From a bacterium (lineage in GTDB: Bacteria; Electryoneota; Electryoneia; Electryoneales; Electryoneaceae), in assembly GCA_963675295.2 (NCBI GenBank), contig CAXXKJ010000002.1:608001-672000 (forward strand): DNA of 64,000 nucleotides. Reading direction: 5' to 3'. A program made the position numbers and the translations under genes. Below are positions 1 to 64,000 of this stretch, one piece after another. The notes beneath the pieces are model-generated. The model was given only the letters and a program-made list of their open reading frames with translations, searched no databases and had not been told where the DNA came from. How positions within the stretch are numbered: position 1 is the first letter of the stretch; every line of letters starts with the position of its first letter.

Positions 1-1285
1 GTTTATCGCGTCGCTGGAGTCGGTGGACTATGTCGCGATCAATCACTGGCCGACTGCGGTCGAGGTGCTGGGGGTTGTGCGACCGGATGTATATGTCAAG
101 GGCAGCGATTACGCCGACGATAAGGACGATCTCACCGGGAAGATCGTGGACGAACGCGAGGCGGTTGAAGCGCACGGGGGGCGGGTGCATTTCACCCGGG
201 ATATCACGTTCAGCTCGACCAAATTGCTGAACAATCACTTTAACGTTTTCAGCCAGGAAGCTGAAGTATTCCTTGAGGATTTCCGGGGACGCTGGAGTGC
301 GGACGATATCATCGGGATGCTCGACAGCCTGCACGACATGAAGGTGCTGGTAATCGGCGATATCATCCTGGATGAGTACCATTTTTGCGAAGCGATGGGG
401 ATGGCGTCCAAGTCGACCACGATCAACGCGAGGTACCTGGAGGGCGAGAAACACGCCGGTGGTGTGCTGGCTGTGGCGAACCATGTCGCGGGATTCTGCG
501 ACAACATACACCTGGTCAGCCTGGTAGGGGATGAGGACGATCAGCTTGAGTTCATCGAGTCAAAACTGAACCCGAAGATCAGCTCGCGGTTTTTCAGCCG
601 TCCCGACGGTCCGACCACGCGCAAGGTCCGCTACCTGCACCAGTACCAGTACCAGAAGATGTTCGAGTTGACGTATATCGAGGACGGTCCACTACCACTG
701 CAGGTTGAAGAAAACTTAAACCAGTATGTGCGGGATATTGCGAGTGACTACGATCTCGTGCTGGTGACCGACTTCGGGCACGGCATGATCGGGCCGTCGA
801 CGGTGGCGGCGTTGGCGGACACCGCGCCGTTCATCGCGTTGAACACGCAGGTCAACAGCGCCAACCGTGGGTTTAACGCGTTGACCAAGTATCCGCGTGC
901 GGACTATGTCTGCATCGATCAGGAAGAGATCCGGCACACGTATCACGATCGCTTCGGTCCGTTGCAGGATCTGATCCAGAAGGCGGTGGACGATCTCTCG
1001 GCGTCGTTTGTCACGGTCACTCGTGGGCACAAGGGGTCGACGACGTACCGTCGCGGCAACGGCATGCATCATACGCCGGTGTTTGCGGACAAGGCGGTGG
1101 ATCCGATCGGCGCGGGGGACGCATTCCTCTCGATCACGTCGCCGCTGGCCGCGCGTGGTTATCCGGCGGAGGTGATCAGCTTTGTCGGGAACGCGGTGGG
1201 CGCGTTGGCGATTCAGGTGCTTGGTAATCGGTCGAGCGTGCAGCCGGTGGAGTTGAAGAAGTACATCACGACGCTGTTGAAGTAG
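1..1285 (+). CDS. HldE/RfaE-like bifunctional nucleotidyltransferase + PfkB-family sugar kinase (5' truncated by window edge)
   Basis: Cytidylyltransferase tail 'RPDVYVKGSDY...FSSTKL', then a PfkB domain with 'VIGDIILDEY' and 'DPIGAGDAF'. Confidence 0.8.
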   Translation, partial: FIASLESVDYVAINHWPTAVEVLGVVRPDVYVKGSDYADDKDDLTGKIVDEREAVEAHGGRVHFTRDITFSSTKLLNNHFNVFSQEAEVFLEDFRGRWSADDIIGMLDSLHDMKVLVIGDIILDEYHFCEAMGMASKSTTINARYLEGEKHAGGVLAVANHVAGFCDNIHLVSLVGDEDDQLEFIESKLNPKISSRFFSRPDGPTTRKVRYLHQYQYQKMFELTYIEDGPLPLQVEENLNQYVRDIASDYDLVLVTDFGHGMIGPSTVAALADTAPFIALNTQVNSANRGFNALTKYPRADYVCIDQEEIRHTYHDRFGPLQDLIQKAVDDLSASFVTVTRGHKGSTTYRRGNGMHHTPVFADKAVDPIGAGDAFLSITSPLAARGYPAEVISFVGNAVGALAIQVLGNRSSVQPVELKKYITTLLK

Positions 1286-1295
1286 CGTTGCTGAC

Positions 1296-2159
1296 TTAAC
1301 GCGGGAATGACACGCCAATTCCGGCACCGGGGTACCAGTGGTCCTCGGGAATTTCGCGCAGGAACAAAAACTTGCGGCCGGTTTCCTCTGAGAATCTCAG
1401 CAGACTGGCGGAAGCATGTGAGTTGTCACCGAGGATAATAGCGCGTGGCGACAACTTGTCTTTAACTGTCTGATACTCGCGGTACTCGTACTCGTGTGAG
1501 TGGTCGCTGTCGTTGATGAACACATCGATCGGCTGGTTGAATCGTCTCAGCGACTCAATGGAATCGCCGTACAGAATTTCCCCGACCGTTTCGTACTTGC
1601 CTGAAAACAGGTAGCCAGCCTTGGGATTAATGTCAGTGCCGTAATACTGTCCTTCGTATCCCTCTTCTTTGTTTCTCAGCAACGCGGAAGCGAGCAGCAC
1701 CGTGCCCAACCCCTTGTCGATGCCTGTTTCTACGACGACGCGAGGTTTCAGCAGTCGTACCACCGCATACCAACCGAGCCGGCGGCCGAAATCGCATCGC
1801 TCATCCGCTTTATGGGCGAACGGGCTGCTGCGGCTGGTTGTAATCACGTGTTGGCGTAGCTCTTCGTCCGCAAGCGGTTCTTCAAGGAATTTCAGCACGT
1901 GCCCCGGGTTGCGGTTCAACGCTACAGCCAGTCCATGCGCGATCTGCAGGCGGCTGTATTCAGTTAACGGGTAGGTGAAGTTTGTCGTTTCACGTGACGA
2001 AAGCTCGAATTTCACCAGCCGGTGGATGCGAGGCAGAATGTGCACCCGGAACAACCGGCTGAACCGTGGGGAAAAGGTTGTGGTATCCTTTTTGTCGAAC
2101 AGGGTGTCGAGTCGTTCCACGAACTCCTTGGTATTTCTGGATTGTTCGGGCGTCATCAT
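1296..2159 (-). CDS. Class I SAM-dependent methyltransferase (Methyltransf_24-like)
   Basis: Motifs 'VVVETGIDKG', 'GTDIN', 'GDS', 'IDVFINDSDH'; overlaps the upstream sulfotransferase stop by 1 nt. Confidence 0.8.
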   Translation of the reverse strand: MMTPEQSRNTKEFVERLDTLFDKKDTTTFSPRFSRLFRVHILPRIHRLVKFELSSRETTNFTYPLTEYSRLQIAHGLAVALNRNPGHVLKFLEEPLADEELRQHVITTSRSSPFAHKADERCDFGRRLGWYAVVRLLKPRVVVETGIDKGLGTVLLASALLRNKEEGYEGQYYGTDINPKAGYLFSGKYETVGEILYGDSIESLRRFNQPIDVFINDSDHSHEYEYREYQTVKDKLSPRAIILGDNSHASASLLRFSEETGRKFLFLREIPEDHWYPGAGIGVSFPR

Positions 2160-3082
2160 TACTCTCCCAGCATCTCGGCTATCTCACCGGGCAACGGCGG
2201 TTGGTTGGACAGGATGTCGGCACTCTCCAGCTGCGGGGTGGCGTTGTCATCGTAGATCTGATCGAAGGAAAACAGCTGCAGCAGCCGGATTGAATTGGCC
2301 ACGATGTCGGTCGGCAGCTTTTTGCGCCACTTTTCCAGCCGGGCTTCGACGGTGCGTGCCGGATCAACCTTGCCGGAGGTGTGGGACGGGTTGTTGATGC
2401 CATCGAGGATGTGTTCGTCGAACGGCTGATCGAGGAAGGTGAACAGCCGTCGCAGTTCCGCTTCCGGATGCAGCGCGAGGTGTTCGTAGAACAGCACGTG
2501 CACGTCCAGCTCGCGAATCTGTTTCAACGCGACGAAGTTTTCCACACACCACAGCAACAAACCGCTCTCGTAGGCGTGCATCTCCTCGCGTTCGAGCAAC
2601 GGCAGGATCGGCTCGAGGTAATCTTCGTTCAGCTCGGGCTGGCCGAGCAGCAGGTCGACCCCTCGTTTCCAGTTCATCTCCATGCGTGACACGGTCACCG
2701 CGATCGGATGGCGCAGGGTGAGGATGAGTTTTACGTCCGGAAACTGTTGCCGCATCCACGCCAGGGTCATGTTCGCGCGGATTTCCTTGACGATCCGTTT
2801 GTTTGAGTGCGGCGCACTGTTGAACCGGTTGACCCACTCGTTCTCGACGGTACCGTAGAGAAAGTTCTCCGCAACTTTGCGATGCTCCGGGTAGTCTCCG
2901 TCAGGGCGCAGGTACTGCCGCCAGCCGAACGGGTCAATTCCCTTGACCTGGTGGTGGTTCAGCGGCTCGAAGTAGTAGCTGAAATCCTGACGGTGGTTGA
3001 GCAGGTTCGCTAGCCAGGTTGTGCCGCTGCGGCCGGATCCGGCGAGGAAGATGACGTTGTCGGGACGGGCGTGTTCGGGCAT
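2159..3082 (-). CDS. Sulfotransferase family protein
   Basis: PAPS-binding loop 'GSGRSGTTWL', plus 'LRHPIAVTVS' and 'YEHL'. Confidence 0.85.
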   Translation of the reverse strand: MPEHARPDNVIFLAGSGRSGTTWLANLLNHRQDFSYYFEPLNHHQVKGIDPFGWRQYLRPDGDYPEHRKVAENFLYGTVENEWVNRFNSAPHSNKRIVKEIRANMTLAWMRQQFPDVKLILTLRHPIAVTVSRMEMNWKRGVDLLLGQPELNEDYLEPILPLLEREEMHAYESGLLLWCVENFVALKQIRELDVHVLFYEHLALHPEAELRRLFTFLDQPFDEHILDGINNPSHTSGKVDPARTVEARLEKWRKKLPTDIVANSIRLLQLFSFDQIYDDNATPQLESADILSNQPPLPGEIAEMLGE

Positions 3083-3277
3083 CTTGGTTCCGTTCGAGGG
3101 AAACTGTGAAGCGTTGTCGCCAATATGTCCCTGTCTGGCGGGGTGTGCAAGCGGTAAGAAAATACCGCTGGACTGTCGTAGCGGCAGAAATCTGCGTTGC
3201 GGGAGAAGACGAGAATAGCCCGGCTCAGTGAGTCGGGCTATCGTCGTTGTAACCAGTAAGTATGACTGGTATTACAG

Positions 3278-3365
3278 CGGAGAGGGTGGGATTCGAACCC
3301 ACGTTACGGGGTCACCGCAAACTCGCTTTCGAGGCGAGCGCCTTCAACCACTCGGCCACCTCTCC
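3278..3365 (-). tRNA. tRNA-Ser (CGA)
   Basis: Reverse complement GGAGAGGTGGCCGAGTGG...CTCGC-CTCGAAA-GCGAG, long variable arm, GTTCGAATCCCACCCTCTCCG; CCA not encoded. Confidence 0.95.
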
Positions 3366-3920
3366 GGGGTTGTTCGTCGATCACGGGCGCGGGTGATCAC
3401 GGCTGCGTCGTCAATTGGACCACCGTGTCAGGTGATCCATGCTTGTGCAATTGCCGTGTTCACATAACAAGTAATCCATGGCTGCACAAATGCAAACTGG
3501 CAGCCGCCGCACGCCCGGCAGTATCGCTTGGAACAGCCGCATAAGGTAAACGCCGGCTGCAAGTCTGGCAATCCCCTCCGAGACGAGATGGGGAGCGGTA
3601 GGGTCCCTTATTGGTAGAGAAGAACCTCTCAACGCCGGGGTCTCCCGTAAGTCAGTGGGGTCGTTTCCCGCCTGCGTGTTCACCTCCCCGAATCCGTCTC
3701 CGCTGGCGTACATCCACTGTTTTGACCACTCCCTCGCGGTTCCCTTCCCGGTTGTATGTTGCATTCGACCGTGTGGTGGGCAACGAGTCTCCAACTCTGC
3801 CTGTGATGCGCGGATGCCGGTGCTGATGTGAATCACATCACATGATTGCGTCCCACCGGTTCGTATGCTGGTATCGAAGAAGCGACATATCTACGTGTGG
3901 GCGTAAACTTGGGGGATGGG

Positions 3921-5381
3921 ATGAGCACACGACGATGGTGTTGGTCTTTGCTGGTTGCACTAGTACTGGTTCCGGGTCTGCTTCCCGCGCAGCCGGTGCA
4001 GGTTTGGCTCAATCAATATGGTACGCAGAGTCACACTGCCTATCAGATGATTCGTACCAGTTCGGGCCAGTATGCGCATTGTGTCCGTGAAGGCTATTCT
4101 GGTGACGCGCTATTCCTGCTGGATTCGGCGGGTGAGGAAATCTGGCATCACACCTATGGCGAAATGGGAAATTATGACTCCAATGAGGACGTGCTGGAGA
4201 TGCCGGACGGCGGTTTCCTGTTGGCGGGGTATGCGTGGATTGACGCGCAGGCGGCATATGACGCCCGTTTGATCCGTACCGACGCCTCCGGCGCGGTGAT
4301 TTGGGAAACGTTCGCCGGGAGTGTCGAGGAGACCGACTACGGGCACAAGGTTGTACGCACCGAGGCTGGCCGCATCTTCATGACCGGCCAGATCTGGACC
4401 GGATCGGTGTCCGAGGGTGCGTTGTGGGAATTCAATGACAACGGCGACCTGCTGAACACGTACAACTACAACGCGGGCACATCATCCGTCGGCTTCCATA
4501 CCATCATTTTGACCAGTGACGATCACCTGGTGATGAGCGGCGGCGGCTATTTCAACGTTGACGACTACGATGGCTGGGCGATCAAGGTCGACATGGACGG
4601 CGAGATTGTCTGGAGCAACGTGCTGTACAATGACAACTGGCAGTACATGTCACGGATCGGGGAAGCGGCGGATGGATCCTTCATCTTCGCGGGCAACGGC
4701 GTGTCTGAACCGGATGGGGATCCGCATCCATGGTACGGTCGTCTTGATGCGGACGGAAACGTGCAATACACGACCTACTACGGCAATCCCACCGCGAGCA
4801 GCTACTTCCTCGAGTGCGCACCGGATGTGGACGGCAACTGGTTGCTCGCCGGCCGCTACGAGGGCGCAGATCCGGACCAGGACGCATTGCTGCTGAAGAT
4901 CAATCCGGCGGATGGCAGCCTGATCTGGACGTTGACGGTCGGGGAGAGCGATCCCGGCAGCGACGAAGGCTTTTCAGACATCGTGCTCGATCCGGATGGC
5001 AGTTACATCCTCGCTGGCGACGGTGACTTCAATGCGCTAACCCACCCCGGTTTCATCGCGATGTACAACATGACCGGGTCGGGCGTGGAACCGGTTGCCA
5101 TGACAAACCAGCCGCGTGCATTCTCCCTGGTCAACGTGTATCCGAACCCGTTCAACGCCACCACGACAGTGGTGCTGGAGCTGGCGCAGCCATGCGAGCT
5201 GCAGGTAGATGTGGTCAATGTGAACGGGCAGGTGGTGTCGACGTTGACGCACGCGTCCATGGCACCGGGCACGCACCGGTTGAACTGGCGGGCGGATTCG
5301 TTCGCGAGCGGTGTGTATTGGCTGCGCGCGTCCGTGCCGGGAAGCTTGACGGCAACCCGGAAAATCACTCTGGTGAAGTAA
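3921..5381 (+). CDS. Secreted beta-propeller-repeat protein with T9SS/Por-type C-terminal sorting domain
   Basis: Signal peptide; 'DGGFLLAG...G..IW' repeats; C-terminus 'YPNPFN...ASGVYWLR...KITLVK'. Start moved to ATG 3921. Confidence 0.8.
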   Translation: MSTRRWCWSLLVALVLVPGLLPAQPVQVWLNQYGTQSHTAYQMIRTSSGQYAHCVREGYSGDALFLLDSAGEEIWHHTYGEMGNYDSNEDVLEMPDGGFLLAGYAWIDAQAAYDARLIRTDASGAVIWETFAGSVEETDYGHKVVRTEAGRIFMTGQIWTGSVSEGALWEFNDNGDLLNTYNYNAGTSSVGFHTIILTSDDHLVMSGGGYFNVDDYDGWAIKVDMDGEIVWSNVLYNDNWQYMSRIGEAADGSFIFAGNGVSEPDGDPHPWYGRLDADGNVQYTTYYGNPTASSYFLECAPDVDGNWLLAGRYEGADPDQDALLLKINPADGSLIWTLTVGESDPGSDEGFSDIVLDPDGSYILAGDGDFNALTHPGFIAMYNMTGSGVEPVAMTNQPRAFSLVNVYPNPFNATTTVVLELAQPCELQVDVVNVNGQVVSTLTHASMAPGTHRLNWRADSFASGVYWLRASVPGSLTATRKITLVK

Positions 5382-5533
5382 GGTGAGTTGATCTGCCGCT
5401 ATCCGGACGACGGGAAGCGACCGCGTTGAAACGAACAGAACTTTATGTGAACAGAGTCACAACCATTGGTGGATAGCGGACATTTTGTTATTTTCAGCAT
5501 ACGATCGGTGTCACGAACAAATTGGGGGAAAGA

Positions 5534-7411
5534 ATGAACGGAGTTCGCATTGTACTTGCCGGGCTGGCGATGCTCGGCCTGGTGGCGGTGGGAACAGCTC
5601 AGCCGGACCTGGTCTGGATGGAAACCTATGGCAGCAGCAGTCATTCAAGCTATGACCTGTGTCAGACGCACAATGGCGATTTCATGCACCTCGCCCAGGC
5701 AAGCTATACGGGCGATACGGTGTATCGGCTCGCGCCGAATGGTGATGAAATCTGGCATAAAACCTATGGGGAAACAGGGAATTACGACCGCAACAATGAG
5801 ATTCTCGAACTGCCGAATGGGGACTTTCTGGTTGCTGGCTACGAATGGATTGACGATCAAAGTGCCTATGATGCCCGCCTGATTCGCATTAATCCGCACG
5901 GCGGGGTTGTCTGGACGCGGTACGTTGGCGCGGTGGATGGCACGGATTATGGGTATGCGATCGCTCGCAGCGCGACCGGCCGGATCTTCATGTCAGGGCA
6001 GATCTGGACGGGTATGTTCACGGAAGGCGGGATCTGGGAATTCGACGAAGATGGCAACCTGCTGAACACGATCAGCTTCATTCCCGACGGACACTCCGGT
6101 TCGATGAGCTTCAGCGACATCGAGGTGACGGCGGACAACCACCTGGTGATGGTTGGCGGCGGGTACTATGAGACGGACAATTGGGATGGCTGGATTCTGA
6201 AATCGACCATGGATGGAAGCATGGTCTGGGAGACGATTCTGAGCAGGCCCGACTGGAATCACTTCACGGAGATCCGTGAGGCGGACGATGGAACGTTGTA
6301 TTTCGCAGGCAACAGTGTCAGCGCGGATGGGGAGAACCGTCACCCGTGGCACGGCAAATTCAGCGCAACCGGAACCTTGCTCTTCAGCCATTTCTACGGA
6401 ATGGGTGACGGGAACCAGGCAAGCTATTTCTTGACTGTCAACAAGGATAGCGATGGAAACTGGCTGCTGGCGGGCCGTTACGAAGCCGATGGCTCATCGC
6501 ATGCGGACGCATTGCTGCTCAAGGTTGATCACACCGATGGCAGCACCATCTGGGACATCCTCGAAGGTGACCCCACGGTGGGAAGTGACGAAGGGTTCAG
6601 CGATGTCGCCGTGCTGCGCGACGGTTCGTTGATGGTTGCTGGCGATGGCGATTTTGGAGCTACGTCGCATCCGCCGTTCATCGCCCGCTACGGCACCGAA
6701 GAGCTGGCGCTGGTTGATGTTGAGGTTGACGGCGGATCCTTTGGCCAGTACATCGATCCCGAAGGTGGGGATCTGGTGTACGATGTGACCATCACCAACA
6801 CGTTGCCGACGGCACAGGTTGTCCAGGGCTGGACAGAAGCGATTCTGCCGAACGGGAGTTCGTACGCTGTGGCGATGGTTTCGCTCACCCTGGTACCTGG
6901 CAACACGAACTTCTACAACGACCTTGTTACCAGTGTTCCGGGAATGGCGCCGTCCGGGTACTACATGTTTCGTGTCAACCTCGGGCTGCATCCGTTTGTC
7001 TACACCAGCGACTCCTTCTGGTTCCGTAAGGAACCGGTTGCGATTGATGCGCACGAAACACCCCGTTCCAGCTGGGAACAGCTGGGTTGGGTGGAGCAGG
7101 CGACGGTGAGTGCGGATCTCGCGGATGTCGAGGCAACGCAACCGAGTGAGTTTTCCCTCTCCCACGTGTATCCGAACCCGTTCAACTCGACGGTTCACGT
7201 AAGCCTGCAGGTTCCACAGCAGGGCGAGGTGACGGTGGATATCGTCAACCTGCGGGGCCAGGTGGTCGGTCAGCTACATCACGGTCAACTGGCTGCTGGG
7301 GACCATGACTTCAGCTGGTCGGCGGATGGCGTGGCGAGCGGCGTGTACTTCCTGCGGGCAACAGCTGCGGGGCAGAAACAGCTACTCCGGAAGGTGGCAT
7401 TGGTCCGGTAG
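5534..7411 (+). CDS. Paralogous secreted beta-propeller protein with extra Ig-like module and T9SS-type CTD
   Basis: Shares 'EIWH.TYGE.GNYD', 'GRIFM.GQIWTG' and 'GSDEGFSD' with the upstream gene; CTD 'YPNPFN...ASGVYFLR'. Confidence 0.8.
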   Translation: MNGVRIVLAGLAMLGLVAVGTAQPDLVWMETYGSSSHSSYDLCQTHNGDFMHLAQASYTGDTVYRLAPNGDEIWHKTYGETGNYDRNNEILELPNGDFLVAGYEWIDDQSAYDARLIRINPHGGVVWTRYVGAVDGTDYGYAIARSATGRIFMSGQIWTGMFTEGGIWEFDEDGNLLNTISFIPDGHSGSMSFSDIEVTADNHLVMVGGGYYETDNWDGWILKSTMDGSMVWETILSRPDWNHFTEIREADDGTLYFAGNSVSADGENRHPWHGKFSATGTLLFSHFYGMGDGNQASYFLTVNKDSDGNWLLAGRYEADGSSHADALLLKVDHTDGSTIWDILEGDPTVGSDEGFSDVAVLRDGSLMVAGDGDFGATSHPPFIARYGTEELALVDVEVDGGSFGQYIDPEGGDLVYDVTITNTLPTAQVVQGWTEAILPNGSSYAVAMVSLTLVPGNTNFYNDLVTSVPGMAPSGYYMFRVNLGLHPFVYTSDSFWFRKEPVAIDAHETPRSSWEQLGWVEQATVSADLADVEATQPSEFSLSHVYPNPFNSTVHVSLQVPQQGEVTVDIVNLRGQVVGQLHHGQLAAGDHDFSWSADGVASGVYFLRATAAGQKQLLRKVALVR

Positions 7412-7462
7412 GAAGATAGTGCCCAGTGGTCAGTCGTCAGTGTTCAGTGAACTACAAGACAG

Positions 7463-7497
7463 CGGGGACAGGTGATGAGTTTGCCTGTCCCCGTTTT
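7463..7497 (+). terminator. Intrinsic terminator
   Basis: CGGGGACAGG...CCTGTCCCCG stem followed by TTTT. Confidence 0.7.
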
Positions 7498-7558
7498 GTG
7501 TTGTGGCGGATGATCCCAGACATGAATGTCTAGTGCACGATGGTTTTTCCTCAGTCAT

Positions 7559-7607
7559 CCATGACACCCGACTTGGACACAAACACACCAAGTCGGGCCA
7601 CACATCC
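7559..7607. repeat. REP-like palindrome, copy A
   Basis: CCATGACA-CCCGACTTGG-loop-CCAAGTCGGG-CCACAC; also present at 13373, 13420 and 22630. Confidence 0.8.
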
Positions 7608-7715
7608 ATAGCCCATAGCCTATCGCCCAGCGCCAACAATTCGCTGGCTACAGACCGGTGACAGTAGTCCGCCGACCGCAGCCTATAGCGCACAGCCCGC
7701 TGACCGTAGCCGCGT

Positions 7716-10130
7716 TTATTCATCCCGCAGCACGTCAGCCGGGCGGACCTGCGACAGGCGGTAGGACAGGGCAAGGACGAGGCTTACCGCCAGTACCAGC
7801 ACAACGCTCGCCGCAACGATCATCGGCAGCACGCCCGCGTCCACACGGAACGCGAACGTCGCCAGCCAGCGCTGGCTGATCACCCATGCAATCGGTCCGG
7901 CGATGGCGCTGGCGAAGATGATCAGACCGACGGTCTCACGGCTGAGCAATGTGAGGATGGAGGAAACCGACGCGCCGAGCGTTTTGCGGATCCCGATTTC
8001 CTTGCTGCGTTGCAGGACTTGCAGCACGGTGACCCCGGCGATGCCGAGCAGCGCGATCAGGATTGCGAGGCCGGCGGTGATCGCTACCAGGCTGTTCCAC
8101 CGTTTTTCTTCGCTGTACTGGGACGCGAGTTCATCTTCGACGTACCGCAGGTCGAACATCGCGTCCGGTACCCAGTTTTGCCACAATGCGCCCAGCGCGC
8201 TCACTGATTCCTGAACCTGACCCGGTTCCAGTCGGGCGAGGATCATGGTTGGCCGTGTGCCGTACTGGGAGATGGACATCGACCGGTTTTCGCTGTTCAG
8301 ATCGTCCCGGTCGAGCAGTAACGCCATTGGGTCGATCGGATCGTGCAGGCTGTGATAGTGGAAATCGGGGGTTACGCCCACGATCTGCGCGTTCCCGAAC
8401 ATAAACGGGATCGTCGCGCCGACGGGTGCGTCGAGTTCCATGTCCCGCACGAACGCCTCGTTGACAATCACCGCGCCGTGTTGTTCATCCGGACGGAAGT
8501 CGCGTCCCTGAATTACGGGAATGGTACAGGTTTCGAGGAAGTTGGGTGAGACGGTGTTCTGGTAGAACATGATCTCGGTCCCATCCTCCTGCGGATAGTA
8601 AATCTTGTTCCAGTGGTCACCGAAAGTGCAGGCCACGGCGGAAGCGCTGACCAGATCGATTGATCCCTCGCCGCCGGATTGCAGGCGTTGTGTGATGTCT
8701 TCCGCCAGCCCTTCCCGCGCGGTGGCATGCAGGGTAACCAGGTTGTCCGGCGTGTACCCGAGGTCGCGGTTGACGATGAAATTGAGCTGCAGCACCATCA
8801 CGGTTGTCACGGACCCGAGCAGGATGGTGACACCCAGTTGCAGGAGCAAAAGACCACGGCGGAATCCGCCCCGTCCACCGACACGCAGGCTGTTCTTCAG
8901 CGCGTTGAGGATCGGGTAGCGGGTCATCACCATCGCTGGATACAGCCCGGCGAGGGTGGTTGCCAGGGTCGCGGCTCCCAGCGCAATCAGGACGGTGGAG
9001 AAGCCGGCGTGCAGGGACAAAGCCGTGTCAGCGTAATTGTTGAACACCGGTAGAAGCAATTCCACCAGCAGCAGGGCCGGAATCAATGCACAGGCCACAA
9101 GGATCGCTGTCTCAAGCCAGAATTGCCGTCCCAGTTCGCCGCGTTGCGCACCGAGCACCTTGCGCACTCCGATTTCCCGCTGCCGGAAGGTGGACCGTCC
9201 GACGGTCAGGATCGCGTAGTTGATGCACGCCAGCAACAGGACCACCATCGCGATGACGGACAGAATGCCAACGGCCTGCGGGTTGCCATTGATGGTGTAC
9301 TTGCGCGGGTTGGAGAGGGTGAGGTGGACCTCGTTCAGCGGCTGCAGGATGTAGCGGCTGGGGTCACGTTTTCCACCTGCCGGCTCGCCGTCGGGCCGTG
9401 GCAGGGAGTGCAGCGCGGCTTCCACTGTAGCCATGTTGGCACCGGATTCGAGGCGCAGCCAGGTGTGTGAGAACACAACCTGCCACAGGTTGTCGTTCAT
9501 CGTGAGGAAGTAGTCTTCCTGCGTCGGGAAATACGCCAGCACCTCGTACTGCACGGTTTCGTTCGGCGCGGGATCCTCGAGCACGCCTTCAACGCGCATC
9601 GGCTGCAGCTCGTCGCCGTTGTCGACCAGCAGGGTGCGGCCGGTGACGTAGGTTTCGCCGAAGAACTTCATCGCCGCGCTACGGGTCAGCAGCAGGCCGT
9701 CCGGATTGTGCAGGAAGGTACTCGGGTCGCCCTCCAGCACGGTCGGGCGAAAGATGTCCATGAACGTCGAATCAGCGTATCGTACTTCCTGCCGCAGCAG
9801 AACATCACCTTGCCGGATCTGCGGATGGCGGCGGCTGAAATGTGTAATCGCGGCGATGCCAGGAACCTGCGAGAGATACTCCTTGTCCACCATGACCGAT
9901 ACCCACGGGAACGCCTGCTGGTCCTCCTCGTTCGGGTTCGGCTTGACCAGGACACGGTACACCTGGTCCGAACCGGGGATGTGCCGGTCCCAGGTCAGTT
10001 CATAGTGGATGTAGAGCGCAATCAGCAGGACAGCGCAGATACCCACCGCGAGCCCGACGAGGTTGAGTACGGTGTAGAAGCGGTTGCGCATCAGGTTACG
10101 GATGGCGGTGATGGTATAGCTGCGCCACAT
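7716..10130 (-). CDS. ABC transporter permease (duplicated MacB-PCD/FtsX)
   Basis: 'AIRNLMRNRFYTVLNLVGLAVG' and two 'EIG(V/I)RK.LGA' motifs; 804 aa. Confidence 0.9.
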   Translation of the reverse strand: MWRSYTITAIRNLMRNRFYTVLNLVGLAVGICAVLLIALYIHYELTWDRHIPGSDQVYRVLVKPNPNEEDQQAFPWVSVMVDKEYLSQVPGIAAITHFSRRHPQIRQGDVLLRQEVRYADSTFMDIFRPTVLEGDPSTFLHNPDGLLLTRSAAMKFFGETYVTGRTLLVDNGDELQPMRVEGVLEDPAPNETVQYEVLAYFPTQEDYFLTMNDNLWQVVFSHTWLRLESGANMATVEAALHSLPRPDGEPAGGKRDPSRYILQPLNEVHLTLSNPRKYTINGNPQAVGILSVIAMVVLLLACINYAILTVGRSTFRQREIGVRKVLGAQRGELGRQFWLETAILVACALIPALLLVELLLPVFNNYADTALSLHAGFSTVLIALGAATLATTLAGLYPAMVMTRYPILNALKNSLRVGGRGGFRRGLLLLQLGVTILLGSVTTVMVLQLNFIVNRDLGYTPDNLVTLHATAREGLAEDITQRLQSGGEGSIDLVSASAVACTFGDHWNKIYYPQEDGTEIMFYQNTVSPNFLETCTIPVIQGRDFRPDEQHGAVIVNEAFVRDMELDAPVGATIPFMFGNAQIVGVTPDFHYHSLHDPIDPMALLLDRDDLNSENRSMSISQYGTRPTMILARLEPGQVQESVSALGALWQNWVPDAMFDLRYVEDELASQYSEEKRWNSLVAITAGLAILIALLGIAGVTVLQVLQRSKEIGIRKTLGASVSSILTLLSRETVGLIIFASAIAGPIAWVISQRWLATFAFRVDAGVLPMIVAASVVLVLAVSLVLALSYRLSQVRPADVLRDE

Positions 10131-10187
10131 GGTTCCCCCCTGGCAGCGGCAGGTTCTGTTTACGGGTACAACGGTTACCGTGATTCA

Positions 10188-10203
10188 GGCAAGTCCCGTG
10201 CCG
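10188..10203 (-). promoter_or_regulatory. Putative sigma54 -24/-12 promoter of the ABC permease
   Basis: Minus strand CGGCAC-GGGAC-TTGC about 60 nt upstream of the ATG. Confidence 0.6.
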
Positions 10204-10335
10204 GAGCTTGATTGTCGCCGGATGTGTTGACAGGACGCGGGAGTCGGGGAAGAGGTTACGGAATAGTGCGTTGTCGGGGGAGGTCAGTCGTGTCCGCACA
10301 CGACCGGCGGTGTCCGCCTGCGAACAGCCCGGGCG

Positions 10336-10497
10336 CTACTTCTTGTACGGCGCGATCAGGGCAAACAACAGCGCGAAGGGGCCGAACAGCAGCGCGAGGA
10401 ACGCCCACAGGCAGCCGCCACCCGATTTCTTGTTGCCGACGAAGAACGCGATGATCGAACACAGCAACCACAGGGGACTGAAGACGAGGATTTCCAT
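10336..10497 (-). CDS. Small 53-aa two-TM membrane protein (absent from ORF track)
   Basis: MEILVFSPLWLLCSIIAFFVGNKKSGGGCLWAFLALLFGPFALLFALIAPYKK*: two hydrophobic helices with basic loop. Confidence 0.65.
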   Translation of the reverse strand: MEILVFSPLWLLCSIIAFFVGNKKSGGGCLWAFLALLFGPFALLFALIAPYKK

Positions 10498-10594
10498 CGT
10501 TGTCTCATCTGTTACGGATCACTGAGTACAGGATTCAGGTACCTGACCACTGACCACCGATCACTGTTAACTGGCTACTGAGAACTGTCAGTCC

Positions 10595-11608
10595 TCACCG
10601 TCCCGGGCGGATTCCGGCGCGCACGAGGTCATGCAGACGGAGCATGCCGACGCATTTGCTGTCGCGGTCGATGACGGGCAGCACGGTAATCTGACGCGGC
10701 CGGTTTTCCATCAGCAGCAGTGCGTCGATGGCTTTTTCGTCCGCGAAAACGCAGGTCGGATTGACGCTCATCACCTGTTCGGCGGTAGCGTCCGGGAAAT
10801 CACGTCCCAGCTTTTCGAGGCCACGGCGCACGTCCCCGTCGGTGATGATTCCGAGCACGTGCTGCTTGTCGTCAATCACGGTCACGCCGCCGAGCGCGGT
10901 GCTGGTGAGTTGCGGCAGCACGTCGGTCATCGGGGTGTTTGGCGAGCAGGTCGGGTTGTCGTCCGCGCCGTGCATCAGGTCGGAAACATCCAGCAGCAAC
11001 TGCTTGCCGAGGCTGCCGCCGGGGTGATTCTTCGCGAAATCTTCTTCGGTGAAGCCGCGCAGTTGCATCAGGACGGCGTTGATCGCGTCGCCCATCAGCA
11101 TGGTGACGGTGGTCGAGCTGGTCGGGGCGAGGCCGATCGGGCAGGCTTCGCGTTCGACGCCGATATCGAGCCAGATGTCGGCCTGGCGCGCGATCCGGGA
11201 CGCTTCCTCGCCGACCATCGCGATGATGGTGGCATTTTTACGGCGCAAGGCGGGGATCAGTTCGCGGACTTCTTCCGTTTCGCCCGACTTGGAGATGAGG
11301 AAGACGATATCGCCCTCGGTGACCATGCCGAGGTCGCCGTGCGCGGCGTCGCTCGGGTGCAGGAACAGGGCGACTATGCCGGTGGAACGCAGGGTAGCGG
11401 CGATTTTCTGCGCGATCAGGCCGGACTTGCCCGCGCCGATGAGCACCACCTTGCCGTTGCTGTTCATGATCGCGTCAATGGTGTCGACGAAGCTCTGGCC
11501 GAGCCGTTTCCGGACTTTCTCCGCGGACGCGAGTTCGACGGAGAAGATTTCCTTACCGCGTGTGATGATGTCGTTGCTGGTCAACGGGGATTCCCTCACA
11601 TCTGCCAT
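10595..11608 (-). CDS. kdsD: Arabinose-5-phosphate isomerase, KpsF/GutQ family (SIS + CBS)
   Basis: 'GAGKSGLIA', 'HPSDAAHGDLG', 'LAPTSSTT', 'HPGGSLG' and a CBS pair. Confidence 0.92.
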   Translation of the reverse strand: MADVRESPLTSNDIITRGKEIFSVELASAEKVRKRLGQSFVDTIDAIMNSNGKVVLIGAGKSGLIAQKIAATLRSTGIVALFLHPSDAAHGDLGMVTEGDIVFLISKSGETEEVRELIPALRRKNATIIAMVGEEASRIARQADIWLDIGVEREACPIGLAPTSSTTVTMLMGDAINAVLMQLRGFTEEDFAKNHPGGSLGKQLLLDVSDLMHGADDNPTCSPNTPMTDVLPQLTSTALGGVTVIDDKQHVLGIITDGDVRRGLEKLGRDFPDATAEQVMSVNPTCVFADEKAIDALLLMENRPRQITVLPVIDRDSKCVGMLRLHDLVRAGIRPGR

Positions 11609-11691
11609 GTCGGGGAAAGCATACGCACAGAGCCACGCCCGCGCAACAGGGTGGGGTTCAATAGACCAGCGATGTGGTACAACAGATTAGT

Positions 11692-13266
11692 CTACTTCGT
11701 TGTCTTAAACTCTGGCGTGATCTCAACTTGCGCTGGCTCATCGAATGGTGCGGCGACAATCCCATGCATGCGAGGCGGGTCACGGACAACATCGGTACCG
11801 CCAGTGACGGTTATCGGGAAGTAGGCTTGAATCGTATGCTGAGGATCGTCGGGGGAATATGCACCGGCACGGACGACGTAGTTGTATTCACCGCTTGCTG
11901 CATTTGCGGGGACATTTTGCCGTAGATCGGCCTCGTAGATACTATTCGCAGGTATGGTGATATCCGACCAGATACGCAAGGGCTCGCTGGGATAGCCATC
12001 TGGTCCTCGGACAATTACCCACACATCTGTAGTTATGTCAGAATCCGTGTTATTTGTCAACTCACCGTGCCAATAGAACCTTCCTGGTGCCGGAACGGAT
12101 GAGTCATTTCCATAGTTATTAACCGTTAAAGCCAAATCGGTTTGTTCACCGGTAAATTTAGCCACGAATACGTTTCTTTCGTATTCATTCTGAATTTCAC
12201 GTTCATAACTTCCAATAAGATAAAAATATCCGGAAGGATCTAGAATGATCAATGAATCGTAAAAGGTAATAAAATTATCATCATCAACGATAAAGGAATT
12301 TTCCCACAGTAATGTATATGATGCGTCATATCTTCTAATCGTCAAGGGTTCATATTGAAACGATCCCTCTACCGAGAAATAACCACCATCAGAAGTATAT
12401 GTTATCACCTTAGAGAATTCGCCATCGCCATAACTATGGATTAATTCACCATCGGGAGTAAAAGCTACGATAGAAGACACAGAATTTTCGGCCAGTGAAA
12501 AAACTCCTGAAAGATAAACATTACCATCAACGGCGATATCGCAACTACGAGCATACATGAGCAAGCCCGGAGGAGCTGGATACACTTGTTGAGTAGTGAA
12601 TAGACCATCAACATCATATGTTCTTAATAAAAGACGTACTGTATTATTATATGAATATATAATAGGCATGTATATATTACCGACAACATTCATAGCAACA
12701 TCGTTAACGTCAATAGCCTCTTGTTCTGATACAGAAAGAACATCCTGCCAAATAGTATTACCGTTACGATTCAATACTTCTACACAAGCCTGTGATCGGT
12801 TGAGAACGCCACCAGCATAGAAGTATCTGTCATAAAAGTCCGTATAGTGGAGATAGCTAGAACGATATGATGAATTCAGAATCCATGATAACTGAAACTG
12901 TTGTTGAGCTAACTCAATTAATCCTAATTGGCTACTAACATCCTGCTGGCTTAGGACGGCAGCGATTCCGTGACTTGAAAGCTCAAGACCTGCGGGGTAC
13001 TGATACTCGGGTTCTATGTGACCGATAGAGTGAAGCCCCGAATCGTCAATATGATAGTAAGCTGAGGTGCCATGAACGTTGCTGACGGAAAGGAACAAAG
13101 ATCCTGTCCGTAACAGCGTCGCACCTCCAAGAGTCTCAACCGAATCAGGACCTACAGTAATCTCCCACACAGGCTGCAGTTGAGCGTAAGCGGGTGCAAC
13201 AAGGACGAAAATGTACAGAGCAAAACTGAGCCGACAAATACGGTATCTTCTAATCAGGTCTCTCAT
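11692..13266 (-). CDS. Secreted hypothetical protein: AT-rich beta-rich N-terminal region plus Ig-like module, no CTD
   Basis: Signal peptide 'VLVAPAYA|Q'; C-terminal 'VPANAASGEYNYVVRAG' module resembles those in the T9SS cargo genes. Confidence 0.65.
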   Translation of the reverse strand: MRDLIRRYRICRLSFALYIFVLVAPAYAQLQPVWEITVGPDSVETLGGATLLRTGSLFLSVSNVHGTSAYYHIDDSGLHSIGHIEPEYQYPAGLELSSHGIAAVLSQQDVSSQLGLIELAQQQFQLSWILNSSYRSSYLHYTDFYDRYFYAGGVLNRSQACVEVLNRNGNTIWQDVLSVSEQEAIDVNDVAMNVVGNIYMPIIYSYNNTVRLLLRTYDVDGLFTTQQVYPAPPGLLMYARSCDIAVDGNVYLSGVFSLAENSVSSIVAFTPDGELIHSYGDGEFSKVITYTSDGGYFSVEGSFQYEPLTIRRYDASYTLLWENSFIVDDDNFITFYDSLIILDPSGYFYLIGSYEREIQNEYERNVFVAKFTGEQTDLALTVNNYGNDSSVPAPGRFYWHGELTNNTDSDITTDVWVIVRGPDGYPSEPLRIWSDITIPANSIYEADLRQNVPANAASGEYNYVVRAGAYSPDDPQHTIQAYFPITVTGGTDVVRDPPRMHGIVAAPFDEPAQVEITPEFKTTK

Positions 13267-13372
13267 GACAAGCTCCAAAAGAAAATTTGGCTTTTCAATG
13301 GTATTTGCACCTGTGAAATCGAGTTTGCAACGGGTAAAAGTACGGAGTTCAAGTTATCATTGCCATAGTCAG

Positions 13373-13459
13373 CCATGACACCCGACTTGGCAACGGCACC
13401 AAGCCGGGCCACACATCGGCCATGACACCCGACTTGGCAACGGCACCAAGCCGGGCCAC
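13373..13459. repeat. Tandem pair of REP-like palindromes (47-bp period)
   Basis: CCATGACACCCGACTTGGCAACGGCACCAAGCCGGGCCAC at 13373 and again at 13420. Confidence 0.85.
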
Positions 13460-13661
13460 GCCTGCCGAACCACACACATCACCCTCTCATCCGGCTTGCC
13501 GAGGGTGTGGTTTCATGCCTATGCTCCCGTGCTCACCGGTCCGCGGTTCACGGGACCGGCCCGCGTGTCGTAACCCGAAAACCATGGAACTTGTCCGGTG
13601 CCTGTTGGATCGGTCCGGAGCTGCCGGCGTGGTCCGGCAACTGCAGGGGATGTTTGCGTCG

Positions 13662-13931
13662 ATGAAGAGCAAGACTGTCATCTTGCGAAACAAGCTGGGA
13701 TTGCATTTACGCCCGGCGAGCCGGATCGTGAAGATCTCCGGCAAATACCGCTCGACGAAGGTTGAGTTGGCGCGGGATGGTGAGTCGGTGAACGCGAAGA
13801 GCATTCTCGGGATCATGACGCTGGTTGCGGAGAGTGGCGCGGAAGTCGAGATTTCGTGTGACGGTCCGGACGAGGAAGCGTGTCTGGATGAGTTGGTGGA
13901 TCTGGTCAACAACAAGTTTTACGAAGAATAG
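13662..13931 (+). CDS. ptsH: Phosphocarrier protein HPr
   Basis: 'GLHLRPA' (His15 motif) and 'NAKSILGIM' (Ser46 motif). Confidence 0.93.
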   Translation: MKSKTVILRNKLGLHLRPASRIVKISGKYRSTKVELARDGESVNAKSILGIMTLVAESGAEVEISCDGPDEEACLDELVDLVNNKFYEE

Positions 13932-14038
13932 CGCGGCTGTCTCAGTGTGTCCCCCCGGGGTTCTGGTACCCCTGCCATTGCCTCGAAAGCCTCGTATATT
14001 GCAAGCCGGGCGCAACCTGAAGAAGCGATAACCCACCC

Positions 14039-15805
14039 ATGGATCAAGAGAGTGTCTGGTCGGGCCAGGCGGTGGCTCCGGGCATTGGCCTGGGACCGGC
14101 GTTTTTGCTCCGGCGTGAACGGAAAACGGTTCAGCGCAGCGAGATAACGGATATCGAGCTTGAGCTGGCCCGGTTGGACAAGGCAATCGAGCGTGCACGG
14201 GCGATGCTTGAGTTGCACCGGGAGCGTGCGGCCCGGCGTTTCGGGGACGTTGTCGCCCGCATTTTCGACACCCACCTGATGATTCTCGAAGACGAACCGG
14301 CGTTTGATGAGATCCGTGAATTGATTCGCACCGAAAGCGTTTCAGCACAGTTTGCCGCGTTCAAGATCCTCGACAATTACGCCCGCCATTTCGACAAGCA
14401 GGAAGACACGTATTTTCGGGATCGCGCGCAGGATGTGCGGGATGTCTGCCGCCGTCTGGTGGGGCAGCTCGACGGCGAGGACGACCACGTGTTGTCGGAC
14501 ATTCCGGACGAACCGTGCGTGCTGCTCGCTGCGGAATTGAATCCGACCGATATTCTCCGTTTGCCGCAGGATCAGATCATCGCGGTGGCGACAGATGCCG
14601 GCGGCGCGACCAGCCACACGGCGATTTTGACACGCACATTGGGCGTGCCGAGTGTTGTCGGATTGCGGAACATCACGTCGTCGGTGCGGCGTGGCGACAC
14701 GGTCGTCATCAACGGCAATTCCGGCAAGGTGGTGTTGCACCCTGACGCCGAACAGTTGACCAGGTATGAACAGAAACATCGTGAGTACAAGGAGTTTGTA
14801 AAATCCCTTGAGGATATACGTGACCAGCGTGCGGTAACCACAGACGGTCACTCCGTTTTACTCAACAGTAACATCGAGATGCCGTCCGAGGCGGCGGCGG
14901 TGATCCGTAACGGGTCGGACGGTGTTGGCTTGTTCCGCACCGAATACCTCGTGCTGACCCACGGCGGCCTGCCCGATGAGGAGATGCAGTACAACGCGTA
15001 CCGGGATGTAATCAACGCGTTGGACGGGCGGCCGATTACGTTTCGCACGTTCGATCTCGGCGGCGACAAGGCGTTCCCGGGCGCGGGCATTCCGGTGGAG
15101 AACAACCCGTTCCTCGGCTGGCGCGCGATCCGTGTCGGGCTTGATCGTCCCGAGATGATGAAGCCGCAGTTGCGGGCGATTTTGCGCGCGGCAGTGCATG
15201 GTCCGGCGAAGCTGATGTTCCCGATGATCAGTACGCTGGAGGAGTTGCACCAGGCGAAGGACGTATTGCAGGACGTGATCGCCGAACTCGAGGCGGAGGG
15301 CATCGACTACAGCCGTGAGGTTCCGGTCGGGATGATGGTCGAGGTGCCGTCGTCGGCGTTGCTGGCGTCCCGTTTCGCGCCGCATGTGGATTTCTTCTCC
15401 ATCGGTACGAACGATCTGGTGCAGTTCACGATGGCGGTGGACCGTGGCAACGAACAGGTCGCGGGGTTGCATCAACCGTTCAATCCAGCGGTGCTGAACC
15501 TGATCCGGATGACGGTTGACGCCGCCCGGATGGCGCAGATTCCGGTGTCGATGTGTGGTGAGATGGCCGGGCAGCCGCTGGGCACCTTGTTGTTGCTGGG
15601 CCTCGGGTTGGATGAATTGTCGACCAGTCCGTCGCTGGTGCCGGAGGTGAAGAAGCTGGTGATTTCGTCAACGTTGGCGGAAGCGCGCAAGTTGGCGGAA
15701 GAGTCGTTACGGTTGGACACGGCACCGCAGGTACGCGCGCACCTGCTGGAGTACATGAAGTCCCGGTTCAAGAACCTTCCGATTTGGTTTGAACCGGGGA
15801 CGTGA
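14039..15805 (+). CDS. ptsI: PEP-protein phosphotransferase (PTS enzyme I)
   Basis: 'GGATSHTAIL', 'GVGLFRTE', 'RTFDLGGDK', 'SIGTNDL', 'MCGEMAG'. Confidence 0.95.
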   Translation: MDQESVWSGQAVAPGIGLGPAFLLRRERKTVQRSEITDIELELARLDKAIERARAMLELHRERAARRFGDVVARIFDTHLMILEDEPAFDEIRELIRTESVSAQFAAFKILDNYARHFDKQEDTYFRDRAQDVRDVCRRLVGQLDGEDDHVLSDIPDEPCVLLAAELNPTDILRLPQDQIIAVATDAGGATSHTAILTRTLGVPSVVGLRNITSSVRRGDTVVINGNSGKVVLHPDAEQLTRYEQKHREYKEFVKSLEDIRDQRAVTTDGHSVLLNSNIEMPSEAAAVIRNGSDGVGLFRTEYLVLTHGGLPDEEMQYNAYRDVINALDGRPITFRTFDLGGDKAFPGAGIPVENNPFLGWRAIRVGLDRPEMMKPQLRAILRAAVHGPAKLMFPMISTLEELHQAKDVLQDVIAELEAEGIDYSREVPVGMMVEVPSSALLASRFAPHVDFFSIGTNDLVQFTMAVDRGNEQVAGLHQPFNPAVLNLIRMTVDAARMAQIPVSMCGEMAGQPLGTLLLLGLGLDELSTSPSLVPEVKKLVISSTLAEARKLAEESLRLDTAPQVRAHLLEYMKSRFKNLPIWFEPGT

Positions 15806-15943
15806 TCTGACGGAAGATCCCGAAGTCGGTTGATCCGCGTCCGCAAGCGGACACGGGCACGTTGCACCAACCCGGACACCCCTTCCGGGGCATGAGTATT
15901 GCGAACGATTGATTCATCATCATCATACAGTGGAGGTTCATCC

Positions 15944-17089
15944 ATGGCAGGCTTTGTCTTCAGCAGTGAGTCGGTGACCGAGGGTCATCCGGACAAAGTC
16001 GCGGACCAGATCAGCGATGCCATCCTCGATGCGATCCTCGCGGAGGATCCGTTCGGGCGTGTGGCGGCGGAAACGTTCGTGAACACCGGCCTTTGCATGG
16101 TCGGCGGTGAGATTACCACCGAAACGTATGTCGACATCCCGACGATTGTGCGTGACGTGATCCGGGACATCGGCTACATCCATTCCGATATCGGTTTTGA
16201 TGCGGACACTTGCAGCGTGCTGACATCTATCGACCAGCAGGCGACCGATATCGCGCTGGGCGTGGACCGTGCCGGTGCGGGCGACCAGGGGATGATGTTC
16301 GGCTTCGCGTGCAAGGAGACGAAAGAGCTGATGCCGATGCCGATATCGCTGGCGCATCAGTTGACGAAAAAGCTTGCCGAAGTGCGCAAGGCGGGTGAGT
16401 TGGAGTGGTTGCGTCCGGATGGTAAGGCGCAGGTATCGATCCGGTACGAGGACGACAAGCCGGTGGAGATCACGACGGTCGTGCTGTCGACGCAGCACTC
16501 GCCGGACGTCAGCCTCAGCGACGTGCAGGACGGGGTCTGGGAGAAGGTGATCAAGCCGGTTCTGCCGAAGGACATGTACGACGAGAAGAAGCTGATCAAG
16601 CACATCAACCCGACCGGACGTTTCGTGCAGGGTGGTCCGAAGGCGGACGCCGGGCTGACCGGGCGCAAGATCATCGTCGACACGTACGGCGGCTACGCTC
16701 CCCATGGCGGCGGGGCATTCAGCGGCAAAGACCCGACAAAGGTCGACCGGTCCGGCGCGTACATCTCGCGCTACGCGGCGAAGAACGTTGTTGCGGCGGG
16801 CCTGGCGGATCGTTGCATGATCCAAGTCGCGTACGCCATCGGTGTCCGTGAACCAGTCAGCTTGTACGTCAACACGTACGGCACGGGCAAGCTGGACGAC
16901 GAGAAGATTTCGGAGCTGCTGCGGGAATCCATCGACTGGACCCCGGCGGGTGCGATCGATGTGCTGAACCTGCGGCGTCCGATTTATCGGCGCACGGCAA
17001 CGTACGGGCACTACGGCCGCGAGGAGGAAGGGTTCCCTTGGGAGGACACCAGCGCGCTTGCGCCGGTGCTCAAGAAAGCCGTAAAGTAG
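15944..17089 (+). CDS. metK: S-adenosylmethionine synthase
   Basis: '[11 protein letters not shown]', 'GAGDQG', 'GGGAFSGKD'. Confidence 0.97.
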
Positions 17090-17168
17090 CATCGAAAGCA
17101 TAATTACTGTTGTCTAGGGCAACAGTTCTTGGTATTTTTGGCAGTGGTACGTACGAGGAAACCAATTC

Positions 17169-18437
17169 GTGAAACCAAACGAATGCGATATTCGCAGTCT
17201 TGACCTGGCGGATGAGGGTTTGCGCCGGATCCGCTGGGCAGACAACAACATGCCGGTTCTCGCGCAGATCCGGGAAGAGTTTCGTGAGACGCAGCCGTTG
17301 CGTGGCGTGCGCATGAGCGCGTGCCTGCATGTGACGGCGGAAACGGCGAACCTGGTTCGCACGTTGCAGGCCGGCGGCGCGGACGTGGTGTTGTGCGCGT
17401 CGAATCCGTTGTCGACGCAGGACGACGTCGCGGCGAGCCTGGTTCGTGACTTTGACATCCGTGTGTACGCGATTCACGGCGCGAACAACGAAGAGTATTA
17501 CTCGCATCTGAACGCTGCAGCGCAGCACAAGCCGCACGTGACGATGGATGACGGTTGTGACCTGGTCACGTTGATCCATGAGAAGTACAAGGATCAGATC
17601 GGTGACATGATCGGCTCGCTGGAGGAGACCACGACGGGCGTGATTCGCTTGCGTGCGATGGAAAAAAGCGGCGCTCTCCAGTTGCCTGTGATCGCGGTCA
17701 ACGACGCGAAGACAAAAAATATGTTTGATAACAGGTACGGAACGGGCCAGTCTACGGTGGACGGCATCATCCGTGCCACAGACATCCTGCTTGCGGGCAA
17801 GAACGTGGTCACCATTGGCTACGGCTGGTGCGGACGCGGCTTCGCGAACCGTTGTCGCGGGATGGGTTCGAACGTGATCGTTACCGAGATCGACCCGGTC
17901 AAGGCGCTGGAAGCGGCGATGGACGGGTTCCGTGTGATGCAGATGGAAGAGGCTGCCGGGATCGGCGACCTGTTCTGCACCTTGACCGGCAACAAGCATG
18001 TGATTCGCGGCGAGCACTTCGCGAAGATGAAGGACGGCGCGATTGTCGCAAACAGCGGTCACTTTGACGTTGAGATCGACATTCCGGCGTTGAACGATCT
18101 TGCGAAGTCGGTTCAACGTGGTGTTCGTGAGAATGTGGACGAATACCAGCTGGAGTCCGGCAACCGCATTTTCCTGCTGGCGGAAGGCCGTCTCATCAAC
18201 CTCGCGGCGGCGGAAGGTCACCCGGCGAGCGTGATGGACATGAGCTTTGCGACGCAGGCGTTGGCGAGTTCGTACATCTCGGGCGCGGGCAAGGATCTGG
18301 ATCAGAAGGTGTACGATCCACCGGCGGAAATCGAAGACCGTGTCGCACGGTTGAAGCTGAACGCGATGGGTCTGAAGGTTGACAAGTTAACGGAAGAGCA
18401 GATAGCCTACCTCTCAGACTGGCAGGAAGGCACGTGA
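17169..18437 (+). CDS. ahcY: Adenosylhomocysteinase
   Basis: '[10 protein letters not shown]', 'EETTTG', '[10 protein letters not shown]', 'GRLINL..AEGHP'. Confidence 0.97.
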
Positions 18438-18531
18438 TAGGTCCCTTGCTTGTCGGGGCCGCAACAGAGTGAGTGATGTGAACCGGCCACGCGGTGGCCG
18501 GTTCACTCACATCCAGACGGAGGAATCGCAT

Positions 18532-20760
18532 ATGGCGCCGGCGAACCAGACGCCACGTAGTCAAAAGTGGTGGTCTCTGGCGGTCGTGGTCGTGCTCGGA
18601 TTGACCATGCTACGCTGTTCCTTACCCACCGACCTGGGGGCTCCCGAATGGGATATCCCCTTCTCCGTTGCGTTCAGCACCGAACGCTATGGAATCAACG
18701 ATTTGCTTGATTCAACCTCTCTGGCTGACAGTGGATACGCGTTTACCGAGGGTGAAGACGGCGTCCTGACGTTCATTGTTGCGGATACCCTGGACAGCGT
18801 GCTTGTCGATCGCGACGACATGTTCCTTGGGGATCATGAGTCCGTTGTTTTCGACGTTCCCACAGACACGATCGTCATCCCGTTCTCGGATGAGCTGGAT
18901 GAATCGTACACGCTGGACGACATGTTCACCACGCTTGGCTTCCCGACGAACTACAATGACGGGGACCAGGTGCCGCTGCCGCCGGGCGGTGGGACGTGGA
19001 ATCTCGTTGGTAATGAGGGCGGTGATGTCGAATTCGATCAGCTCGATTCGATGAAGTACGCGCATATCATCGAGGGTGAAATTCAGTTGGTGATGGAAAA
19101 CAACACCGACATCGAATTTGATGATTTGCAGGTTACGGTGATGCGTGAACGGATTCACGAGCCGGGTGTGTTTGTGCCGCTTACCGTGTTCGAATACGGC
19201 CAGGTGAGTCCGAATGATCTGATGCCGATGTCGTATTTCATGTATGACGACACGCTGACGGCGCGGCTGCGGATGAAGTTTACGGCGAACGGGCAGGAAC
19301 AGACGATCACCGCGAACCACGCGGACGCGCTCAACTTCACGCTGATCGTGGACACGTTGCATGCAGACTACGCCGAAGCGGTGATCGCCCGTCAGAAACC
19401 GCAGACCCGCAGCGAGATCATTTACCTGAACAATGATCTGTGGATCAAGCGCGCGATTGTTGACTCGGGATACGTGTTTTACAGCGTGGTTAACGAGACG
19501 GATGTGAACACGATCATCACGTTGACCTTCCCGCGCGTTTTCCGGGATGATGGCGATGTTCCGTACGACACGACGTTTGAGATGTCTCGAACCCGTCCGG
19601 GCGAAGATCCGCAGACTGCCGAGGGTACGATCAATATCGAGGGGATGCGGGTGCGGTACCCGTCCATTCCTGAAACTCCAGGAACGAACCAGGAATTCAA
19701 CGTTCAGACCACGGTAACGATCCTCAGTTCCGGTGAGATCTCGCCCGGTGTGCCGGATACCTCGGTGATTGCGGTCGGCAACTCGGTGGTGAGCACGTTC
19801 CAGCTGAGCGATCTTGTGTTGAGCACGGCGGAAGGTGTGTTCCGTGACTACGAATACGACATCACGGAAGAAGTTGTTGAGATTACGCAGTTCGAGGATG
19901 AGGAACAGCTGCAACAAGACCTGGCAAACAACCTGTCGTTGCGGAATGCGGACCTGATTCTCGACATGCAGAACAACATCGAAGCGCCGATGGAGTTGAC
20001 GCTGAACATCAAGGCGTCCAACGCCGCGGCATTTCTGAAGGCGGAAACGACCGTGGTCCGCAACCTCGGCCGCCGGCAGGAACGGATGGTGATCACCGAC
20101 ATCTCAAACATCCTCAACATCTTGCCGGATGAAGTTGCGATTACCGGCACGGTGCGCACCGGCTACGAGGTGTTTGGCGTGCCGGATACGGCGTACGCGT
20201 TGAATCTGTACGACTACATCGTGCCCGCGTTCAAGCTGGAGGCACCGATCTCCTATGTGATGTCGGATGATACTCCGTTGCGCCCTCCGGTTCAGATGTT
20301 TGAGGAACCGATCAACCCGGACATCAAGGAATTCAGTTTGTACGCGATCGTGGAAAACGCAATGCCGGTTGGCGGTTACCTGTACCTGATGGCGGGCAAG
20401 TTCGGGAGCGAGGAAGAGGCGGAGCAGAAGCTGAAGCTCGGGGAAAAAATCGGGGAAAGCTTTCTAGGCTTTGACACATACGGGATGACCTTCATCGAAG
20501 GCGGTGAGGCACCTGCGCCGATGTACATCAACCCACCTGCGGTGGATGATAACGGCCGGCCGATCGGGACCTATGTGGATACGTTATTCTCCCGCATCCC
20601 GACCTCACGGATGAAGGTGTTTGCCAAGGACAGCGTGTACACCCGGCAGGTGCTGCTACTGGAGGCCACAGACACGACCGGAGTTGTGGTCAACGTGGAG
20701 GACTACCTCGACGTATCGGTAATTGGCGAAGTACTGTTCAAGATCAACGGTGATGACTGA
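18532..20760 (+). CDS. Large acidic beta-rich putative lipoprotein
   Basis: Hydrophobic signal ending in Cys ('LTMLRC'), then 'APEWDIP'; SD GGAGG upstream. Confidence 0.65.
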   Translation: MAPANQTPRSQKWWSLAVVVVLGLTMLRCSLPTDLGAPEWDIPFSVAFSTERYGINDLLDSTSLADSGYAFTEGEDGVLTFIVADTLDSVLVDRDDMFLGDHESVVFDVPTDTIVIPFSDELDESYTLDDMFTTLGFPTNYNDGDQVPLPPGGGTWNLVGNEGGDVEFDQLDSMKYAHIIEGEIQLVMENNTDIEFDDLQVTVMRERIHEPGVFVPLTVFEYGQVSPNDLMPMSYFMYDDTLTARLRMKFTANGQEQTITANHADALNFTLIVDTLHADYAEAVIARQKPQTRSEIIYLNNDLWIKRAIVDSGYVFYSVVNETDVNTIITLTFPRVFRDDGDVPYDTTFEMSRTRPGEDPQTAEGTINIEGMRVRYPSIPETPGTNQEFNVQTTVTILSSGEISPGVPDTSVIAVGNSVVSTFQLSDLVLSTAEGVFRDYEYDITEEVVEITQFEDEEQLQQDLANNLSLRNADLILDMQNNIEAPMELTLNIKASNAAAFLKAETTVVRNLGRRQERMVITDISNILNILPDEVAITGTVRTGYEVFGVPDTAYALNLYDYIVPAFKLEAPISYVMSDDTPLRPPVQMFEEPINPDIKEFSLYAIVENAMPVGGYLYLMAGKFGSEEEAEQKLKLGEKIGESFLGFDTYGMTFIEGGEAPAPMYINPPAVDDNGRPIGTYVDTLFSRIPTSRMKVFAKDSVYTRQVLLLEATDTTGVVVNVEDYLDVSVIGEVLFKINGDD

Positions 20761-20776
20761 GCCGGAGGACGGAACG

Positions 20777-22210
20777 ATGACAACACGCAAGAAGATCTTC
20801 GTGCTGGCGTTCGCCGTTCTCGCCGGCCTGACTAGTTGGGGGACAACGTACGCGATGCACCCGGTGCAGGCGCGGGACGTGTCCATGGGCATGACCTCGG
20901 CGGCGGACGCGATCGGTGTCCGGGTCGTCGGGCTGAACCCGGCGTTTCTCGCCTTCAAGGATCAGCCGAAGGTGACGGTCTCCATTCCGATCATCAACTT
21001 CGGGTTCCGGTTCGGCAACAACGCCTATTCGAACAAGGACGTGTTTGATTACTTCCGCAGTGACATGTACTGGACGGATGATATCAAGCAGATCCTCGCG
21101 GACAAGGTGGATCAGGACAAGTTAAACTTCAACACGGACTGGTACGCCCGCTTTATCGGATTCAGCTTTCCGACGCAGTACCTGACGATGGCGTTCACCT
21201 ACGACATGGGCATGGGCATCGACGCGGATTTGGATGACGAATTTACCGACCTCGCGTTGATGGGCAATCCGGTCGAGAATCTGGGCGAATTGAAGGAATT
21301 CTCCGAGACGGACATGTCCGGGGTATGGTTGTCGCGGCTTGGCTTCACCTTCGCCAAGAACTTCAACTACGCCGAGGAAGTGGACTGGTTGGAAGAGCTG
21401 ACCGCTGGCGTCACCTTCAATTACTTCCTCGGGCACGCCTTCGCCGACGTTGACGAATTCGAAGGTTCCTTCCTCACCGATTACGACGGCACGCGCTCCT
21501 ACGCCTACTTCGAAGTCGTCGGTGCCGGCCAGTTGAGCGGCAACGAAGAGGACGACTTCTATTCGGACAAGTTCATCGCGGGGAACGGTGTCGGTGTTGA
21601 CCTCGGGATCGGAATGAAGCTGCTGGAGGGACGGGCGACCGCCGGCTTGAGCATCATCAACCTGATCAACCAGATGACGTGGGATGAGGGCAAGCGCGCG
21701 GTGTATGCGATGGACCTTGACGGGCTTCCGTTAAGCGGCATGAACGACGAGAACTACTGGGAAGACAACTTTAATCCGGTGGACTCGCTGTACGCGGAAA
21801 CGGAGAACCTGAAGACCGAGCTGCCACGTCTGATCAAGCTGAACGGCGCCTATGTGCTCAATGAGCGGATCACGCTTACGGGCGGGATGACAGCCCAGAC
21901 CAACGACGTGATCGGCGCGGATGCGTTCCTGCGTGCCGGGTTGGGTATCCAGCACTATACGCTCGACTGGTTGAACCTGCGCGGCGGGGCGAGTGTCGGC
22001 GGACGTTCTGGCCTGGCGTTCGGCCTCGGATTCGGCCTCCGATACGGCTTCTGGCAGACCGATTTCGGCATGGGTTGGGAGCACGGGATGTTCGACTTCG
22101 CCAAGGGCATGCGTTTCGGCATCAGCTCGATCTTTGTCTTCGACCAGCTCGACCTGTACGGCATTCATGGCGATTACGACGAGGAAGCCGGCGACAACAC
22201 GTTGGAGTAG
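20777..22210 (+). CDS. Outer-membrane beta-barrel protein (DUF5723/FadL-like)
   Basis: Signal peptide, 'MGM..A...NPAFL' hatch-like motif, 'GVGVDLG', Gly/aromatic C-terminal strands. Confidence 0.65.
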   Translation: MTTRKKIFVLAFAVLAGLTSWGTTYAMHPVQARDVSMGMTSAADAIGVRVVGLNPAFLAFKDQPKVTVSIPIINFGFRFGNNAYSNKDVFDYFRSDMYWTDDIKQILADKVDQDKLNFNTDWYARFIGFSFPTQYLTMAFTYDMGMGIDADLDDEFTDLALMGNPVENLGELKEFSETDMSGVWLSRLGFTFAKNFNYAEEVDWLEELTAGVTFNYFLGHAFADVDEFEGSFLTDYDGTRSYAYFEVVGAGQLSGNEEDDFYSDKFIAGNGVGVDLGIGMKLLEGRATAGLSIINLINQMTWDEGKRAVYAMDLDGLPLSGMNDENYWEDNFNPVDSLYAETENLKTELPRLIKLNGAYVLNERITLTGGMTAQTNDVIGADAFLRAGLGIQHYTLDWLNLRGGASVGGRSGLAFGLGFGLRYGFWQTDFGMGWEHGMFDFAKGMRFGISSIFVFDQLDLYGIHGDYDEEAGDNTLE

Positions 22211-22419
22211 ACTACGGACTACGGACCGCGGAATGCAGTCAGCGGACCAGGGCCGGCAGAGTCTAGATTGGCGACTACTACACTTCGATTTGCGGACGAT
22301 TGTCCGCCTTGACCCGGCGACACCCGTTGCCGGGTTTCTCTGTCAGTCACAGGTTGACGTTCGCGAATTGACCACGGGTCGCGCAGGGTTGCGGGTACGT
22401 GTCGACTGGTGGCCGATGT

Positions 22420-22557
22420 GTCATTCCTCACGGAACGAAGAGACGTGAGGAAGAGCCCGCTTCGAGGAAGCCGGCGACTTCGACCAGGATGAATCAAGAG
22501 CGAACCCGCTGGCAAGCTGGCTCTTCCTCAGCCGCATACACGGGGCTGAGGAATGAC
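22420..22557. repeat. 138-bp palindromic MITE/REPIN-like element
   Basis: Terminal IR GTCATTCCTCA...TGAGGAATGAC with inner IR TGAGGAAGAGCC...GGCTCTTCCTCA. Confidence 0.7.
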
Positions 22558-22629
22558 GTGCATCGTAGTCTCCGCCGGTTGATCACCATCTCCGGACGTT
22601 GCCAACGGCCGCCCGCAGCCCGCAGGTCT

Positions 22630-22672
22630 CCATGATACCCGACTTGGCCAAAACCATCCAGTCGGGCCACAC
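22630..22672. repeat. REP-like palindrome, copy D
   Basis: CCATGATACCCGACTTGG...CCAGTCGGGCCACAC. Confidence 0.75.
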
Positions 22673-22897
22673 CGGGTCGCCGCCCGCAGCCCCCCGATCC
22701 CGAACCGCCGAGAGACGAGGAACGAGAGCCCAGAGACGAGTGAAGAGTCCACCCGCGGTTTGTGTGGTTGAAATCAACCAATTGGTTCGTATCGACCACG
22801 TCAATCCAGCCACTGGTTGATATCGCTCACGGCGGGTAGGAGGGGAGAGTATAGCTAAGATTGGATATAGAAGTGAGTTAAGGAATGAGAAGAAAAC

Positions 22898-22913
22898 TGG
22901 CACGCGGCTTGTA
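22898..22913 (+). promoter_or_regulatory. Possible sigma54-type promoter
   Basis: TGGCAC-GCGGC-TTGTA; one mismatch at the -12 C. Confidence 0.4.
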
Positions 22914-22977
22914 AATGAAGTAGGCGAACAGCGACAGACAGGCGATCAGGGACAAGACAGGAAGGGGAGGACGACAG

Positions 22978-23172
22978 ATGGAGCAGCGGCAGTTTCTGGC
23001 AATCGTCCTCGCCGTGATCTTGTTCGGAATTTCAGTCGCCATGGGTGTGAACGTCGTGATTGACGGAATAGACGCAAACGCCCGGCACCAGATGAGTCAG
23101 TCGCAGGAAGTCAGTTTGAACTTTGAAAACAATCTCGTCACCTGGAACACCTTCCCACACATGCAAATGTGA
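22978..23172 (+). CDS. Small pilin-like single-TM protein
   Basis: SD GGAGG; 'MEQRQFLAIVLAVILFGISVAMGVN' hydrophobic N-terminal helix. Confidence 0.55.
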   Translation: MEQRQFLAIVLAVILFGISVAMGVNVVIDGIDANARHQMSQSQEVSLNFENNLVTWNTFPHMQM

Positions 23173-23394
23173 GTTTCTTGTGGCGCATCCTCCTCCTAGG
23201 GGCTGAGGCCTGAGCAACCTGGCCCCTGATTTGATGGCAACCTGCCGGTGACGGCAGTGACCATAAAGCAGTACCGCAGGACCTTGACAAGCGATGAGAG
23301 AGCAGAATGGGCGGCCGAGCGTCGCTCCCTCGCCCATGTCTCAACCCCCATTCCATGCCCCGGCGTCGACCGCCCCTTTTGTTCTCTCAATCAC

Positions 23395-23423
23395 ACGCCC
23401 AGCCCAATCAGCTGGGCGTTTTG
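23395..23423 (+). terminator. Intrinsic terminator
   Basis: ACGCCCAGC-CCAATCA-GCTGGGCGT-TTT. Confidence 0.6.
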
Positions 23424-23457
23424 TTTCTGCACAGGTTTTGATTTATGAGGTCACTCG

Positions 23458-23889
23458 ATGAGTGGTTTCGCCTGGATCAAGTGGATGTTATGCGCGAGTC
23501 TGGACGTTGCGGTCCCGGGCTGGCGCACCCTTCACCGTGAAACCGCCGGGTCCGATGGTTGGCGGCCTGGTCACCGGGTGATCACGGTCTTCCCCTCTCT
23601 CCACTCTCTTCTTGCAGCAGTACGGCATGTCATCCGCATGACAGAGGATTGGCTTTGGGGTGAACAGCAACGGGCTGTAGTGTGTCCGGTACGGACGTCC
23701 GGTACAGACCCGTTGGGGAGATGCATGATGAACCGCAATAGTACAGCTCCACCGGCGTTGAACTACCTGTTGTTTCTGGTGGTCTTGTTGTTGGTCGGCT
23801 TCCTGCTTGTCTGTGTTCCGACAGAGGTATTCTCGCAGGAAGTGGCAGTACAATCGGCCAATGACTGGGTGTCTGTGTTGATTGGCTAG
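23458..23889 (+). CDS. Hypothetical membrane protein (may start at 23725)
   Basis: GAGG upstream of 23458; one strong TM segment near the C-terminus. Confidence 0.3.
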   Translation: MSGFAWIKWMLCASLDVAVPGWRTLHRETAGSDGWRPGHRVITVFPSLHSLLAAVRHVIRMTEDWLWGEQQRAVVCPVRTSGTDPLGRCMMNRNSTAPPALNYLLFLVVLLLVGFLLVCVPTEVFSQEVAVQSANDWVSVLIG

Positions 23890-24182
23890 TGCTGATTGAC
23901 ACGATCCTGATCGACGGATCGAAGTACCGCGATCACCAGAAGTTACGCCATTGGAAAGTTTGAAAACGACCGAATCGGGAAAGAGGAGAACTCTGAGATA
24001 AAGGCAGGATATACAAAAAACAACAAATTCGGAATCGTTCCGGATGATCGCAGAAGACGAGAAATGCCACGGACTTAGGCCCGTGGCAGAATTTTTAGTA
24101 GGCGCTTACTCCAGCCTCTTCACCCAGAAAACCTCACACCTCACACCTCACGCCTCATACCTCGCATCTCATACCTGCCTTT

Positions 24183-24983
24183 CTACAGATCCTCGAGTCG
24201 CAGAGCGGCCTGCCCGGCTTCCGGGCTGTCGGGAAAGTCGCGGGTGATGGTTTCGAAGTGTCCGCGCGCGGCATCGTTTTCGCCGGCATCCATCGCGAGG
24301 ATCCCCAATTTGAGCAACGTAGCCGGCAGGCGGTTGCTGTCCGGGTATTCGCCGAGTACACGATTGAACATCGTCTGGGCGGAGTCTGGCTGCTCGTCCG
24401 CCATGAACGATTCCGCGAGCCAGTACAGCGCGTCATCGGCGAGCGGCGATTCCGGGAAGGTCGTCAGCAGTTCACGGTAGCCCATCCGTGCGAGCTCATA
24501 TTCACCACGCAGGTATTCTTCCTGGCCCTGGTCGTAGAGCGCGCGTTCTTCTTCGGATGCGCGGACGCCGTCTATGGTCGCCGGGTTGCGCAGCGTTTTG
24601 TTGACTTCTTCGAGGCTCTTCAGCAGTGAACTCAGCAGGCGTTCATTTTCCTCGAATCGGTTGGTCAGCGTGTACAGCCGCCGTTCGAAATCCTGGCTGG
24701 TGGCGCTTTGGTCGGCCTGCATCGCGCGCAGTTCCTGGCTCACATTTTCGCCGAGCAGGGCCTTGATGCTGTCAATGTCGGCCTGCATCTGCTGCTGCTG
24801 ACGATCCAACTGGACCAGCCGTGCGCGGAATTCGCTGTGATCTTCCTGGAACTGGACGATCTCTTCCTTGGACGCCGCACAGCCGAGCATCAGCAAAGCG
24901 ACGGAAAGGGTGATGCCCAGGCGGAGCTGTTGCATCGCACGTCGGACCGTGCGCCGGATCGACACGAGTATCGGTTTCTGCAT
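24183..24983 (-). CDS. cpoB: Tol-Pal system protein YbgF/CpoB (coiled coil + TPR)
   Basis: Lipobox LMLGC, coiled coil, 'FPESPLADDALYWLAE' TPRs; directly downstream of pal. Confidence 0.85.
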   Translation of the reverse strand: MQKPILVSIRRTVRRAMQQLRLGITLSVALLMLGCAASKEEIVQFQEDHSEFRARLVQLDRQQQQMQADIDSIKALLGENVSQELRAMQADQSATSQDFERRLYTLTNRFEENERLLSSLLKSLEEVNKTLRNPATIDGVRASEEERALYDQGQEEYLRGEYELARMGYRELLTTFPESPLADDALYWLAESFMADEQPDSAQTMFNRVLGEYPDSNRLPATLLKLGILAMDAGENDAARGHFETITRDFPDSPEAGQAALRLEDL

Positions 24984-25012
24984 GGGTACGGAACCTCGGC
25001 TTCGTCGCGAGT

Positions 25013-25594
25013 TTAGCGGACGACGGTCACGGCCCGGCGATTCTTCGCCCACGCCGCTTCGTTCGAGCCTTGCACTTCCGGACGTTCCTCGCCGTAGCTG
25101 ACGAGCCGTACGCGGGAGCCGTCGATGCCATAATCGATGTAGTACTGCTTCACCGACGCCGCGCGCCGTTCACCCAGCGCGAGGTTGTATTCGGTTGAGC
25201 CGCGTTCGTCGCAATGGCCTTCGACGGACACCTTCCAGTCGGGATACTTGCGCAGCATCTCGGCGTTGTGCCGGAGGGCGTCCCGGGTCGCGGCGGACAG
25301 CGAGGACTGGTCGAACTCAAAGTAGACAACCTTCAGGCTCGCCTTGTCCTGGCTGATCTGGCGCATCTTGCGTTCTTCGGCGAGACGCAGCTCTTCCAGC
25401 CGGCGGCGTTCCAGCTCTTCGACCGTCGGCAGGGTATCCTCGACGATCGGTTCCGGCTCGATGTCCTGGAAGCCGGTGGTATCGATGGGGATTTCTTCGA
25501 TGGGTGGGGTTTCCTGTTGCTTGGATGCACACCCGGCGAACAGGATCGCCAGGGTGAAAAGAACCACGAGGGACAGCAGGCCAGAACGTTTCAT
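25013..25594 (-). CDS. pal: Peptidoglycan-associated lipoprotein
   Basis: Lipobox FAGC; 'VYFEFD', 'EGHCDERGSTEYNLALGERRA', 'NRRA'. Confidence 0.95.
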   Translation of the reverse strand: MKRSGLLSLVVLFTLAILFAGCASKQQETPPIEEIPIDTTGFQDIEPEPIVEDTLPTVEELERRRLEELRLAEERKMRQISQDKASLKVVYFEFDQSSLSAATRDALRHNAEMLRKYPDWKVSVEGHCDERGSTEYNLALGERRAASVKQYYIDYGIDGSRVRLVSYGEERPEVQGSNEAAWAKNRRAVTVVR

Positions 25595-25827
25595 TCGTAC
25601 GGTCCTCGAAAACGTTTTTGTGTTGGTTGGTGGCGAAACGAGGATCGCCCCCCGTATCTTAGACTCGCCGGGAGGCAAAATCGTTGCATGAAAACCCTTG
25701 CGGGGGTCTCCCGCGCCCATGTGGAAAGTAGGAGAACGGCGAGAGCTGCGCAATTCGACCCGAGAGACGATTGCTTCTCCGGCTGCCTTGACAGCACGGA
25801 CCGTGAATCCTATTTTGTCGCGCCTGT

Positions 25828-25901
25828 TGGGGATTGGTGTAATGGCAACACGCCTGACTCTGGATCAGGTAATCGGGGTTCGACTCCCTGATCCCCAGCC
25901 A
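25828..25901 (+). tRNA. tRNA-Gln (CTG); integration target
   Basis: TGGGGAT acceptor, CCTGA-CTCTGGA-TCAGG anticodon arm, GGTTCGACT, ATCCCCA-G-CCA. Confidence 0.95.
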
Positions 25902-25904
25902 TCG

Positions 25905-25946
25905 ACCCGCAAGTTCTGTAAAAACAGGGCTTGTGGGTTTTTCTTT
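25905..25946 (+). terminator. Element-supplied terminator after tRNA-Gln
   Basis: ACCCGCAAGTTCTG...CAGGGCTTGTGGGT followed by TTTTCTTT. Confidence 0.6.
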
Positions 25947-25999
25947 CTCCTAGATTTGCCATATATTTGCCAAGTCGGCAGAAATTCGGCGAGGCAATC

Positions 26000-27109
26000 A
26001 TGGCAGCTCCATCCTTCCCAAACGTCCGCACACGGAAGAATCCCAAGGGCAAAACGGCCTACTACATCGACTACTTCGATCCGTTCAAAAACAAGCGTGT
26101 CCGCGAGACAGCCGGAACCCGGAAAGACCTTGCCCAACAGAAGGCCGTCCAAGTCTACAACGAAATGATGGCAAAGTGGAACGGCATTCCCGAGCCTGTT
26201 GAAGTGATGGATGTACTCCTGACGGATCTGGCGAACCGGTTCCTAGCTGACAAGCGGATTCGTACCCGCAGTTCAACCTACCGCCGCTATCGGGCACCCA
26301 CGAACAACTTTGTCCAGTTCATGAAGGACAGCTTTCCCAAGGTCACAAATGCCGGTCAGGTGACGAAAGCACAGATTGACGAATACCTGACGCATCGTCA
26401 CAACATGGAAATGGCGACAGCGACGCTGAACATGGAATTGCGTGCCATCAAGGCGATGTTCAATTTCGCCATCCAACAGGGTTGGCTTCAGGAAAATCCA
26501 GCCCAGAAGATCAAGAAGTTCAATGCTTCAGAAGGTGCGGAAAAGATCGAGTACTGGACAAAAGCAGAAGTTGTGCGCATACTAAATGAAGTGAAGCCGT
26601 ACTACCGGGACGCCTTCGAATTTCTTTACAGGACGGGTATCCGGCGCGAAGAGCTGACAAATCTGACTTGGCAAGACGTTACGAATCTAGACAAGAAAGA
26701 TCCGACCATTGCTATCCAGGGCGGACCGCACAAGAACGGGTGGCTGCCGAAGACAGGCAAGCGACGAATCATTCCGCTATCACCAAGTGCAGCGGAAATA
26801 ATCAGGCGTCAGGGCAAATCAGATCTGCACCCATACGTCTTCAAATCCAAGACGGGTAAGGTGTTAAGGGGCAACAAGCTTCGGGATGAACTTGCACGAA
26901 CACTGGGTAAGCTCGGCCTTCAGGGCAACGTTCATAAGTTCCGCCATACGTTTGCCAGCCACTTGGTGATGAAGAATGCAACGTTGCAGACCGTCGGTGA
27001 GTTGCTTGGGCATTCAGATCCCAAGACAACAATGATCTATGCGCACCTCGCACCTGATCATCTTAGGGTAGCAGTAAATCTGCTGGATAACGAAAATTCA
27101 GAAATCTAA
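26000..27109 (+). CDS. Tyrosine recombinase/integrase
   Basis: 'TGIRREEL', 'KTGK', 'HKFRHTFA', 'LLGHSD..TT.IY'; N-terminal arm-binding-like domain. Confidence 0.95.
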   Translation: MAAPSFPNVRTRKNPKGKTAYYIDYFDPFKNKRVRETAGTRKDLAQQKAVQVYNEMMAKWNGIPEPVEVMDVLLTDLANRFLADKRIRTRSSTYRRYRAPTNNFVQFMKDSFPKVTNAGQVTKAQIDEYLTHRHNMEMATATLNMELRAIKAMFNFAIQQGWLQENPAQKIKKFNASEGAEKIEYWTKAEVVRILNEVKPYYRDAFEFLYRTGIRREELTNLTWQDVTNLDKKDPTIAIQGGPHKNGWLPKTGKRRIIPLSPSAAEIIRRQGKSDLHPYVFKSKTGKVLRGNKLRDELARTLGKLGLQGNVHKFRHTFASHLVMKNATLQTVGELLGHSDPKTTMIYAHLAPDHLRVAVNLLDNENSEI

Positions 27110-27790
27110 TGACTGATTTTTTCTCGAAATTGACGATTTTTGATCCGGATTCGCGCATGAAGAAATCATGTCTTGACAGAACTGAAAAGCTGTCGCATAA
27201 ACCATATAGGGCGCGTTTCATCGGTGGCAGCGATTTCGGTCACTCGACCTAAATCAAACAACAGCAGACCCCCGCCAGGGCAGCCGACATAGGGGCGTAC
27301 GCCCCGCTGAATCCGCAAGAATTCCGCGCGGACCCAGGACAGCGACATTCCGACAAAACGACATTCCGACATTCCGGTTTAACTGGAAGATCGCAATGTC
27401 ATGGTCAGCTGAATTTTGGCGAAATCAGCAATTTTTGATCCGGATTCGTGCAAGAAGAATTTGGGTCTTGACAAATTCAGGAATAGTCGTATCCTGTATA
27501 CAGGGCGCGCAGAACTTTTTGTTCCCTCGATCAGGGTTGTACGACAGCAGACAGCAGACAACCTACCAGCGACACCCTACAGATTGGTGGATTGATTAAA
27601 TCTAGTATCCGGGATTCCCCATCCCGAGGTTGGTTACCCCAATCCATATAGTAACACCCGACCGTGTTTCGGATTTCACTTCATCATCCCGCTTCCAGGG
27701 ATAGCCCGTCCAGGAATTCAGTGGACGGGTTCCCTAACCCGTGGTGATGACTGAAAATGCACGGAACATGATCACAACCAGGAGAAAGAC

Positions 27791-28024
27791 ATGGGACTAC
27801 ATACAGCTACAATCGAAGTACTTGAAGATGACCGCCTGTGTGGGGCGGTCATGAAAGCGGTGGAAAGGAACTATTCAAACCGCTACATCCAGCGTCAATT
27901 CGGCGTTTCCAGACGCCAGCTGGAAAGAATCGTCCAGACGTATTCGAATCCGCAGAATGGAACGACATCAATCGGGAATAAGAATGTGAATGGATGGTTA
28001 ACCGCAGTAAAATCAAAAACATAA
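27791..28024 (+). CDS. Small HTH DNA-binding protein
   Basis: SD AGGAG; 'SNRYIQRQFGVSRRQLERIV' HTH pattern. Confidence 0.65.
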   Translation: MGLHTATIEVLEDDRLCGAVMKAVERNYSNRYIQRQFGVSRRQLERIVQTYSNPQNGTTSIGNKNVNGWLTAVKSKT

Positions 28025-28041
28025 ATTAATCGGAGCTAAAT

Positions 28042-30519
28042 ATGACAAGTGAAATCAAACGAACACTGGAAACGATCTGCGGGGAGGATCAAATCACAGA
28101 ATTGCGCGCCTTGAACGTGCGCGATCCAGAAACGGGGAATACCAGGAATCACAGCGGTTTCTTCAACGACTACGAAGCAATGGCGTCAGAAGCAGAACGA
28201 ATCGGCCAATACGCCGAAGGGGTCTATTTCACACCGAATCCAATCGATGTAGACGCCGTTCAAGGAAAGCTGAACGAGCTGACACCGGGGTCAACCGGTG
28301 GTTCGGCAAAAAACCATGACATATCCAGAATACACTGGCTGCTGATCGACTTCGACCCAGTTCGTGAAGCCAGGATATCGTCAACCCAAGAAGAACAGAC
28401 TGCTGCCCTTGATCTGGCAGTAAGGGTAAGCGTGCAAATGTCCACACTTGGTTGGCCAAAACCGATTTCTGCCAGTTCAGGAAACGGGGCACATTTGATG
28501 TACCGCGTTGACCTACCCGTCGAAGACAGCGGGCTGATCCGTGGGGCGCTGGAAGCGTTGGCAGGCATGTTCGATACGCCAAGGGTAATCATCGACAAGT
28601 CCGTCCACAATCCGGCGAGAATCTGGCGTTTGTATGGTACGTGGGCGCGCAAGGGTGAAAACACGCCCGAACGTCCGCATCGTCCAAGCCATATCCTGTG
28701 GGACGAATCGCCACAATATCCAGAAGTCGTTTCACGCTACAAACTGCTGGCGATACAACCGGCCAAATTCGAACAGCCGACTTCGTCGGATGATACTGGC
28801 AGCAGCGGTTTTGATCTTGAAGACTGGATTGAAACCCACCGTCTGAAGCTGAACACCTATGGAATTACGGGGCCACATTCGTGGCCCCATGTTGGAACCA
28901 GTTCCGGAACCCGTCAGGAAGGCAAGCGCTGGGTGCTGCAAAGATGCCCTTGGAATGTTGAACACACCAACGCAGCGACATACATCGTTCAAAGGGCAGA
29001 CGGGGCGATTGCCGCAGGTTGTCATCATAACGGTTGCCAGGGTAAAGGATGGCATGAGCTGCGTGATGTGATTGAACCTGAATGGCGCAAACGACGTCGA
29101 TATCCGCATACGGACTATGGTAACGCCGAACGCCTGGTTGCCCATCACGGTGATGACATTCGCTACTGCTATCAGCAGAAGAACTGGTATGTCTGGGATG
29201 GTACCCGCTGGGCACTTGACGATACCGGCGCTGTCATGCGCAAAGCGAAAGCTACTGCCAGGGCAATTCTGCATGAAGCTGACGGTGTGCAGGATCGCGA
29301 AAAACGTGATGCCATCCTTGGATGGATGAAGCAATCCGAATCAGCCCAGAAGTTGAAGTCCATGATCGACTTGGCGGGCAGCGAAGAAAAGGTGGCCACA
29401 TCAGTCAACGAATTCGATCAGAATCCGTGGTTGTTGAACGTCGAAAATGGAACGATCGACCTGCAAACCGGCGCGCTGAAATTCCACGACAGGAACGATT
29501 TTATCACGAAGAAGCTGCCTGTACGCTGGATTGGTCTGGACGAACGTCTACCACTATGGGAACGCTTCCTGGATGAAGCGACCGATGGTGACAAAGACTT
29601 GCAGGCGTTCCTGCAACGCGCTGTCGGCTATTCCCTGACAGGCAGGACGGACGAAGAAGTTTTGTTTTTTGTTCATGGTCCTGCAGCTTCTGGAAAATCC
29701 ACCTTCATCGAAGCTGTGAAAAGCGCGATGGGTGACTACTGCACCACAGCAGATTTCGAAACCTTCCTGAAACGCAGCAACACAGGTGGAGCGCGCAATG
29801 ACATCGCCAGACTGGTGGGTTCACGATTCGTCGCATCCATCGAAGTTGATGAAGGCAAAGCCCTGGCGGAAGGTCTGATCAAATCAGTTACGGGTGGCGA
29901 CACTGTCAGCGCACGATTCCTGTTCAAAGAAGCATTCGAATTTGTACCCGTATTCAAACTGTGGCTTGTTGCGAACGATGCCCCAGATGTGAAAGCCGGT
30001 GACGATGCGATGTGGCGTCGTATTCTGCGTGTGCCGTTCGAACACGTGGTACCGAAAGACAAGCGCGATCCACAAGTCAAGGCGCAGCTGAAGAATCCAG
30101 AAATCGCTGGTCCTGCAATTTTAGCCTGGGCAGTGCGTGGCTGTCTGGACTGGCAGAAAGATGGGTTGAAAATCCCGGACGCTGTCACCAACGCGACTGA
30201 AGAATACCGCAAGGAAATGAATCCATTGTCGGACTTCATTACCGACTACTGCACCGTAGACACCAATGATCACGTCTTGTGGGAACCGACAGCAAATCTG
30301 CGACAGGCTTATCTGGAATGGGGCAGATCTAACGGGGCTGGACAACACATCAACGACCGCCAATTCGGAAAGCTGATGCGCGAAATGGACTGCCAACCTG
30401 AATCCAGGCAGTTCGCAGGGACAAAAACACGCGGATGGCAGGGTGTCCGATTGGATACGAAGCACCGCGACGACCACGGCAGGTTCAAACCAGTAGTTTG
30501 TTTTGATGGTCCGTTCTAA
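28042..30519 (+). CDS. Primase-helicase (AEP/PrimPol + Zn finger + D5_N + SF3 helicase; P4/D5 family)
   Basis: 'LIDFD', 'SGNGAH', 'CPW...H...CHHNGC', 'TDYGNAERL', 'LNVENG', Walker A 'GPAASGKST'. Confidence 0.9.
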   Translation: MTSEIKRTLETICGEDQITELRALNVRDPETGNTRNHSGFFNDYEAMASEAERIGQYAEGVYFTPNPIDVDAVQGKLNELTPGSTGGSAKNHDISRIHWLLIDFDPVREARISSTQEEQTAALDLAVRVSVQMSTLGWPKPISASSGNGAHLMYRVDLPVEDSGLIRGALEALAGMFDTPRVIIDKSVHNPARIWRLYGTWARKGENTPERPHRPSHILWDESPQYPEVVSRYKLLAIQPAKFEQPTSSDDTGSSGFDLEDWIETHRLKLNTYGITGPHSWPHVGTSSGTRQEGKRWVLQRCPWNVEHTNAATYIVQRADGAIAAGCHHNGCQGKGWHELRDVIEPEWRKRRRYPHTDYGNAERLVAHHGDDIRYCYQQKNWYVWDGTRWALDDTGAVMRKAKATARAILHEADGVQDREKRDAILGWMKQSESAQKLKSMIDLAGSEEKVATSVNEFDQNPWLLNVENGTIDLQTGALKFHDRNDFITKKLPVRWIGLDERLPLWERFLDEATDGDKDLQAFLQRAVGYSLTGRTDEEVLFFVHGPAASGKSTFIEAVKSAMGDYCTTADFETFLKRSNTGGARNDIARLVGSRFVASIEVDEGKALAEGLIKSVTGGDTVSARFLFKEAFEFVPVFKLWLVANDAPDVKAGDDAMWRRILRVPFEHVVPKDKRDPQVKAQLKNPEIAGPAILAWAVRGCLDWQKDGLKIPDAVTNATEEYRKEMNPLSDFITDYCTVDTNDHVLWEPTANLRQAYLEWGRSNGAGQHINDRQFGKLMREMDCQPESRQFAGTKTRGWQGVRLDTKHRDDHGRFKPVVCFDGPF

Positions 30520-30902
30520 TCCTTGGGACGGATGGGTCGCTTCGGGCGGCACTTTCTATAACCCTTCCTACGTGAAGAGTTTTCTTATGAAGAATGTGGA
30601 ATTTGCTGTCCGAACCGCCCTATGTGTCCCACGCAAAAATTCCCAGAAAATATATGCCACCGCGTTCGGCCCCGGGGCTCCGTAGGTACCGATCTACAGG
30701 GTATTTCCACTTGGGCCGTATCTCCACCGGCATATCGATCTGTAGATAGATTGTTATCGTATAATGCGGGCTTGTTCATTAGGTGCTGATTCCTTTGGAA
30801 TTGGGTCCACTATCGACCACCGTCTAAGTTAAAATAGGTCTAATACCACACATAGCTAGACCATCAGAGAAGTTCGAATCCTTATGATATCAGACAAAGA
30901 CC

Positions 30903-33722
30903 TCAATAGTTATATTTTTCTCTTCGTCTTCGGAAAGCTTCTTCCGTCCCTTCCATGATATCCAGAACTGCCTTGGTTACAGTAGCTCGGTCAAGTCCTC
31001 CACATGCGAGTCTTTCACCCCTCCCAGCTCGCGCTTCGAACGCATAGACTAGCTCAGCATCGCCGTTCACTGGTAGATTCGCGTTGTGCGTGGCCATGAT
31101 GAGTTGACGATTTGATTTCACCTTGCGCAGCATCGGGATCAGTTCACGATAGACAAAGTTTGAGTCCAATTCATCTTCTGGTTGATCGATGACTAGCGGC
31201 CCACCTTTTTGTGCAAGCAATAGTGCCAGTGCAGCTGTATTTCTTTGACCGTCAGAAAGTGAACCTTCGGCTATGCTACCTGCAATAGAGCCATCCGCAC
31301 GATACAGGCTCATGTCAACCGTGTCTTGAACCCGGGAGCAGCGTACACGTTGCCATTCTTCTAAATTATCCTGTAGATGCTGAAACAGGGGTTCAGTGAT
31401 CTCTCCAAAAAAATTTTGACCTTCCTGCATCTGACCCTCAAGAACCTGCCATGGGGATAGGGCGTCATCTTGATTGATGAAATAGTCGTAGAGCGTTTCT
31501 CCGCACTCTTCCCAGTTTCTTCCCAACCGTGTCCGACGATCTTGAGGCGCTAAGCTTTGCCATAGTTTTCTGAAACTTCTGTGATCCTGCTGAAACTTCG
31601 CTGAGACTTCGATGAATCGTTGTTTTCCCTCGTCAAGAACCGCGATACTGTTAGCTCGATCTGCAGCTTCGACTCGTTTGTGGTACTGCTCTCGCCATAT
31701 ATGGTGGAGGTTCAGCAATAACTTCTCAGTGTCACCAGCAGCAACCTGTAGGCTTTTGATCTCGGCCTCGGCATCATCAATTTCACGCTGCTTTTTTGCA
31801 CGTGATTCACTGATTTCCTTGAGATGACCAACATCATCCGGTGTCAACCCTTTTGCTTTACAGGCTTCACTAAAAATGGCATCAGCCTGATCCAATTCCC
31901 TCTTGATCAACTGCCATTCCGGATCGCTGGTCTTAAGCTCCTCAACCCCGGCTTCAAACTTATCCACAGCCTCACGGATTGTCTGAGCCAACTCATCCTT
32001 CGCACCCTTCACCTTTTCATCAAATGCTGTGAACCAAGCTATGTGTAATGACTCATCAGCCTGAAATGGGATGTGTGCAGCAGCCACTGATTCAGCCAAC
32101 TCGACAACATCCGTGAATTGATTGCCAGGCGTTCCTGCAAGCCCATCGAGGTATCGAGCTTCAGCCTTAAGCCGCTGATGTCTTCTTGCATCATCCTGAA
32201 TCTCACTACGAGCCTTCCATTGTCGATCGAGTTCTTGTAGCTCTTGCTCAAGCCGATTCTGGTCTTTCTCGAGCACCATTGCTTTATTTAGATTCGAAAA
32301 AGCTTCCATTACTTTGAGCTTAAGTCTGCGTTCACGATCTGCAAGCTCATCCAATTCCTTCCTGCTGAATCCGTCGATCAATTCCAGTAGACGTTGTGCT
32401 TGTCGAACACTACCCTCTGCAGCTTTTGATTCAGTTAGTTGGTTGAGCTGTTGCTGACTGTAGAAGCGCAGCGGCAAGTTATTGAAGAAGGTCTCCGGAT
32501 CAGCCAAGTCACGATCCTGCACTTTCGGGTAGCCATTTTGCCAGAGAATTTGATCTTCCACTCCATCCATACTTGCCCAGCGCACTTCAATTTCTGCACC
32601 CGACTCATTAAGAGTATTTCTAATTCGTTCGATCCGCACTTTGGTCCCGGAATCAATGTCCTTGGAATTATCTTTGCCGAGGATAATTCTCAGGTACTCA
32701 AGCAGGGTGGATTTCCCACTTCCCCGGCCGCCAATAATACAGTTCATGTTTGGAGAAAAATGAAGCTCCTGGTCAGCGAGGTATGCTACGTTCCTAATTG
32801 AAATTGACTTAATGGTAGCTTGCGGAGAGCGATGTGCGGGATGAGTGTCTGTAAGCACATCTTCAGGCAGGATAATTCGAGATTCGTGATCAAGGAATGC
32901 CTGTCGAAGTGACTCAATAGAGGGTTTCGATATTTTCAGCCAAGAATACCTGAAGCCTATACTGTTTGGATTCGGTTTTCCAGTTACGTCGAGATCTATC
33001 AACTTCTTGTTATCAGATGACATGACAGTAGCAATGGGTCGAATTCGCTTCCATTCTTCTTGACAATCATCACCGTTACGGAAGAGCTTTTGAAACCCGT
33101 CGCTCATTTGACTGACGGGTTTAGGTACCTCAACAGCCAACAGATCAGGATTTTGGTATTCCACACGCTGAAGCCATTCACTGATCTTATCATTGTCGAA
33201 TAGACTGTCGTGAAAAACATGGGGGACGATAACAATACCCCGCCAGGAACCGTCTGTATTGGGTTTCTGGACAATCTTAAGGATCTCGGGTAGGCGCTGT
33301 GTTGACTTGGCAAGCTGACCTGCTTCAATTCGCGGTCTACCGACGCCACATTCGGTTACAATGTGGTCAATGTCATCCGCACTTGTTCCTGGTTCGAAGA
33401 GACATAGCACGTGCATCCCTTTTCCAACATCTGCTTCTATCTCGAAGCCTGGAAACAGGGTAATTTTGTGTTTGTGTCTTTTCTCGATTTCGTCGAACTC
33501 AGATTGGAGGTGAGTAATAAAGTCCTTGCTGAGATAGTTGTGATCGGTAATACCAACAACGTCTAGTCGCTGTTCATAGCAAGCCTCAGCAAACGCTTTC
33601 GCAGCGACAGCATCTTGTCCACGTTCAAGGCGATCGCCTGACCAGTGCTTCACATCTGCGGGCGTGTGCATGTGCAGGTCACACTTCAACCAGCGCATTC
33701 CTTGGTATTCTGAGTCTATCAT
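30903..33722 (-). CDS. PHP-domain + SMC-like ABC ATPase (Ppl/TrlF-like defence protein)
   Basis: PHP motifs 'DLHMHT', 'ITDHN', 'PGFE'; Walker A 'GGRGSGKST'; coiled coil; 'LSDGQR', 'IDQPEDELD', 'ATHNAN'. Confidence 0.85.
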   Translation of the reverse strand: MIDSEYQGMRWLKCDLHMHTPADVKHWSGDRLERGQDAVAAKAFAEACYEQRLDVVGITDHNYLSKDFITHLQSEFDEIEKRHKHKITLFPGFEIEADVGKGMHVLCLFEPGTSADDIDHIVTECGVGRPRIEAGQLAKSTQRLPEILKIVQKPNTDGSWRGIVIVPHVFHDSLFDNDKISEWLQRVEYQNPDLLAVEVPKPVSQMSDGFQKLFRNGDDCQEEWKRIRPIATVMSSDNKKLIDLDVTGKPNPNSIGFRYSWLKISKPSIESLRQAFLDHESRIILPEDVLTDTHPAHRSPQATIKSISIRNVAYLADQELHFSPNMNCIIGGRGSGKSTLLEYLRIILGKDNSKDIDSGTKVRIERIRNTLNESGAEIEVRWASMDGVEDQILWQNGYPKVQDRDLADPETFFNNLPLRFYSQQQLNQLTESKAAEGSVRQAQRLLELIDGFSRKELDELADRERRLKLKVMEAFSNLNKAMVLEKDQNRLEQELQELDRQWKARSEIQDDARRHQRLKAEARYLDGLAGTPGNQFTDVVELAESVAAAHIPFQADESLHIAWFTAFDEKVKGAKDELAQTIREAVDKFEAGVEELKTSDPEWQLIKRELDQADAIFSEACKAKGLTPDDVGHLKEISESRAKKQREIDDAEAEIKSLQVAAGDTEKLLLNLHHIWREQYHKRVEAADRANSIAVLDEGKQRFIEVSAKFQQDHRSFRKLWQSLAPQDRRTRLGRNWEECGETLYDYFINQDDALSPWQVLEGQMQEGQNFFGEITEPLFQHLQDNLEEWQRVRCSRVQDTVDMSLYRADGSIAGSIAEGSLSDGQRNTAALALLLAQKGGPLVIDQPEDELDSNFVYRELIPMLRKVKSNRQLIMATHNANLPVNGDAELVYAFEARAGRGERLACGGLDRATVTKAVLDIMEGTEEAFRRRREKYNY

Positions 33723-33764
33723 TTTCTCCTCACAAGCCTCTTTTCCTCGCCACAACAACCTATT

Positions 33765-36700
33765 CTATCCCCGAGTTTGGTCCCTGTATTTCTTGAAATT
33801 CTGGGCCTGTTCAAAGATTTCCTTGTACACTTCGTCATGCGTAATTGGCGGATATCCATTGTCCGCCAGCAACATGATCAGATGGACCTTCAACTCCGCC
33901 TTGATGTCCTCGCGATTGTCCCAGTCGGTGTATCGGGTCTTGTCGTCCACCACTTCCTTTACAGCTTTCGAGAGGGGAATCAGCTTTTCGTCGGGATACT
34001 CGAAATCGAACTTCTTCGCAATGGCCTTCAGGATGTCATAGAAGGCCTTCTCCTCGAAGTCGATGCCCAGATCAGCGAACGACTCTTTCTCCTTCTTTAG
34101 TGCCCCGTACAGACCGATGATCTCGTCAGTGAATTCCTCCAGAACGTTACTCACCAAGACGTCCTGTTCCTTCCGCTCGTTGTACTTATCAACCAATGCT
34201 CGGAACATCTTGGCGAAGTCCGCCCCCTTGGCCTTATTGACCTTGCGGAAGTCGTCGATGGCACGCTTCAGCATCTTCTGAAGCAGTTTCAGCTTAGTGT
34301 TTGGCAGCTTGATCTTCTTGATCTTTTCGAGGAACTCTTCGTCGAATAAATCGATCTTGCTTTCCTTGCTGTCACCCAGCTTAAACACCTCTTCCACACC
34401 TTCTGCCTTGATCGCTTCCTCGATCATCTCTCGCACGCGGGCATTCATCTGTGCCAGGTCGGGGGCGTCACCTTTGGTCAGCTTGAATACGATCGACCGA
34501 ATGGCGATGTAGAAGTGAATGGTATCCCGTTCCAACTGGGTGAACGCATCGCTGTTGCAGCAGATGTCGTATGACAACTTCATCCGTTTCACCAGATACA
34601 TGAACCGCTTCTCTTGTTTCTCCGTCAATTGGATAAATTCTGCAGCCATGTTCAGACAGTGAAGCTGCTTCAGTGCATCCCCTGTGAAGTATGGGCCGGA
34701 ATCAAACTTGTGAAACATTTTGCCCAACAGGTCGAGGTGGTCCTTCACAACCACAACAGCCTGCTGAATCTCCTCGATCGTCACCCCATCACCCAGGTTG
34801 CCGTATTGGGCGAGGGCAAGATTCATCTGCTTCTTGATCCCGATGTAATCGACGACCAGACCCTTGTCTTTTCCGGCGTAACGTCGGTTCACGCGTGAAA
34901 TGGTCTGGATCAGGCTGTGCCGTTGGATGGGCTTGTCGATGTAAATCGTATCCAGGAAGGGCACGTCGAATCCCGTCAACCACATGTCTACAACAATGGC
35001 TATCTTGAAATTCGACTTCGCATTCTTGAATTGCCGGTCAAGCTCCTTCCGGTGGTCGTTCGTCCCAAGCAAATTGTACAGGGCTTCCTCATCATCCTTG
35101 CCGCGCGTCATTACCATATTGATCCGCGCCATCGGCTTGATCTTGCGCTTTTCTGCGTCGGTCAGAATTGCGCCTTCTTCACAAACCTTCACCTCGGTCC
35201 ATTCCGGGCGCAAAGCAATGATTTCCTGGTACAACCTGTAGGCAATCTCGCGGTTGCTGCACACGAACATCGCCTTGCCCTTGACCGTTGCACCTTCGAT
35301 CACCCGTGTTTCGTAGTGCTTAACGAAATCTTCGGCCACTGCCCTGATTCTGTCGGGATCCCCAATGATCGAATTCATTTGCGTATTCGCACGCTTGCTT
35401 TCCTCGATCGCGTAGTCGCTAGCGCCTTCATCCGCGCATCGGGCGTAATAGTCTTCGATCTCCTGTAGTTTCGAATTGTCCAACAGAACCTTCGCGGCCC
35501 GGCCTTCATACACGATGCGCACGGTGATCTCGTCCCTAACAGACTCTTCCATCGTATAAGCATCGACCGGTGGCCCGAACACGTCCAGCGTCGCGTCAAT
35601 GGGTGTCCCTGTGAAACCGACATAGGTCGCATTCGGCAGGGAATCGTGCAGGTACTTCGCGAAGCCATACGTCCGCTTCACGCCTTCGTCGGTTACTTTG
35701 ATCTTCTGGTCCAGATTTACCTGGCTACGGTGGGCTTCATCAGAAATGCAGATCACATTGTCACGCCGTGTCAGCAGCTTTGTGTCTTCGGTGAACTTGT
35801 GGATTGTGGTTAGGAAGACCCCGCCACTCACACGTCCATGCAGCGTTGCTACTTCTGCCCGATCGCCGTCTTCGGTTTCATCATCTAGGGCATGCCGTTG
35901 ATGGTCAGCTAATGCCTCGTCCGGCCCGCGCAGACGTTCCCTCAGCTCATCTCGGCTTTCAACGCTGATGATCTCTTCATCGCCGATGTATCCCTTCGCT
36001 GATGTGAACTGCCGCGATAGCTGGTCGTCCAGATCGGTCCTATCCGTAATCAGGACAAGCGTCGGACTGGCGAAGTCTTCACTCTTCATCAGCAGCCGCG
36101 ACAGGAACAGCATTGTGAAACTCTTCCCGCATCCGGTCGCGCCGAAGTACGTGCCCCCCTTGCCGTCACCCTGTGGACGTCGGTGTTCCTGGATGTTCGC
36201 GAAGAGCTTGCGTGCCGCGTAATACTGGGGATAGCGGCAGACGATCTTCTCTTCCTTCCGTGAGCTGTCCGGGAAGAAGATGAAATTGTGGATCACATCC
36301 CGTAGACGGGCCTTGTCGAACAACCCGTGGATCATCGTGAACAGCGAGTCGATCCCGTCCTTTTCGATCTTTTCGTCGCCTGTGACCTTGCGCCAAGTAT
36401 AGTAGAACTCATAGTCAGCGAACAGGGAACCCATCTTGTTGTTCACGCCGTCGCTGATCACGCACAGCGCATTGTACTTCAGCAGTTCAGGAATGTCCCG
36501 TCGATAGCGCGTGGTCAATTGGATGTAGGCATCGTGGATGGTTGCTTCTTCCCGGATAGCACTCTTGAATTCGAACACAACCAGCGGCAGGCCGTTGATG
36601 TAGAGAATCCCGTCTGGTATTCGCTTCTCGAATCCCTGAATCTCCAACTGATTGACGATCTTGTAGATGTTGCTGTCTGAAGGGAAGTAGTCGATCAGGT

Positions 36701-37013
36701 GGATGAACAGGTCTTTCTGGCTACGGTCCTCGCGCTTCAGCAGGAAACCATCAGACACCATCTTCATGAAGGCCTTGTTGCTTCCGTACAAATCCGACGC
36801 CGGCAGCCGTTCGATCTTTTTTACAATAAACTCGATTTCACCGTTCGTTATACCGTCATTGGTATACAGTTCTCGCAGGTACTCGCGCAGGTCATCCTTG
36901 ATCAGGACCACCTCAGGGCTGCGCAAAATTATATCGCCCAATACGTGTGGATAGCCCTGTTCGCCCAGTAGCTTGATGATCGCTTTCTCGAGCTGTTCTT
37001 CGGTGAATTTCAT
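33765..37013 (-). CDS. hsdR: Type I restriction endonuclease subunit R
   Basis: 'PDGILYINGLPLVVFEFK', 'ATGCGKS', 'DEAHRSQ', 'MWLTGFD', 'QTISRVNR'. Confidence 0.95.
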   Translation of the reverse strand: MKFTEEQLEKAIIKLLGEQGYPHVLGDIILRSPEVVLIKDDLREYLRELYTNDGITNGEIEFIVKKIERLPASDLYGSNKAFMKMVSDGFLLKREDRSQKDLFIHLIDYFPSDSNIYKIVNQLEIQGFEKRIPDGILYINGLPLVVFEFKSAIREEATIHDAYIQLTTRYRRDIPELLKYNALCVISDGVNNKMGSLFADYEFYYTWRKVTGDEKIEKDGIDSLFTMIHGLFDKARLRDVIHNFIFFPDSSRKEEKIVCRYPQYYAARKLFANIQEHRRPQGDGKGGTYFGATGCGKSFTMLFLSRLLMKSEDFASPTLVLITDRTDLDDQLSRQFTSAKGYIGDEEIISVESRDELRERLRGPDEALADHQRHALDDETEDGDRAEVATLHGRVSGGVFLTTIHKFTEDTKLLTRRDNVICISDEAHRSQVNLDQKIKVTDEGVKRTYGFAKYLHDSLPNATYVGFTGTPIDATLDVFGPPVDAYTMEESVRDEITVRIVYEGRAAKVLLDNSKLQEIEDYYARCADEGASDYAIEESKRANTQMNSIIGDPDRIRAVAEDFVKHYETRVIEGATVKGKAMFVCSNREIAYRLYQEIIALRPEWTEVKVCEEGAILTDAEKRKIKPMARINMVMTRGKDDEEALYNLLGTNDHRKELDRQFKNAKSNFKIAIVVDMWLTGFDVPFLDTIYIDKPIQRHSLIQTISRVNRRYAGKDKGLVVDYIGIKKQMNLALAQYGNLGDGVTIEEIQQAVVVVKDHLDLLGKMFHKFDSGPYFTGDALKQLHCLNMAAEFIQLTEKQEKRFMYLVKRMKLSYDICCNSDAFTQLERDTIHFYIAIRSIVFKLTKGDAPDLAQMNARVREMIEEAIKAEGVEEVFKLGDSKESKIDLFDEEFLEKIKKIKLPNTKLKLLQKMLKRAIDDFRKVNKAKGADFAKMFRALVDKYNERKEQDVLVSNVLEEFTDEIIGLYGALKKEKESFADLGIDFEEKAFYDILKAIAKKFDFEYPDEKLIPLSKAVKEVVDDKTRYTDWDNREDIKAELKVHLIMLLADNGYPPITHDEVYKEIFEQAQNFKKYRDQTRG

Positions 37014-38284
37014 GTTTTTCCACCCAAAGTGGGCATTCTAGCAAGTAGGATGTCGGTAGTCCGAGCCAGACAGGCACTTTCTTCAGCGATGATCTGTTGT
37101 TGTTTGTTGATTACTCCAGCCAGGGAATCATATGCAGCAACCACTTGATCAGCCGGAACAGGAACCAAAATCGTACGCAGGTCGCCTAGATTGATCACTT
37201 GCTGGACCGAACCAGAAGTTTCATCGGTCAAAGCATTCTTGCCTGCCCTTGACTCAAGGAAGCCCCTGACGTATAGCGTGCTGAATGATTCATTAACACG
37301 AATGAGTCCTACTTGCCTAGCAATATTCGCGCCGCGAAGACTAGTAGGCGCTATCGCCACTGCACCAGGATTGCCAACAAGCGACATAAGGATCTCACCA
37401 CCCCGAAGAAGTGTACGAGAATACTGCTCCGAGATAGCTTGGGTGATAGTGCGTAAAGCGGGAATATCCACCTTTCCATCTTTGATGTCGCCACCTCGGA
37501 CAAACCGGACTCCGTCATTGTCCAAGTCCCCTGGTTTTACTACACCGTAAGTGATCGATGATTCCTTGTCGACTAACTCCTCTAAGTGGTTGACCTTCCA
37601 CTCCTTCGGAATCTCCTGCTCGAGGATTTTGTTGTATTCCATCTCACCACCGCTGGACTTGTACGGCTGGCCTGCCAATTCTGGCTTGCCGATCGACTCC
37701 GCGTACTCGGCGGTCATCGGGAAATCGAATTCAACGAACCACTGCTTGTAGATCGCCTGTGCGGCTTCTTCCAGCTTTTCGTTGAGCCGTTCGTTCAGAC
37801 GAATACGGTCCACGACCGTCTGGTATTCTTTCACGATCTCCCGCTGCTTTGCGATGGATGGAACGGGAAGCTCAACATCACACATCTCCTCCCAACCAAA
37901 CATCTCCCGCACGCTTCCATGGGACATATATCGCGCATACCGATCAAATTCCGGTCGCCGGAACCACATCATCAGATATTCGGGTAACAGCTGGTCATGG
38001 TCGATGATCTCAAAAACGGTGTAAGACGTCGAGATGATGCACTCGGGCTCGGACAGCAAGGCTAGCGAAATCTTGTCACTGTTCCTGGAGGTAACAGGGC
38101 CGTAGGCGAACTGGTTTTCTCGCACAACTTTGTAGCGAGACATGTCAGTACCAATTGTGTTGGCAATTGACGGGATAAACTCCTTGGAAATGCTAACTCC
38201 AAGCAGCAAGTCAACTTCCAGGTCTGTGTTCCGGTACATCACCTCCCGGATGTGCGGACCGAGTTTCTTATACGTCGATTTCAT
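37010..38284 (-). CDS. hsdS: Type I R-M specificity subunit
   Basis: Two TRD halves; 'PVPSIAKQREIV', 'YKQWF..F', 'EIPKEW'; overlaps hsdM and hsdR. Confidence 0.9.
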   Translation of the reverse strand: MKSTYKKLGPHIREVMYRNTDLEVDLLLGVSISKEFIPSIANTIGTDMSRYKVVRENQFAYGPVTSRNSDKISLALLSEPECIISTSYTVFEIIDHDQLLPEYLMMWFRRPEFDRYARYMSHGSVREMFGWEEMCDVELPVPSIAKQREIVKEYQTVVDRIRLNERLNEKLEEAAQAIYKQWFVEFDFPMTAEYAESIGKPELAGQPYKSSGGEMEYNKILEQEIPKEWKVNHLEELVDKESSITYGVVKPGDLDNDGVRFVRGGDIKDGKVDIPALRTITQAISEQYSRTLLRGGEILMSLVGNPGAVAIAPTSLRGANIARQVGLIRVNESFSTLYVRGFLESRAGKNALTDETSGSVQQVINLGDLRTILVPVPADQVVAAYDSLAGVINKQQQIIAEESACLARTTDILLARMPTLGGKT

Positions 38285-39845
38285 AGCCCAGATCCTTGAA
38301 GACGTTCAGCAGTTCAGCTTTCGATTGGGCTTCGGCTCGTAGCAGTTCACCAAACTCAGTCTGTAGCACCGCCATCTTTTCATCGAAGTCGATGTTCTCG
38401 TCACGGTTGACGAATTCGATGTACTTACCCGGGACCAGGGAGTAGTCTTTGGCACGTATCTCGTCAATACCCGCCGAATAGCAGTACTCCGGTATGTCTT
38501 CATACTCATCGACAGCGCGTTCTTCCTGCCAGGTGTGAAACGTATCTGTGATCTTGGCACGGTCCTCGTCCGAAAACTGGATGTACTTCTTTTCGAACGG
38601 TTCACCCCACTGCCGCAGGTCCATGAACAGTATCTCGTCTTCCCTGTTTCGGTAGTGACGGGTCTGATCACCGCGATCTGCTGTTCGGGCTTTCTTGTTC
38701 TTGTTGATGATCCAAAGCGTTACGCTGATGTCTGTTGTATAGAACATGCTGCGGGGAAGAATCAGAACTGCCTCAACCAGTCTGTTCTCGATCAGCTTTG
38801 CACGAATCGCTTTCTCTCCTCCGTCCCCCGATAGTGCGCCGTTGGCCAGAAGAAAGCCTGCGGTACCGTTCACGGATAGTTTAGACACCATGTGAAGGAT
38901 CCAGCCGTAATTCGCGTTGCCGGTGGGTGGTACTTCGTACCCCGACCAACGGGGATCTTCGGTCAATTCATCTGCAGCGCGCCATTGTTTCAGGTTGAAT
39001 GGCGGGTTGGCCATGATGTAGTCGGCTTTCAGATCCGGATGCTGGTCGTTGGCGAACGTGTCATCAGCCTTGACGCCCAGGTTGGCCGATATACCACGAA
39101 TGGCAAGGTTCATCTTGGCCAGCTTCATCGTCGTAGTGGTGCCTTCCTGCCCGTATATGGCGACGTTCTTCGTGTTGCCCTGGTGGGTCTCAACAAACTT
39201 GACAGACTGCACGAACATACCGCCAGAACCGCAGCAGGGGTCGTAGATCTTTCCTTTATACGGCTCAATCAATTCAGCGATCAGGTTGACGATGCTCTTC
39301 GGTGTGTAGAATTCGCCTTTACCCTTACCCTCAGCCAAGGCGAACTTCTGCAGGAAGTACTCGTATACCCGACCCACAACATCCTGTGATTTGTCGGCGA
39401 GCGTGTTGATGTTGCTGATGGTATCGATCAACGCTGCCAGCTTGCTCCGATCAAGGTCAAGCCGGGAGAAGTAGTTGTCCGGCAACGCCCCCGCCAGCGA
39501 CTTGTTGTTCTTCTCGATGGTGTGCAACGCCGTGTCGATTTTCAGTGCTAGATCGTCCTGCTTGGCGTTTGCCTGGATATACGACCAGCGCGATTCTTCC
39601 GGCAGATAGAAGACGTTCTTCATGGTGTAGAATTCCACCATGTCCACGTATTGCCCCTTGCCCTCGTCGATGATTTCTTTCCGGCGTTCTTCGAACTTGT
39701 CGGAAGCGAACTTCAGGAAGATCAGGCTCAGCACAACATGCTTGTACTCAGCTGGTTCGACCGATCCGCGCAACCTGTTCGCCGATTCCCAAAGGGTTTC
39801 CTCGAAGCTCTTGCTGTTCTTCTTCGCCGTCTTCTTGTTTGCCAT
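38268..39845 (-). CDS. hsdM: Type I R-M N6-adenine methyltransferase
   Basis: 'GEFYTP', 'YDPCCGSGGMF', 'ANPPFN'. Confidence 0.95.
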   Translation of the reverse strand: MANKKTAKKNSKSFEETLWESANRLRGSVEPAEYKHVVLSLIFLKFASDKFEERRKEIIDEGKGQYVDMVEFYTMKNVFYLPEESRWSYIQANAKQDDLALKIDTALHTIEKNNKSLAGALPDNYFSRLDLDRSKLAALIDTISNINTLADKSQDVVGRVYEYFLQKFALAEGKGKGEFYTPKSIVNLIAELIEPYKGKIYDPCCGSGGMFVQSVKFVETHQGNTKNVAIYGQEGTTTTMKLAKMNLAIRGISANLGVKADDTFANDQHPDLKADYIMANPPFNLKQWRAADELTEDPRWSGYEVPPTGNANYGWILHMVSKLSVNGTAGFLLANGALSGDGGEKAIRAKLIENRLVEAVLILPRSMFYTTDISVTLWIINKNKKARTADRGDQTRHYRNREDEILFMDLRQWGEPFEKKYIQFSDEDRAKITDTFHTWQEERAVDEYEDIPEYCYSAGIDEIRAKDYSLVPGKYIEFVNRDENIDFDEKMAVLQTEFGELLRAEAQSKAELLNVFKDLGYEIDV

Positions 39846-40184
39846 CGATTTCCTTCCAGAGCCGCGATGCGGGCGTTGGTGAAAAAAGAGAATGAGTGTG
39901 ACTTGCCTTTCGGGCGAAATTGGTTCTACACGACTTACCGAAAGGAACATTTCTCACGACGAGAAAATACGGTGCTGGTTGGGAACTGTCAAACAATGAC
40001 TTAGCATCGACACTTGCGAAGCTACGCCCCTTGAACCTGCCCAACGGAATCTATTTCGTGCATGCCCGGGTCACTGATCAGCGGTGTTATGTGAAACGAG
40101 GATGGTGGTCCGAAAGGGGGTAATCGTGGAAATAATATTCCGATGGGCTAAAAAGGGGGCGACGATGATCGTCCCCTTGCTAGT

Positions 40185-40286
40185 TTACCACTTTGACTTG
40201 ATCCACTTCATCAGGACCGTTGCACCTTCAATGGCTGCTTCTGCAGCTTTACCGATTTCGCGCCAGGGGATACGTGCAATGATCAT
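40185..40286 (-). CDS. 33-aa peptide coupled to the upstream gene (absent from ORF track)
   Basis: TGATG stop/start overlap; MIIARIPWREIGKAAEAAIEGATVLMKWIKSKW*; hairpin at 40152-40178 follows. Confidence 0.5.
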   Translation of the reverse strand: MIIARIPWREIGKAAEAAIEGATVLMKWIKSKW

Positions 40287-41035
40287 CAGTTGTCCTCCCC
40301 GGATACACGGTCGCCCGGATCATCGAAATCCTGTTCCTGAATCACGCCAAACGCTTGACGACATTCTTCGCGAAGTTGCATGGCCACATCCAATTCCTGC
40401 TGCGTCACTACCCGGTCAATGCTGCACTGAACTTCCGCCCAGCGATAACCATTGCGTTGAATATCGGACAGGCTGAATCGTGTGATGACTGCAATGGCTG
40501 GCACTTTCGATCTGGCAAGCCGTTGTAGGTGATTTCGCCAGTGCTTGATACTGGTTGGACTCAAGCTGAAGACGACCAACTGTGGCTTGGTTTCCAGGTA
40601 CGTCAACACGAACAAACGTACTTTGTCCTTGGCCTGTGAAGCCAGGTGAATGGAATCGTTGCCACTGGTGATCTTGCCATCAATGGCGCTGTAGCGAGGC
40701 ACTTGTTCACCTTCTACCCACAAGGCGCTGACTGTCTGGCTGAAAACGACGATTCCGCTGAAGACGTTGTTTGGTACATCGATCTGGTCTTCCTGGTTTT
40801 CGTCGTAGGATTCGCCATTGTCGATGAACATGCGATGCCGACCGGAAGGACTGTGGTCAATGCGGACACGAACCAACGACGGTGGGATGTTTTCCATCAT
40901 CGCAGCCACTTCAGTTTCGATATCGATACTGTCCAACTGGTTAATGGCATCCAAGACAACAACGCCCGATTCATCTGAACCGGGCTTCTGTCGAGCAGGC
41001 GTACCGTTACGTGTTTTTGTGTTTTGTTGTGTCAT
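40286..41035 (-). CDS. Phage-type hypothetical protein, possibly ssDNA-binding
   Basis: Beta-rich core with 'LSPTSIK' and 'AVITRFSL', acidic C-tail; lies next to a RecB-family nuclease. Confidence 0.5.
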   Translation of the reverse strand: MTQQNTKTRNGTPARQKPGSDESGVVVLDAINQLDSIDIETEVAAMMENIPPSLVRVRIDHSPSGRHRMFIDNGESYDENQEDQIDVPNNVFSGIVVFSQTVSALWVEGEQVPRYSAIDGKITSGNDSIHLASQAKDKVRLFVLTYLETKPQLVVFSLSPTSIKHWRNHLQRLARSKVPAIAVITRFSLSDIQRNGYRWAEVQCSIDRVVTQQELDVAMQLREECRQAFGVIQEQDFDDPGDRVSGEDN

Positions 41036-41940
41036 GCAGCTTCTCCCGCTATGGTCAAGGATTCAATGGATCGTACCTGCCGGGATGACAGACCTTCACC
41101 TTGCGCATCTGTCAAGCAGATGTCGGCGAATGCACAGGCTGGACAGTTAATCATCCCTGGGTTACGTGGAAATACACCACGGCTGATGTTGCTGGCTATC
41201 GCAGCCAGATCCCGCTTCAGCGAAATCAGCTGCTTCCGTGAACGGCTGGTGAAACGACGCGGGTTGCCTCTTTCGGCGCCAACAGAAAAGCCGTTGCCGT
41301 TTCGCTTGTACGGGATATGGTCACGAAGCTGGTAGTAAACGATGTCCAGCTTTTCAGGTGGGATTTCCAACATTCGCATCGTACCGTCTGGCATCTTGAA
41401 AACACCACGCCAGCAAGCCAGTGCGTATAAGCCAAGCTGGTAATCCAGATCAAGGAACTGCTGGTTTGGTGGGAACTTGGATGACTTGAAGTCGAGTAGC
41501 GTGTAGCTGCCGTCTTCGTTCTGGCGTAGCTGGTCAATCGTCCCGCTGAATACGTTCCTACCCACCTTCAGCATGAACGTGGCTTCGGACAGGATCACGT
41601 TTACACGCCGATTCCAGCCCTTCTTGCGGTAGTTCGCAAGCATTTCGGTAGCTTCACCTACCAGTTCACCGATTGACGCGTCACGGTCGTTTTTCCAGAA
41701 GACGGGTGTGTCGGATTCATCCCCACTGAATTCCTCGTGGTCGAACCGTTCCCGATACCGTTTCGCAATGTCCAGATCCCAGTTGACCAGGTGCAGTTCT
41801 TCGATAAGCTGATGAAGAACACGGCCATGCAGTGCAGCTAGTGATCGGAATGCCGAAGGAATCTGATCGATGTATCGGTACTTGAAGCTGGCAGGACACC
41901 ACAGGTAGGACTTGATGAGGGACTGACGTAGAACGTCGAT
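41032..41940 (-). CDS. PD-(D/E)XK RecB/Cas4-like exonuclease (probable non-canonical ATC start)
   Basis: Frame stays open 99 codons upstream of the track's ATG ('SYLWCPASFKYRYID', 'HGRVLH'); 'GTIDQL', 'DFKS', 'QLGLYA', 'CPACAFADIC'. Confidence 0.8.
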   Translation of the reverse strand: MDVLRQSLIKSYLWCPASFKYRYIDQIPSAFRSLAALHGRVLHQLIEELHLVNWDLDIAKRYRERFDHEEFSGDESDTPVFWKNDRDASIGELVGEATEMLANYRKKGWNRRVNVILSEATFMLKVGRNVFSGTIDQLRQNEDGSYTLLDFKSSKFPPNQQFLDLDYQLGLYALACWRGVFKMPDGTMRMLEIPPEKLDIVYYQLRDHIPYKRNGNGFSVGAERGNPRRFTSRSRKQLISLKRDLAAIASNISRGVFPRNPGMINCPACAFADICLTDAQGEGLSSRQVRSIESLTIAGEAA

Positions 41941-41960
41941 AAATGACCACCCCCTTTCGA

Positions 41961-42719
41961 TCAGTTTGGCGACAGGAAGTACTGCGACACACGACGGTTC
42001 AGGTTTTCAGCGCTGAAACGTTCCTGCTTGGTAAGCACGTCAGTTGCTGCGTTGTACACACCCCAAGCCGTATCATCTTCGATACCGTTGAACACCTTCG
42101 CCTGGGTGGTGATCGGCAGGTTGGTTTCGCGGAAGAACTTCTGGATGTCAGCGCGGCGCATCCGCTTATGGGTAAGATCGACCAACATCGGCAGCACCAT
42201 GTGCAGACGATTACCAACACGATCCAACTGACGAGCTGCCACACGCATTTCGCGGTCGAAGTTCTGGCTACCCCAGTGTTTGAAGCGGAATCCGCCAAGC
42301 ATGAACGACAGCATCATGCCATTGCTGCAGACCAGTCGAACGGCGTTGAATTCCAACCCGAAGGTTGTACTACCGTCGTAGGAATTGACCGCATCCAGCG
42401 TACACGCGACAACATCACCCACCTTGACTTCACCCGTGGTCTGTGTCAGCAGATACCGCTGCCGAAGCTTCTTCCCATTCCACAACGTCTGATGTTCTTC
42501 GACGGGCATTCCCGTTCGGTTCAACAGGTCTTCTGCGACTTGCACAACCTCGCTGTTTTTCACGAGCTTGTACTCGGGGGAAACAACACCCACTTCCGTG
42601 GCATCAGCATTGGGATTCAACACTACAGCCAAACGGCTGCTGTGATCCCCGTTCGCCCTGCGAAGTGGTTGAAGTTCAACTGGTGCAAACGGCGATAGCG
42701 CCGTCTTTGAATCGGTCAT
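41961..42719 (-). CDS. DUF932/DUF945-family mobile-element protein
   Basis: 'GVVS..Y.LV.N', 'NSYDGS', 'RLVCSNGM', 'TAWGVYNAAT'; SD AGGAGG. Confidence 0.8.
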   Translation of the reverse strand: MTDSKTALSPFAPVELQPLRRANGDHSSRLAVVLNPNADATEVGVVSPEYKLVKNSEVVQVAEDLLNRTGMPVEEHQTLWNGKKLRQRYLLTQTTGEVKVGDVVACTLDAVNSYDGSTTFGLEFNAVRLVCSNGMMLSFMLGGFRFKHWGSQNFDREMRVAARQLDRVGNRLHMVLPMLVDLTHKRMRRADIQKFFRETNLPITTQAKVFNGIEDDTAWGVYNAATDVLTKQERFSAENLNRRVSQYFLSPN

Positions 42720-42756
42720 ACGTCCTCCTGTTTGCTTTGTTCGGGTTCACGTTCTT

Positions 42757-43428
42757 ATGCCGGAAAACAGAACGATGATGCACTACCACTACATCGACGC
42801 TCCCGATTCGCCACACCGAAGTGTGATCGAAATGGATCCGTCGAACATGCCGGGGATGCCGTATGGCGCCATCGAATGGGTGTACGATCCGGAATCCACC
42901 GATGCGGACTTCATTTCGAACCGGCTTGAGGAAATTCAACCGTTCGTGCGGAATGGAATCTTGGTCATGCAGGGCGTGTTTGATCCAGGGACTGTTATCA
43001 CCGTCGCGCTTCGTAAGGATCACGTACTGGAAGATGTTGTCCTGGATAAAGTGCATAGCCTGCATGAACTCGCGAATGAAAATGGGATGCTGTACTGGAT
43101 TCTGGTTGGTCGAACAGGGGCGTTTGACCTTAAGGCGCATGTGGAAAGTGACACGGAAGGTAGGATTGCGAAAATACGGTCAATACTTCAAGATCTGGAT
43201 GTGCGCGACTATCTGACCAACGAACTGCGGATAGAACACCAAGCTCCGCCTGTTCGGGAAGAAGACTATCCACCGGTGATGGATCTGGAAATGGCGGCGA
43301 GGTATCTTTCGATCAGCGAATCGACGCTGTACAAGATAGACAAGATGCTGTTACCCCGGACCGCGCAGGGTCGATTTCGGAAATCGGACCTGGATGCGTA
43401 TCTTGAAAAGACGATGAGGCGCCGATGA
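42757..43428 (+). CDS. Protein with C-terminal excisionase/AlpA-like HTH
   Basis: 'VMDLEMAARYLSISESTLYK...RFRKSDLDAYL'; located next to attR. Confidence 0.7.
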   Translation: MPENRTMMHYHYIDAPDSPHRSVIEMDPSNMPGMPYGAIEWVYDPESTDADFISNRLEEIQPFVRNGILVMQGVFDPGTVITVALRKDHVLEDVVLDKVHSLHELANENGMLYWILVGRTGAFDLKAHVESDTEGRIAKIRSILQDLDVRDYLTNELRIEHQAPPVREEDYPPVMDLEMAARYLSISESTLYKIDKMLLPRTAQGRFRKSDLDAYLEKTMRRR

Positions 43429-43624
43429 CTATCTGCTGTGAAGCCAGTGTTGATGCCCCCGAGAGGCTCGGGAGATTTGCCAAATATGTGCCAAGTCCGC
43501 CGAAAAATCAGGCAAAATCAGGAAAATCTGGTCGGAATAATCGGATGTCTGAAACGTCGTAACTAGTAGCTATTTTTGTTTTTGTGTGGTTATTACTGCA
43601 CATCCAGACGAGCCGGAAAACTGC

Positions 43625-43652
43625 CGGGGTTCGACTCCCTGATCCCCAGCCA
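43625..43652 (+). repeat. attR: duplicated 3' end of tRNA-Gln
   Basis: Identical to 25874-25901. Confidence 0.95.
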
Positions 43653-43658
43653 CTATTG

Positions 43659-43688
43659 AGGGCTCACGCAGAAGCGTGAGCCCTTTTC
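43659..43688 (+). terminator. Displaced native tRNA-Gln terminator
   Basis: AGGGCTCACGC-AGAA-GCGTGAGCCCT-TTT right after attR. Confidence 0.75.
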
Positions 43689-44195
43689 TCTTGCGCTGCG
43701 CTAGTATCTGACAAGCAGTCCATCAATCACTTAACGTGTCACCGCTTCAGTATACGCTTGAAGGCAGTGCCACGAACGCATTTGCCCACCTTTCATTGCC
43801 TGGTTTATAGCTGCAATGTAAGACTCTCCTAACTCCAGGTTGTTATAATAACATCACGAGGTTAGCTAAAGTATCGTGTCTCTAGATTAGATTAATATCT
43901 GAAGCAAGATAGAACATTTACAACTATTTCATTTTCATATTAAAACGCTTTCCCCCACATCAACTTCCGCAAACAGATGATCGACACGTCTTCCTGCACA
44001 GAAGATGGTCGATTTCATCATTGTCGTTCCTGTTAACAAGCTTCACGCAAGCTTTGATCGAATGAATCAGGTCGTATTACGCCTGAGACGATCGAATTTT
44101 CACGTTCAGCAAAGCAAGCAGGGACAGTTGCGCGACGTACTCGCCGTCGTGCTGGTGAAATACCTCAGGGTACCATCCTTGGGGGGAAAAGAGTG

Positions 44196-44336
44196 ATGTG
44201 AATTGCGATTGTAGTGCTGTTGATGGCGTTACTACCAGCCATGGCGTTCAGCCAGGCTTGGATTGAACATACCGTAGATGGTGAGTTTGAGGGGGCACGT
44301 TGCGCGTATGTGGCGATTGTTACGTCGTGCCAGTGA
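44196..44336 (+). pseudogene. Decayed 5' fragment of an FG-GAP protein gene
   Basis: ATG-TGA-IAIVVLLMALLPAMAFSQAWIEHTVDGEFEGA... parallels the start of the next gene, MRIASVVLL...WNEHTVVGDFNGA. Confidence 0.7.
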
Positions 44337-44406
44337 AGCGTCTCAAACGAGTGAAAGCGGAGATCTGGTTTTTGCTCTGTGCGAGGCAACCAAGGGGGGT
44401 AGAACG

Positions 44407-46221
44407 ATGCGTATTGCAAGTGTAGTGCTGTTGGTTGGTTTGCTGCCGTGTCTGGTGATGGGTGAGCTCTGGAACGAACACACCGTGGTTGGTGACTTCA
44501 ACGGTGCCACTTGTGTTTGCGCGGCAGACGTGGATGGCGACGGCGACATGGACGTAATCGGTGTCGCATATGTAGGCGCGGATATCACTTGGTGGGAGAA
44601 TGCGGATGGCACAGGTTCCAACTGGATTGAACACGTGGTGGATTATGGTTTCGTTGGTGCACGAAGCGTTTATACAACCGATCTGGATGGTGACGGTGAT
44701 TTGGATATACTTGGCGCAGCGAGCGTGGATGACTTCAGTTGGTGGGAGAACCTGGATGGCACAGGCCTGAACTGGTCTGAACACGTGGTGTATAATCCGG
44801 TGCCAAATGCACTCGGAGTCAGTGTATATGCCGAAGATCTGGACAACGATGGTGACATGGACATACTCGGCGCGGAAAGTGGCACCGACCACATCACCTG
44901 GTGGGAGAACGTGGATGGTACAGGTTTAACCTTGTCTGCACACACAGTGGACGGAGAATTTGATGGAGCAAATTCTGTTTATGCCGAAGATGTGGATGGT
45001 GATGGCGACATGGACGTGCTCGGTGCAGCCTTCAGTGAGGATCAAATCGCCTGGTGGGAAAACACGGATGGTACAGGTATGAACTGGTCTGAACACATCG
45101 TGAGAACTTCCTTCGATGGTGCCGTCAATGTTTATGCCGAAGACTTGGATGGCGACGGCGACATGGATGTACTCAGCGGCGCATACAATGATTCTGAAAT
45201 TAGCTGGTGGGAGAATACGAATGGCACGGGCCTGACTTGGTCTGAACACGATGTGGCACCCATGTACCATGTAAATCATGTCTGTTCCGAAGACATTGAT
45301 GGTGACGGTGATATGGATCTGCTCGCTGTGGCGGGAGAAGGGGCAGATTTTCTGTCCTGGTGGGAGAACCTGGATGGCACAGGTCTGAATTGGACAGAAC
45401 ATTTGGTTGATAGCGATTTTACCAACGGTTTTTATACGTGCTCAGCCGATGTGGATGCCGATGGTTTAATGGACATTTTGGGTGCTGCCAGGGATGATGA
45501 CGACATCTCCTGGTGGGAGCAATATTTTCCAGTCGAGGTATCGCTTTCCGCCATCAGCTATCCAGTCTTGATCCCGTCGGTTGGCGGTCCTTTCTGGTAT
45601 TCGATTGAGCTCACAAACCAGATGAATACTATTGTCCAGGGTGTTTTCATCACCGAAGCCATACTACCCAGCGGCTATACGTACGGCCCGATGCTGAGCT
45701 TCAACCTGGCACTCGCGGGTGGACAGGTGCTTCCATCACCGTTACTGCAAGTGGATGTACCGGCGTTTGCGCCGGTCGGGGTGTATGAGTTTCACGCCAT
45801 CTTCTCTCCATTCGTACCAAGTGGATATGAACACAGCGATTTCTTTGAATTTGAGAAGCTGTCCGCTCCGTCGGCGGCTCCAGTCGTGAGTGAGTGGGGT
45901 TACACGCCTTGGGCGGAAATGGAAACGGTGGTTTCATCCAATCCGGAACTGCCGGATGAGTTCACTGTTTCGCAGGCCTGTCCGAATCCGTTTAACCCGT
46001 CGACGGTGATCTCGGTATCTCTGCCGGAGACGGCGGATCTGACGGTGATCGCGTACAACGTCGCGGGGCAACAAGTCGCTGAACTCGCAGCTGGTCAGTA
46101 TGCTGCGGGAACGCATTTGCTTACATTCGACGCTTCCAGCCTCGCCGGTGGACTGTACTTCATTCGTGCGACAGTTCCCGGCAAGCTCGATCAGGTGCAG
46201 AAGGTGATGCTGGTGAAGTAA
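44407..46221 (+). CDS. FG-GAP/VCBS-repeat beta-propeller with Ig-like module and T9SS-type CTD
   Basis: Seven D.D.DG..D-type repeats, mostly followed by WWEN; CTD 'CPNPFNPST...GLYFIRA...QKVMLVK'. Confidence 0.88.
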   Translation: MRIASVVLLVGLLPCLVMGELWNEHTVVGDFNGATCVCAADVDGDGDMDVIGVAYVGADITWWENADGTGSNWIEHVVDYGFVGARSVYTTDLDGDGDLDILGAASVDDFSWWENLDGTGLNWSEHVVYNPVPNALGVSVYAEDLDNDGDMDILGAESGTDHITWWENVDGTGLTLSAHTVDGEFDGANSVYAEDVDGDGDMDVLGAAFSEDQIAWWENTDGTGMNWSEHIVRTSFDGAVNVYAEDLDGDGDMDVLSGAYNDSEISWWENTNGTGLTWSEHDVAPMYHVNHVCSEDIDGDGDMDLLAVAGEGADFLSWWENLDGTGLNWTEHLVDSDFTNGFYTCSADVDADGLMDILGAARDDDDISWWEQYFPVEVSLSAISYPVLIPSVGGPFWYSIELTNQMNTIVQGVFITEAILPSGYTYGPMLSFNLALAGGQVLPSPLLQVDVPAFAPVGVYEFHAIFSPFVPSGYEHSDFFEFEKLSAPSAAPVVSEWGYTPWAEMETVVSSNPELPDEFTVSQACPNPFNPSTVISVSLPETADLTVIAYNVAGQQVAELAAGQYAAGTHLLTFDASSLAGGLYFIRATVPGKLDQVQKVMLVK

Positions 46222-46432
46222 AACGGTCGAAAGGAGAGGGGATCAGTAACATTGACTACGGCCGCGTCCATCTGTTTATAGATGCGGCCGTAATGACTCC
46301 ATGACGACGGGCGAACCGGAGACGTCCCTGCTGGTTTTTCATCCAATCTGCGCCCGGGAGCTGCCCACCAGCATCTTTCTTCCCGTATACTTAGAGCAGG
46401 CCTCGTTCGCAGACCTCATTTGTGGAGACCCC

Positions 46433-49400
46433 ATGTTTCGTATGCGCGTTGCTGCATACGGTTTGATCGTGTTTGCCCTGCTCCAGACTGCCCAACTTCA
46501 CGCACAGATCACCGAAACCGGCTCGTTCCGGTCGTTCATCCTCGGCAACGAACCCGCCGCCGCGTACGACAACTGGATTTCGCACACGGTGGAAGGGCTG
46601 GCCGTGCCTGGCGGCTACAACCACCACATGCCGCCGCAATTTGACCGGCAGACGACCGGTTTCGGCAGTTTCGAGCTGATCAGCGACGACGACGCGCCCG
46701 CCGAAAGCCTGTTCTGGCGGCAGGTTTTCACCCACATGTGGAACGATGACCTTGCGGCCGCGCAGGCGTTGTTCAGTTCGCAGGGGCGTCCGTTCGATGC
46801 GGTTTATTTCAACGACACCGAGACTGGCCGTACGTTCCGCATGGTGCGTGAGCAGCTCAACGAAAGCTATGTCGATACCGGGTTTTTCGCCGGACCGGAC
46901 GATGACGTGATCGGCAGTTTCGACAAGGGCTGGGGGCTGTTTGTCTTCAATCCGGAAGCGGCGATTCCGTGGGCGCACGCGCAAGTGGTACACATCAACG
47001 ACGACTTCATCGCGCCGCCGTTAACTACAGATCTGTTCCTCGACGGCGACCTCGGGGTTTTATCGATGAACGGGACCGGTCGTGAAGTGCGTTGGGTGGA
47101 CGGCGAAGACTACAACAACTCGCGGTCGTTGTCGGATCCGTCCCGTAACGGACGCCTGCCGGTGCAGTGGTTCACGCAGTTTGTCATCGACACGTTGCGC
47201 GCCCAGGGGATGACCGACCTCACCATCCAGTTTCACAGCTACGACAGTGAATCGCACCTGACAGAACCGACGATCCAGATCAGCGGCGGCCCGTTGGACG
47301 CTTTCCCCAATCGTGGCGCGCGAGATATCTCCGGACAGGGGTATGACTGGGTGAATTTCGCTCCGACCGTCGTTGTTCCAGCGGATTATTCGATGCCGGG
47401 GCAGGCGGAAGTACTGGTGCAGAATTACTTCGCAGTCTGGCGCGGGTTTGGCTTGATGCACCTCGAGAGCGGGGTGGAGATCCCGCGGAACGTACAGCTG
47501 ACTGGGTACGGCGACAGCCCGCAGATGGCGTCAGCGTGGGAGGGGGTCAACCGCTACGAAACGTTTGACCGCTGGCTGCACGTCGAGTTCGACGAACTCC
47601 CAAACCCGATCGCGGCGGCGGAATACACCGAGCTGGATTTCTTCATGGGCACCGCACCGCCGACCGAGGAAAACTGGGACGCGTTGCTGCGGTACTATGA
47701 AGCGTCGAACGATGCTTTGGTCGCGTACCTGCATGACGTCGAGAACACGCAGGACACGACTCCGCCCTCGACGGCGGCCGGGTTGTCGGTGTACTACGTG
47801 GCGGACGATTTCGTTGAGCTGACTTGGTCGCAGGCGTCACTCGATCCGAATTTCGCGACGTACGAGATCTATTACGGCACCGCGGACGAGATCGACACGA
47901 CAAACACGTTGTGGAATTTCAGCAACGACCCGGATCTCGTCGGGCAGAACATTCGGTTCACCAGCGTCAACGGTCTGGATTTCAACCAGGACTATGGTTT
48001 CCGAGTTCGTGGGCTGGACCTGTTCGGGCTGGCAGGACCGTTGACGGAAACTGTCCGCGCGATCACCGTTGAGGGCGATCAGGCTCCATTGCCTTTCTCG
48101 CTGATCTCGCCGCTGGACGCCGACACCTGCTTCACGCTCGACACGACGCTGGTCTGGCAGTCGACCACTGATCCCGACCTGTACGACGTCCCGCATTACG
48201 ATGTTTGGATGGACACGTTGCCGGACCTTTCCACCGCGTGGCAACTCGAGGACGCCGACAGCCTAGCCGACACGACCTTCGCCGTCGAAGATCTGATGAA
48301 CCGGCGCACGCTGTTCTGGTCAGTGCGTGCCACGGACCGTAATACGGAGGGGACGTGGGCCAACGAAATCAACTCGCTGGTGACATGGATGCCGCTGCCG
48401 CCGGCTGATTTCACACTCAAGTATCCGCGTGATCGGGAAACGCTGTACGACGTTACTTCGACGCCAATCCGCTGGCGTTCGACGGTGAGCCAGAATGATC
48501 CGGACTGGGAGATCACCTACCGGCTGATATTCGGGCGTGATGCGGCCTTTGCGGACGCCGACACGTTCCAGACGCAGGACACGACGTGGACGGTGGACGA
48601 TCTGGAATTGAACCACACCTACTGGTACAATGTGTACGCCCACGATCAGATCGACACGGTGCGTTGCGAGTCGGTGTGGCGGTTTTACGTCTGGAGCCAT
48701 CCGATCCCGAACTTCAGCCTCGTGTTGCCGGAGCTTGGCGCACGTGTCGGCAGCGGCGAGGTGACGGTCACGTGGGAAGAACCGGCCCCGGCGCGGGTTG
48801 ACGCCACGCAAACCCATCATCGGCAGATGCAAACGGACTCCATCACTCCGGCGGTCGAAGGGCGAGTGACCCGTCTGTCGAAGCAACGCAAGCACAGCGG
48901 CAAGGGGATTCCGTTTGACGGCGGGCAGGGCTGGGCGTCTATTGATGCCCAGGGCGGACCGGACGATTTCGGCCACCTGTGGATCGACAACGGCGATTAC
49001 GGCGGCCCGCTGTTCGACTGGATAGAGATCAGTGAGACCGGCACCCTGTCGTCAGTGTCCGACACCGACGACGGCACCGAATCGGTCGAGTTGCCGTTCA
49101 CCTTCCCGTATTACGGCGGCGAGTACGACACGCTGGTGATCAGCAGCAACGGGAACGCACATTTCGGCACGCCGGACGATGGCTGGCAACATTACACCAT
49201 TCCGAGCGCGGATGGTCCGGCGGGCATCCTCGCGCCGTGGTGGATGGACCTGCGGCCGAATGTGCGCGGAACGATTTTCTATCAGGCGTTTGACGACTAT
49301 TTCGTCGTGCAGTGGGACAACTGCCAGGAGTACAGCCACCCGTTGTGGTCGTATACCTTCCAGCTGATACTCTACCCCAACGGCCGGATCAAATTCCAGT

Positions 49401-50923
49401 ACGAGCACATGTTCGGCGGGTTGGCAGATGCGACCATCGGCATCGAAAACCTCGCCGAGGATGACGGTCTGCTGGTCGCGTTTGACGCGCCGTACATCGA
49501 CAACCATTTCGCCATCCTGTTCACGTTCGAGGACTGGCTGTACGATGTTGAATGGGCAGCCGATCCAGCGTTCATGAACCCTCTGTCCACCTGGACCTTC
49601 GACACCGAATACACCATTGACGAAGTGATCCTGCTGCGCTTGTTCAACGCCGGCGAGCTGGATGAACTCCCGGACGATCTGACCGTGTTCTGGCGAGTCA
49701 ACACGATGAACTTGTACAGCCAGATGGCGTGGGCGGATCCGGGCGTGATGGGGCGCAGCTTCATGGTCTACATCCAGGAACCGCCGGACACGTTCGAGCT
49801 GATTCAACCGCCGGATGAGGCCGTGGTGGAACAGGATACGGTGACCGTCTGGTGGCATTCGACCACCGATCCAGACCCGTTGGACACACTAAGCTACGTT
49901 GTCGAATGGTCGGCTGTCGAGGACGAGTTCCTGCCGGAGAACAGCGCAGTTGTCAGCGACACGTTCTTCACCATTACCGAGCTGCAGCAGTTGGTTCAGA
50001 CGCCGCGTCACGGTGGGGCGGAGGCGAAGGTTCAGGCGGATGTGGTCGAGCTGCCGCGGGGTAAACGGGACAAGGTGCGGGGCAAGGCGGGTGCGTCCGT
50101 GGCGGCGGTGAATCCGTCGGAACAGAACGGTCTGCCGGTAGAACCAGGCGAGAACGAGATCGACGAACTCCCGGACGATTCGTATCTCTACTGGCGTGTG
50201 CGCGCGCGGGATCAGGCGGGGAACGAAACGTGGCCCGCGCATGGCGAGACGCCGTGGCGGTTCTACGTGCAGGTGCCGGAACCGCCGGACCCGTTCGTTT
50301 TGCTGGCGCCGGAAGACGGCGACACGCTGTCCGAGCTGGAGGTGAGCGCGTTGACGTTTTCGTGGGAGGAGTCGGTCGATCCCGACCCGGACGAGGAGGT
50401 GGTGTACGGTCTGCGGGTGCAGGTGCAGGTGGGAACGAGCATCGACACGACGCTGCTGTACACCGGCTTGACTGAACCGTCATATACGTTGAACCTCGCG
50501 GACACGCTGGGTATCGGCGAGTGGGAGGACTGGTGGACGGTCGGCTGGGTTGTTGGCGCGGTGTCGGCAGGGGATACGACGCTCTGCGATGATCCGTTCG
50601 GCTTCCTCGTCGCGCCGTACCTGTCGGTGTATGACAGCGAGTTTACTGGCATCCCGGACGAGTTCTCGATCGCGCGGATCTACCCGAACCCGTTCAACCC
50701 GGTGACCAATGTGGTGGTCGGTATTCCGCACGCCAGTGACGTCCGTGTCGCGGTGTACAACGTGCTCGGACGGCGGGTGCAGACGGTTCGGCTGGATCGT
50801 GCAACGCCCGGCTATCACACGATCTCGCTGGACGGCCACACGCTCGCAAGTGGCATCTACTTCGTGCAGGTGACCGTTCCCGGCCAACTCAACGAGGTGC
50901 GCAAGGTTGTGCTGGTGAGATAG
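46433..50923 (+). CDS. Large secreted multidomain protein (putative N-terminal hydrolase, Fn3/Ig repeats, T9SS-type CTD)
   Basis: Signal peptide; Fn3 'DTTPPS...VELTW...YEIYY'; repeated 'F.L..P.D' modules; CTD 'YPNPFNP...ASGIYFV...RKVVLVR'. Confidence 0.8.
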   Translation: MFRMRVAAYGLIVFALLQTAQLHAQITETGSFRSFILGNEPAAAYDNWISHTVEGLAVPGGYNHHMPPQFDRQTTGFGSFELISDDDAPAESLFWRQVFTHMWNDDLAAAQALFSSQGRPFDAVYFNDTETGRTFRMVREQLNESYVDTGFFAGPDDDVIGSFDKGWGLFVFNPEAAIPWAHAQVVHINDDFIAPPLTTDLFLDGDLGVLSMNGTGREVRWVDGEDYNNSRSLSDPSRNGRLPVQWFTQFVIDTLRAQGMTDLTIQFHSYDSESHLTEPTIQISGGPLDAFPNRGARDISGQGYDWVNFAPTVVVPADYSMPGQAEVLVQNYFAVWRGFGLMHLESGVEIPRNVQLTGYGDSPQMASAWEGVNRYETFDRWLHVEFDELPNPIAAAEYTELDFFMGTAPPTEENWDALLRYYEASNDALVAYLHDVENTQDTTPPSTAAGLSVYYVADDFVELTWSQASLDPNFATYEIYYGTADEIDTTNTLWNFSNDPDLVGQNIRFTSVNGLDFNQDYGFRVRGLDLFGLAGPLTETVRAITVEGDQAPLPFSLISPLDADTCFTLDTTLVWQSTTDPDLYDVPHYDVWMDTLPDLSTAWQLEDADSLADTTFAVEDLMNRRTLFWSVRATDRNTEGTWANEINSLVTWMPLPPADFTLKYPRDRETLYDVTSTPIRWRSTVSQNDPDWEITYRLIFGRDAAFADADTFQTQDTTWTVDDLELNHTYWYNVYAHDQIDTVRCESVWRFYVWSHPIPNFSLVLPELGARVGSGEVTVTWEEPAPARVDATQTHHRQMQTDSITPAVEGRVTRLSKQRKHSGKGIPFDGGQGWASIDAQGGPDDFGHLWIDNGDYGGPLFDWIEISETGTLSSVSDTDDGTESVELPFTFPYYGGEYDTLVISSNGNAHFGTPDDGWQHYTIPSADGPAGILAPWWMDLRPNVRGTIFYQAFDDYFVVQWDNCQEYSHPLWSYTFQLILYPNGRIKFQYEHMFGGLADATIGIENLAEDDGLLVAFDAPYIDNHFAILFTFEDWLYDVEWAADPAFMNPLSTWTFDTEYTIDEVILLRLFNAGELDELPDDLTVFWRVNTMNLYSQMAWADPGVMGRSFMVYIQEPPDTFELIQPPDEAVVEQDTVTVWWHSTTDPDPLDTLSYVVEWSAVEDEFLPENSAVVSDTFFTITELQQLVQTPRHGGAEAKVQADVVELPRGKRDKVRGKAGASVAAVNPSEQNGLPVEPGENEIDELPDDSYLYWRVRARDQAGNETWPAHGETPWRFYVQVPEPPDPFVLLAPEDGDTLSELEVSALTFSWEESVDPDPDEEVVYGLRVQVQVGTSIDTTLLYTGLTEPSYTLNLADTLGIGEWEDWWTVGWVVGAVSAGDTTLCDDPFGFLVAPYLSVYDSEFTGIPDEFSIARIYPNPFNPVTNVVVGIPHASDVRVAVYNVLGRRVQTVRLDRATPGYHTISLDGHTLASGIYFVQVTVPGQLNEVRKVVLVR

Positions 50924-50979
50924 CTTCGAGTTCCATGGCTGGTGAGTTGTGGTTTCCAGCTGTGCAGACTGTGAAAGAC

Positions 50980-51011
50980 AACCCGCCGAGTTTCTAAGTT
51001 CGGCGGGTTTC
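50980..51011. terminator. Hairpin terminator between convergent genes
   Basis: AACCCGCCGAG...TTCGGCGGGTTT. Confidence 0.65.
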
Positions 51012-51048
51012 CTCGCACAGAAACTTCCCGTGTACCCCACTGTCCGGG

Positions 51049-51669
51049 TTACAGCTGAGGCACAACCCCCTGTGCAAGCAGAAGTTGATAATGCCCGTTC
51101 GCTGGAAATTCTGGAAGTGCGAAATCCAAGAGCAAGGTGAAGGTATGGAATCCCGGAGAAAAGTTAACGGAAAGTTGGCCATCCAAGTCAGGAAGTAACG
51201 GTTGAAATGCTTCTCCATCAATGCTGATGTGCCACATAATTGAATAATCGATATTCACATAGGTGTTGTTGTACACATCACTCACGTAATGAAGTGTTGG
51301 TGCGCCTTCGGCACCTGCAAACCCCTCGCAAAGTTTCCATATCATGGATTCTGATCCTTCAATCGTGCCGCAAAACTCAACGGAAAGAGGTTCTGTCATT
51401 TGACTTAGATGGACATTTGCGGCGGTCCAGTCCAATGTGAGTCGCATGGAGATTTCTGTTGTGTCTTCATCCGTAATGGAACGCGCGCCAAATTTCCGTC
51501 GATCCGCTGCCTTGCCAATGGAGATATAATGCGGTTTTCCATAGGGTTGAATTGAACGTGGTGGGTTCTTTGTTTCTGGTGTCCGCGGGGGTGGAGGTGT
51601 AGCTGCCAGCGATGATGCCGCAAGCAGCAATAACAAACTAAAAACGAGGTATACGTATATGACACGCAT
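51049..51669 (-). CDS. Secreted pilin-like minor subunit
   Basis: Sec signal; beta-rich; C-terminal 'ANGHYQLLLA' matches the 233-aa protein. Confidence 0.5.
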   Translation of the reverse strand: MRVIYVYLVFSLLLLLAASSLAATPPPPRTPETKNPPRSIQPYGKPHYISIGKAADRRKFGARSITDEDTTEISMRLTLDWTAANVHLSQMTEPLSVEFCGTIEGSESMIWKLCEGFAGAEGAPTLHYVSDVYNNTYVNIDYSIMWHISIDGEAFQPLLPDLDGQLSVNFSPGFHTFTLLLDFALPEFPANGHYQLLLAQGVVPQL

Positions 51670-51699
51670 GGTCTTGCCACGGTTAATGGCTTCAAAAAA

Positions 51700-53355
51700 C
51701 TAAATCACAAAAACTCTTGTCTTACGATACAACGATCCTTCATCAGAATCATACGTTATATAAAAAGTAGCTCTATATTTGCCATCTTTCAGCTCAGGAA
51801 TATTTAATGAGTAATTACGACGGCCATTCGGAAGTATGATTTGATCGCGTCCACCAAATTCAACACGGTCTGATATTATATCATAAGCTCCTGGATTGTT
51901 CTCTCGTTCGAGTGCAAAGATACCGGAAACAAAGCAGTATTTCGTTCCGTTATTTTCGACACTAAGGTCAAAGATGCATTTTTGGGTGTCTGGATCTTTG
52001 TGGACATAGATTGTGTCGATTGAAACCTCGGATTCTCCTGTTTCCGGTCCGGTCAGGATGATTAATTGCGTGCGTGCGCCACGAAACTCTTCCGCCAACG
52101 CAGGTTCCAGGCCCTTAGGTATCAGACTCAGCGCGGCATAATACTCGCCGTCCAACGTTTCAGGTGCCTCTACGCGTAGCTTTACCGTTGTGGAATGACG
52201 GGGAGGAAGCACGATCTCGTCGTCGACCTGTTCCAGCCAGGAAAGCGCAGACCGGCCGTGGTCAACGCCCGCCGGGCTGAAATAGGAGTTTCCCCGTGGA
52301 TCGATTGACCAGTCAATAGTTTCCGGTTGCAGCCAGATTGTGTCCAGGGCGATGCTTTGCAGGTTGGCAACGATGTAGGTTGATCCACCGGGAGTTACGG
52401 TTTTCCGCAACACGGGATCCCGGAACCGGAAGGCGGGCCGGGCTGCCCACCGAACCTGGGCCGTTTCATCCACCAGCACGTTCGGGATGGTTTGGCCGTC
52501 ACGGATTTCAAACGGGAATTCTTCCGAGATATTCCGGCCCTCGCGAGTCTGCAACGCGATACTCAGCAGGTAGTACCCGTCAACCAGCGCACCGACTCCC
52601 GTCGCTTTGAAATCCCGGGCACGGTTGGGAATGATATAGCCTTTTCCGGCGGTCAGCGGCAGGGTTTCCAGCCGCATGCCCGAGCCGCTCCACAGGCCCA
52701 CCGATCCCCGGACCATGGTGTGCGTATTCCCCGAATTTCGGATCGGAATCTTTAATTCCCAGCCCTTGCTTTGTTCAGAACGAGCGAGCAGGGATTGATT
52801 TTCGAGCTCTGCCTTTTCACCGTTCGGATAGACGATAATCGTGTCAGGATAGAGAACCGCTGCATTCCGCCTTGATTCGACGGTGAACATGAGCAGCACG
52901 GCGACCTGCAATTTCATTTCGAGGCCGGTTTCACCCTGATCCGTACTGATGTCAATCGGCATATCCTTGCTGCCGGCGGTGACTTTCAGCATGGCATAGT
53001 AGCCACCTTCGGCGTCGCGGGGAACGGTCACGGTTCCACTGAGCACCATTCCTTGAACCGGTCCGATATGTGCTGATTCCTGTTCAAGCGTAATCCAGTT
53101 CGCCGCACCGCGTGCGTAGGTCGAATCGTTGGCAACAAAGGGCTTGCCGGTTTCATCGATATCCATGTCATGGACGGAAAAAACAGCCAGCACCTCTTCA
53201 TCGCCATCGTTGTACACATTGAACTCGAAGGTGGTCGATCGTCCGCGTTTGACATCCAGTTCCTGGATCGGAGGGCTCAGCTGCAGCGCTGCTACTCCGA
53301 GCGATGGAAGCAGAATGGACAGGCAGATCGCGATGAGGCATGCTTTGGTGTTCAT
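51700..53355 (-). CDS. Tandem-duplicated PapD/COG3121-like periplasmic chaperone
   Basis: Signal peptide; each half has a 'W(I/L)...V..P....G.YYA.L' domain and an 'N.G...IIPN/ILPN..R...G.Y' domain. Confidence 0.6.
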   Translation of the reverse strand: MNTKACLIAICLSILLPSLGVAALQLSPPIQELDVKRGRSTTFEFNVYNDGDEEVLAVFSVHDMDIDETGKPFVANDSTYARGAANWITLEQESAHIGPVQGMVLSGTVTVPRDAEGGYYAMLKVTAGSKDMPIDISTDQGETGLEMKLQVAVLLMFTVESRRNAAVLYPDTIIVYPNGEKAELENQSLLARSEQSKGWELKIPIRNSGNTHTMVRGSVGLWSGSGMRLETLPLTAGKGYIIPNRARDFKATGVGALVDGYYLLSIALQTREGRNISEEFPFEIRDGQTIPNVLVDETAQVRWAARPAFRFRDPVLRKTVTPGGSTYIVANLQSIALDTIWLQPETIDWSIDPRGNSYFSPAGVDHGRSALSWLEQVDDEIVLPPRHSTTVKLRVEAPETLDGEYYAALSLIPKGLEPALAEEFRGARTQLIILTGPETGESEVSIDTIYVHKDPDTQKCIFDLSVENNGTKYCFVSGIFALERENNPGAYDIISDRVEFGGRDQIILPNGRRNYSLNIPELKDGKYRATFYITYDSDEGSLYRKTRVFVI

Positions 53356-53447
53356 AACCTACTCCACGGAAATCGGGCGAAACCGCACAGATCAAAAGCA
53401 ATGCGCCCGGCCGGCCGGGCTCCGGCCGGACGCATCTGCATGTTGGA

Positions 53448-54149
53448 TCAGGTTGTCGGAACCGGGCACCCAGCGATAACCAGCTGGTAGTGACCATCCG
53501 CCTGGTGTTCGATCAACAGGAAGGAACCCCACCACTGGAACCAGTGGTTACATGGCGCAACATTCCAGTTCAGCACCAGGTCGCCGTTGCCGTTCGGGGT
53601 ACAAGTCGCCCAGTCGTGGGTCACGTTCGACCCGATCGACAGGCCATTGCCCATGCGGCACTGCCATGCGATCGGAATGTCGCCGGCGGATCCGAACGGA
53701 GCTTCGATGAAGTGAAGCTTGTCGAGGTCCTGAGACAACTTGTCAAGGCTGACCCGGAGCGTTTCGTTCGAACGCACGGTTCCGCTGATGTAGAAGTTGA
53801 TCGTTTCGGCGCCTGTGAGCGCGTTGACACGATGCCAGTCGTAATCGGTGTACTGGTAGGTGCAAACCATGCTCAGTTCAATCCACAGATCGAGGGTGAT
53901 CGGATCATACTGAATGATCTGGCTCTCCCACTGATCCCCAACCAGATAGAACTGATGGAAGTTTCCACCGGCGTACAGGCACAGGCCACTGTCGTAGCTG
54001 CCGGTAGCGGTTTCCCAGTTGATCGGGCAGTTGCCCCACCCCTCAGCGAACGTCTGGCCGGTGAGCTGGTTCGTGTACTCCGGCGGACCTGAAGCGATCG
54101 CCGCTCCCGCGATCAAGCTCAGGACAATGATGAACGTTAACGGTTTCAT
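53448..54149 (-). CDS. Secreted Cys-rich pilin-like major subunit
   Basis: SD GGAGGAG; Sec signal 'AGAAIA|'; 7 Cys; C-terminal 'ADGHYQLVIA'; GC-rich hairpin downstream. Confidence 0.55.
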   Translation of the reverse strand: MKPLTFIIVLSLIAGAAIASGPPEYTNQLTGQTFAEGWGNCPINWETATGSYDSGLCLYAGGNFHQFYLVGDQWESQIIQYDPITLDLWIELSMVCTYQYTDYDWHRVNALTGAETINFYISGTVRSNETLRVSLDKLSQDLDKLHFIEAPFGSAGDIPIAWQCRMGNGLSIGSNVTHDWATCTPNGNGDLVLNWNVAPCNHWFQWWGSFLLIEHQADGHYQLVIAGCPVPTT

Positions 54150-54421
54150 GATACATCTCCTCCGCTTTGCACCTTATATTGGTGCAGTTAAGCCGTTCCG
54201 TGAGAAATCACGGATTTCGGCTTCGCGCGGCCGTCCGGAAGCTTCCCCAAGCGTTTGACCGGACGGCCATTTTTTACTGCCTACCTGGATTACTGCGTTT
54301 ATGCCCGAGTGGGCTGTTATGGGATGGAGGTGTGACCAATCGCCCGGTTAGGTGGCACACTCTCCTTTTCCCGAGACTGACTGACGAATCCGCGGTGCTG
54401 TTTCCCCGTCGTTTGTGTTGA

Positions 54422-56029
54422 CTATCCCTCAAGCACGTGAGGGGTTACAAAGATCACAATCTCCGAGTCGCGTGTGTTATCCTGCGTATAGCGAAAGAAG
54501 TAGCCGAGAAACGGTATACTTCCCAGGAGAGGGATCTTTCGTTGCTGTTTGTCTTCCACTTCCAGGCTCAATCCACCGATGGTGAAGGTGTCGCCATCGT
54601 TGATGCGAACCGTCGTTTCGGCTGCACGTGTGTTGATCTGCGGAAGACCTTCACTGTCCTCACCGATCACATCCCCAACTTGTGGCCTGAGATAGAGCGT
54701 AATCTCCTTTGTATCGGAGACAAGCGGGGTTATTTCTAGAATAATGCCAGATGTAATCGATTGTAAGGTATTTTGCGCATAATATTGATTTTGACTTGTC
54801 TGAATAATAAAATATTCGTCTCGTATCAATCGTATGCTTGCAGTCCTGCCATTCATGGTTGTGATCCGTGGATTCGCACGGATGCGAGCGTCCCCGGACG
54901 CCAGCAAGGCATTCAGCGAAACGCTTACATCCACCAATTCACCTCCAACCGACCCGCCAAGTTCAACAATTTCGAGAGTCGAGGATGGGGTGTCGATCTG
55001 GGGAGAACTGGTTGAGAACAATCGCGCATGGTTCGGATCCCGATTGCTCGCGGACCAGTCCACTCCCAGCTGCAATTGGCCGGTGTGCGTAATCTCGGCG
55101 ACAATGACTTCGATGGACACCTGAACCGGTGGTTCATCCATGGCGAGAATGTCTGCTTTGATTCGCTTGACAAGCGATTCGGGAGCGGTAATGAACACCT
55201 TGTTGCCAGTGTCTGAAGCCTTTACATAGTCTGAATAAATGTCTGGCAATGTATTTACCGCCGCACTCGCCTTGATATTTGTCAACTGAACAACATCCGT
55301 AATTGATATCAGCGTAAACGACGGATCCGTAGGATCAAGGCTGCCAATGATATATTTGTCATCCGTAAATACATAAGCATACCCCAGTGGCAATAAGATT
55401 GAATTCAGCAATTTGTCAATCGGCTGATCATTGGCTTCATAGGTGACCAGACCCTCTACCATCGGGCTCCAGAAGATGGGAATGCCTGTTTCGATGGAAA
55501 GGTCACTGAGAATCATGCCCAGATCAGTCTCATAGTAGGTGTTTGTAATTCTGAGATCCTGATGCGGGGAGGGATCGGCTGCCTCGTGGTTGAGTGTGTC
55601 TGAACGTGTATCGCTTGCTCGTGGTGTGTCACGGTACGATTGCTGGTTTATGACCATCGCGGAGTGACGCAATTTGCCGATCCGAGTGCTGTCTCGTTCG
55701 GAATCAGCCCACCGGTAGGCATCGTTGATCGTATTCAAGGCAGCTGCAGCGTCTTCGACTTCGAGTTGTGTTTCGGTCAGGAGCAGCAGGAAGGGAAGAC
55801 GGTCAGAAGAAAGGGGCAGGAATTGGAGTTTGTTCGTGAGGTAAACCTCAGCTTCCTGGTAGCGGTGTTCGTGGACCAGTTGCCTGGCAAACTCGTAGGC
55901 TTGAGCTGCGCCGTAGTCTGCAGGTCGTTCGGCTTTCGCGGCATTTGCCAGCAGGGACACAATCAGGAAGATCCATAGATACTTCAACCGACTTCGCCCC
56001 GGAAAATCTGAAGCCGTGATAAGACTCAT
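54422..56029 (-). CDS. Secretin (GspD/PilQ family) with N-terminal TPR-like helices
   Basis: N0 domain; 'QVSIEVIVAEI', 'ANPRITTMNG', 'GIILEITP', 'IGGL', 'KIPLLGSIPFLGYFFR', 'IFVTPHVL'. Confidence 0.92.
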   Translation of the reverse strand: MSLITASDFPGRSRLKYLWIFLIVSLLANAAKAERPADYGAAQAYEFARQLVHEHRYQEAEVYLTNKLQFLPLSSDRLPFLLLLTETQLEVEDAAAALNTINDAYRWADSERDSTRIGKLRHSAMVINQQSYRDTPRASDTRSDTLNHEAADPSPHQDLRITNTYYETDLGMILSDLSIETGIPIFWSPMVEGLVTYEANDQPIDKLLNSILLPLGYAYVFTDDKYIIGSLDPTDPSFTLISITDVVQLTNIKASAAVNTLPDIYSDYVKASDTGNKVFITAPESLVKRIKADILAMDEPPVQVSIEVIVAEITHTGQLQLGVDWSASNRDPNHARLFSTSSPQIDTPSSTLEIVELGGSVGGELVDVSVSLNALLASGDARIRANPRITTMNGRTASIRLIRDEYFIIQTSQNQYYAQNTLQSITSGIILEITPLVSDTKEITLYLRPQVGDVIGEDSEGLPQINTRAAETTVRINDGDTFTIGGLSLEVEDKQQRKIPLLGSIPFLGYFFRYTQDNTRDSEIVIFVTPHVLEG

Positions 56030-56749
56030 TTACCCCTCATAAACAAGTCACTATGTCAATGAAATAGCTGCGCCGAAGCACGTAGAATCATAGTACTCGG
56101 CTGCATGCCATCAAGCAATCGAGATCAAATAACGTATACAAACAAGCTTATTAACACTAAATGAAGTCGATAATCATTTACATATAACAGGACAATCGGA
56201 CAGCTGTGACAAAATCCTTGTCCGAGCAAACATCTTCTATTACTGGAGAAAGCTGACCCCCCCTGGGATGGTACCAGTATACTAACACAATTTTGGAATT
56301 GCGAGCTTGTGCGCAATTTTCTTATTTGGATATTGCTCCGAGAGACTATAAGATAATTATATATCAGGATCAATAATAAAAAGAAATAGTGCTAGATAAA
56401 GTCCTGATAAATTTAAAACTCCGCAGAAATGATTTATAATAATTAAGAAGATGATTTGAAAAAATTCCTTGCTGGCGAGCTATTTTTTGTCTCACGATAC
56501 AAGGAAATCACTCAGTCTCGTCCTTAGGTAACAACAGGGTAGGCATTAACACTCCCGAGTTATCATTGATATGTTTGGCACGCATAACAAAGGCTTAAAC
56601 TGGAACAAGAACAAAACATTATATTTAATAATGTTATAAAAGAGGATAGGGGCCTTCTTCGTGGGTACACGAGTCGGAAAGGGAGGATATCACCATTCTT
56701 CTATCTTAACAGAAACCAGGATGATAACATCGATATCAATGGTACTTGT

Positions 56750-57928
56750 TTAAAAATAGACATTTAATCGCGCAAATCCGGACAGCAGGCCGCTTGGAAA
56801 CGCTCCATCTTCTTCACCCAGCGTATAGCCCGCGAAGAGGGTCGCGTCGGCGTTCTGCGCGATGGAAATGGTCAGTCTCGGGTTGATCATGTAGGTTTCG
56901 TCGGGCGAAACGAACGCATACAGCGAGGCGGTTGTCAGCATGGTGATGTCGTAGCGTGTGCCGAGCATCAGCCACCCTGGCCCGACCGGTTCGCCGTACA
57001 GCAGGTTGGCCAGCCAGTCGCTGATCGGGTAGGGGGTTTCTTCTTCCGCGCGACCGTTGTAGAACCCTTCCGCCATGACATACAGCCCATTCTCGAAAGT
57101 GTAGTCGAAGCCACCAACGACACGGGCGAAATCGTCCTCGGATTCCATCCAGTTGTAGTTGCCTTCCATCCAGATACCGAGTCCGAGCAGCGAGCCGGTA
57201 AACTCGAGGCCGAGCGCTTCCCGTCGTTGCGTGCGCGGCATCAGGAATGTTGGATCGAGCGAGGTCGAGTCGGTGACCGAGTGCGCGGTGACGGCGACAT
57301 CGTAGCCGATCGCGGAGAGGTAGGTCGCAAGGCGCAGGGCGTAGCCGGACTGGTCGAAGTTCGGCCCAGGGGCCATGATCGCGGCGATCTGTCCGCCGAT
57401 ACCCCAGCGGTAGTCGAGCCGGATCGCGCCGACGCCTTCCTTTTCGTAGGTCGGGTCGATCAGCGATTTCTTGTGGAACAGGTCGGTGGGGTTGATGCTG
57501 TAGCCGGGTCCCCAGGACAGTTGCTGCTTCCCGGCGCGCAGGGTGAAGCCGTGCGTGTTCCAGGTGAGGAACGCGTTATCGAGATAGATCCGGCTGCGAT
57601 CGAGGTTGACCACCGGCTGCTGGCCGAACTGGCGCATCACACGCACGATATCCGGCGGCAGGTACGGTTCAGCATTGATCGCGAGATCGCTGTGGTAATA
57701 GAGGAAGTTGACATTGCCCCGAAAACCCAGCTCGCCGTCCTCACCGCCGGATTGCACGTCAAGCCGCACTTTTGACGCGCTGACCAGGGTTTCGTCGCCC
57801 TTTTCCGGCTGATCAATCTGGGTCGTATTTTCGTAGTAGCCGGAGAAGTCCGGTTGCGCGTGGCTGATGCCCGTAAGAAAGACCAGTGCCGCCACAGCCA
57901 GTATCCAGCGAAGTTGTTGTGCATTCAT
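56750..57928 (-). CDS. Outer-membrane beta-barrel protein of the RND/LolA-like operon
   Basis: Signal peptide; 'LRAGKQQLSWG...NPTD'; ends in 'LNVYF'. Confidence 0.75.
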   Translation of the reverse strand: MNAQQLRWILAVAALVFLTGISHAQPDFSGYYENTTQIDQPEKGDETLVSASKVRLDVQSGGEDGELGFRGNVNFLYYHSDLAINAEPYLPPDIVRVMRQFGQQPVVNLDRSRIYLDNAFLTWNTHGFTLRAGKQQLSWGPGYSINPTDLFHKKSLIDPTYEKEGVGAIRLDYRWGIGGQIAAIMAPGPNFDQSGYALRLATYLSAIGYDVAVTAHSVTDSTSLDPTFLMPRTQRREALGLEFTGSLLGLGIWMEGNYNWMESEDDFARVVGGFDYTFENGLYVMAEGFYNGRAEEETPYPISDWLANLLYGEPVGPGWLMLGTRYDITMLTTASLYAFVSPDETYMINPRLTISIAQNADATLFAGYTLGEEDGAFPSGLLSGFARLNVYF

Positions 57929-58141
57929 CGTATCGATTTCCTCATGCCCCAGACAGTCATCTCCGGGATGATCAACCGTTTCCCACGGGTCCCTGCTTTC
58001 AAGGTGCCTTCTACATCCAGGTGCCCCTGATGGCTCCGCCAACAGGGATCATCAGCCGTCTCCGGGTCCGCGTCCGCATTTTCTGCGTCACGAGTACTTC
58101 ACCACCTCATCACTCGATTACTTCACCACTCCACAGTGCTA

Positions 58142-58173
58142 TTCTTACCACGGACTTAAGTCCGTGGTAAGAA
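58142..58173. repeat. Perfect 32-bp palindrome
   Basis: TTCTTACCACGGACTT|AAGTCCGTGGTAAGAA; related copy at 24066-24087. Confidence 0.8.
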
Positions 58174-58205
58174 GAATGGTACGCAGACACGGGCTAAGGC
58201 CGAAA

Positions 58206-58964
58206 TCATTCAATCGGCTCGCTCAGTGCGCCCTTGGTGAACAGGCGCGCGTCCGGTTCTTCGTTGTAGTGGATCTCGATGGTGTTCATCACCGTGTGCG
58301 AATTCCGCCGGTGGTTGTCCATCCGCATCGAGAACGCGGTCTTGCGGCCGTCCACGGTGCGAAAGTCGGACAGGACCAGGGTCTTCTCCAACCCTTCCTC
58401 GTCATAGTACTCGATCTTTCGCGAGAGGTGGTCGTTGGTTGAGGCCCAGATGATGAGGTGGTCGTAGGACGGTCCGTCCGGAGTCGGTGTCGCCTTCAGT
58501 TTGATCACCGGTTCGCCCTCGAGGGTTTCCTCGCCGAGGACTTCCGCCGTGTAATCTTCCCGCATGTCGCCGGTGGACAGGTCTTCGTAAGAGAAATCGC
58601 TGCCCATCGCGGACTGTTTCAGCGTGTGCCCGGCGTAATGGCGGGTCACATCCCGGCGTTTCATGTAGTACCACACCTGGTCGCCGCCGTCCAGCAGCAG
58701 GATTTTGTCGCCGGCGACGCGGGACGGGTCGGTGTACGCCATCAGCGACACATCTCCGCTGTCCGCGCTGAACGATTCGAAGGTGAAGGTGCGTTCGTCG
58801 CCGGAGGTGGTGGTGATGGTCTGCGTCATCGTGCCAATGGACCACGGTACCGACTCGGCGTCGTCAATCTTGCTCAGCCACCGCTGCCCGGCTTCGTCGG
58901 CGAAGGCGCAGCAAGTGATCAGTAGTATGGCAAATACTGTATGGAAGAAGACTCGTAGCTTCAT
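58206..58964 (-). CDS. LolA-like outer-membrane lipoprotein-sorting protein
   Basis: Signal peptide; 'MGSDFSYEDL', 'KIEYYD..G..K'. Confidence 0.8.
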   Translation of the reverse strand: MKLRVFFHTVFAILLITCCAFADEAGQRWLSKIDDAESVPWSIGTMTQTITTTSGDERTFTFESFSADSGDVSLMAYTDPSRVAGDKILLLDGGDQVWYYMKRRDVTRHYAGHTLKQSAMGSDFSYEDLSTGDMREDYTAEVLGEETLEGEPVIKLKATPTPDGPSYDHLIIWASTNDHLSRKIEYYDEEGLEKTLVLSDFRTVDGRKTAFSMRMDNHRRNSHTVMNTIEIHYNEEPDARLFTKGALSEPIE

Positions 58965-58995
58965 GGTTCTATCCTCAATCTGGTCGTGAACTCTA

Positions 58996-61686
58996 TCAGT
59001 TATTGTCCCGCACAAACACCCGCACCACGGCCGGCAGCACGAACACGGTCGAGAGGAAGCAGAAGCCGACGCCGAGAAACAGCACCATCCCGAAGCTGGC
59101 CATGCCGCGCATGGTGTAAAACGCGATCGAACCGAAGCCGATCATGGTGGTGACGCTGGTCAGCAGGATAGCGCGTCCGACGCGGCTGAACGCGGTTCGG
59201 ATACGGTCCAGAGCGCTGCCGCTCAGTTCACGGAAGCGGTGCAAGGCGTGGACGCCATCATCGATTCCAATTCCGAGAATCACCGGCACTGCGATCAGGT
59301 TGATGTAATTGTATTTCATCCCGGTGACGTACATCAGGCCGAGCATCAGCAGCGCGCCACTCAGAAGCGGAATGACCGCCATCAGGCCGAAGGTGCCACG
59401 GAAGTGGAATAGTAGCAGGATGAAGATAACGCCCAGCGCGAGCAGCGATCCGGTACGTCCGTCACGAAGTGTTTCGACCGTCATCACGATGAACAGTTCC
59501 GCCGTGCTCAGGTGATTCCCGGCGACATCTTCCACCTGCTGGTCGAATCGGTCGAGCTTGTCCTTTTCCCAGATGCTTTCACGTGGCGAAACACGCAGCA
59601 GGTATTCGGCCGAGCCATCCATCGGCAGCAGCGACTTGCGAACCGTTTCGGGCAAATTGTCGAGGGTGCCCGGGGTCGAGTTGGCCATCTGCGGCATGCG
59701 TTCGGCGAGGGACGCATTCCACGCCGCCGCGACTGCCTGCACCCGTGCCCGGCCGGCGTCATCCTCAAACAGTGCCTGCAGCGAGGGAAATACGGCGGTG
59801 GTGTCGGTTTCGTTGGTCTCGGTATCGTACCCGGTGAGGATATCGATAACCGGCCACACCCGGTCGACACCAGCCATGTACGCCTGGTTGCTCATGGTGT
59901 CGAGGTTGTCCCACAGGCGGCTGATCTGTTCGTACAGCTCATCAGTATCGGTGCTCGGATCGGAGTTGGACGCGATCCGTTCGCGCAAGGTCGCGAGTTG
60001 CGGGGCGTACTCGTCAACCCACGCCGGTTTGGTAACATAGTCGCTGACCGAGCTGACCGAACCGACTGCGGGCTTATCATCAAGGGTGTCCTTGAGGACA
60101 CGTGCGCGCTCGATGTCGGTGACGGTGATCCAGCCTGATTGATCGGACATCCCGAACCGATCCGGGATTCCCTGCTGCATCTCGACCGAGGTTAGTCCTT
60201 CAGGCTCGAGATTGAGGAAATTGTATTCAAACGGGATGTCGGTCCAGGCGACGTAGAAACACGCCCCGCCGAGCAGCACCATCACGATCAGCACCAACGC
60301 GGGCCGTTTGAACGACCAAACCGCGATGCTGCCGAGCAACGGCCAGCCTTCCTCAGCATCCGGTGGCAACGGTGCGACGCGTCCCTTGCGGGTGTACCGC
60401 TTCTCCCGCAGCACGAGCAGCGGCGGCAGGGTGAGGAATACCGCGACCAGAGTCAGCAATACGCCCGCACCAGCGGAGAAGCCGAATTCGAACACGCCGC
60501 GCGTGTCGGCGATCATCAGTGCGAAGAACGCCGCCGCGGTGGTCAGTCCGCCGGTGAGCACGCCCCGTCCCGTGCCGCCGATGGTGATCGCGAGCGCATC
60601 CTCGAGGCTGTGACCGGTGCCGCGTTCCTCGCAGAAACGGGTGACGAGGTGCAGCGTGAAGTCGATCCCAAGTCCGATCAATACCAGGCCGAGCATCACG
60701 GTCATGATGTTGATCGAGCCGAACACGACCGCCATCAGGCCCAGCGCCCAGATGATTCCCACCGCCAGCGGCAACATCGCCAGCCACGGCAATCCCCAAC
60801 TGCGGAAATTGCGCACCAGCAGCAAGTAAACGAGAATCCACGCCGCCAGCGTCAACAGCTGGGTGTAGGTGCCGACGCTGTTCATTTCGTCGACGCCGAT
60901 CGGTCCCATGCCGGTGAAGCTGACCTTGACTTCGGGATGTTCCGCGGCAAGCTCACTGACGTACTCTTCCACCTGAGTCGTTAATTCCAGCGCGGCCTCG
61001 GATGCCGACCACATCGGTTCCTTCGGTGTGATCGCGACCAGCAGCATCTTGCGGTCGAGACTCAGCATCCACGGTTCCCCGGCGAGCAAGGCGCGTACGC
61101 CTTCGTCCGCGTTGGCCTCATCGCCGGACAAGCCCTGTTCGAGACGATCGAGGGCGAGACCCATGCCGAGCAGGCCGCGCGCGACCATCAGTTCGTCGTC
61201 GCGCAAGTTGTCGTCGTTGTCCGTGTACTCGCGTTCGAAGTCGTCGTTGATACCGCGCAATACACCGGTCAGACTGGGGTCGTCGTACATCCGCAGCCAG
61301 CGGTCGAAATCTTTCGGTTTCTGCAGCATGAAGCCGTGGTCGAGGAAATACTCCTGCGGCTGCGCACCTTCGACGTGGTAAACACCGTCCATCTCGCGCA
61401 GGGTGGGCACGATTTCTTCCGCGAACGCGACCATGTCGTCACGTTCGCCCTCGATGGCGATGATGATCGACTGTTCGCCGTACTCGTCCACGATCTGCTT
61501 GTAGCCGACGGCGTCCGGATGGTGTTCCGGCAGCAGGTCGATGAAGTTCATCCGGAGTTGCAGTGTTCCCGCCTGCCAGAATGCGGCAAATGTCACAAGC
61601 AGCAGCGCGATCAACATCAGCACCGGACGGTTGACACTGAGCCGCGCAAGACCGCGCGCCCAGCCGGGGATGGTTTCCCGTTTCAT
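58996..61686 (-). CDS. MMPL/RND-family transporter
   Basis: Two TM bundles with 'GLGIDF' and 'GIGIDD', and 'LTT/VTT' motifs. Confidence 0.9.
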   Translation of the reverse strand: MKRETIPGWARGLARLSVNRPVLMLIALLLVTFAAFWQAGTLQLRMNFIDLLPEHHPDAVGYKQIVDEYGEQSIIIAIEGERDDMVAFAEEIVPTLREMDGVYHVEGAQPQEYFLDHGFMLQKPKDFDRWLRMYDDPSLTGVLRGINDDFEREYTDNDDNLRDDELMVARGLLGMGLALDRLEQGLSGDEANADEGVRALLAGEPWMLSLDRKMLLVAITPKEPMWSASEAALELTTQVEEYVSELAAEHPEVKVSFTGMGPIGVDEMNSVGTYTQLLTLAAWILVYLLLVRNFRSWGLPWLAMLPLAVGIIWALGLMAVVFGSINIMTVMLGLVLIGLGIDFTLHLVTRFCEERGTGHSLEDALAITIGGTGRGVLTGGLTTAAAFFALMIADTRGVFEFGFSAGAGVLLTLVAVFLTLPPLLVLREKRYTRKGRVAPLPPDAEEGWPLLGSIAVWSFKRPALVLIVMVLLGGACFYVAWTDIPFEYNFLNLEPEGLTSVEMQQGIPDRFGMSDQSGWITVTDIERARVLKDTLDDKPAVGSVSSVSDYVTKPAWVDEYAPQLATLRERIASNSDPSTDTDELYEQISRLWDNLDTMSNQAYMAGVDRVWPVIDILTGYDTETNETDTTAVFPSLQALFEDDAGRARVQAVAAAWNASLAERMPQMANSTPGTLDNLPETVRKSLLPMDGSAEYLLRVSPRESIWEKDKLDRFDQQVEDVAGNHLSTAELFIVMTVETLRDGRTGSLLALGVIFILLLFHFRGTFGLMAVIPLLSGALLMLGLMYVTGMKYNYINLIAVPVILGIGIDDGVHALHRFRELSGSALDRIRTAFSRVGRAILLTSVTTMIGFGSIAFYTMRGMASFGMVLFLGVGFCFLSTVFVLPAVVRVFVRDNN

Positions 61687-62348
61687 GCGTTCATTCCCCT
61701 ATATGATTCGTTCGGATGCGGTAGCAAACCGTGGACGATGAACTCGGTGGTTTCGTGGACCAGCGATTCGACATCCATCTGAATGGCAACCGCGTCCGGG
61801 TTCATCAGGAAAATGTGTACGGTGTCGAGCAAGGTCTGAATGATCCAGGTAGCCATTTCCGGATCGAGTTTGCGGAATTCACCGCTTTCGACGCCTTCCC
61901 GCAGAAAGCTCGACAACAGGTTGATCACCGAATACAATTCGGTGTTGGTGGGGGCGATGTGGGTCATGGTGCGCATCAACTCGGCGTCCTCCAGCAACAC
62001 CTGAAACAACGGATGCTCCTGCACCACGGCGAAGTAGGTGGTGAGGTAATGCCGCACCTTGCCGGTCGCCGAAGCACCTTCGGGCAGGGTGGCCATCACC
62101 TGGTCGGTCAGGTCCTGCGCCAGCGCGCTGTGCATCTGCACCAGCAGGTCGAGCTTGTCATTGAATAGTTCGTAGAAGGTGCGTTTCGACATCTTCGCCG
62201 CCTTGCACACCTCCTCGATGGTGGTTTTCTTGAAGCCGAAGCGAACGAACAGCGGCTCGGCCGCGGTGAAAAGCTGCCGGCGTTTCGCGCGTTCCGGATC
62301 GCTGGTGGTGCGATTATCGGTTTCGTTTTGTGGTGGTTGCATTGTCAT
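61683..62348 (-). CDS. TetR/AcrR-family regulator
   Basis: 'LFVRFGFKKTTIEEVCKAAKMSKRTFYELF..K'; overlaps the MMPL start (ATGA). Confidence 0.9.
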   Translation of the reverse strand: MTMQPPQNETDNRTTSDPERAKRRQLFTAAEPLFVRFGFKKTTIEEVCKAAKMSKRTFYELFNDKLDLLVQMHSALAQDLTDQVMATLPEGASATGKVRHYLTTYFAVVQEHPLFQVLLEDAELMRTMTHIAPTNTELYSVINLLSSFLREGVESGEFRKLDPEMATWIIQTLLDTVHIFLMNPDAVAIQMDVESLVHETTEFIVHGLLPHPNESYRGMNA

Positions 62349-62407
62349 GGTTTGCCTCGATACGTCCAGGCCGCCTGATGATTCCGGCTAACCTGGCTGC
62401 TTCGGAA

Positions 62408-62442
62408 ACGAGAAAACGATACAACGAACATCGTTTTCTCGT
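62408..62442. promoter_or_regulatory. Candidate TetR operator
   Basis: 13-bp perfect inverted repeat ACGAGAAAACGAT-N9-ATCGTTTTCTCGT about 60 nt upstream of tetR. Confidence 0.55.
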
Positions 62443-63023
62443 GTCGGAAGATATCGGCGGAAGCAGGGCAAGTCAAGGGGGAATGGAGAGACCTCCCTCT
62501 CCCTGCAGTTTTCGAGCAATTTTCGAGGATTGGCGTAGGGTTCCGGGTATGGGGTTTTGTATGTTACAGCAATGAGAAACGGGGCGTCGGCAGGAGACAT
62601 GGTCTCGGTTGGGTAGGCTAAATCAGCGATTGGAGTGATGATTTGGGGCAATTTAAGAAGCCAACCTGTTGATACAACGGTAGTTCTGTTCAAGTCCAGG
62701 GAGAGGCAGGACAGTGCGGGAGTCGGGTGCGAGCCTGTGACAGCCGTCATCGGGGGAGGCCTGTGCGGCGGTTAGATTAGGTGCGCCAAACTATTGCTGC
62801 TTGGTTGAGATACGTTGGACAAAACTTGGTGTTTTCGAAGATTGGAGGATACTTATCCGATTCTTCGTACAATTGTTGAATGTTTGCCGGTACGTTTCGC
62901 GTGGGCATGCGGAACGTGGGCTTGGTACGATACAGTGAGAATCAAGCGAATTGGTGAGTGGGAGAGTTCGCCAAAAATTCGCTCAGGGCACGAGCCACGA
63001 TGGAGAATGCAGGAGTGACCCAC

Positions 63024-64000
63024 GTGAAAGATATTCGAAATAAGACAGGTCTGCGCAGCATCGCCACAGGTATGGCCGCTGTGTTGCTGGTGATGATGGT
63101 GGTGTTCTCCGCCAACGCACAGCTGACTGCGAGTTGGTTCCATGTCTATGGCGGTGCGAGCGAGGACTATGGCAAGGATGTGATCGCGACGGCTGATGGT
63201 GGTTTCGCGGCGGTCGGCATCACGAAATCATTCGCCGAACCGACCGGCGACATCGCGGTGCTTAAGGTTGGCGACATTGGTCAGTACGAATGGGGCCGAA
63301 CCTTTGGCCGCAACTCGCTGGACAACGGCAAGGAGCTGGTGCAGACTGCGGACGGCGGGTTTGTCGTTTGTGGCTATGCGTTTTCGTTCGGCACCGGCCC
63401 GGGCGATCGTGAAGCGGTCGTGTTCAAGGTCGACGCCAGTGGCGAACGTGTCTGGGGTAACGCGTATGGCGGTCCCGGAACCGATACGGCGTTCGACCTG
63501 GTCGCGATGGAAGGCGGCGGTTTCTACTCGGCAGGCGATTACGAATTTACCAGCACCGGCGCGCGCAGCACGTATCTGCACCGTCTTGACGATGATGGCA
63601 CCACGATCTGGGAAGTGATCATCGGCGATGACACCATCGACGAACGCACCTTCACCGGCTGCCAACTGACCAACAGCGATCTGGTGTATGCCGGATGGCG
63701 ACGGGTTCAGGTTGGACAGGTCCCGGACTTTGTCTTTGGCGCGGTGGATACTTCCGGCAACGAATTGTGGGACACGTCCTTCGGTTCAGACGGGCTGGAC
63801 ATCATTCGTCGTGTGCGTCCTCTGCCGACAGGTGGTTTCATCGCCATCGGCGAGACGGATTTGCTGTACGGCACTGAGAACGAGCACACAGATCTCTTCA
63901 TCGCCAAGTTCACGGAAACTGGCGACACCAGTTGGACGCGTCAGGTCGGCACCTCCGGCGACGAAGACTGCAACTCGCTTGAAATCACCAGCGAAGGCGA
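63024..64000 (+). CDS. Secreted beta-propeller-repeat protein (3' truncated by window; absent from ORF track)
   Basis: AGGAG then GTG 63024: MKDIRNKTGLRSIATGMAAVLLVMMVVFSANAQ..., followed by 'YGG.SEDYG...TADGGF' repeats. Confidence 0.8.
   Translation, partial: MKDIRNKTGLRSIATGMAAVLLVMMVVFSANAQLTASWFHVYGGASEDYGKDVIATADGGFAAVGITKSFAEPTGDIAVLKVGDIGQYEWGRTFGRNSLDNGKELVQTADGGFVVCGYAFSFGTGPGDREAVVFKVDASGERVWGNAYGGPGTDTAFDLVAMEGGGFYSAGDYEFTSTGARSTYLHRLDDDGTTIWEVIIGDDTIDERTFTGCQLTNSDLVYAGWRRVQVGQVPDFVFGAVDTSGNELWDTSFGSDGLDIIRRVRPLPTGGFIAIGETDLLYGTENEHTDLFIAKFTETGDTSWTRQVGTSGDEDCNSLEITSEG

Follow-up and report, generated by a model that had tools for sequence, protein, structure and literature searches.

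Within the 64-kb window, the whole stretch of DNA that was analysed, four co-oriented genes lie on the minus strand. From 5′ to 3′ they encode a secretin of 535 aa (54422–56029), p233 (233 aa, 53448–54149), p551 (551 aa, 51700–53355), and p206 (206 aa, 51049–51669). All four open reading frames are found where a first-pass annotation had placed them. p233 is an exported β-sandwich protein and a candidate major subunit. p551 is an exported candidate periplasmic chaperone, whose four Ig-like domains form two tandem WxLIP-like two-domain units, and p206 is an exported paralogue of p233 and a candidate minor subunit, adaptor or terminator. Export of the small and the 551-aa proteins, by Sec in the case of p233, had also been proposed and agrees with N termini that read as charged and then hydrophobic. 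The Kyte-Doolittle maximum of the first 45 residues is at least 1.9 in all 13 members of the p233 family and all 7 members of the p206 family.

The GC content of the cluster is 0.45–0.57, compared with 0.60–0.63 in the flanks. An AT-rich intergenic region of 720 nt is situated 5′ of the secretin gene (56030–56749, minus strand; GC 0.42–0.45 versus ~0.60 in the flanks). It contains two sigma-70-like sites on the minus strand (56373–56345 and 56114–56087), which are consensus matches only, and it matches no Rfam family. The region is probably a promoter or regulatory region. The absence of usher, ATPase, platform and prepilin-type genes that had been remarked on earlier holds for the window. A Pfam scan of its 46 open reading frames of at least 90 aa, plus two extra, revealed no usher, PapD_N protein, T2SS/T4P ATPase, platform protein or prepilin peptidase. 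Among 515 six-frame stretches none has a prepilin-type motif near the N terminus, the sole match being at residue 693 of a long frame.

The first gene encodes a clear secretin, as annotated. Pfam Secretin matches residues 375–533 (E 6.7e-41), with weaker matches to Secretin_N (9.3e-4) and STN (0.015). The protein consists of a signal peptide, STN/N0-like and N1-like domains, and the C-terminal secretin domain, and its N-terminal region reads as helical over ~100 residues. The nearest solved chains are of the GspD type (E 1.2e-22), and a distant match is the "Virion export protein" 7ofh (E 5.4e-11). The score is below every curated NCBIfam cut-off, far below for GspD (149 bits against a cut-off of 351), MshL, PilQ, and SctC, and also below for HofQ and PilN. 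The C-terminal secretin domain and the N0/STN-like and N1-like domains are shared with the secretins of T2SS (GspD), type IV pili (PilQ, MshL, RcpA), T3SS (SctC), and filamentous phage (pIV). In contrast to those systems, there is no linked ATPase, platform protein, pseudopilin or pilin, prepilin peptidase, or phage pI here; the partners of the secretin are genes for Ig-type chaperone-like and β-sandwich proteins. Known secretins rely on inner-membrane machinery that pushes the substrate, and none is encoded in the module, the rest of the window or the 10 kb around the related loci described below.

The AF2 model of p551 (pLDDT 78.6) consists of four β-sandwich, Ig-like domains arranged as two two-domain units. 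Two similar halves had been noted before; their direct comparison is weak (21% over 104 aa, E 0.001), but they are confirmed by this four-domain model and by a stand-alone relative of 263–267 aa at other loci, which matches both halves of the long proteins (E 1.5e-12 and 5.6e-9 within L010, for example). The stand-alone form, found in type B loci, is about the size of the solved WxLIP chains (251 and 267 residues). By Foldseek, the WxLIP chains 9i1y_A and 9i25_C from Enterococcus align over 260–268 columns with a TM-score of 0.57–0.61 normalised to the target. These are the best compact matches, and the only ones among the Protein Data Bank matches with a sizeable TM-score. The top ranks by E-value are taken by large multi-Ig proteins, and their TM-scores of 0.03–0.29 and rmsd above 20 Å indicate repeated Ig domains rather than a common architecture. 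The modelled fold of p551 resembles that of WxLIP.

On the profile level, WxLIP_PGBD matches 12 of 24 p551 relatives on the first or third domain (best E 1.1e-5), in every case below the Pfam curated cut-off, and generic Ig families are about as frequent (fn3_5 in 13/24, Big_14 in 10/24). CARDB and NPCBM_assoc also match the family, and WxLIP_HBD is not among the families matched. A PapD-like chaperone fold had been suggested for the cluster. Its chaperone-like character stands, with four Ig-like domains and the WxLIP matches, but assignment to the PapD family is rejected, as PapD_N matches none of the 24 relatives at E ≤ 0.1. None of the relatives has a C-terminal hydrophobic segment, and the family hence has no membrane anchor. 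The model of p551 contains a long hairpin (residues 117–133/144–159) with a low-confidence tip. In 21 of the 24 relatives, no segment of the mature protein is more hydrophobic than the second strand of this hairpin. Language-model neighbours of residues 23–292 include clusters that are partly annotated WxLIP_PGBD (22% and 11%), WxLIP_HBD (12%), and PapD_N (27%), and one cluster was automatically named "chaperone PapD"; both observations are leads only.

The two small proteins have near-identical ends, ADGHYQLVIA in p233 and ANGHYQLLLA in p206, and the likeness, already pointed out in the annotation, is not due to chance. BLASTP aligns their last 47 residues with 40% identity (E 1e-6). Comparison by hhalign of family alignment A2 (p233, 13 sequences) with A3 (the p206 family) extends over 128 columns (probability 99.5%, E 3.7e-23), which makes the proteins paralogous over their C-terminal ~130 residues, beyond the last strand alone. 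The N-terminal extension of p206 is proline-rich and variable. p233 is Cys-rich only to a modest degree, with 7 Cys in 233 residues. In the sequences of p233 and p206, no lipobox cysteine follows the signal peptide.

The AF2 model of p233 is all-β and moderately confident (pLDDT 69.5), and the conserved stretches 36–55 and 92–107 fall below a pLDDT of 50. The best structural matches are weak and comprise birnavirus VP2, collagen-binding/PPC domains (ColG CBD/PPC), and CBM35; the matches listed include no pilin, nor the WxL chain of 9i25. Given this model and no match to a PDB chain at E ≤ 0.001, the Ig/pilin-like fold expected for the small subunits was not borne out. No Pfam or NCBIfam family, WxL included, matches p233 or p206 at E ≤ 0.1, and the profiles of the two families have no significant match among PDB sequences. 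Longer, adhesin-fused p233-like proteins were not found, which is weak evidence against the chaperone-and-subunit reading given below.

A GC-rich, terminator-like hairpin of 15 pairs is situated directly 3′ of the p233 gene (53400–53436, minus strand; fold z-score −3.9). This motif occurs once in the window, and all 12 loci, the window among them, have a hairpin at the corresponding place. Among type A loci the hairpin covaries, with 93.2% of cells paired and 7 of 11 pairs changed on both sides, values that 0 of 500 shuffles reach. It is a candidate attenuator or 3′-end stabiliser, and its conservation and covariation fit a subunit that is needed in excess over assembly factors. The hairpin after papA is the comparison case for such a position behind a subunit gene. 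The 272-nt gap between the secretin and p233 genes contains a ten-pair GC-rich stem (54229–54268, minus strand), a weak hairpin that is not established as functional because its fold z-score is only −1.6. A gap of 130–290 nt is seen at this position in L003–L007. Finally, a terminator-like hairpin is found 3′ of p206, between convergent genes (50982–51007, minus strand; fold z-score −2.87), and reads as a stem CCCGCCGA/TCGGCGGG followed by a T-rich tail.

Every one of the 11 loci fetched from other uncultured lineages has a relative of p551. The record titles name Zixiibacteriota, Ignavibacteria, Zhuqueibacterota, KSB1, UBA2214, "Cytophagia", and an "Alphaproteobacteria"-labelled MAG. A p233-family gene lies directly upstream of the p551 relative at all 11. 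The secretin gene adjoins in 8 of the 11, which are all eight whose contigs reach far enough; L001, L008, and L009 have a contig edge where the secretin is expected. In type A loci, p206 follows the p551 gene in six of seven cases, and the other one, L005, ends at a contig edge. Type B loci carry single (263–267 aa) plus tandem copies of the p551-type unit. The order in L002 is p233-p551-p206-secretin, so that the linkage outlasts rearrangement. The neighbours in the window (Wzi-like, LolA-like, MMPL) match none of the 11 loci. The 59 flanking open reading frames from nine loci have unrelated functions and differ between loci, and none of them, within 10 kb, encodes an usher, a PapD_N protein, a T2SS/T4P ATPase, a platform protein or a prepilin peptidase. 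The usher-free four-gene unit with a secretin that the first-pass annotation had recognised is conserved across distant lineages, with no usher beside the homologues and with its adjacency retained. Inter-locus distances of p551 and p233 correlate with r = 0.92 over nine loci (p 0.0002) and r = 0.70 in type A (p 0.028), which shared ancestry alone could also give. In type A, the distances of the secretin follow neither those of p551 (r 0.34, p 0.14) nor those of p233 (r −0.13), so the secretin may be interchangeable or less tightly linked to the module.

An October 2026 preprint (10.64898/2026.10.17.759780) presents WxLIP, a DUF916/DUF3324 protein, as the donor-strand chaperone of Gram-positive WxL pili. 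ElrE of E. faecalis, which has the WxLIP architecture, is reported there to be a pilus chaperone that acts by donor-strand complementation and resembles the chaperones of chaperone-usher systems by Foldseek; its DUF916 hairpin (residues 141–152) fills the subunit groove. The WxL (Elr) system of Enterococcus and other Bacilli consists of the ElrE/WxLIP chaperone and the WxL pilins ElrC/ElrD, as outlined in 10.64898/2026.10.17.759780 and PMC10599100. By Pfam-threshold detection, the preprint reports the WxL pilus system in Bacillota only, and the word secretin is absent from the preprint (10.64898/2026.10.17.759780). When A2 is read against the consensus of known donor strands given there (10.64898/2026.10.17.759780), an alternating hydrophobic pattern is not evident in the mature N termini (PPP..G.Y..GWG...).

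The cluster shares with the WxL (Elr) system a DUF916/DUF3324-like unit of two Ig domains, the first of which bears a long hairpin, the grouping of one chaperone-like gene with two small exported paralogues, and the lack of an ATPase, usher or prepilin. It differs in that the unit occurs in tandem, or single plus tandem in type B loci, and in that a C-terminal membrane helix is found in 0/24 p551 relatives, compared with 96.7% of WxL chaperones. The small proteins here have no detectable WxL domain or motifs. An LPxTG anchor is lacking, the hosts belong to diderm candidate phyla rather than Bacillota, and a secretin is adjacent. With chaperone-usher pili the cluster has in common a chaperone-like protein of the periplasm with two-Ig-domain architecture, small exported subunits whose conserved C-terminal strand includes Gly and an aromatic residue, and the lack of an ATPase. 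In contrast, no usher is found here, either in the window or in the 10 kb around the 11 loci, the outer-membrane part is a secretin, the p551 relatives have no PapD_N match, and the subunit fold is not recognisably pilin-like.

Our leading reading, held tentatively, is that a periplasmic WxLIP-like chaperone may well feed two β-sandwich subunits through a dedicated secretin. A possible, if somewhat unlikely, alternative is a minimal two-step secretion/surface-display module, in which p233 and p206 leave through the secretin as folded monomers or as a heterodimer (lectin-like or matrix proteins, for example) and p551, an adaptor or holdase in the periplasm, targets them to the pore. The conserved synteny applies equally to this arrangement. 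It also accords with the best, though weak, structural matches of p233 being carbohydrate/collagen-binding β-sandwiches (ColG CBD/PPC, CBM35), and with the lack of an evident donor-strand pattern in A2. T2SS secretins export folded proteins. However, where folded proteins are known to be exported via secretins, a pseudopilus and an ATPase are required, and both are absent here. The WxLIP-like architecture of p551 has so far been tied to strand complementation of polymerising subunits. The excess of p233 that the hairpin implies suits a structural polymer at least as well.

We consider it quite unlikely that the secretin works for a T2SS, type IV pilus or Tad system with genes elsewhere in the genome, with its three neighbours being exported proteins, perhaps substrates or accessory factors, that have no assembly role. 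The secretin domain is ordinary and nearest to the GspD, MshL, and PilQ models, it does not co-vary with p551 or p233 within type A, and the view covers 64 kb of a ~4.5-Mb contig. Against this stand the adjacency in 8/8 sufficiently long loci, which come from several candidate phyla, have unrelated flanks and include one with a different gene order, the scores below all six curated NCBIfam cut-offs, and the absence of any other T2SS/T4P gene within 10 kb at any locus. It is improbable that the exported product is p551 itself, as a surface adhesin or sheath protein with multiple Ig domains, and that p233 and p206 are its accessory factors or pilot proteins of the secretin. Multi-Ig proteins often serve as adhesins, and both the generic Ig families that match p551 (fn3_5, Big_14, CARDB, NPCBM_assoc) and the top Foldseek ranks by E-value would agree with this, but those ranks have the low TM-scores and high rmsd given above. 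Pilotins carry a lipobox cysteine, unlike p233 and p206, and the attenuator-like hairpin sits 3′ of p233, not p551. A filamentous prophage remnant or other mobile element with its own secretin is highly improbable; the GC content of the cluster is below that of its flanks and filamentous phages encode secretins (7ofh being the distant match), but neither the cluster in the window nor its counterparts at the other loci have an adjacent phage gene (Zot-like ATPase, replication protein, integrase), the nearest integrase (25931–27109) is 24 kb away in a separate island, and the four genes recur in unrelated chromosomal contexts.

According to the reading of a chaperone that feeds subunits to a secretin, the four genes would be a self-contained envelope module of diderm bacteria, and Sec would export all four products. 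p551 would remain in the periplasm and, as a chaperone of the WxLIP type similar to those of chaperone-usher systems, would cap and stabilise p233 and p206, probably via the long hydrophobic β-hairpin of its first domain. The hairpin after its gene would keep p233 in excess, as the major subunit, and p206, with its proline-rich N-terminal extension, would be a minor subunit acting as an adaptor, initiator or terminator. The secretin would fill the place of the usher in chaperone-usher pili, where Gram-positive WxL pili have nothing. The subunits would cross the outer membrane via the secretin without an ATPase, most likely as a thin non-covalent polymer, and subunit folding and strand exchange would supply the energy for export. 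A description of such a chaperone-secretin system was not found in print. If this reading is true, the cluster may build a surface fibre by a route that has not been described before.

The gene cluster consists of four co-oriented open reading frames on the minus strand of the window, as the first-pass annotation had proposed. The first encodes a 535-residue secretin (54422–56029), and it is followed by the genes for p233, of 233 residues (53448–54149), p551, of 551 residues (51700–53355), and p206, of 206 residues (51049–51669). All four proteins have a charged and then hydrophobic N terminus when read from the sequence, of the exported type in p233, p551, and p206. The secretin domain is clearly defined (PF00263, residues 375–533, 140.1 bits against a cut-off of 27.5, E 6.7e-41), with weaker Pfam matches to Secretin_N and STN. 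The protein stays below every curated NCBIfam cut-off for the named secretin families, with 149 bits against 351.35 for GspD, 141.6 against 250.2 for MshL, 131.9 against 284.35 for PilQ, 120.8 against 238.45 for SctC, and lower scores for HofQ and PilN. Its closest solved relatives are GspD-type chains (E 1.2e-22). For p233, p551, and p206, neither Pfam nor NCBIfam gives a match, apart from a marginal one of p551 to WxLIP_PGBD (E 0.046). The cluster is bordered by a 720-nt AT-rich gap upstream and a terminator-like hairpin downstream, and there is no Rfam match at E ≤ 0.1 in window positions 50000–57500. Its GC content is 0.45–0.57, compared with 0.60–0.63 in the flanks; with the upstream gap included (51000–56750) it is 0.42–0.57, which is compatible with horizontal acquisition.

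We propose that all four proteins would be exported by Sec and that p551 would act in the periplasm as a chaperone of the WxLIP type, a class of DUF916 (WxLIP_PGBD, PF06030) plus DUF3324 (WxLIP_HBD, PF11797) proteins. In this role it would bind p233 and p206, which would polymerise with p233, present in excess, as the major subunit and p206 as the minor subunit. The dedicated secretin would take the place of the usher as the outer membrane exit through which the fibre passes. No ATPase is involved in this scheme, so folding and strand exchange would drive export. We consider the mechanism as a whole a serious possibility that falls just short of probable. It retains part of the chaperone-secretin fibre put forward in the first-pass annotation, the chief correction being the assignment of the putative chaperone to the WxLIP type instead of the PapD type.

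A scan using one genome per species, with 10-kb flanks covered, yielded 11 further loci of the module from other, uncultured lineages (L001–L011). Type A, which comprises the window and L001–L007, has the gene order secretin, p233, p551, p206; in L002 the secretin gene is placed after p206, and in L005 the contig stops directly after p551. In L001 the contig edge truncates the first of two tandem p233-like ORFs (1–372 and 260–1081), which suggests that a putative subunit gene was duplicated in this lineage. Type B comprises L008–L011, from KSB1, UBA2214, and a MAG labelled 'Cytophagia', and has six genes, as in L010 (6686–14315). These encode, in order, a 423–428-residue protein of no known family that ends in PG.Y.G.ITFT.L..P, a single two-domain p551-like protein (263–267 residues), a p233-like protein (227–236 residues), a tandem p551-like protein (538 residues), a Lamin-tail-domain protein with a type IX secretion sorting domain, and the secretin.

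None of the window's other neighbours is matched at any of the 11 loci, and the functions encoded by the 59 flank ORFs scanned from nine loci are unrelated, none of these ORFs being part of a pilus or a secretion machine. The module is therefore self-contained and occurs in varied genomic contexts. Inter-locus distances of p551 and p233 are strongly correlated (r 0.92, p 0.0002; type A alone, r 0.70, p 0.028), for which shared descent could be the cause.

The remainder of the window contains several other gene groups. Positions 25931–43428 encode a tyrosine integrase, a D5_N/DUF5906 primase-helicase, an SMC/AAA ATPase, a PD-(D/E)XK nuclease, a DUF932 protein, an HTH_17 protein, and a complete type I restriction-modification set (HsdR, HsdS, HsdM), and they probably represent an integrated mobile island. 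This island lies between the module and the genes for SAM synthetase and AdoHcy hydrolase (15899–18437), some 33 kb away; in L007 the same two genes (12784–15240) directly adjoin the module, which hints at shared ancestral synteny. A separate minus-strand cluster at 56750–62348 comprises the genes for a TetR regulator, an MMPL/RND-type transporter, a LolA-like protein, and a 430-residue protein that weakly matches Wzi. This cluster probably serves lipid or lipoprotein export, and the other loci do not have it next to the module. Four large exported proteins with type IX secretion C-terminal sorting domains are encoded at 3846–7411 and 44278–50923, one of them with FG-GAP repeats and one, of 1540 residues, with an fn3 domain; because of these sorting domains, the organism probably has a type IX secretion system. 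At 18469–22210, a 763-residue ORF that matches nothing in Pfam precedes the gene for a 495-residue protein with a TraF_2-type outer membrane match (E 3.5e-7).

The candidate subunits p233 and p206 had been noted for their nearly identical C-terminal strands, which are indeed present. BLASTP aligns the last 47 residues with 40% identity (E 1e-6), and comparison of the family profiles aligns 128 columns (probability 99.5%, E 3.7e-23). The similarity reaches far past the C-terminal strand, and the two proteins are therefore paralogues. The description of p233 as cysteine-rich holds only modestly, with 7 cysteines in 233 residues. In the p206 family alignment, the N-terminal extension is proline-rich and variable. 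The conserved motifs of the p233 family are LWIE..TY.YT.Y.WHR, DIPI.W, and H..DG.Y.L..AGCP.P, which are unlike the paired Trp-x-Leu motifs of WxL domains as given in the accessible part of PMC9772566. Neither p233 and p206 (E ≤ 0.1) nor their type B relatives (E ≤ 0.05) match a Pfam family. A word-index search yielded only two relatives besides p233 itself, so most sequences of the family alignment come from ORFs of the loci. There was no usable match for p233 in Protein Atlas, and a search for longer, fused p233-like proteins, which we rate as weak evidence, found none.

Structure prediction gives p233 a beta-sandwich fold with moderate confidence (pLDDT 69.5). Two highly conserved stretches, residues 36–55 and 92–107, have pLDDT values below 50, and we speculate that they could become ordered only within a complex. 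By eye, the family alignment shows no alternating hydrophobic pattern at the N terminus. Foldseek gives no PDB match to the model at E ≤ 0.001, and the matches listed include neither a pilin nor the WxL chain of 9i25; the best are birnavirus VP2 jelly rolls, collagen-binding/PPC domains, and CBM35. With no Pfam match and no WxL chain in the Foldseek results, p233 and p206 are on present evidence not taken to be WxL-domain proteins. A module for secretion or display of proteins that form no fibre would be compatible with these weak structural matches; we regard it as unlikely.

The first-pass annotation had stated that the cluster is devoid of an usher, an ATPase, a platform protein, and a prepilin, and this was confirmed for the 48 window ORFs by Pfam and for 515 window frames, none of which has a prepilin-type motif near the N terminus. 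Usher families are also absent from the Pfam matches of the 59 flank ORFs (nine loci) and of 22 ORFs in type B clusters, and PapD_N is not matched by any of the 48 window ORFs. A secretion ATPase (GspE/PilB), a GspF/PilC platform protein, prepilin-type (pseudo)pilins, and a prepilin peptidase are found neither in the 64-kb window nor within 10 kb at the 11 loci. The module thus differs from T2SS and type IV pili, having no ATPase, platform, or prepilins over this range, and from chaperone-usher systems, having no usher and no PapD-family chaperone. The secretin adjoins the module at 8 of the 11 loci, and in the other three (L001, L008, and L009) the contig breaks off at the place expected for it. 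The adjacency noted in the first-pass annotation is conserved. Secretin distances follow the split between types A and B (r 0.65 with p551); within type A they track neither p551 (r 0.34, p 0.14) nor p233 (r −0.13), which suggests that the secretin may be the more loosely inherited part of the module. That it serves machinery encoded elsewhere in the genome would agree with this looser inheritance and less readily with the conserved adjacency, and we consider it improbable.

The AlphaFold model of the candidate chaperone p551 contains four beta-sandwich domains (pLDDT 78.6). Its earlier description as two similar halves is weakly reflected in a direct comparison of the halves (E 0.001), and it is borne out by the four-domain model and by the stand-alone relative of 263–267 residues at other loci, which matches both halves of the long p551-type proteins. 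In a Foldseek search of the PDB, large multi-Ig proteins rank first by E-value, with ciliary central-apparatus chains at the top, yet these give TM scores of 0.03–0.29 and rmsd values above 20 Å. A real superposition is obtained with 9i1y_A and 9i25_C (260–268 columns, rmsd 6.0 Å, probability 1.00; TM 0.57–0.61 normalised to the target, the output not stating which half of p551 is aligned). These entries are titled 'WxLIP from Enterococcus faecium', one of them 'bound to long WxL'. By Foldseek on the model of pLDDT 78.6, p551 has the two-domain WxLIP fold.

At the sequence level, PF06030 (WxLIP_PGBD) matches 12 of 24 p551 relatives on the first or third domain, always below threshold (best 25.9 bits against 27.3, E 1.1e-5), and generic Ig families match the 24 about as often. 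Several of the weak matches are to Ig domains of the ASH, HYDIN, CFAP65, and Cep192 types, which, like PapD and MSP, fall within one broad Ig superfamily. PF11797 (WxLIP_HBD) and PapD_N are both missing from the 23 families that the relatives match at E ≤ 0.1. Since PapD_N is matched by none of the 24, PapD-family membership was rejected, and the PapD-like chaperone of the first-pass annotation gives way to a candidate of the WxLIP type. As leads, language-model neighbours of p551 residues 23–292 fall in clusters partly annotated as WxLIP_PGBD, WxLIP_HBD, and PapD_N; in Protein Atlas, 27% of the proteins in one such cluster carry PapD_N, and one cluster is auto-named 'chaperone PapD'. Profiles of the p551 and p233 families gave nothing significant against PDB sequences, the best match being a sialidase (E 0.27). 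A word-indexed protein set contains 16 relatives of p551 with 34–40% identity. With the 24-member profile, 7056 representative proteins are matched at E ≤ 0.001, of which 1773 remain at 1e-10 and 171 at 1e-30, and the family is therefore no rarity. Single-unit relatives also occur in Acidobacteriota, Deinococcota, Gemmatimonadota, and Bacteroidota.

A hydrophobic 19-residue window is absent from the C terminus of all 24 p551 relatives, and the maxima lie at residues 119–179 in 21 of them. An anchorless p551 is as would be expected of a soluble periplasmic protein in a diderm cell. The model contains a long hairpin (117–133/144–159) with a disordered tip, and the second strand of this hairpin is the most hydrophobic stretch of the mature protein in 21 of the 24 relatives. 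That p551 is itself an exported adhesin would be in keeping with its row of Ig-like domains, and less so with the superposition on WxLIP; this is quite improbable in our estimate.

A GC-rich RNA hairpin of 15 pairs (53400–53436, minus strand, fold z −3.9) lies directly 3' of the p233 gene. The motif occurs once in the window and belongs to no Rfam family. All 12 loci, counting the window, have a hairpin at this position (z −2.1 to −7.1). Both the stem (CAGCCGG/CCGGCTG) and the loop (AGCCCGG) are conserved across candidate phyla in the eight type A sequences, whose proteins are only 35–60% identical; in these sequences 93.2% of cells are paired, 7 of 11 pairs are changed on both sides, and none of 500 shuffles reaches the observed values. 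Type B loci have a different conserved stem at the same position after the p233-like gene. A T-run follows the stem in some loci only, and for this reason we read the hairpin as a partial terminator or 3'-end stabiliser. It may raise p233 above the downstream genes, as expected for a major structural subunit.

WxLIP proteins are defined by DUF916, DUF3324, and a transmembrane helix in the accessible part of Hassan et al. 2023 (PMC10599100). According to the accessible text of a recent preprint (10.64898/2026.10.17.759780, 17 October 2026), the Enterococcus faecalis elr operon builds a pilus in which copies of ElrD, a WxL protein, are joined by N-terminal donor-strand exchange. There, a strand from the DUF916 hairpin of the WxLIP protein ElrE (residues 141–152) complements the subunit fold, and ElrE is like chaperone-usher chaperones by Foldseek. 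The same text gives a C-terminal helix for 96.7% of WxL chaperones, and its screen of 4,698 genera, run at Pfam thresholds, detected the WxL system in Bacillota alone. The words 'secretin' and 'diderm' are absent from the preprint. The module is like the WxL system in combining one chaperone-like protein with two small paralogues, the gene count of the commonest WxL cluster, and in the WxLIP-like unit and long hairpin of p551. It is unlike it in that this unit is tandem-duplicated and anchorless, with DUF916 below threshold and DUF3324 not matched, and in that p233 and p206 have no recognisable WxL domain. In its probable mode of action the module resembles chaperone-usher and WxL systems.

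To our knowledge, secretins are known only in large ATP-driven machines (T2SS, T3SS, type IV/Tad pili) or in filamentous phage, and donor-strand fibres exit diderm cells only through ushers. A prophage remnant would be in line with a phage secretin and a low GC content but hardly with a module recurring in varied genomic contexts, and is a very remote prospect. Our literature searches turned up neither a link between a secretin and DUF916/WxLIP-type proteins nor an account of a chaperone-plus-secretin fibre, and on stand-alone secretins they led only to work on the hormone. Chaperone-assisted fibre assembly is known, and what would be new here is the outer membrane component and the subunit family. 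We tentatively suggest, as possible and still on the doubtful side, that the module represents a third, secretin-based route for donor-strand-exchange fibres, a self-contained, ATP-independent 'chaperone-secretin' pilus of diderm candidate phyla whose tandem chaperone shares ancestry with the WxL/Elr pilus chaperone.

A conserved module of a secretin, a WxLIP-like chaperone, and two subunits would add a new route for crossing the outer membrane. With four genes, the system is small enough to reconstitute, and it could be used to test how a secretin gate opens when there is no inner membrane motor. If the proposal is true, it would link the Gram-positive WxL pili to diderm bacteria and extend the system past Bacillota, and a secretin could replace the usher as the exit for a chaperone-primed polymer.
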